Assembly: GCA_944390625.1 (NCBI GenBank)
Contig: CALXRH010000088.1
Location: forward strand, 1 to 54,614
Reading direction: 5' to 3'
From: an uncultured Clostridia bacterium
Lineage (GTDB): Bacteria > Bacillota > Clostridia > TANB77 > CAG-508
DNA length: 54,614 nt
In this document: one piece after another, positions 1-54,614 of the stretch
Layout: each line of letters starts with the position of its first letter
How positions within the stretch are numbered: position 1 is the stretch's first letter
The notes under the pieces: generated by a model
Database searches by the model: none
Told to the model about the DNA's origin: nothing
What the model saw: only the letters and a program-made list of their open reading frames with translations
Position numbers and translations under genes: made by a program

Positions 1-179
1 TATTTTTCCATTGGAGACTGAAACTTTCGCGAAAGGGTTTGTCCCCAATGAGAAAAAGTGAAAAGATTTAAATATTTATGGAAATCTTACAAAAAACCGA
101 AACTTAAATGAAAAACTTATTGACAAACCAACAAAAATCATATAAAATAAGAAAAAAAAAAAAAGCAAAGAAAAAGAGG

Positions 180-412
180 AGTATATTTGCTACTAGTTAA
201 AGAGAATAGAAGTCCTGGCTGTAAGCTTCTAAAACAATGGCAAATAGAAGGTAGCTTTTGAGCTGATAGATTGAACAAGCAGTAGATATATCCGGTTAAG
301 AACCGTTAAAAACTTAAAATGAGATTATTATTTTAAATAATAAATTAAGGTGGTACCGCGAAAAAAGTCGCCCTTATATGCTTTTGCTAGCATATAAGGG
401 CGACTTTTGAAA
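180..412 (+). promoter_or_regulatory. T-box leader (valine specifier) controlling valS
   Basis: AGAGA motif near 201. Candidate specifier GTA followed by A at 221-224 (Val codon). Canonical T-box sequence AATTAAGGTGGTACCGCG at 343-360. An 18-bp terminator stem (364-381 / 390-407) with a T tract overlaps the 3' half of the T-box. Confidence 0.8.
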
Positions 413-432
413 AAAAAGAAAGGAGAGAGTTT

Positions 433-3096
433 ATGAAAGAAAATCACAAATTACCAGAAAAATATAATCCCCAAGAATTTGAAGAAAAACGATACCAAGA
501 ATGGGAGGAAAAAGGTTATTTCAAACCAAGTATGGATTCTGCCAAACAGCCATACTGTATCATGATGCCACCTCCTAATGTAACAGGAAAATTACACATG
601 GGACATGCTTTAGATGACACCATACAAGATGTTTTAATTCGTTTTAAAAGAATGCAAGGTTATGACTGTCTTTGGCTTCCAGGGACAGACCATTCTGCCA
701 TTTCAACAGAAATGAAAGTAGTTCAAAAATTAAAAGAAGAAGGACTAACCAAGCAAGATTTAGGCAGAGAAAAATTCTTAGAAAGAGCGTGGGAATGGAC
801 AAAGGAATATGGAGGCATTATCCAGAAACAACAACGTAAACTGGGATGTTCCTGTGACTGGGAAAGAAATCGATTTACCCTAGATGAAGCAATGTCTGAT
901 GCCGTACTAGAACAATTTGTAAGTTTATACCAAAAAGGGCTAATCTATAAAGGAACCAGAATGGTAAATTATTGCCCAAGCTGTAAAACAACCATATCAG
1001 ATGCCGAAGTAGAATACAAAGAAGAAGATACAAAATTGTGGCATATTCGCTACAAAATTGTAGGAGAAGATAATCAATATATAGAAGTTGCAACAACCAG
1101 ACCAGAAACCATGTTGGGGGATACTGCTGTTGCGGTTCATCCAGAGGATGAGAGATATCAAAACCTAGTGGGCAAAAAATGTATCCTTCCAATCATGAAC
1201 AAAGAAATACCAATCATTGCAGATGAATATGTAGAAAAAGAGTTTGGAACCGGTTGTGTAAAAATCACGCCAGCTCATGATATGAATGACTATCAAGTAG
1301 GTTTAAGACATAACTTAGAAATAATAGAAGTATTTGACGAAGATTACAAAATGGGTAATTTAGTTCCAGAATTAAAAGGACTAGATTTATTAGAAGCACG
1401 TAAACAAATTGTCAAAAAACTAGAAGAAATAGGAGCACTTGTTGAGACAGAAGACTATACCCATAATGTAGCCAAATGTGAAAGATGTAAAAGCACCATC
1501 GAACCTAAAATTTCCATGCAATGGTTTGTTCATATGAAAGATTTAGCCAAAAGAGCAGCAGATGCGGTAAGAGATGGAAAAACAAAATTTGTTCCAAAAA
1601 GATATGAAAAACAATATTTTAATTGGTTAGACAACATTCAAGATTGGTGTATATCACGTCAACTTTGGTGGGGACATAGAATTCCGGCTTATTATTGTAA
1701 TGATTGTGGAGCAATTACAGTAAGCAAAATACATCCAGAAAAATGTGAAAAATGTGGTTCTAAAAATATTTATCAAGATGAAGATACCTTAGATACATGG
1801 TTTAGTTCCGCTCTATGGCCATTTTCAACACTTGGTTGGCCAAACAAAAATAGCGAAGATTATAAAAGATTTTATCCAACTAGTGTGCTTGTTACTGGAT
1901 TTGATATTATAACCTTTTGGGTATCCAGAATGATGACACAAGGCTTAGAATTTACAGATGAGGTACCATTTAAAGATGTCTTAATACACGGAATTATTCG
2001 TGACAGCCAAGGTAGGAAAATGTCCAAAACACTAGGAAATGGAGTTGACCCTCTAGACGTAATCGAAAAATATGGAGCAGATGCTTTAAGATTTTCCGTC
2101 CTTTCTGGAACCACCATGGGAAATGACATAAAATATATGCCAGAAAAATTAGAGCAAGCCTCCAACTTTGCTAACAAAATTTGGAATGCTGCAAAATTTA
2201 TCATTACCAATATTGCATCCAAAGAAGAAATACTAGAATTTACCAAATCTGCAAAAGATGAACAAACCGGTAAATATAAAGCAGAGGCTCTAAAAATAGA
2301 AGATAGATGGGTATTAAATAAATTAGACAATTTAATAAAAACCGTTACGAAAAACATAGAAGATTATGATTTAGGAATTGCTATCGATAATATTTACGCC
2401 TTTGTTTGGAATGAATTTTGTGACTGGTATATCGAAATGGCAAAAACAAGATTATATAGTGAAAACAAACAAGAAAAAGTACAAGTAAGCTTTGTTTTAA
2501 ATTATGTATTTGGTGATTGTTTAAAATTATTGCATCCATTTATGCCATTTATCACCTCTGAAATATATACTTATCTTGTAAATTATGATGATAAAGAGTT
2601 AATGGTTTCTAACTGGCCAAAAACAAAACAAAGGGTAGATTATGAAAATGATTTCATCGAAGAAATAAAACAGATAATCGTAGAGATACGTAATATAAGA
2701 GCTAAAATGAATGTTCATCCAAGTAAAAAGGTAGAGCTTATTTTTATAACAACCAAATATGAAAAGGAAATAAAAGAAGCACAAGATTTTATCTTAAAAC
2801 TTGGTTTTGGAGAAAAAATTACCATTCAAGCAGATAAAAAAGCAATTTCAGAAAATGCAATTCATATCTTAAGAGATGGAATAGAACTATATATGCCATT
2901 AGAGGGACTAGTCGATTTGGAAGAAGAAGCAAAACGAAAAGAAGAAGAAATCAAAAAAATAGAATTTGAAATTCAAAGAGCAGAAAAAATGTTAAATAAC
3001 CCTGGATTTGTAAAAAAGGCGCCAAAAGAAAAAGTGGATGAAGAAAAGGCAAAACTTGAAAAATATCAAGCTATGCTTTCCAAACTAAAACAATAA
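433..3096 (+). CDS. valS: valine--tRNA ligase
   Basis: 887-aa ORF with a class I HIGH-type motif (PPNVTGKLHMGHAL), KMSKS (GRKMSKTLGN), editing-domain length and the C-terminal coiled coil typical of ValRS. SD AAAGGAGAG lies upstream. Confidence 0.97.
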   Translation: MKENHKLPEKYNPQEFEEKRYQEWEEKGYFKPSMDSAKQPYCIMMPPPNVTGKLHMGHALDDTIQDVLIRFKRMQGYDCLWLPGTDHSAISTEMKVVQKLKEEGLTKQDLGREKFLERAWEWTKEYGGIIQKQQRKLGCSCDWERNRFTLDEAMSDAVLEQFVSLYQKGLIYKGTRMVNYCPSCKTTISDAEVEYKEEDTKLWHIRYKIVGEDNQYIEVATTRPETMLGDTAVAVHPEDERYQNLVGKKCILPIMNKEIPIIADEYVEKEFGTGCVKITPAHDMNDYQVGLRHNLEIIEVFDEDYKMGNLVPELKGLDLLEARKQIVKKLEEIGALVETEDYTHNVAKCERCKSTIEPKISMQWFVHMKDLAKRAADAVRDGKTKFVPKRYEKQYFNWLDNIQDWCISRQLWWGHRIPAYYCNDCGAITVSKIHPEKCEKCGSKNIYQDEDTLDTWFSSALWPFSTLGWPNKNSEDYKRFYPTSVLVTGFDIITFWVSRMMTQGLEFTDEVPFKDVLIHGIIRDSQGRKMSKTLGNGVDPLDVIEKYGADALRFSVLSGTTMGNDIKYMPEKLEQASNFANKIWNAAKFIITNIASKEEILEFTKSAKDEQTGKYKAEALKIEDRWVLNKLDNLIKTVTKNIEDYDLGIAIDNIYAFVWNEFCDWYIEMAKTRLYSENKQEKVQVSFVLNYVFGDCLKLLHPFMPFITSEIYTYLVNYDDKELMVSNWPKTKQRVDYENDFIEEIKQIIVEIRNIRAKMNVHPSKKVELIFITTKYEKEIKEAQDFILKLGFGEKITIQADKKAISENAIHILRDGIELYMPLEGLVDLEEEAKRKEEEIKKIEFEIQRAEKMLNNPGFVKKAPKEKVDEEKAKLEKYQAMLSKLKQ

Positions 3097-3197
3097 AACT
3101 ATATTTTTTTGACTGCGTCCCCAAAAATATATTGAAATTTTTTAGGTTTTAAAGTAAAATAAAAAATAGAAAAAATAGAAATATAAGAGAGGTTTTT

Positions 3198-5591
3198 ATG
3201 AGAAGAAAAACAAGAACAAAAGTAAAAAAAGCATTGAAGATTTCTGGCATAATTTTAGGAATTATTCTAATCATAGTAGCCATTGTTTTTATCATAAAAT
3301 TGAATCAGAAACAAGAAATATCTTATGATGATGGAATAGTTGGCAAAAATTATTTTACAGAAATCACAATCGATTTAAACACCAAGGAAGTTAAAAGAGA
3401 TGGAATAGAAACAACTTTACAAGAAGAGTTTGGCATTTCAGAAGAACAAGAGACACTAGGTTTTAGTTCAGAAGAAGAAATGAAAAAATTGTTATCCAAT
3501 TCCGTTTTTGATATAGCAGTTGATAAGCAAGTATTTACGATAAAAAATCCGTTTCAAACAAAAACAATCATTGTAGAGGCTGATGAAATAAAAGAGCAAG
3601 TACAAGGAGCAGAAACGATCGAAATTGCAGAAGGATTATATGTACTTAGCTTTTACTCAGAAAAACTAACCAAAGCAATGTATAATTATTACAAAGAACA
3701 AGAATATATCCATCAAGTTTTTTATGATGATGTCTTTATGGATGAGCCTCTTAATGATATCTCTCAAACCATGTATGGAGAAGTTCAAGTCGATTTAAAT
3801 AATCATCATTCTTTAGGGGTAACTACAATGAAATTAGATAATTACGCCAATATCATTCATGAAAATGGAAACCCGGCAGATATTGTAATTGCTACCATTG
3901 GATATGGAGTAGATTTTGAAAATGAATTTTTCCATGAAAGAATCGATGAAAATTATTATAATTTTATCTTAAATAACCAAGATATAACCGAAACCATTGC
4001 CCAGGGAAGCAGAATAGCAGAAGTGTTGGTAGATTCTACCACATCCAATGTAAAAATTATGCCATTGGTTACAGTAACAGAAGAAGGGTATACCTCAATA
4101 GCTAGCATCATAAAAGCAATTGCTTATGCAGTTGAACACGCAGATGTAGTTTGTTATGAATTAATTAACAAACAGCATGAAGCAATTGACAAAGTTTTAG
4201 AAAGAGCATTTCAAGAAAATGTACCAGTATGTGCCGTTACATCGAGTAGCGAAGAAAACTATCCAGCAAATCACGGCATGACAATAGCAACCTCATCAAT
4301 TGGTAGAGATTTAAATGTTACAGATTATTCAGCAACAGGAGATTATATCGATTTTGTAGCACCAAGTACGGATGTAGAAGAAATTTTTAAAATGACAGGG
4401 TCAACTGTTTCAAGATGGTCTGGACCAGGATATTCCAATGCACAAATAGCAGCATCCATAGCACTTATCAAAACCTATGATAAAAATGCAACCATTTTAG
4501 ATATCTATAATTTTTTAAGAAATTTTTGCATAGATTTAGGAGAAGAAGGAAAAGATGAACTTTATGGTTATGGCTATCCCAATTTTGAAAATCTAACCAT
4601 TGCCGATATTGACAAACGAGCACCTGAATTTAAAGAATTAACCTATGACAACGAAACATGGGAAGTGCTAAAACAAATCAAAATTATAGCAGAAGATAAT
4701 ATTAGAATCAATGCTTGGGCAATTACAAAAGATGAGAACGGACCTCGTGATAATGAATGGCAAATTTTACAATCTGTTACGCCTAATTTAGATGTAACTT
4801 CAGAAATCACAGAAAATGGAACCTACTATGTTTGGATACAAGATACAGCAGGCAATACCTCTACACAAGTAGTTGAGATAAACAAAATTGATACAACACC
4901 ACCACAAATAGCTTATACCATCAATCAAGACAATTTATCAGCAGGCTATGTAACCATAAATGTTACCGCGCAAGATGCAGATTCTGGTTTGTATGGTAGT
5001 CCATTTAGCTGGGATAAAAATACTTGGTCACAAGAAAATAGCACAAGAACCGTAAAACAAAACGGAAGATATAAAGTCTATGCAGTAGACAATTTAGGAA
5101 ATATTGGAGAATTAGAAATATTAGTAGATTGTTTCCCTCAAATAGGAACATATCAGCTAGGAGAAGGAAATATTATAACAGATATGACAGTTTCAGCAGA
5201 CTGGAATGGAAATACAAACAACCACGTACAAATTACTTTAAATAAAGATCTAGATATAACTGCTTGGCAAATAACAACTTCTATTTATGCTCCAAATGAT
5301 TTTGTAGAAGTAGAACCAAATGTCGTACCAGACAATAATAATAACAATAACAACAATACAACTAATACAATCAATACAAGTTTACCAAATAATGTTATCT
5401 GGGATAATACAGTACAGACCAATACAGAAGTATCGAATGAAGAACAAAATACACAGGCTGTAGTACCAAGAACAGAGCCGATTGTGTTAACTACTTCCTT
5501 AGATATCAATACAACCTATTATTTTTGGATAAAAGATAGTAATGGTAATACTTCTTATCAAACGTTTACAATAGCAAAAGCAAAAATATAA
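3198..5591 (+). CDS. membrane-anchored surface protein: subtilase (S8)-like domain without catalytic triad plus three C-terminal beta-sandwich-like repeats
   Basis: N-terminal TM helix (ISGIILGIILIIVAIVFII). Subtilase-like blocks IATIGYGVD, QGSRIAEVLV and SGPGYSNAQIAASIALI align to the Asp, His and Ser motifs but carry G, Q and G at the catalytic positions. Three modules end in YYVWIQDTAGNTS, YKVYAVDNLGNIG and YYFWIKDSNGNTS. There is also a poly-Asn linker. Confidence 0.6.
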   Translation: MRRKTRTKVKKALKISGIILGIILIIVAIVFIIKLNQKQEISYDDGIVGKNYFTEITIDLNTKEVKRDGIETTLQEEFGISEEQETLGFSSEEEMKKLLSNSVFDIAVDKQVFTIKNPFQTKTIIVEADEIKEQVQGAETIEIAEGLYVLSFYSEKLTKAMYNYYKEQEYIHQVFYDDVFMDEPLNDISQTMYGEVQVDLNNHHSLGVTTMKLDNYANIIHENGNPADIVIATIGYGVDFENEFFHERIDENYYNFILNNQDITETIAQGSRIAEVLVDSTTSNVKIMPLVTVTEEGYTSIASIIKAIAYAVEHADVVCYELINKQHEAIDKVLERAFQENVPVCAVTSSSEENYPANHGMTIATSSIGRDLNVTDYSATGDYIDFVAPSTDVEEIFKMTGSTVSRWSGPGYSNAQIAASIALIKTYDKNATILDIYNFLRNFCIDLGEEGKDELYGYGYPNFENLTIADIDKRAPEFKELTYDNETWEVLKQIKIIAEDNIRINAWAITKDENGPRDNEWQILQSVTPNLDVTSEITENGTYYVWIQDTAGNTSTQVVEINKIDTTPPQIAYTINQDNLSAGYVTINVTAQDADSGLYGSPFSWDKNTWSQENSTRTVKQNGRYKVYAVDNLGNIGELEILVDCFPQIGTYQLGEGNIITDMTVSADWNGNTNNHVQITLNKDLDITAWQITTSIYAPNDFVEVEPNVVPDNNNNNNNNTTNTINTSLPNNVIWDNTVQTNTEVSNEEQNTQAVVPRTEPIVLTTSLDINTTYYFWIKDSNGNTSYQTFTIAKAKI

Positions 5592-5636
5592 AGCAAAAAA
5601 TTTACTACAAACAATAAAATAAAGGGAGGATTTAAA

Positions 5637-6635
5637 ATGTCATTTATAGAAGATATAAAAAATCGAGCAAAACAGAATATAAAAACAATTATCTTACCAG
5701 AGGCGGAAGATAAAAGGGTATTAGAGGCTGCCAGTAAAGTTGTTTTACAAGGATTTGCGAAGATTATTATTTTAGGTGATGAAAAAAAGATAGCCCAAGA
5801 TTGTAAAAACTATCATATAACGCTAAATGGAGTTAAAATAATTAATCCATTAACTTCCGAAAAAAGAGAAGAATACACAAAAAAATTATATGAATTAAGA
5901 AAAAATAAAGGAATGACAGAACAAGAAGCGGAAAAACTTTTAAAAGAACCAATCTATTTTGGAATGATGATGTTAAAAGACGAGAAGTCAGAGGCAGATG
6001 GTCTAGTATCTGGTGCAATCCATTCAACAGCAGATACGTTAAGACCAGCGCTTCAAATCTTAAAAACAAAACCAGGAACAAAACTAGTTTCTGCCTTCTT
6101 TGTGATGTGTGTTCCAAATTGTGAGTATGGAGAAAGCGGAACATTTATATTTGGAGATAGTGGTTTAAATCAAAATCCAACAGCAGAGGAACTTTCGGAA
6201 ATTGCCATATCTTCAGCCAAAAGCTTTGAGCAATTAGTTCAAAAAGAACCAAAAGTAGCTATGTTATCCTATTCTACTTATGGAAGTGCCAAATCAGAAC
6301 TTACCGAAAAAGTAATTCAAGCAACCAAACTTGTAAAAGAAAAAAATCAACAACTATTAGTAGATGGAGAATTGCAAGTCGATAGTGCCATTGTTCCAGA
6401 AATTGCTGCATCCAAAGCACCTGGAAGTGAATTAAAAGGAAAAGCAAATGTTCTAATATTTCCTGATTTAAATGCAGGAAATATAGGATACAAATTAGTA
6501 CAAAGGCTAGCAAAAGCAGAAGCATATGGACCACTTTGCCAAGGAATTGCCAAACCTGTTAATGACTTATCACGTGGATGTTCTGCAGATGACATAGTAG
6601 GAGTTGTTGCGATAACCGCTGTTCAAGCTCAATAG
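5637..6635 (+). CDS. pta: phosphate acetyltransferase (short form)
   Basis: 332-aa ORF with typical Pta blocks (ILPEAEDKRVLEA, GLVSGAIHSTADTLRPALQI, FPDLNAGNIGYK) and SD GGGAGGA. It is followed by acetate kinase genes. Confidence 0.93.
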   Translation: MSFIEDIKNRAKQNIKTIILPEAEDKRVLEAASKVVLQGFAKIIILGDEKKIAQDCKNYHITLNGVKIINPLTSEKREEYTKKLYELRKNKGMTEQEAEKLLKEPIYFGMMMLKDEKSEADGLVSGAIHSTADTLRPALQILKTKPGTKLVSAFFVMCVPNCEYGESGTFIFGDSGLNQNPTAEELSEIAISSAKSFEQLVQKEPKVAMLSYSTYGSAKSELTEKVIQATKLVKEKNQQLLVDGELQVDSAIVPEIAASKAPGSELKGKANVLIFPDLNAGNIGYKLVQRLAKAEAYGPLCQGIAKPVNDLSRGCSADDIVGVVAITAVQAQ

Positions 6636-6698
6636 GGAACTGTTGGGACCATTGGGACCGGGTCTTTTTGGTTCCCAACAGACAGAAAGGGGTGTTTT

Positions 6699-7946
6699 AT
6701 GAAAATTTTAGTAGTGAATTCAGGAAGTTCGTCATTAAAATATCAAGTAATTGATATGCAAACCAATGAAATGTTAGTAAAGGGGAATTATGAAAGAATC
6801 GGGCAAGCTAATTCTTTTTTAACCCATAAAGTTCGAGGTATAAAACATAAATTTGAACATGAAGTTAAAAATCACGAGGAAGCAATCCAATTTATTTTAG
6901 CAAGAATATTAAATCGACATTATGGTGTTATGGAAAGTTTAGATGAATTAGCAGGAATTGGCCATAGGGTTGTTCATGGGGGAGAAAAATTTACTTCTTC
7001 AGTACTTATTACAGAAGAAGTGATAAAAGAAATTGAAAAATGTTCTGATTTAGCACCACTTCATAATCCAAGCGCAGTGGCTGGCATAAGAGCTTGTAGA
7101 AAAATTGTACCACAAATGAAGATGGTTGCTGTATTTGATACCTCTTTTCACCAAACGATCTCAAAAGAAAAATATATTTACCCAATTCCCTATGAATATT
7201 ATGAAAAATATGGAATTCGAAAATATGGGTTTCATGGAATTTCTCACCAGTATGTAAGCCAAAGAGTGGCAGAACTTATGAAACAGGATATAAAAGATTT
7301 AAAAATCATCAGTTGTCATTTAGGGCAAGGAGCCAGTCTTTGTGCGATTAAAGATGGAAAATCGGTCGAAACTACCATGGGGCTGACTCCACTTGGTGGA
7401 ATTCCAATGGGTTCAAGAAGTGGGGATTTAGATCCATCTGTTGTTACCTATTTAATCAAAAAATCTGAAAAACCAACGGTAGGAGTAAGAGAACTTACCA
7501 AAACAGATCACAAAGAGCTTTCACCAGATGAAATAGAAGAAATTTTAAATAAAAAATCTGGGGTATATGGAATTTCAAGAATATCTTTGGATTTTAGGGA
7601 TATTGAGCTAGATGCTTTATCTGGTGGGCATCATGCCAAATTAGCTTTAGAAGTATTTGACTATCGAGTTGCTCAGGAAATTGCTAAAATGGCAGTTGCC
7701 ATGGGAGGTGTTGATGTTATAACATTTGAGGCAGGAGTTGGCGAAAAAGGAGATTTAGATAGAAAACATATTTGTGAATATTTAGGCATTTTAGGTGTAA
7801 AACTTGATGAAGAAAAAAACCATGAAGCAAAAGGAGAAGAAAAGGAAATATCGAATTCTCATTCAAAAGTAAAAGTATGGGTTATTCCAACAAATGAAGA
7901 ATTAATGATTGCAAAAGAAACCTATGCATTAATTGAAAAAAGGTAA
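6699..7946 (+). CDS. ackA: acetate kinase paralog 1 (divergent, with an insertion)
   Basis: Motifs NSGSSSLKY, HRVVHGG, APLHNP, FDTSFHQT, GFHGISH and IPTNEELMIA. Relative to the downstream copy it has about 19 extra residues (SEKPTVGVRELTKTDHKELS) and FEAGVGEKG in place of FTGGVGEN. Confidence 0.85.
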   Translation: MKILVVNSGSSSLKYQVIDMQTNEMLVKGNYERIGQANSFLTHKVRGIKHKFEHEVKNHEEAIQFILARILNRHYGVMESLDELAGIGHRVVHGGEKFTSSVLITEEVIKEIEKCSDLAPLHNPSAVAGIRACRKIVPQMKMVAVFDTSFHQTISKEKYIYPIPYEYYEKYGIRKYGFHGISHQYVSQRVAELMKQDIKDLKIISCHLGQGASLCAIKDGKSVETTMGLTPLGGIPMGSRSGDLDPSVVTYLIKKSEKPTVGVRELTKTDHKELSPDEIEEILNKKSGVYGISRISLDFRDIELDALSGGHHAKLALEVFDYRVAQEIAKMAVAMGGVDVITFEAGVGEKGDLDRKHICEYLGILGVKLDEEKNHEAKGEEKEISNSHSKVKVWVIPTNEELMIAKETYALIEKR

Positions 7947-8027
7947 AATTTTTTGTTTGATTAAAAAATATATATAAAATTAAAATCGGAAAAGAGAAAA
8001 GTTACTTTTCCAAAGAAAGGATAAGAA

Positions 8028-9218
8028 ATGAAAATATTAGTATTAAATTGTGGTAGTTCATCATTAAAATATCAATTAATTAATATGGAAACAGAAGAAG
8101 TTTTAGCTTCTGGAAAATATGAAAGAATAGGAGAAAAAGAAGCCTTTATTACCCACAAAGCTTGTGGTAAAAAAATAAAAATAGAACATACTGCTTTAAA
8201 CCACACAGAAGCGATTGATTTTACATTACAACAATTAACCAATCCAGAATATAAAGTAATTGATAATTTAGAAGAAGTAACAGCAATTGGACATAGACTT
8301 GTTCATGGAGGAGAAAAAATAAGTGAATCCTGTATCATCGACGATCAAGTAATAGAAGTCTTAAAAGAATGTACAGACCTAGCACCTCTTCATAATCCGG
8401 CAGGAATTATGGGAATCGAAGCTTGTCAAAAAGTTATGCCAGGAAAACCAATGGTAGGAGTATTTGATACAGCATTCCACCAAACTATGCCAAAAGAACA
8501 CTATATTTACCCAATTCCATATGAATTTTATAAAAAATATGGTATTCGAAAATACGGTTTCCATGGAACTTCTCATATGTATGTTTCTTCTAGACTTGCT
8601 AAGATAGAAGGAAAAGATATAAAAGATTTAAAAATTGTAACTTGTCACTTAGGGCAAGGTTCTAGTATTTGCGCAGTAGATGGTGGAAAATCCATTGATA
8701 CTTCTATGGGATTAACGCCACTTGGTGGAATTCCAATGGTTACCAGAAGTGGGGATTTAGACCCATCAGTTGTTACCTTTTTAATGAAAAAAGAAAATTT
8801 ATCAGCAGATGAAGTAGAAAATATTTTAAATAAAAAATCTGGTGTGCAAGGAATATCTGGTTTAGCACCAGACTTTAGAGAAATAGAAGCAGCATCTTAT
8901 GGGCAAAGTGAAAGAGCAGAAATTGCTATAAAAAGCTTTACTTATACAATTGCTAGCTATATAGCAAAATATGCCGTAGCTATGAAGGGAATGGATGCCA
9001 TTGTATTTACAGGAGGCGTTGGAGAAAACCAAATTAACATCCGTAAAATGATTTGCGAGCAACTTGAATTTATGGGGGTATATATGGATGTAGAAGCTAA
9101 TCATGTAAGAGGAGAAGAAAAATTAGTTTCTAGACCAGATTCGAAAGTTAGAATTTATGTTATACCAACTAATGAGGAATTAATGATTGCTAAAGAAACT
9201 AAAAAGTTAGTACAATAA
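8028..9218 (+). CDS. ackA: acetate kinase paralog 2 (canonical)
   Basis: 396 aa with NCGSSSLKY, HRLVHGG, APLHNP, FDTAFHQT, GFHGTSH, FTGGVGEN and IPTNEELMIA. Confidence 0.93.
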   Translation: MKILVLNCGSSSLKYQLINMETEEVLASGKYERIGEKEAFITHKACGKKIKIEHTALNHTEAIDFTLQQLTNPEYKVIDNLEEVTAIGHRLVHGGEKISESCIIDDQVIEVLKECTDLAPLHNPAGIMGIEACQKVMPGKPMVGVFDTAFHQTMPKEHYIYPIPYEFYKKYGIRKYGFHGTSHMYVSSRLAKIEGKDIKDLKIVTCHLGQGSSICAVDGGKSIDTSMGLTPLGGIPMVTRSGDLDPSVVTFLMKKENLSADEVENILNKKSGVQGISGLAPDFREIEAASYGQSERAEIAIKSFTYTIASYIAKYAVAMKGMDAIVFTGGVGENQINIRKMICEQLEFMGVYMDVEANHVRGEEKLVSRPDSKVRIYVIPTNEELMIAKETKKLVQ

Positions 9219-9233
9219 TTTTTAAAAATATTT

Positions 9234-9277
9234 AAACACTAGTATAAAATTTTAAAAAATTAATACTAGTGTTTTTT
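9234..9277 (+). terminator. intrinsic terminator after ackA paralog 2
   Basis: 12-bp stem AAACACTAGTAT / ATACTAGTGTTT followed by a T run. Confidence 0.8.
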
Positions 9278-9290
9278 AGGGTTCCTATTT

Positions 9291-9358
9291 TTTTTGAAAA
9301 ACAGATGTCAATGATTTTTGAAAAACAGATTGACTTTTTTTAAAATAACGATTATAAT
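9291..9358 (+). promoter_or_regulatory. sigma-A type promoter with two 16-nt direct repeats
   Basis: TTGACT (9330-9335), a 17-nt spacer, then TATAAT (9353-9358). TTTTTGAAAAACAGAT occurs twice (9291-9306 and 9315-9330), and the second copy abuts the -35 box. Confidence 0.6.
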
Positions 9359-9437
9359 TAAAAACATATTTATGATTATTTTCTTTATAAACATTTATTC
9401 AAAAATTTATTTCAAAAAAAGAGAGAGGTGAGATTCT

Positions 9438-9794
9438 ATGACTACTAAATTCGAAGAAATTATCTTAGAAGAAATTTTTAAATTATCTAGCAAAATCGAT
9501 AAGATACAAGATGAAATGAAAGGAATGGCAACAAAAGAAGATATTAAAAATATGGCGACCAAAGATGATATCAAAAACATGGCGACCAAAGATGACTTAA
9601 AAGCATTAGAAATAAGATTAGAAAAGAGAATGGATAAAAAATTCGAACAACAAACCAAAGACTTTATCGAAATGTTTGATGACAGTTTTAAATTAAATGC
9701 AAAATATAGACAAGAAATGAAAGAACAAATTACCAAAGAAACAGACCAAAAAATCGAGAGACTAAGAGAAGAACTTTTATGTAAAAGAGCTTAA
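9438..9794 (+). CDS. small coiled-coil protein with MATK(E/D)DIKN repeats
   Basis: 118-aa ORF with SD GAGAGAGGTGAG upstream. Charged heptad-like sequence. No family recognised. Confidence 0.6.
   Translation: MTTKFEEIILEEIFKLSSKIDKIQDEMKGMATKEDIKNMATKDDIKNMATKDDLKALEIRLEKRMDKKFEQQTKDFIEMFDDSFKLNAKYRQEMKEQITKETDQKIERLREELLCKRA
9525..9605 (+). repeat. 3 x 27-bp in-frame tandem repeat
   Basis: The units ATGGCAACAAAAGAAGATATTAAAAAT, ATGGCGACCAAAGATGATATCAAAAAC and ATGGCGACCAAAGATGACTTAAAAGCA encode MATKEDIKN, MATKDDIKN and MATKDDLKA. Confidence 0.9.
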
Positions 9795-9948
9795 GAGCAA
9801 AAAAGAAAACCTATTTACAATTTCTAAATTGTAGATAGGTATTTTTTGTAAATTTAAAAAAGTTTACATAAATTATTGAAAAAGAAAATAAAATGTGATA
9901 AAATATTGAATTAACATAATGAGCGAAAATATAGAAAAGGAGGGAATC

Positions 9949-12450
9949 ATGAATTCAGAAAATTTTGTAGCTAAATTTTATCTAGACAAAGAAAAAGATA
10001 TTGTAGTTAATTTATTAAAATCAAGCGAACCAGATGAATTAATTTATATCTTAAAAACGCCAAATCATCATACTGGAAATTTAATAACCAATCTAGCAAA
10101 AGTTGCAAACGTAGAAACCAAAAAAGATGAAAAAGATATGAAAATTATAACAGGTACTTTACCTGCTTGTATTAACGATGACGGAGAAGAAGTATATATT
10201 TTTCGATTAGGTGGAATCAAAATAGCTAATATTTATCCAGATGGAAGAATCGAAAGAAAAGCAAAGATTCCAGCTATTATAAAACTACTTATGGCGCAAA
10301 CAAAAGATTATAAGCTTCCTATTGAAAAAACAATTGTAAAATCTTATATATTAAAAAAATCAAAATTTAGAACAGATTTACATACTCATTTAAATCAAAT
10401 TTTACAGCCAGATTTATTAATTGCATTAGGAATGAAACATCAAATTGGATATTCCTTATATTATATTAAAAAACTAGGAATAAAAGTTACAGTCAAACAA
10501 GAAAAAGAGCTTTTCAAAAAAAGAAAAGAAGTAGAAAAAAAATATAAAAATTCAGAATTTACTGGTAAAATATTAGAGAGAAAAATTGATGACGAAGTTT
10601 TGATTAATCTAGCAGATTTAATATTAAATAATTTAGAAAATGCAGAAGAAAATATTGTAAAAATCAGAAATAGTCTAGTATTATTAAAAGATGGACAAGC
10701 CGTTTTTACGAATCTTGAAAAAACAATTTTATATCGATATGCGATTATTCGAGGCAAGCAAGTATCAGAAACAGAAAAGATAGATTTAAGTTTAGAAAAA
10801 ATAGAAGCAATAGAAGATAAAGATATCAGACAAGCCTTAAAGAAAATGTTAGAAGATAGCAAACCAGGAAACCAATATGAGCATAATACTTTTTATCAAG
10901 ATAAATTATTATGGATAGCAAGAGAATATCAAAAGCAAGGCATAAAATATGTTGAAATTGCTAACTCCACTTTACCAAAAAAAGGAGAAACTGGAATTAT
11001 GCATTTAGTGGAAATGCATGAAGTAATGCCAAAAATCGAGGAAGAAACAGGAGTTGCTATCCGCTATTTAGCAGCAGCAAGTAGAACCTTGTATACAAAA
11101 CAGCAGTTAAAAGAATGTCCAGCTGTAATAAAAGCATTAAGTAAAAGTCCTTATGTTGTCGGAATGGATTTAATCGGAGAAGAAATCAACAATGTAACCG
11201 ATTTTTCCGATATTATTGAGGAAATTGTAAAATATGCTATCTATGAAGATAAAGGATTTACCATAAGACTACATGCAGGGGAAACAGATGCCTTTAAAGA
11301 CAATGTAGAAAAAGCATTAGATTGTATCAAAATCTGTGTACCAAATGGACAAAAAGCACCACCATTTCGATTAGGCCATGGTTTATATGTTCCAGACTTA
11401 GATTCAAAAGAAGGAAAAAGGATTATAAACAAAATGAAAGATTTAGATGTAGTTTTAGAGTTCCAATTATCTTCTAATGTAAGACTAAATAATTTAACCA
11501 ATCTAAATAACCATCCTATGAAAAAATACTTAGAAGCAGGAGTAAAATGTGTGCAAGGAACAGATGGATGTGGTTTTTATGGAATCGATACAATCGATGA
11601 GCAAATTGCATTAAGAAATTTATTAGACATAAAAGATAGCAATTTTATGAGGATGAGAGATGTAGAAGAAGAAATTTTGGCAAAAAGAAAAGTTTATTTT
11701 GAAGAAAAATCAAAAAGATTTAAAGAATTTTTAGCAGGAAGAACAATCCAAGAAGCTTTGCAAGAGGAAGAAGAAAAAAACTTAGCCAATTTAGATTTAG
11801 ATAGTATCGATACCACCGGAGTCAATAACCTAAATTCTTACAAAGTTTTTCAAGAAAAAATCGTAAAACTTCCAACTGATAAAATGCCAATTGTAATAGC
11901 AGGAGGAAGTTTTAATTCAAAAGGAAGAATTACTACTTTAAATGAAGATACGAAAAAAGCATTAAAAGAATTATTAGAAAAAGTAGACAATAAAAATACT
12001 TATATTTTAATTGGACATAAAATGCAAGGATATGAAAGAGCAGTTTTAGATATTGCAAAAGAAATAAACAAAAAATTTAATGTAACAGCTGTGGTTCCAA
12101 AATATGTATCAGAAGACATAAAAGAAAATCTAGAAAACAACCAAGAGTTAAGTGGAATCTATGTTTCACCTGACCCATCAGAGCTTGGTATCTATAAGAG
12201 CTTTAATTATGAAATATTTGAAAGAAGAAATTCGGTAGTGGTTGCATTTGATGGAAATTCTCCCGTATCTAATTTAATTAAAGAAGCCAAAAATGGAAAA
12301 GGAAAAGCAAAAATCTATGTCAATTCTGATGTAGCATTATTAAAAGAAAAAGCAAGTTCTTTGGAAGGATATGTCAGGTTATTTAATCATGATAATAGTT
12401 TAGCAGAGGAGATTTTAGGGGATAATCCGGAGATAAGAGAGAATGCTTAA
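9949..12450 (+). CDS. multidomain protein: unknown N-domain + adenosine/AMP-deaminase-fold (amidohydrolase) domain + C-terminal SLOG/LOG-like Rossmann domain
   Basis: The start is moved to the ATG at 9949, which sits behind GGAGG (9939-9943). Deaminase-type metal and catalytic blocks appear in order: DLHTHLN, RLHAGE, RLGHGLYV, FQLSSNV, QGTDGCG. The C-terminus (IVIAGGSF, ILIGHKMQGYERAVLDIA, VVVAFDGNSPVSNLIKEAK) resembles LOG/TIGR00725/SLOG proteins. Confidence 0.6.
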   Translation: MNSENFVAKFYLDKEKDIVVNLLKSSEPDELIYILKTPNHHTGNLITNLAKVANVETKKDEKDMKIITGTLPACINDDGEEVYIFRLGGIKIANIYPDGRIERKAKIPAIIKLLMAQTKDYKLPIEKTIVKSYILKKSKFRTDLHTHLNQILQPDLLIALGMKHQIGYSLYYIKKLGIKVTVKQEKELFKKRKEVEKKYKNSEFTGKILERKIDDEVLINLADLILNNLENAEENIVKIRNSLVLLKDGQAVFTNLEKTILYRYAIIRGKQVSETEKIDLSLEKIEAIEDKDIRQALKKMLEDSKPGNQYEHNTFYQDKLLWIAREYQKQGIKYVEIANSTLPKKGETGIMHLVEMHEVMPKIEEETGVAIRYLAAASRTLYTKQQLKECPAVIKALSKSPYVVGMDLIGEEINNVTDFSDIIEEIVKYAIYEDKGFTIRLHAGETDAFKDNVEKALDCIKICVPNGQKAPPFRLGHGLYVPDLDSKEGKRIINKMKDLDVVLEFQLSSNVRLNNLTNLNNHPMKKYLEAGVKCVQGTDGCGFYGIDTIDEQIALRNLLDIKDSNFMRMRDVEEEILAKRKVYFEEKSKRFKEFLAGRTIQEALQEEEEKNLANLDLDSIDTTGVNNLNSYKVFQEKIVKLPTDKMPIVIAGGSFNSKGRITTLNEDTKKALKELLEKVDNKNTYILIGHKMQGYERAVLDIAKEINKKFNVTAVVPKYVSEDIKENLENNQELSGIYVSPDPSELGIYKSFNYEIFERRNSVVVAFDGNSPVSNLIKEAKNGKGKAKIYVNSDVALLKEKASSLEGYVRLFNHDNSLAEEILGDNPEIRENA

Positions 12451-12609
12451 GTATAACTTATTTAAAAAAATTATTGTAATTTTTTTCATTTTGTAGTAAA
12501 ATAGAAGACAAAGCTTTACATAAAATGAGATAGTCTTTTTTATCTCATACATATGGTAAGCTTGTAGCAAACAAAAACCGAAACAATAAAACGACAAGGA
12601 GGAATCAGT

Positions 12610-13986
12610 ATGAAATATGATGTTTTGGTAATAGGTGCAGGTCCAGCAGGTATCGCTTGTGCGCGGGAGTTAAAAAACACTTATCCTAATGCAAAAGTAT
12701 GTATCATTGAAAAAGGACATCCGATTTCAAAAAGAAGATGTCCATCCCAAGAAAAAAAGATCAAATGTATAAACTGTAATGTTTGTGCGGTACTCTCTGG
12801 TTTTGGAGGTTCAGGTGCTAATTCAGATGGCAAGTTTACTATGCCACAAAAACCAGGACCATACCATATAGGAGGTACTCTTCCGACCTATATCGGATTA
12901 GAGGAAACCAATAGACTAATCTGGAAACAACATAATAATAATATGGCAATGGGAGCGCCAAACAACATTATCACTAAACGAGACGATGCCTTTATAAAAG
13001 ACTTTGATGAAAAACTCAGAAAAGTCGGGCTATTTCGGGCTGATGCAGATATCAACCATATAGGGACATCTGGAGTAAGAGAACTATACCAAGCATACGA
13101 AGATGAACTGAAAAAGCTTGGTGTAGAAATAAGCTTTGACACGGAAGTAACAGATATATTGCTTAATTCCGGTCGTATCATTGGAGTCATACTTAGTAAT
13201 GGCGAAAGAATCAAGGCAAGAAATATTGTTCTTGCAACTGGTCGTTCTGGCAGCAAATGGATGGAAGAGATGACGAAAAAGCATGATATCGCAATTGAGC
13301 CGGAAGAGGTGGATTTCGGTATTCGTGTAGAGGTGCCAGCACGTGTTATGGAACTGGTAGACAAAAACCTATATGAAGCCAAGATAATTGGTGAATATGG
13401 TAATGTAATGGTACGTATGTTTTGCACTAACCCATATGGAGCGGTTGTCTGCGAAACAGCAGATGGCATTAAATATGTCAATGGCCATGCGGATAACGTA
13501 AAGTTATCTGAAAACACGAACTTTGCGGTGCTAGCGACTTATAGAGTAAATGATAAAAACCCATCTCGGCTTGTCAGAAATATAGCAAGCTTTATTAATA
13601 ACGAAGGTGATGGACAACCGATAGTACAGAGATGGGGAGATTTAAAAATGGCAGCAGCAACTTCGAAGTTAGGACTTGAATTAAATTCCGTAACTCCCTC
13701 ACTTAGAAGCGCAACACCAGGGAATATGACAACCGTTTTTCCGGAAAAAGCGTTAACTGCGATTAAGCAGTATATGAACGATTTAGGAAAAGTGATTCAA
13801 GGCATTGACAATGATGACACTCTTGCCTATGGACTTGAAGCCAAATTCTGCCATAGCGGACTGGCTTTAAATAATGTGCTAGAATGCAGCATAGGTGCTT
13901 ATGTTATCGGAGATGCAGGACCAACGCATGGTTTGGCGTCAGCAGCAGCATCTGGAATCCATGTTGCACATTGCATAAAGTTATAG
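12610..13986 (+). CDS. FAD-dependent oxidoreductase (COG2509-like)
   Basis: The dinucleotide-binding motif VLVIGAGPAGIACA is followed by a Cys cluster (CPSQEKKIKCINCNVC). SD AAGGAGGA. The gene is visibly richer in GC and in CGN, GCG and CCG codons than its neighbours. Confidence 0.75.
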   Translation: MKYDVLVIGAGPAGIACARELKNTYPNAKVCIIEKGHPISKRRCPSQEKKIKCINCNVCAVLSGFGGSGANSDGKFTMPQKPGPYHIGGTLPTYIGLEETNRLIWKQHNNNMAMGAPNNIITKRDDAFIKDFDEKLRKVGLFRADADINHIGTSGVRELYQAYEDELKKLGVEISFDTEVTDILLNSGRIIGVILSNGERIKARNIVLATGRSGSKWMEEMTKKHDIAIEPEEVDFGIRVEVPARVMELVDKNLYEAKIIGEYGNVMVRMFCTNPYGAVVCETADGIKYVNGHADNVKLSENTNFAVLATYRVNDKNPSRLVRNIASFINNEGDGQPIVQRWGDLKMAAATSKLGLELNSVTPSLRSATPGNMTTVFPEKALTAIKQYMNDLGKVIQGIDNDDTLAYGLEAKFCHSGLALNNVLECSIGAYVIGDAGPTHGLASAAASGIHVAHCIKL

Positions 13987-14001
13987 CTACAAGCAACAAA
14001 G

Positions 14002-14038
14002 AAGAGGTAAATCACGTATGTGATATAACCTCTTTTTT
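14002..14038 (+). terminator. intrinsic terminator after the oxidoreductase gene
   Basis: Stem AAGAGGT..ATCAC / GTGAT..ACCTCTT followed by TTTT. Confidence 0.7.
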
Positions 14039-14167
14039 GTACATAAAAATTTATCGAAAAAATAAAAAAATCTCAAATAAATGTTTACAAAACCCCAAAA
14101 AATGTAGTATAATAAATGATAACTTAAAAAAACGGAGCAAAAAACAGAAAAAAAGGAGGAGTAAAAA

Positions 14168-15661
14168 ATGGCAACCTATTTAACAGAGCCATCAAGAACA
14201 TTTAACGAATATTTATTAATTCCAAGATTAACAACAAGAGAATGCACACCAGACAAAATCTCATTAAAAACACCACTTGTAAAACACAAAGAAGGAGAAG
14301 AAGCTTCTATGTACTTAAATGTACCATTTACATCAGCCATAATGCAAGCAGTTTCAGGAGTAAATATGGGAATTTCTTTAGCAAGAGAAGGTGGAATTGC
14401 ATTTATCTATATGTCACAATCCATAGAAGACCAAGCACAAATGGTTAGAGATGTAAAAGAATCCAAATCTGGATTTGTAAAAAGCAAATGGAATTTAAAA
14501 CCAACTGATACTTTAAAAGATATCTTAAAAATAAAAGAAGAAAGTGACCATACAACCATTCCAGTAACAGAAGATGGAACAGCTTCTGGAAAACTTTTAG
14601 GAATCATAACAAGCAAAGACTATAGACTTACCAGAGATAGTTTAGATAAAAAAGCAGAAGAAATTATGACACCAATTTCTAAATTAACTTATGCCAAAGT
14701 TGGATTAACATTATCAGAAGCAAATGATATGATATGGGAAAACAAAATCAATTGCTTGCCAGTGGTAGAAGAAAATGGCAATTTAAATTCTTTAGTATTT
14801 CGAAAAGATTATGAACAACACAAAGAAAATCCATTATCCCTTTTGGACGAAAACCACAGTTATATGGTAGGAGCAGGTGTCAACACAAGAGACTATGAAG
14901 AAAGAATACCAGCTTTAGTAGAAGCAGGAGTAGATATTTTATGTTTAGATTCTTCTGATGGTTATTCTGTTTGGCAAAAAGAAGTAATTGAATGGGTACA
15001 TAATAAATATAATGGAAAAGTAAAAATCGGAGCAGGAAATGTTGTAAGCCAAGAAGCATTCTATTATTTAGCAGATGCCGGAGCAGACTTCATTAAAATC
15101 GGAATTGGTGGAGGCTCTATTTGTATCACTCGTGAAACAAAAGGAATCGGAAGAGGACAAGCATCCGCTATTATCGATGTAGCAGAAGCTCGTGATGAAT
15201 ATGCCAAAAGAACCGGTATCTATATTCCAATTTGCTCAGATGGAGGAATTGTACATGACCATCATATAACACTTGCTTTAGCTATGGGATGCGATTTTGT
15301 CATGATGGGAAGATATTTTGCAAGATTTGATGAAAGCCCAACAACCAAAATAAGATTAAATGGCGAATTTGTAAAAGAATATTGGGGTGAAGGATCCAAA
15401 AGAGCAAGAAGTTGGCAAAGATATGACTTAGGTGGAAAAAATGAAAAAATGTCTTTTGTAGAAGGGGTAGATTCTTATATACCATATGCTGGACCATTAA
15501 AAGACAATTTAGATATGACTATCAAAAAAATCAAATCAACGATGTCAAATTGTGGTTCCAGAAATTTAGAAGAATTTCATGAGAAAGCTATTTTAACACC
15601 AGTATCGAATTTAAGTATCCAAGAAGGCTCTGCTCATGATTTAACCGTAAGAGAAGTATAA
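14168..15661 (+). CDS. guaB: IMP dehydrogenase
   Basis: 497 aa with a CBS pair inserted in a TIM barrel. Catalytic loop [35 protein letters not shown]. Confidence 0.9.
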
Positions 15662-15667
15662 AGGATA

Positions 15668-17647
15668 GTGAAAGATATGAATGAATTTAGAAAAAGTCAC
15701 CAAGTTTCAAAGAGTGAATTAAATAGAAGCAAAGAAATTATTAGAAAATTAGATGAATTAGAACAAATCTATAATCCAGAAAGGCAAAATTTAGATAGAA
15801 GAACCAATATATTAAGATCCGGAGATAATATCTACTTAAATGTAATGTTAATAACAGGATTATTATTTTCGATTAATGATAGTTCAAAAGGAACGGTAGA
15901 TTCAACCATTACAGGAAGAATTAAGTCAATAGAAAGTACAAGACTAAAAACAAACAGAGCAGGAAGAGAAAACAAAAAAAATAGAGATATTGTAGCATGC
16001 TGTGTAAGTATTGATCGAGTTCATAATTCTAAAAACTTTTTTAATATATTCAGATCCGATAAAATACAAGGATTATATAATGAAAGAAAATCGAATTTGG
16101 TTCTTATGAAGATTGCAATTGATTTTCTAAGAGAATTTGATATGTATGGAATTTCATCAGAATTAGATGATAAATTATCTCATGAAGAATCGAGACGTAG
16201 ATTACAGCAAATGAAAAATGATTGTCAAATCATCTTAGATAATATTAACACTTATTATAAAGAAGAAGGAACCAATTTATCGGAAGAAGAATTTCCAATC
16301 AGGGAATGGTTGCAAGTAATGTGTGAAGATTTAATGCAACAAGAAGCAGAAAGAGCGGTAAAAACTTTAGACAAAGAAATAGAAAGAATGGAAAAAGAGC
16401 AAGGAGATGCAGAAAGTACATTTGAAGAAAATTTAAGTAAAGTTAATTTAAACAATCTGAAAATGAGAAAAAATATGCTTGATACCAAAACAAGTCATAC
16501 CCAAAAAGAACTGATTACCATATTAAATGGTGTAATCGATGAAGAAAGAATGGAATTGTATAAGTCTGTTTTGCAATATTTAAAAGAAAGAGAAATTGAG
16601 GAAAGTTATGATGACAATACGAATAAAGTAGAAAGTAGTAAAGAAAAAACTTATTGTGAAATTTTAATGTTAATCTTATACCAACTAACAAAATTAGAAT
16701 TTGTCAAAGAAAGTCAATATAAGGGTTTAATTTATCAAAACATATGGAGAAACTTACAAAATCAAATTGAATTATATAAATATTGTGAAGTAGATCATGG
16801 AACTTATGGAAATATAACATTTGAAAATTTACAAAAATTATTAACCAATTTAATAAGACTAAATGCTAGATTAAGTGACCCCTTACAATATGAAATCTCC
16901 AAATATCAAATGAGATATTCTTTAAAATCTATTATACAGGCATATAAAGGAACCGATCTTATGGTATGTGAAGAAAAGATAAAGCCAAATGGTTATGTTG
17001 CTGACCATTATGATTTTGATGATTTTGAAATAAAAGCAATGACCCACTTTAGAGAAAGGGTAGCAACAATTGGTAGTGCTTCTTATACAAACGGTAGGAT
17101 TGACAATAAAGATGAGAAAAAGAAAGAGATTTCAAATTTAAATTATGGTAGATACATGCTAAAAATACCAGAAAGACCACCAATTATAAAATTTGCAGAA
17201 CTAACAACAAGATTAGGCAAAAAATTATCGCTAGATGACTCTTTAAAAAAATATATTCAAGAAAACCAAAATACTGCTGAAGTAAAAGCTGGTATCGAAA
17301 AATGGAGAAAAAAAGTTTTGGGAATTATTCCTAGGTATTTTTCAGCAAGATACAATGAAGAAAAAAATGTGGTTGAAATTGAATTTTTGAGTGAAGTAAA
17401 AAATGTAAATAAACTTTATTCAGAAACAAGTATACTTCAAGTTAGAGAAGAAGTAAAACGAAAAACAAAACAATTAAAAAAATTAGGATTTCTATTAGAT
17501 GAACCATTAAAAATAGAGGTATCCAGAACGCAATATAGGGATTTTCTCCAATATGAATTAAAAAATTTAAAAAATAAAATCGATACAAAATTAAATCCAA
17601 AAGAACAAGATGACCAGAAAACAAAAGGAATGGCACCAGAAGCGTAA
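15668..17647 (+). CDS. hypothetical protein with split RelA/SpoT-like nucleotidyltransferase motifs and a long coiled-coil insertion
   Basis: 659-aa ORF; the start is uncertain (GTG 15668 or ATG 15677). GRIKSIESTRLK...DIVACCVSI resembles the N-terminal (p)ppGpp-synthetase block. About 330 aa further on, KPNGYVADHYDF..FEIKAMTHFRERVATIGSASY resembles the NGYxSxH / EIQIRT..A..G.A.H.YK block. Confidence 0.4.
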   Translation: MKDMNEFRKSHQVSKSELNRSKEIIRKLDELEQIYNPERQNLDRRTNILRSGDNIYLNVMLITGLLFSINDSSKGTVDSTITGRIKSIESTRLKTNRAGRENKKNRDIVACCVSIDRVHNSKNFFNIFRSDKIQGLYNERKSNLVLMKIAIDFLREFDMYGISSELDDKLSHEESRRRLQQMKNDCQIILDNINTYYKEEGTNLSEEEFPIREWLQVMCEDLMQQEAERAVKTLDKEIERMEKEQGDAESTFEENLSKVNLNNLKMRKNMLDTKTSHTQKELITILNGVIDEERMELYKSVLQYLKEREIEESYDDNTNKVESSKEKTYCEILMLILYQLTKLEFVKESQYKGLIYQNIWRNLQNQIELYKYCEVDHGTYGNITFENLQKLLTNLIRLNARLSDPLQYEISKYQMRYSLKSIIQAYKGTDLMVCEEKIKPNGYVADHYDFDDFEIKAMTHFRERVATIGSASYTNGRIDNKDEKKKEISNLNYGRYMLKIPERPPIIKFAELTTRLGKKLSLDDSLKKYIQENQNTAEVKAGIEKWRKKVLGIIPRYFSARYNEEKNVVEIEFLSEVKNVNKLYSETSILQVREEVKRKTKQLKKLGFLLDEPLKIEVSRTQYRDFLQYELKNLKNKIDTKLNPKEQDDQKTKGMAPEA

Positions 17648-17659
17648 AATACTTTATAA

Positions 17660-17702
17660 AAGTTCCTAGCACATGTTTATTTGTGCTAGGAACTTTTTTT
17701 TA
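17660..17702. terminator. bidirectional terminator between convergent genes
   Basis: 14-bp stem AAGTTCCTAGCACA / TGTGCTAGGAACTT, with a T run on the plus side and an A run on the other side. Confidence 0.8.
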
Positions 17703-17716
17703 AGTAAAGTTATAGA

Positions 17717-19255
17717 TTATTCCCACTCAATTGTTGCAGGTGGTTTATAAGTAATATCATAAACCACACGATTGACAAATTTAACCTCATTTACAATGCG
17801 AGAAGAAACTTTTTCTAAAATTTCATACGGAATTTTACTCCAAACACCTGTCATAAAATCAGTTGTTTCAACAGCACGTAAGGCTATCGTATAATCATAA
17901 GTGCGTTCATCTCCCATAACGCCAACGGAGCGTAAATTAGTTAGTACTGCAAAATATTGATTAATCGATTTATGAAGACCGGATTTAGCAATTTCTTCTC
18001 TAAAAATAGCATCTGCCTCTCTTAAAATATCTAGTTTATCTTTCGTAATATCTCCAATTACGCGGATTGCTAAACCTGGACCAGGGAAAGGTTGTCTAAA
18101 AACTAAGTTTTCTGGAATACCAAGTTCTAATCCAACTTTTCTTACTTCATCTTTAAATAAATTTCTTAAAGGTTCTACAATTTCTTTAAAATCCACATAA
18201 TCTGGAAGACCACCTACATTGTGATGACTTTTAATAACAGAACTCTTACCAAGACCGCTTTCAATGACATCTGGATAGATGGTACCTTGTACTAAAAAAT
18301 CAACCGTTCCAAGTTTTTTTGCTTCTTGTTCGAAAACGCGAATAAATTCTTCTCCAATAATTTTTCTTTTCTTTTCTGGGTCTGTAACACCAGCTAATTT
18401 TTCTAAAAAACGATTTTCGGCATTGACTCTGATTAAATTTATATCATATTGTTCTCTAAAAATTTTTTCTACTTCATCTCCTTCATTTTTACGAAGAAGT
18501 CCATGGTCAACAAAAATACAAGTTAAATTTTTACCAATTGCTTTGCTTAAAAGAACAGCTGCAACAGAAGAATCTACACCACCAGATAAAGCACATAATG
18601 CTTTTCCGTTACCAATTTTTTCTTTTAAGGTTTTAATGGAATCTTCGACAAAAGAAGACATTTGCCAATCTCCTTGACAATTACAAATTTGATATAAGAA
18701 ATTTTTTATAACTAGAATGCCATTTTCTGAGTTATTTACTTCTGGATGAAATTGGATACCATATAATTTTTTCTCATCATTTGCCATAGCAGCATTTGGG
18801 CAAGAATCTGTCTTACCAATATTTTTAAATCCTACTGGTACGGTTTCTACAAAATCAGTATGGCTCATTAAAAATCCATTTGTAGTTTCAAATCCATCAA
18901 ACAATTTGGATGTATTGTCTATGAAAACACGAGTTGTACCATATTCACGTTTCTCCGCACGAGTAACTTTTCCTCCTAAGGTATGTGTCATAAGTTGCAT
19001 ACCATAACAGATTCCTAGGATAGGAATACCAAGCTCAAAAATTTGAGGGCCACATTTTGGACTATTCTCACCATAAACACTAGCAGGTCCTCCTGTAAAA
19101 ATGATACCTTTTGGATTTTTTTCTTTAATTTTTTCAATCGAAATATCAAAAGGTACTACTTCAGAATAAACATTGCATTCTCTTACTCTACGAGCAATTA
19201 ATTGATTATATTGTCCACCAAAATCTAGTATTAAAATCACTTCATTTTTTTTCAA
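17717..19255 (-). CDS. guaA: GMP synthase (glutamine-hydrolysing)
   Basis: 512 aa with the GATase block GICYGMQ, the PP-loop SGGVDSS and the C-terminal PPATIEWE. Confidence 0.97.
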
Positions 19256-19393
19256 GATTTTTACCTCCCATTAAAAATATGCTACAATTATACCATATTT
19301 TCGGCTTTTTGTCACGAAAAATGTCAATTTTTATTGATTTTTTATGGAAGAAGTTGTAAAATAACAAAGGAACTATTGGGGGGAGTGATAAAA

Positions 19394-20761
19394 GTGGAAA
19401 ATATAGAAGAATTACAAGAAAAAATTCAAGAATTAATTCAAGAAAAGAAAATAAATGAATTACATAGTATGCTTGACGAAATAAATAGTGCTGATTTTCC
19501 GTCGCTCTTTGAAGAATTAAAACAAGATGAAATTGTTATTATTTATCGATTACTATCCAAAGAAAAGGCAGCCGAAGTGTTTGCAGAATTAGATTCCGAT
19601 GTACAAAAAAAGTTAATTAATGTATTTACAGACAAAGAGTTAAAGACTGTAGTAAATGAATTATTTATGGATGATACAGTTGACTTAATTGAAGAAATGC
19701 CTGCATCTGTTGTAAAAAGAATTCTAAAAAATATTGGCGTAAAGGATAGAAAAGTAATTAATGAATTACTAAATTATCCAGAAGATAGTGCCGGAAGTAT
19801 TATGACAACAGAGTTTGTTGAATTTAAAGAAAATATTACAATCCAAGAAGGGTTTGACATTATCAAAAAAACAGGAATCAAAAAAGAAACTGTATATCAT
19901 TGTTATGTGTTAGATAAATCAAGAAAATTAATTGGATTAGTAGATATAAAAGAAATGCTTATATCAGATCGAGATTTAAAAATTTCAGAAATTATGGAAG
20001 AAAATCCAATTAGTGTTTTAACCTCAGATGATAAAGAAGATGTTGCCAAAAAATTTGACAAATACAATTATATGGCACTACCTGTAGTTGATACAGAAAA
20101 TCGATTAGTAGGTATTGTAACAATTGATGATGCTATTGATGTTATTCAAGAGGAAAACACAGAGGACTTTGAAAAAATGGCAGCTATGATTCCAAATGAA
20201 GAAACTTATTTTAAAACAGGAGTATTTACTCATGCCAAAAATAGAATTCTTTGGCTATTAGTTTTAATGATTTCATCGACATTTACAGGAGCTATTATAG
20301 AAAAATATCAAAGTGCATTTGCAGCAATTCCTGTTTTAGTTGCTTTTATTCCTATGATTATGGGAACAGGAGGAAATTGTGGTTCACAAAGTTCGACACT
20401 TGTTATAAGAGGTTTGGCATTAGATGAAATAAAGATTTCAGATATTTTTAAAGTAATATGGAAAGAATTAAGAGTAGCAATTGTCGTAGGAACCATATTA
20501 GCCATTGTAACAGCAATCAGAATTTATTTTCAATATGGAAGTTCTTATCAAGGAGAAATATTACATTTATCGATGGTCGTAGGACTAACATTAATATTAA
20601 CAGCCATACTTGCCAAACTAGTTGGAGGAATTTTGCCAATGATTGCAAAAACATTAAAATTGGATCCAGCTATTATGGCAGCACCTATCATTTCAACCAT
20701 TGTGGACATGTGCTCTATCCTAATATTCTTTAAATGTGCTGTAATGATAATGGGAATCTAA
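19394..20761 (+). CDS. mgtE: magnesium transporter MgtE
   Basis: MgtE N-domain, a CBS pair and a C-terminal TM domain (GTGGNCGSQSS). The start is set at the GTG at 19394, behind the GGGGGGAG SD; the ORF-track start at 19334 lacks an SD. Confidence 0.9.
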   Translation: MENIEELQEKIQELIQEKKINELHSMLDEINSADFPSLFEELKQDEIVIIYRLLSKEKAAEVFAELDSDVQKKLINVFTDKELKTVVNELFMDDTVDLIEEMPASVVKRILKNIGVKDRKVINELLNYPEDSAGSIMTTEFVEFKENITIQEGFDIIKKTGIKKETVYHCYVLDKSRKLIGLVDIKEMLISDRDLKISEIMEENPISVLTSDDKEDVAKKFDKYNYMALPVVDTENRLVGIVTIDDAIDVIQEENTEDFEKMAAMIPNEETYFKTGVFTHAKNRILWLLVLMISSTFTGAIIEKYQSAFAAIPVLVAFIPMIMGTGGNCGSQSSTLVIRGLALDEIKISDIFKVIWKELRVAIVVGTILAIVTAIRIYFQYGSSYQGEILHLSMVVGLTLILTAILAKLVGGILPMIAKTLKLDPAIMAAPIISTIVDMCSILIFFKCAVMIMGI

Positions 20762-20848
20762 AATAAAAAACAAAAAAACGGTTGTGATTTTTTTCTATTT
20801 CGTGTAAAATTAATTTGTAAAATCAATATAATAGTAAGGGTGATATAT

Positions 20849-22036
20849 ATGAGAAACCAAAAATTAGCAGAAGAAAAATTAAATACCTATCATCAAGAAT
20901 CTATTTTAAATTATTTGGATCAGTTAGATGATAGGCAAAAACAAGAAATGATAAATCAGATTTTACAAATTGATTTTGAGCAAATAACAAAATTGTATGA
21001 AGATACGAAAAAAACAAAAAAAATAAATGCAGACCAAATAACGCCAATTGAATCGATTGACAAAGAAAAAATAGACCCAAAAGAAAAAGAAGCTCTGCAA
21101 AAAATAGGCGAACAAATCATAAAAAAAGATGAATATGCAGTAGTTACCATGGCTGGAGGACAAGGAACAAGACTGGGATTTAAGGGACCAAAAGGTACTT
21201 TTAAACTAGATATTGGTCAAAATGGGAAATACATATTTGAAATTTTAACAGACCATTTAAAAAAATCCAAAAAATTATACAACATATATCCTTACTGGTA
21301 TATTATGACAAGCCAGGAAAATAACCAGCAAACAATTGATTTTTTTGAAAAACACAATTATTTTGGATATGACAAAAATAGAGTAAAATTTTTCAAACAA
21401 GGAATACTTCCTATGCTAACCCAAGAAGGCAAACTCGTGATTGAAAACAATAAAATAAAAACAGCATCTGACGGAAACGGAGGAGTCTATGAAGCTCTAA
21501 AAAAAGAAAAAATGTTAGAGGATATGAAAAGCAAAAATGTCAAATGGGTTTATATTTGTGGCGTAGACAATATTATGGTAAATCCGATTGACCCAATCTT
21601 TATTGGTTTAACGATAAAACATCATATGCAAATTGCTTCAAAATCAGTCATGAAAGCTTGCCCAGAAGAAAAAGTAGGTGTATTTTGTAGAAGAGATGGA
21701 AAGCCAAGTATTGTAGAATATATTGAATTATCTGAAAAAATGCGAATTGAATGTAACAAAATGGGGGACTTAGTTTATGGTGATGCCAATATAGTAAGTC
21801 ATTTATTGACAGTAGAGGCAATAGAAAAAATATCTCATAAAAATCTAAAATGTCATCTAGCAATAAAAAACAATTTATATAAGTTTGAAACATTTATATT
21901 TGATGGATTTCAATATTTGGATGATATGCTTGTTATGAGAATCAAAAGAGAAGAAGAATTTGCACCAATCAAAAACAAAGAAGGTGTCGATAGCCCAGAA
22001 ACGGCAAAAGAAATTTATGAAAAAAAATTTAGCTAA
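20849..22036 (+). CDS. UDP-sugar / UDP-N-acetylhexosamine pyrophosphorylase (UDPGP type 1, UAP-like)
   Basis: MAGGQGTRLGFKGPKG signature. ATG at 20849 behind AAGGGTG. Confidence 0.8.
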   Translation: MRNQKLAEEKLNTYHQESILNYLDQLDDRQKQEMINQILQIDFEQITKLYEDTKKTKKINADQITPIESIDKEKIDPKEKEALQKIGEQIIKKDEYAVVTMAGGQGTRLGFKGPKGTFKLDIGQNGKYIFEILTDHLKKSKKLYNIYPYWYIMTSQENNQQTIDFFEKHNYFGYDKNRVKFFKQGILPMLTQEGKLVIENNKIKTASDGNGGVYEALKKEKMLEDMKSKNVKWVYICGVDNIMVNPIDPIFIGLTIKHHMQIASKSVMKACPEEKVGVFCRRDGKPSIVEYIELSEKMRIECNKMGDLVYGDANIVSHLLTVEAIEKISHKNLKCHLAIKNNLYKFETFIFDGFQYLDDMLVMRIKREEEFAPIKNKEGVDSPETAKEIYEKKFS

Positions 22037-22056
22037 AAAGAAAGGAAACAAAAAAA

Positions 22057-22723
22057 ATGGAAGAAATAGAAATCAATCATTTGCTGGATTTAAAAGAAAC
22101 CATAGCTAAAAAAATATTTGAAAATTGTAAATTTGCGTGGGAAGTTTTGCCGAAAATTAACCAATTTATTTTAGAGTTGGGAAAATTTTTAGATAAAGAA
22201 AAATTTAATAAAATTGGTGAAAACATATGGATTGCTAAAACAGCAAAAATTGCACCAACTAGTTGTATCTTGGGTCCTTGTATTATTGACGAAAAAGCTG
22301 AGATAAGGCATGCTTCTTTTATTAGAGGAAATGTTATCATTGGAAAAGAAGCAGTTGTTCGGAAACTCAACAGAACTTAAGAATGCTATTTTATTTAATC
22401 AAGTTCATGTGCCACATTTTAATTATGTAGGGGATTCCATTTTAGGATATCAAGCACATTTAGGGGCAGGAGCCATTATCTCCAATGTAAGAGCAGATAA
22501 AAAGAAGATTGCCATAACTTGTTATGACAAAAAAATAGATACCGAGTTAGAAAAATTCGGAGCAATTTTAGGCGATTTTGTGGAAATTGGATGTGGAGCC
22601 GTTTTAAATCCTGGAAGTATCATTGGAAAACATACCAATATATACCCATTATCTTTTGTTAGAGGAGTGATTCCGGAAAAAAGTATTTATAAAAATCAAA
22701 ATGAAATTGTAAAGAAAATATAA
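22057..22723 (+). CDS. left-handed beta-helix (hexapeptide) transferase; intact only with a +1 shift at CGG 22360
   Basis: ORFs 22057..22380 and 22310..22723 are the two halves of one LbH protein. The junction GTT GTT C|GGA AAC gives ..GKEAVV-G-NSTELKNAILF..HFNYVGDSILG. Confidence 0.75.
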
Positions 22724-22914
22724 TTGAAAAAAGGGGAGGTTCTCTCAGTTTAAAGAGGGCCTCTCCTTTTTCAATTTTTTTAAGAAGAAAAAATATAAAA
22801 AAATTTTATATCACTTACAAATTTTGACAAATTTTTTTGTTTAAAAGTGATACACTTGTGATAAATAAAAGATGGACAAGCCATCAAAAAATCAAAAGAA
22901 GATAAGGAGGTTTT

Positions 22915-23275
22915 ATGGAAGTTAAGTATGATAGCCAGTCAAAGCTTCTATTATTTAAAATTACAGAAGAAATAGACGAATGTAAAGTAAAAGAAATAAG
23001 AAGGAGGGCGGATTATGAAATTGAAAGATTTATGCCTAAAAGAGTTGTATTTGATTTTGATCGCGTTGTTTTCATGGACAGTAGCGGAATCGGAATGGTA
23101 ATTGGAAGGTATAAGCAAGTAGCTATGCTTCGGGGGAAAAATGGAACTTACTAACTTAACACCAAGTGTAAGAAAAATTTTTGAAATGAGTGGTGTATTA
23201 AAATTAATTCCAGAAGTGAACTTGCAAGAAAAATACCTTGATTTAACACAAGATAAGGAGGAAAAAGTGATATGA
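22915..23275 (+). CDS. spoIIAA: anti-sigma F factor antagonist SpoIIAA; intact only with a +1 shift at CGG 23131
   Basis: STAS protein with [16 protein letters not shown]. After CTT C|GGG GGA the +1 frame reads [26 protein letters not shown] and ends in an ATGA overlap with the spoIIAB start (23272-23275). Restored length is about 119 aa. Confidence 0.85.
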
Positions 23276-23742
23276 TGGGTGAAAATGAAATGAAATTAGA
23301 GTTTTTAAGTAAATCGAACAATGAGGCATTTGCTAGAATTACAGTAGCTGCATTTGTATCTGCCTTAGATCCTACGATAGAAGAAATTTCAGACATAAAA
23401 ACAGCCGTATCAGAAGCAGTTACCAACTCCATTGTTCATGGATATGAGAATAAAATAGGAATTGTCAATGTAAGATGTAAGATAGTAGATAGAGAAGTAA
23501 CGATTGAAATAGCAGATACGGGAAAAGGGATTGAAAATATAGAAATGGCAAAACAACCCTTATATACAAGTAAACCAAGTTTGGAAAGGTCAGGAATGGG
23601 TTTTACCATAATGGAAAGCTTTATGGATGATTTGAAGGTAGAGTCCGTTTTGGGACTTGGTACTAAAGTTACGATGAAAAAAACAATAAAAGAACAACCA
23701 AAAAACGAAGATATCACTTTAGAAGAAGCACTAAGGGGGTAG
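23272..23742 (+). CDS. spoIIAB: anti-sigma F factor (serine kinase) SpoIIAB
   Basis: HATPase_c blocks [19 protein letters not shown] and SGMGFTIM. Position between spoIIAA and sigF. Confidence 0.93.
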
Positions 23743-23746
23743 TAGT

Positions 23747-24473
23747 TTGCTAGATGAAATTACAAATGATATAAAAAAAGCTCAAACAGGGGATAAAGAT
23801 GCCATGACAAAATTGGTTGAAAATAACCAAGGACTCATTTGGAGCATTGTAAAAAGATTTACGGGAAGAGGTTATGATATAGAAGATATATATCAAATAG
23901 GAGCGATGGGATTCATAAAATCGATCCGAAATTTTGATGTAAACTTTGATGTCAAACTTTCAACCTATGCAGTACCTTATATTTTAGGAGAAATCAAAAG
24001 ATTTTTACGAGATGATGGGCCAATTAAAGTCAGCAGGAGTTTAAAAGACCTACATAGAAAGATTGTAGAACTACAAAAAGAATTTTTGGCTAAAAAAGGA
24101 AGAGAACCAACATTACGGAGAAATTTCAAAAATTTTGAAAACACCAAGGGAAGAAATAACATTGGCTTTAGATAGTAGTTTACCAGTAAGTTCGATTGAA
24201 GAAAATATATTTTCAGATCAAAAAGATGCTCATTCGGTTAATATTTTGGAGACATTAGCAACTCGTACAGATGAAGCAAATCTCATTACTAATAAACTTA
24301 CCATTAATAAAATGATAGACAATCTTATGCCCAGAGACAAGCAAGTAATTTTGTTAAGATATTTTAAAGATAAAACACAGACAGATGTAGCCAAAATTCT
24401 TGGTATATCACAGGTACAAGTATCTAGAATCGAAAGACGTATTTTAAGTCAAATGAAAGAGGAACTAGCTTGA
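23747..24473 (+). CDS. sigF: sporulation sigma factor SigF; intact only with a +1 shift at CGG 24116
   Basis: TTG start. Region 2 (DIYQIGAMGFIKSIRNFD, STYAVPYILGEIKRFLRD) is in ORF 23747..24175. Regions 3 and 4 (QVILLRYFKDKTQTDVAKILGISQVQVSRIERR) are in ORF 24135..24473. Junction ACA TTA C|GGA GAA. Confidence 0.85.
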
Positions 24474-24504
24474 AAAAAGTTAGTTCTATTTTTTTTTTTT
24501 TTTT
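24462..24504 (+). terminator. terminator of the spoIIA operon with a T16 tract
   Basis: Stem GAACTAGC / GTTAGTTC overlaps the sigF stop and is followed by 16 consecutive T (24489-24504). Confidence 0.65.
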
Positions 24505-24535
24505 ATATCATGATACAGAAGGAGACATAAGAAAA

Positions 24536-25555
24536 ATGAAAAAATTTTTGCTGTATATTGTATTGTTAATTTGTGTTTTATTTATCATTCCATCCATTTT
24601 TACGAAAAAGAGACAAGAAGCAGTAGCAGTGGTAGAAGAAAACGCAGAAGAAATTTTAGATAATAGTACAAAGCCAGAGGAAAAATATGAGTATGCAAAA
24701 TATGCGACAATAAAATTATATCATGTACAAACAGGAGAAACCGAAGAGCTTCCTATTGATGAATATTTATATGGCGTAGTATCTGCTGAGATGCCGGCAA
24801 GTTATGAAATGGAAGCTTTAAAAGCACAAGCAGTTGTTGCAAGAACCTATACCTTGTACCAAATTATGAATAGTAATGGGAAACATGGAGAAGCGGGAAT
24901 GTGTGATGCTTCTACTTGTTGCCAAGCATGGCTTTCAAAAGAGGATCGATTAGCCAAGTGGGAGGAAAGTGTTAGAGATTCTAATTGGAATAAAATTGTT
25001 GAAGCAGTAGATTGTACACAAGGAAAGATCATAACCTATGAGGGAAAACCAATTGATGCGTTTTTCCATGCAAACAGTGGAGGAACAACAGAAACGGCTA
25101 CAAATGTGTGGGGTGGTGCTAATTTTCCTTATTTACAAAGTGTACAAACAGCAGGAGAAGATGCGTATTCTGGCTATAATTCGGAGGTGGAATTAACCAA
25201 AGAAGAGCTAGTCAATAAATTGAAAGAAAAACATTCTGATCTAGCAATCAATTTTGAAGAACAAGATGCCATAAAAATAGTAGAATACACCGAAAGTGGA
25301 AGAGTTCGAACCATGAAATTTGGAAATATAGAGCTGGCAGGAACAGAGGTAAGAAGTTTATTGGGTTTAAGATCTACGAAATTTTCTTTTGAAATAAATG
25401 GTGATACCATAAAATTTGCTGTAATAGGATATGGACATGGTGTGGGTATGAGCCAAACAGGAGCCGATAGTATGGCAAAAACAGGAAGTACTTATGAAGA
25501 CATTATCCAGCATTTTTATACAGGAGTTCAAATTACCTATGTAAATGAATTATAA
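24536..25555 (+). CDS. spoIID: stage II sporulation protein D (SpoIID/LytB domain)
   Basis: ATG at 24536 behind GAAGGAG. Signal-anchor helix followed by SpoIID blocks (LKAQAVVARTY, FHANSGGTTE, GHGVGMSQTGA). Confidence 0.88.
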   Translation: MKKFLLYIVLLICVLFIIPSIFTKKRQEAVAVVEENAEEILDNSTKPEEKYEYAKYATIKLYHVQTGETEELPIDEYLYGVVSAEMPASYEMEALKAQAVVARTYTLYQIMNSNGKHGEAGMCDASTCCQAWLSKEDRLAKWEESVRDSNWNKIVEAVDCTQGKIITYEGKPIDAFFHANSGGTTETATNVWGGANFPYLQSVQTAGEDAYSGYNSEVELTKEELVNKLKEKHSDLAINFEEQDAIKIVEYTESGRVRTMKFGNIELAGTEVRSLLGLRSTKFSFEINGDTIKFAVIGYGHGVGMSQTGADSMAKTGSTYEDIIQHFYTGVQITYVNEL

Positions 25556-25743
25556 ATTATTAAACATATCTTAATGATAAGTCAAATACTTGCATTTTTT
25601 TTTAAAGTATAATATAATGTATCCAGCTTAAAGAAAGAAGACAAAAAAGCTAAATTACGCAAATTAAAGCAACATACAAATACGAAAAAAAGAAGAAAGG
25701 AGGCAGTGTTAGTTAAATGAAATAGGACTAACATAAGCTAAAA

Positions 25744-28434
25744 ATGAGTGATAAAAAAAGAAGAGAAAAATCAACCAAAAAAAGCAAGAAAATAAATAGC
25801 AACACAAACCATAAATCAAAAGAAGAAAAAAAGAAATTTTCTGAAAAACATCCTAAATTAGCAGTTGCATTAAAAATAATATTATTGTTAATCGTTGCTA
25901 TTGTAGTAATTGCTACAGGAGTAGTAGTAGGAATGTTATATGGAGGATGGGGCGATGATTTTAAAATCACAAAGGAAGAATTAGTAATAGGCTCTTCTAA
26001 CTCGGTTGTACTAGATAGTGCTGGAAATAAATTAGCAGAATTAAGTGGCGATGAAAATAGAAAAATAATAAGACTAGAAGAAATGCCAAAAAATTTAATC
26101 AATGCCTATGTTGCAATAGAGGACGAACGATTTTACGACCATAGCGGAGTTGATTTTAAAAGAACAGCAGCAGCCATTTTTCAATATATCATAAATGGTG
26201 GTAAATCTTCCTTCGGAGGAAGTACCATTACCCAACAGGTAGTAAAAAATATAACAGAAGATGATGAAAGATCAGGAATAGAAGGAATTTTAAGAAAAGT
26301 AAAAGAATGGGCAAAAGCTTATCAAATAGAAAGAATGTTATCCAAAGATGAAATACTAGAATTATATTTAAATATCATATTTGTTGGTGGAAACAATAAT
26401 CTAGGTGTAGAAGTAGGAGCCGAATATTACTTTAATAAATCAGCATCTGAACTAGATTTGGCAGAATGCGCATTTTTAGCAGGAATTAACAATTCACCAA
26501 ATTCCTATAATCCATATGGCGAAAACGACAATTCTGAAAAAATAAAAAATAGAACCAAAACGGTACTAAACAAAATGCTTGAATTAGGAATGATAGAACA
26601 AGCAGAATATGATGAAGCAAGCAATAAAGTAAATGAGGGCTTGACTTTTGAAAAAGCACAGACTACAGGAACCGTATATTCTTATCATACAGATGCAACC
26701 ATAGCACAGGTTATAGAAGATGTAGCAAAAGAAAAAGAAATATCAACCAGTTTAGCATCAACTTATGTATATAGTAGTGGACTTACCATTTATTCAACGC
26801 AAGATACAGAACTTCAGTCAAAAATGGATGAAATAATGGTACAAAAAAGTAGTGATTATACAAGAAAATCAAAAAAAGTAGATGGAGCTACCTCACAAGC
26901 AGCGATGGTCATTATAGACAATGCCACAGGATATGTTGTAGGAGTTGAAGGAGGACTTGGCGAAAAAACAGAATCAAGAGGGTTAAATAGAGCAACACAA
27001 AGTACAAGGCAAACAGGATCTTCCATAAAACCATTAACATCTTTAGTTCCTGGAATTAACGAAGGGATTATTACAGCAGCTACCATTTATAATGATAATG
27101 CTACACAATTCCAAGGAAATTATGAGCCAAAAGATTATAATGCTTTCAAAGGGTTAATTAGCATAAGAAGTGCGGTTACCACATCTCAAAATATACCATT
27201 TGTAAAGGTAGTAACAGAACTTACCCCATCAAAATCTACAGATTATTTACAAAAAATGGGAGTAACAACTGTAGAAAAAGACAGAAATGTTTTAGCAGCC
27301 TTATCAATAGGAGGTTTTACAGATGGTATTACACCACTTGAAATGGCAGGAGCCTATGCTACAATAGCTAATAATGGTGTATATAGAAGACCAATGTTTT
27401 ATACAAAAGTTACAGACACAGATGGAAATGTTGTTTTAGAGGGAAAACAAAATTCAGAACAAGTCATATCAGAGCAAGCAGCTTATGTAATAAAAGATAT
27501 TTTAAAATCAGTTGTACAAAGTGGTACAGCAACCTATTGTAAAATATCTGGAATCGATGTAGCTGCCAAAACCGGTACAACAAATAGCAATTATGATAAA
27601 TGGCTATGTGGATTTACCAATTACTATACAGCAGCAACCTGGTATGGATTTGACCAAAACGAAGAAGTAACAGGCTCAACCAATGTTGCGGGAAGAATTT
27701 GGGATGCTGTTATGACCAGTGTACATTCTGGAAAAGAATCATCAACCTTTAATCAACCTTCTGGAATTGTTACAGAAACAATTTGTAGAACTTCTGGAAA
27801 AAAGGCAACTAGCAAATGTTCCGATACGTATCAAGAAATATTTGTAGAAGGAACAGTACCAGAAGACTGTGATGCACATTCAAGTTCAGCAAGAGTCTGT
27901 ACAGAAACAGGTATGCTTGCCAATGAATATTGTCCAAATGTAACAACAAGATATTATTCTTACACAGTTGAAAAAGAAAGATTAGGATTATGGAAAAACT
28001 TAAGTTCCTCTAGTTCGTCTGCTCCAACAACGTACTGTACGAAGCATAATGCCTCTAATACAGGAAGTACTACAACAACAGAAGAAAAAGCACCAACGAT
28101 TACATTAAATGGGGAATCTAATATGACATTAAATGTAGGAGAGTCTTATACAGAAAAGGGAGCAACAGCAAAAGACGAGAAAGATGGCGATATATCCAAT
28201 AAAATATCAATATCTGGGACCGTAAATACATCAAAAGCGGGAACCTATATTATTACCTATCGAGTAACAAATTCTAGTGGCAAATCTTCCACAGCTAAAA
28301 GAACCATCGTAGTAAAAAACAATTCATCAGCAACAGAAAATACACCTTCTAATACGACCAATACATCCCCTTCCACCAACACATCACCAGACACAAATAC
28401 AGCGCCGGGAAATACAACAAACACGATGGAATAA
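25744..28434 (+). CDS. class A penicillin-binding protein (glycosyltransferase + transpeptidase) with a C-terminal Ig-like domain
   Basis: GT51 block EDERFYDHSGVD. Transpeptidase motifs SSIKP and KTGTT. C-terminal APTITLNGES...GTYIITYRVTNSSG Ig-like module and a Thr/Asn/Ser-rich tail. A TTGCAT-17-TATAAT promoter lies at 25590-25618. Confidence 0.9.
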   Translation: MSDKKRREKSTKKSKKINSNTNHKSKEEKKKFSEKHPKLAVALKIILLLIVAIVVIATGVVVGMLYGGWGDDFKITKEELVIGSSNSVVLDSAGNKLAELSGDENRKIIRLEEMPKNLINAYVAIEDERFYDHSGVDFKRTAAAIFQYIINGGKSSFGGSTITQQVVKNITEDDERSGIEGILRKVKEWAKAYQIERMLSKDEILELYLNIIFVGGNNNLGVEVGAEYYFNKSASELDLAECAFLAGINNSPNSYNPYGENDNSEKIKNRTKTVLNKMLELGMIEQAEYDEASNKVNEGLTFEKAQTTGTVYSYHTDATIAQVIEDVAKEKEISTSLASTYVYSSGLTIYSTQDTELQSKMDEIMVQKSSDYTRKSKKVDGATSQAAMVIIDNATGYVVGVEGGLGEKTESRGLNRATQSTRQTGSSIKPLTSLVPGINEGIITAATIYNDNATQFQGNYEPKDYNAFKGLISIRSAVTTSQNIPFVKVVTELTPSKSTDYLQKMGVTTVEKDRNVLAALSIGGFTDGITPLEMAGAYATIANNGVYRRPMFYTKVTDTDGNVVLEGKQNSEQVISEQAAYVIKDILKSVVQSGTATYCKISGIDVAAKTGTTNSNYDKWLCGFTNYYTAATWYGFDQNEEVTGSTNVAGRIWDAVMTSVHSGKESSTFNQPSGIVTETICRTSGKKATSKCSDTYQEIFVEGTVPEDCDAHSSSARVCTETGMLANEYCPNVTTRYYSYTVEKERLGLWKNLSSSSSSAPTTYCTKHNASNTGSTTTTEEKAPTITLNGESNMTLNVGESYTEKGATAKDEKDGDISNKISISGTVNTSKAGTYIITYRVTNSSGKSSTAKRTIVVKNNSSATENTPSNTTNTSPSTNTSPDTNTAPGNTTNTME

Positions 28435-28539
28435 ATAACGGTTCTAAAATAGAAATAAAATTTTTAAAAGGGTGTTCTGTCATGAGTATTACAGAACACC
28501 CACCTTAACAAATAAAGAAAAAGGAGGGAATCGATTTTT

Positions 28540-29937
28540 ATGGATATCTATTTTTATAATACACTAACAAAAGAAAAAGAAAAATTTGAGCCCATCAATG
28601 GGAAAGAAGTTAGAATGTATTCGTGTGGACCAACTGTATATTATAATGCACATATCGGGAACTTAAGAGCTTATTTATTTATGGACACTTTAAGAAGAGT
28701 TTTAAAATACAATGGCTACCAATTAAAACATGTTATGAACATTACCGATGTTGGACACTTAACTTCAGATGCCGATGAAGGTGAAGACAAAATGATGGTA
28801 GCTGCCAAACGTGAAAACAAAGATCCTTGGGAAATTGCTAAGTATTATATGGATGCTTTTTTTAAAGATATGGAGAGTCTAAATATAGAAAAACCAGAAA
28901 TCATAGCAAGAGCAACTGACCATATTGCTATCATGGAACAATATGTAAAAAAAATCATAGAAAATGGATATACTTACCAAACAGAAGATACCATTTATTT
29001 TGATACCTCAAAAGTGCCTGATTATGGAATGTTATCAGGAAAAAAGATTGAAGAACAAAAAGCAGGGGCCAGAGTTGAATTTGATAAAAACAAAAAAAAT
29101 ATTTCGGATTTTGCTTTATGGATTAAAGCTCCAAAAGAACATATTATGCAGTGGGATAGCTTTTTTGGAAAATGCTATCCGGGATGGCACCTAGAATGTT
29201 CTGCCATTGGTTATCAATACTTAGGAGAACAATTTGATATTCATACAGGGGGAATTGATCATATTCCAATACATCACGAAAATGAAATTGCACAATCCAT
29301 AGGATTTTCGGGAAAAATTCCGGCAAAATTCTGGATGCATGTTAATTTCTTAAAAGTAGATGGCGGAAAAATGTCAAAAAGTTTAAATAATTTGTATACT
29401 TTAAAAGATTTAAAAGAAAAAGGATATGAACCAGAAGTTTATAGAATGTTTAATTTTAATTCTAGTTACAGAAGTGCTATTAATTTTACATGGGAAGGTT
29501 TAGAAGCTAATTTAAAAGCATTACAAAAATTAAAAGAAGGCTATCAAAAACAAGCAGAAGGAACAGAAGATGTAGAAGATAATATAATTCATAATTTTGA
29601 AGAAAAATTCCATCAAGCTATTAATGATGATTTAAATATGCCACTTGCTATGAGTGTTGTATGGGATGTAATTAAATATCCTATCAAATCCAAAAAATTA
29701 GCAAAACTTTTAAAAAAATTTGATACAGTGTTAGCACTTAATATTGATAAACAGACGGAAAATACCAAACACGAAAATCCTGAAATTCCACCAGAAATTA
29801 TTGAATTAGCAGAAAAAAGAAAACAAGCAAGAGAAAACAAAGATTGGCAACAATCAGATAAGCTAAGAGAAGAAATTAATAACAAAGGATATAACATAAA
29901 AGACAGCAAAGATGGATATGAAATAACAAAAAACTAA
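28540..29937 (+). CDS. cysS: cysteine--tRNA ligase
   Basis: CGPTVYYNAHIGNLR (HIGH type), KMSKS, and a C-terminal DALR-like/anticodon-binding region. Confidence 0.95.
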   Translation: MDIYFYNTLTKEKEKFEPINGKEVRMYSCGPTVYYNAHIGNLRAYLFMDTLRRVLKYNGYQLKHVMNITDVGHLTSDADEGEDKMMVAAKRENKDPWEIAKYYMDAFFKDMESLNIEKPEIIARATDHIAIMEQYVKKIIENGYTYQTEDTIYFDTSKVPDYGMLSGKKIEEQKAGARVEFDKNKKNISDFALWIKAPKEHIMQWDSFFGKCYPGWHLECSAIGYQYLGEQFDIHTGGIDHIPIHHENEIAQSIGFSGKIPAKFWMHVNFLKVDGGKMSKSLNNLYTLKDLKEKGYEPEVYRMFNFNSSYRSAINFTWEGLEANLKALQKLKEGYQKQAEGTEDVEDNIIHNFEEKFHQAINDDLNMPLAMSVVWDVIKYPIKSKKLAKLLKKFDTVLALNIDKQTENTKHENPEIPPEIIELAEKRKQARENKDWQQSDKLREEINNKGYNIKDSKDGYEITKN

Positions 29938-29952
29938 AAGGAGATCGCAAAT

Positions 29953-54614: not shown

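Follow-up and report, generated by a model that had tools for sequence, protein, structure and literature searches.

An adenosine-deaminase-fold protein with a C-terminal SLOG domain as a candidate ligand-gated aminohydrolase in gut Clostridia

The gene and its locus

The window, the 54,614-nucleotide stretch of uncultured Clostridia DNA analyzed here, contains an open reading frame at 9919–12450 of the forward strand that holds the gene under study. The ATG at 9949 is its likely start and the stop codon lies at 12450, giving a product of 833 aa; the orthologues, of 828–838 aa, begin at the same Met. The features of the gene, its upstream region, and its product are listed below.

9809–9840, + strand: terminator-like hairpin with a T-run, a 14-pair stem followed by ATTTTTTGTA; pattern match only
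9876–9904, + strand: promoter-like site TTGAAA-17-TAAAAT with TG 5' of the -10 (10/12 matches, extended -10)
9936–9944, + strand: ribosome-binding site AAAGGAGGG, 4 nt 5' of ATG 9949, by direct reading of the sequence
9949–12450, + strand: coding sequence of the N-domain/ADA/SLOG protein, stop included
9949–10323, + strand: N-terminal alpha+beta domain (aa 1 to ~125), conserved family-wide in the alignment
10360–11673, + strand: adenosine/AMP-deaminase (amidohydrolase TIM-barrel) domain (aa ~138–575), from Pfam, Foldseek, and PDB sequence matches
10396–10908, + strand: helical region after the HxH strand (aa ~150–320), helices in the model and larger than in canonical ADA
11674–11868, + strand: long helical linker from deaminase to SLOG (aa 576–640), the least conserved segment
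11869–12447, + strand: C-terminal SLOG-superfamily Rossmannoid domain, LSDAT/TRPM-like (aa 641–833), with altered glycine loops

As judged by pattern matching, the hairpin may act as a terminator at the end of the upstream small ORF, parting it from the gene. The promoter-like site is weak evidence, because such sites are not enriched over shuffled sequences in this AT-rich region. The gene is solo and looks monocistronic, with its own predicted promoter. An Rfam search of the upstream region detects neither a purine riboswitch nor any further regulatory RNA.

The scanned neighbors (three genes on each side and the small ORF) comprise pta, two ackA genes, the small ORF, a gene for a FAD protein, guaB (14168–15661), and a gene of unknown function; a guaA-like gene follows at 17717–19255. 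An earlier sequence-only reading likened the protein to defense effectors and placed its gene in an accessory stretch. In this lineage the gene itself is not accessory, and the locus lends the defense idea no local support. None of the scanned neighbors is a known defense gene or a TIR, CARF/cas, or RdrA gene, and no CRISPR array or spaced repeats are found within the window. The gene is syntenic across at least eight species and occupies the same locus in at least seven related species-level genomes, in which only the immediate flanks vary. It diverges at about the rate of pta, ackA, and guaB, with synonymous divergence of 0.7 to above 1 that tracks these housekeeping neighbors, and every domain is under purifying selection (dN/dS of 0.03–0.10 versus the closest orthologue). 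The same reading had offered, as a metabolic alternative, that the enzyme feeds the adjacent guaB-guaA route. Proximity to these genes, the only basis for that proposal, is confirmed here and recurs in related loci L002–L005 and L009, where guaB or guaA also lies near the gene. However, it is lost in a 59%-identical clade, in which the gene sits between genes for an LRR protein and SpoIIE.

Domain architecture of the protein

The center of the protein is a real adenosine/AMP-deaminase fold, well above chance. Pfam A_deaminase (PF00962) scores 65.7 bits on aa 324–569 (gathering score 27, E 5e-18), picking up only past the helical region. The AlphaFold model of the 833-aa protein (pLDDT 91.5, pTM 0.90), used as a Foldseek query, matches solved ADAs at about 7e-12 to 1e-10 with a TM on target of ~0.70. 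The best structures are 8qch (E 6.6e-12) and 1fkx (2.8e-11), and the matches of the ADA part take in ADAL1, ADA, and Cad1, the last at E 1e-8. The deaminase blocks named in the sequence-only reading are all present and in order: DLHTHLN (aa 143–149), RLHAGE (440–445), RLGHGLYV (474–481), FQLSSNV (505–511), and GTDG (537–540) in place of TDDP. The long helical insertion that it placed after HxH is likewise seen in the model, and this region includes a family-conserved stretch, QxTFxxMExxYxxRxPFxK, in which F253 and R263 are nearly invariant. A search of PDB with the short HxH peptide returns only chance matches to Nup84.

The metal ligands H145, H147, H442, and D539 and the catalytic residues E445 and H477 are all retained. 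Across 44 aligned family members, down to 20% identity, H442, E445, H477, and D539 are invariant, and H145 and H147 nearly so. Two positions depart from canonical enzymes. The second Asp of TDDP, the purine-contacting D296 of the mouse enzyme, is replaced by G540, and this Gly is nearly invariant among the 44 sequences. The second residue after the second His of HxH is N, A, S, T, G, or M and is Asp in no family member; this site corresponds to D19 in mouse ADA, the residue that binds the 5'-OH of the ribose. Together, the lack of a D19-type Asp and the Gly at the D296 position hint at a nucleotide rather than a nucleoside substrate. The Gly could also mean that the substrate is something other than a standard adenine nucleotide. 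The protein misses the cut-offs of the NCBIfam Add equivalogs (TIGR01430, PRK09358), scoring 65.6 bits versus 426 and 63.1 versus 216.55.

The N-terminal domain is modeled with a pLDDT of ~90 over aa 10–120 and has a dN/dS of 0.08 versus the closest orthologue. It had been called unassignable, and so it proves: Pfam gives no match, and a Foldseek search against PDB yields nothing better than E 0.1 (ExsC, NanoLuc, PprA) and no CARF or Rossmann match. The linker, with a dN/dS of 0.10–0.31, is modeled as helices at aa 563–595 and 600–613, and its pLDDT dips at 622–624.

The C-terminal domain had been read as LOG/SLOG-like from its alternating beta-alpha pattern and glycine motifs. The SLOG superfamily and the pattern hold, with seven alternating strand-helix units modeled across aa 646–825, whereas the LOG type does not. 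LOG identity (TIGR00725/PF03641) was rejected, since LOG is not among the families listed for 24 C-domains and the PGGxGTxxE motif is absent. SLOG clades are said to have been defined by Burroughs et al. in 2015. The window's own aa 631–833 has no SLOG-family Pfam match at E up to 1. Half of the homologous C-domains (12 of the 24 aligned) match LSDAT_prok, with a best E of 3.7e-7; there are also matches to YAcAr (3), LSDAT_euk (2), and LDcluster4 (2). The window domain is tied to these relatives by matches to P0272 (6.5e-7) and P0273 (8e-10), and hhalign aligns window-type with canonical-type C-domains over 195 columns at 98.7% (E 1.9e-16). By sequence comparison, and via its relatives only, the C-terminal domain is homologous to the TRPM/LSDAT-type SLOG. 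Other searches add little to this assignment. The full-length Foldseek search is dominated by ADA matches, and the full model run against the viral structures of BFVD gives one ADA-like match and weak DprA matches (E 0.08–0.12). A C-domain profile searched against PDB sequences finds the SLOG region of TRPM2/TRPM8 below threshold (E 0.4–0.6) along with chance matches. A C-domain search of 90% clusters yields only fragments from within the family, with no named stand-alone relative among them.

The glycine motifs quoted earlier, IVIAGGSF (aa 648–655), ILIGHKMQGYERAVLDIA (686–703), and VVVAFDGNSPVSNLIKEAK (763–781), are present, but the latter part of that claim needs amending, because they are degenerate forms of the loops TGGTxxGVEK and GGGxxVxDxIQ seen in the family. 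The altered loops of the window protein read IAGGSF, IGHKMQGYER, and FDGNSPVSNLIKEAKNG. At the positions of the glycine-rich nucleotide-binding loops, which follow strands 1, 2, and 4, GxS, TGGTxxGVEK, and GGGxxVxDxIQ of the family become GGS, IGHKMQGYER, and FDGNSPVSNLIKE in the window protein. The changes from GG to GH and from GGG to DGN are kept inside its clade and differ from the family, suggesting that the domain may bind its ligand differently or not at all. Compared with the closest orthologue, SLOG is the best conserved of the domains, with a dN/dS of 0.03, which argues that it is functional rather than vestigial. SLOG domains are regarded as nucleotide-processing enzymes or non-catalytic nucleotide sensors. 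In ThsA, the SLOG domain is a demonstrated ligand sensor that binds 3'cADPR, and the SLOG domain of TRPM2 binds ADP-ribose.

The wider family and its gene neighborhoods

The ADA-SLOG family comprises 130 clusters at 50% identity with E below 1e-30, all annotated solely as "hypothetical protein" or "adenosine deaminase". It occurs in several phyla and is common in gut metagenomes, and relatives are patchily distributed across Clostridia, Bacilli, Alphaproteobacteria, and Ignavibacteriales. No description of the three-part N-domain/ADA/SLOG architecture was found, in keeping with the sequence-only reading, which did not recognize it as characterized; an earlier, purely computational mention is possible.

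Related loci were searched for with a 15-sequence alignment subset of the family. Many relatives are coupled to a ~150-aa partner (c150), a weakly PLC-like protein, a PGDYG protein, or NUDIX genes. The c150 gene is translationally coupled to the ADA-SLOG gene in relatives, and PGDYG occurs both as a neighbor gene and as a fusion. The four most similar out-of-clade relatives with retrieved context all have c150 close by: immediately downstream in P0259, P0266, and P0271, and as a shorter remnant upstream in P0272. All of these partner genes (c150, PLC-like, PGDYG, NUDIX) are missing from the window's own clade. Relaxases or recombinases often adjoin the relatives' genes, and relaxase/TnpV, NUDIX/Ham1-type genes, and an N6/N4 methyltransferase also lie beside relatives. 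Near some members there are Ham1, NUDIX, and NTPase_I-T genes; a Ham1p_like gene is found for a single distant relative, at a distance of 6 kb. One family copy is part of a 4275-aa ORF that also holds a Fic domain. Relatives of the PGDYG partners occur in jumbo phages.

No TIR gene is present in the 14 annotated contexts of relatives, and no signal-generating enzyme (TIR, cyclase) lies beside the family members examined. Searches of viral contigs, phage genomes, and plasmids find neither ADA-SLOG nor c150, and contig scans return close relatives only. PADLOC and PHROGs, run on the protein and its partners, recover nothing beyond NUDIX, PGDYG phrogs of unknown function, and, from CARF_ADA, the ADA part. 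Among the neighbors, a RyR-like label for a cluster of ~300-aa proteins (L031_9, L032_0, L076_up) was rejected, as these have no Pfam match, the one Pfam RyR neighbor being that of L013. The downstream proteins of L014 (404 aa) and L015 (460 aa) are not related to each other.

Interpretation and comparison with known systems

The reading that we prefer, at a probability of roughly 0.45, is that the window gene encodes a ligand-gated adenine-nucleotide aminohydrolase and is the solo descendant of a horizontally mobile, multigene ADA-SLOG system. Its probable activity is the deamination of adenine nucleotides in response to a signal. The zinc-dependent ADA domain would convert adenine into hypoxanthine in a 5'-phosphorylated substrate, which may range from AMP/dAMP to ATP/dATP. 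The SLOG domain at the C-terminus, joined to the deaminase by the long helical linker, would bind an adenine-nucleotide-type ligand, for example one that is ADP-ribose-like or ATP-like. It would switch the deaminase allosterically, probably by oligomerization, and the N-domain would serve as a second input or an assembly module. In the gut Clostridia lineage, the gene would act as a self-contained sensor-effector under its own predicted promoter, its output being to move the adenine nucleotide pool toward inosine nucleotides when the signal is present. A partnered ancestor is suggested by a similarity ranking rather than by a rooted tree.

A broader proposal, which we hold to be doubtful, is that a horizontally mobile, as yet undescribed conflict system is built around ADA-SLOG. 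The system would consist of ADA-SLOG and the translationally coupled ~150-aa partner, with or without the PLC-like, PGDYG, or NUDIX protein. An ADP-ribose-type or adenine-nucleotide messenger bound by the TRPM-like SLOG would control whether ATP/dATP, or else the messenger, is deaminated, a logic like that of Thoeris or Cad1 without TIR or CARF, and the window gene would be a domesticated copy long kept by its gut Clostridia lineage. The support for a conflict role all comes from distant relatives, in small operons near mobile-element genes. A rather unlikely alternative is that the window protein works in anti-phage abortive infection, as an effector like those of Cad1 and RADAR, in which a cue at the SLOG or N-domain would trigger conversion of ATP/dATP to ITP/dITP and cell arrest, or, in a Kongming-like variant, production of an inosine-nucleotide signal. 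The best PADLOC match, to the ADA part of CARF_ADA (1e-12), is consistent with such an effector, as are the structural matches to Cad1 and the sensing by SLOG in the Thoeris effector ThsA. The patchy spread of relatives beside relaxase/TnpV, recombinase, methyltransferase, and NUDIX/Ham1-type genes, and the copy that shares an ORF with a Fic domain, point the same way. However, PADLOC models match the protein and its partners in the ADA part only, phage, viral, and plasmid collections hold no homologue, and the locus lacks any nearby known defense gene, TIR, cas gene, or CRISPR array. Moreover, a single fixed locus with synonymous divergence like that of housekeeping neighbors is unusual for defense genes.

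Another alternative is a housekeeping enzyme, an allosteric AMP/adenosine deaminase that would feed IMP to guaB/guaA with SLOG as a sensor of energy charge or the purine pool, comparable to the regulatory regions found in eukaryotic AMP deaminase. The gene is stable, vertically inherited, strongly constrained, and partnerless, has a predicted promoter of its own, and lies near guaB/guaA-like genes in the window and in the related loci given above. We nonetheless consider this explanation unlikely. The guaB link is ordinary conserved synteny of close relatives that disappears in the 59%-identical clade, the upstream region lacks a purine riboswitch or regulatory RNA by Rfam, and the protein scores 65 bits where all NCBIfam adenosine-deaminase equivalog cut-offs exceed 200. 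The patchy, mobile-element-associated distribution of the wider family also fits a core metabolic enzyme poorly. Very improbable, in our judgment, is a signal quencher, in which SLOG would capture an adenine messenger (ADP-ribose, a cADPR isomer, cyclic oligoadenylate, or cAMP) for the ADA domain to deaminate, turning a signaling pathway off. The Gly at D296 and the missing D19-type Asp do suggest a non-standard substrate, and cAMP-deaminating ADA-family enzymes have been reported. NUDIX proteins, which typically hydrolyze ADP-ribose or nucleotides, recur as partners in relatives, and the jumbo-phage relatives of the PGDYG partners are compatible with quenching. Yet no messenger-producing gene is linked to the members examined, and the window's clade has no partners at all. 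We give almost no credence to a bifunctional catabolic enzyme in which SLOG, as a LOG-like phosphoribohydrolase, would cleave a nucleotide and the ADA domain would deaminate its substrate or product. LOG enzymes belong to the SLOG superfamily and act on AMP derivatives by cleaving their N-glycosidic bonds, and the two activities would make a short pathway, but the C-domain matches are to LSDAT_prok, LSDAT_euk, YAcAr, and LDcluster4, with LOG at 0 of 24, and in place of PGGxGTxxE stand the family's GGGxxVxDxIQ and the window's altered version of it.

If the preferred reading of a ligand-gated aminohydrolase is right, its importance lies in how deamination is wired. PF00962 deaminases underlie three anti-phage systems, RADAR, Cad1, and Kongming, and ADA joined to SLOG in one protein would be a fourth wiring of adenine-nucleotide deamination to a signal. 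The family partners c150, PGDYG, and the weakly PLC-like protein fit no known defense model. Knowing what SLOG binds and which substrate is deaminated could bring to light a new nucleotide messenger or a new way of controlling the purine pool, and the long-lived solo copy in the window's lineage would be a conflict module that became a host gene. Should the protein instead prove to be an AMP deaminase under regulation, a gap in how bacteria interconvert purines would be closed.

Among known proteins, Cad1 is a CARF-ADA ancillary effector of type III CRISPR in which ligand binding switches on conversion of ATP to ITP, causing growth arrest. Like the window protein, it joins a PF00962 deaminase through a linker to a Rossmann-like nucleotide-sensor domain. 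Its sensor is an N-terminal CARF domain, whereas the putative sensor of the window protein is a C-terminal SLOG domain, accompanied by an extra N-domain. The PADLOC CARF_ADA match spans profile positions 333–544, which is the ADA part only, without CARF, and the window gene has no type III CRISPR-Cas context. Sequence searches, including one with the family profile, do not pick up Cad1 chains. ThsA of type I Thoeris (SIR2-SLOG) shares the fusion of an enzymatic effector domain to a C-terminal SLOG; the effector is SIR2 in ThsA and ADA here. The window SLOG falls in the LSDAT/TRPM-like clade by the Pfam matches of its relatives, and the TIR gene of Thoeris (ThsB) is absent beside the window gene and the relatives examined. 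Prokaryotic LSDAT/TRPM-type SLOG (PF18171, PF18139) is the closest profile family for the relatives' C-domains. The window domain differs in being fused to a deaminase rather than to a membrane or channel module, in falling under every Pfam threshold, and in its altered glycine loops.

Add and eukaryotic AMP deaminase, the latter large and allosterically regulated, share the fold and catalytic machinery, but the ~170-aa helical region and the N- and C-terminal domains belong to the window protein only. RdrB of RADAR is, like the window protein, a large (800–900 aa) ADA-fold protein with insertions, although no SLOG domain is known in it. PADLOC gives no RdrB match, and no RdrA ATPase gene is a neighbor. 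PMC9994260 describes RdrB as a defense protein with twelve deaminase active sites exposed on a dodecameric complex. KomA of Kongming, also a PF00962 protein, converts dAMP to dIMP in a defense context with linked HAM1/ITPase-type proteins. It differs from the window protein in being a plain single-domain ADA, encoded in a KomABC operon with a SIR2 effector, whereas the window contains neither the HAM1-like KomB nor the SIR2-like KomC.

The ADA-SLOG gene and its three domains

The ADA-SLOG gene occupies a plus-strand frame, listed among the window's ORFs as 9919..12450. Its ATG at 9949 lies 4 nt past AAAGGAGGG and yields the 833-aa protein described in the sequence-only reading; the same methionine is the start in orthologues of 828–838 aa. 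All of the motifs quoted in that reading were found, in the order and at the positions given. Purifying selection acts on all five protein segments. The gene is real and constrained, and its product combines an adenosine deaminase (ADA) fold that keeps the full catalytic set with a domain of the SLOG superfamily and one further domain.

Pfam A_deaminase matches residues 324–569 with 65.7 bits (cut-off 27), whereas the NCBIfam equivalogs for housekeeping adenosine deaminases are matched far under their cut-offs (e.g., 65.6 bits versus 426). Sequence matches in the PDB are Plasmodium and bacterial adenosine deaminases, with E-values of 4e-9 and weaker. An AlphaFold2 model built from 44 family sequences (pLDDT 91.5, pTM 0.90) gives human ADAL1, mouse and human ADA, AMP deaminase, and, further down the ranking, Cad1 as its best Foldseek matches (E-values of 7e-12 to 1e-8). 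In the 44-sequence alignment, H145, H147, H442, E445, H477, and D539 are invariant or nearly so, which is the expected set of metal ligands and catalytic residues. The proposed adenosine deaminase fold is therefore upheld by the Pfam score, the Foldseek matches to solved ADAs, and the complete catalytic set. At least 90% of the aligned members have Gly right after D539, where the canonical TDDP block has its second Asp. No member carries an Asp two positions past the second His of the HxH motif, where N, A, S, T, G, or M is found instead; we take this position to be that of D19 in mouse ADA, which binds the ribose 5'-OH. The intact catalytic set, the Gly after D539, and the absence of a D19-type Asp suggest a catalytically competent aminohydrolase that would act on something other than a plain nucleoside. 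From the HxH motif to about residue 320, the model is mostly helical and exceeds canonical ADA in size, and this region holds the conserved residues F253 and R263.

The window protein's own C-terminal 200 residues matched no Pfam family. The family consensus contains three glycine-rich loops (PIxIxGxS..W, YFVTGGTxxGVEK, and GGGxxVxDxIQxAxN), which are typical of SLOG/LOG-type Rossmannoids. When the C-terminal domains of 24 relatives were scanned individually, half of them (12) matched LSDAT_prok ("SLOG in TRPM, prokaryote"; best E 3.7e-7), with further matches to YAcAr (3/24), LSDAT_euk (2/24), and LDcluster4 (2/24) and none to the LOG family. Sub-threshold LSDAT matches lie right behind the deaminase in two full-length relatives, P0272 and P0285, and the C-domain profile gives no more than weak matches to TRPM2 and TRPM8, in their SLOG region. 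The window-type domain (IGHKMQGYER, FDGNSPVSNLIKEAKNG) aligns with the canonical type by hhalign at a probability of 98.7% (E 1.9e-16, 195 columns), and the AlphaFold2 model shows seven beta-alpha units. The glycine loops of the window's clade are changed yet strongly conserved; the C-domain has a dN/dS of 0.03 versus the nearest orthologue. The SLOG call thus holds at the superfamily level, because relatives match LSDAT_prok, the hhalign probability is 98.7%, and the model has beta-alpha units; its placement in the LOG clade fails, the matches being LSDAT/TRPM-like.

An alpha+beta unit made up of residues 1 to ~125 can be aligned throughout the family; modeled separately, it has a pLDDT of ~90 over residues 10–120. 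This model has no significant structural neighbor in the PDB (best E 0.1), and none of the twelve full-length members scanned has a Pfam match in this domain, in agreement with its earlier description as unassignable.

Relatives and their partner genes

When 1.84 billion representatives were searched exhaustively, 821 clusters matched at E ≤1e-3 and 130 at E ≤1e-30. Nearly all of the long relatives (700–1070 aa, 22–35% identity) have the deaminase and the same C-terminal domain, and public names for the family are "hypothetical protein" or "adenosine deaminase" alone. The members occur in MAGs labeled Clostridia, Christensenellaceae, Bacilli, Alphaproteobacteria/Azospirillum, and Ignavibacteriales. 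The family is large and uncharacterised, and its other members frequently lie in small operons near mobile-element genes; relaxase/TnpV, serine recombinases, or a DNA methyltransferase are close by in several loci. Clustering of neighbors from the contexts of looked-up relatives and 58 metagenome loci gave five recurring patterns. Features at individual loci are as follows.

L022, 5795-6268: gene of the c150 family (~150 aa)
L024, L031, L074, L076-L079: c150 just 3' of ADA-SLOG
L046, 2156-14983: 4275-aa ORF on a freshwater-type metagenome contig, with ADA at residues 2752-2995, PGDYG at 3324-3413, and Fic at 3812-3854
L015, 10597-12251, and L075, 10624-13239: second operon type
L074, 1564-2133, 2348-3028, and 15696-16226: Ham1p_like (ITPase), NUDIX-NrtR, and NTPase_I-T, respectively

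The c150 family lies 3' of ADA-SLOG at ten loci (L022, L023, L024, L031, L074, L076-L079, and L014). Its start overlaps the ADA-SLOG stop or lies no more than ~160 nt past it, apart from the L014 copy, which is ~1.4 kb downstream. The gene is translationally coupled to ADA-SLOG and occurs in two or three copies in some loci. Its product has a conserved EKYNPDNIFKN motif and a basic amphipathic C-terminal tail, and no relatives were found in Pfam, PDB, PHROGs, or PADLOC. In at least five groups, ADA-SLOG adjoins the gene of a PGDYG protein (Pfam PF14083, 27.8–30.9 bits, cut-off 27); the PGDYG neighbors of an alphaproteobacterial and an Ignavibacteriales locus are 43% identical. Jumbo phages of Xanthomonas, Yersinia, and Vibrio (AP018399.1, OR620964.1, MN047793.1, MT366761.1) encode relatives of this protein at 28–34% identity, with the annotation "hypothetical". 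The partners in these operons are supported by gene fusions: the ADA-SLOG C-terminus is fused to a PGDYG domain in L026, L027, and L029, and a ~170-aa domain encoded upstream in several loci is fused to the ADA-SLOG N-terminus in L032 and L038. Of six members of this ~170-aa family, two gave a weak match to Zn-dependent phospholipase C (best E 6.5e-4). The 4275-aa ORF of L046 resembles a giant protein of polyvalent or toxin-like type that encloses the ADA-SLOG module.

In the second operon type, ADA-SLOG is followed by a 91–92-aa ORF and a large NUDIX protein, which are 55% and 45% identical, respectively, between L015 and L075. Other NUDIX, Ham1, or NTPase_I-T genes are close to L013, L074, and L076. 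The three such genes of L074 lie less than 8 kb from its ADA-SLOG, PGDYG, and c150 cluster, a vicinity that may be due to chance or may reflect a link to inosine-nucleotide clean-up.

Among the four most similar out-of-clade relatives with retrieved context, P0259, P0266, and P0271 have c150 immediately 3', and the P0272 locus (L013) has a shorter upstream c150 remnant. Of the groups whose flanking sequence was long enough, about half, environmental ones included, are partner-free. The partner families were not detected anywhere in the 54.6-kb window or in the related loci L001-L009; in the window's lineage, the gene is solo and long retained.

The window locus and close relatives

The window gene order is pta, two acetate-kinase genes, a 118-aa repeat-bearing ORF, and ADA-SLOG, then a FAD-dependent protein, guaB, a 659-aa ORF, and a guaA-like gene on the minus strand.

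5637-6635: pta, followed by two tandem acetate-kinase genes
6699-7946 and 8028-9218: acetate-kinase genes, ~57% mutual identity
9438-9794: 118-aa coiled-coil ORF with a 27-nt tandem repeat at 9525-9595 (MATKDDIKN ~2.6 times)
9809-9840: terminator-like hairpin closing the preceding small ORF (pattern match)
9876-9904: promoter-like TTGAAA-17-TAAAAT with extended -10, preceding the ADA-SLOG gene (pattern match)
12610-13986: FAD-dependent protein (HI0933-like/FAD-depend_C), directly downstream of ADA-SLOG
15668-17647: 659-aa ORF directly past guaB, with no Pfam match

The ADA-SLOG gene looks monocistronic, because the hairpin ends the upstream small ORF and the promoter-like site precedes the gene, a judgment drawn from these two pattern matches. 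The window contained no riboswitch, no CRISPR array, and no known defence gene. The G+C content is 0.25–0.26 over 9001-11000, a stretch that takes in the small ORF, the intergenic sequence, and the 5' half of the ADA-SLOG gene, versus ~0.29–0.33 across most of the window. A T-box leader (159-378, 118 bits) lies at the window start, and a lone tRNA-Thr(GGT) lies at 34288-34363 on the minus strand.

Nine genome matches were obtained, all of them "uncultured Clostridia bacterium" or Clostridium sp. MAGs; by their names, the source samples are human (Hadza), rabbit, and others, presumably gut. Relatives with 77–91% protein identity keep ADA-SLOG at the same locus in the ackA–guaB interval, and its identity parallels that of pta, ackA, and guaB. 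Its immediate flanks vary at this conserved locus: L003 has an upstream insertion of an HD-like gene, an unknown gene, and a DHH/DHHA1 gene, and the 118-aa ORF, which matches no family, is absent at the equivalent position in relatives. Both acetate-kinase genes are retained in L001, L003, and L009, and the 659-aa ORF is kept behind guaB in L004 and L009 (49–51% identity). The FAD protein is 36–38% identical to the same-position gene of L001, L003, and L004 amid flanking genes of 84–92% identity, which may reflect replacement by a paralogue or xenologue. In a clade at 59% identity, ADA-SLOG lies elsewhere, alone, with an LRR protein on one side and SpoIIE on the other.

Mechanism, role and comparison with known systems

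The substrate deaminated by the ADA domain is probably an adenine nucleotide, and the SLOG domain would probably gate the deaminase upon binding an adenine-nucleotide-type ligand. Precedents are Cad1, a CARF-gated converter of ATP to ITP; ThsA, whose SLOG domain binds 3'cADPR; and KomA, which converts dAMP to dIMP. We give SLOG-gated adenine-nucleotide deamination, with no role specified, a probability of about 0.45.

What such an activity would serve is a separate matter. A role in defence is suggested by the mobile, patchy, and operon-embedded relatives, but the window gene has stayed at one locus over a synonymous divergence of more than 0.7, and it has no partners, no defence neighbors, and an apparent promoter of its own; for this gene we regard defence as doubtful. 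The same fixation, solitary setting, and promoter argue for a housekeeping or physiological role, of which purine homeostasis would be one form. However, a specific link to guaB is gone in the 59% clade and no purine-responsive leader accompanies the gene. We rate purine homeostasis slightly less likely than defence.

Full-text literature searches returned no paper in which a SLOG domain is linked with an adenosine deaminase, although an earlier in-silico mention may exist, and none mentioning PGDYG; the architecture is likewise unmentioned in the TIR-system survey and the NAD/ADPr survey. The window protein differs from each known system in a defining feature: it lacks the CARF domain and CRISPR context of Cad1, the RdrA of RADAR, the TIR and SIR2 of Thoeris, and the KomB/KomC of Kongming. 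It likewise lacks the motif and profile match of LOG proteins and does not reach the equivalog score of housekeeping Add. ADA-SLOG is best filed under a known kind, a sensor domain fused to a nucleotide-modifying effector, to which it adds a third domain without assignment and, in relatives, partner genes without assignment.
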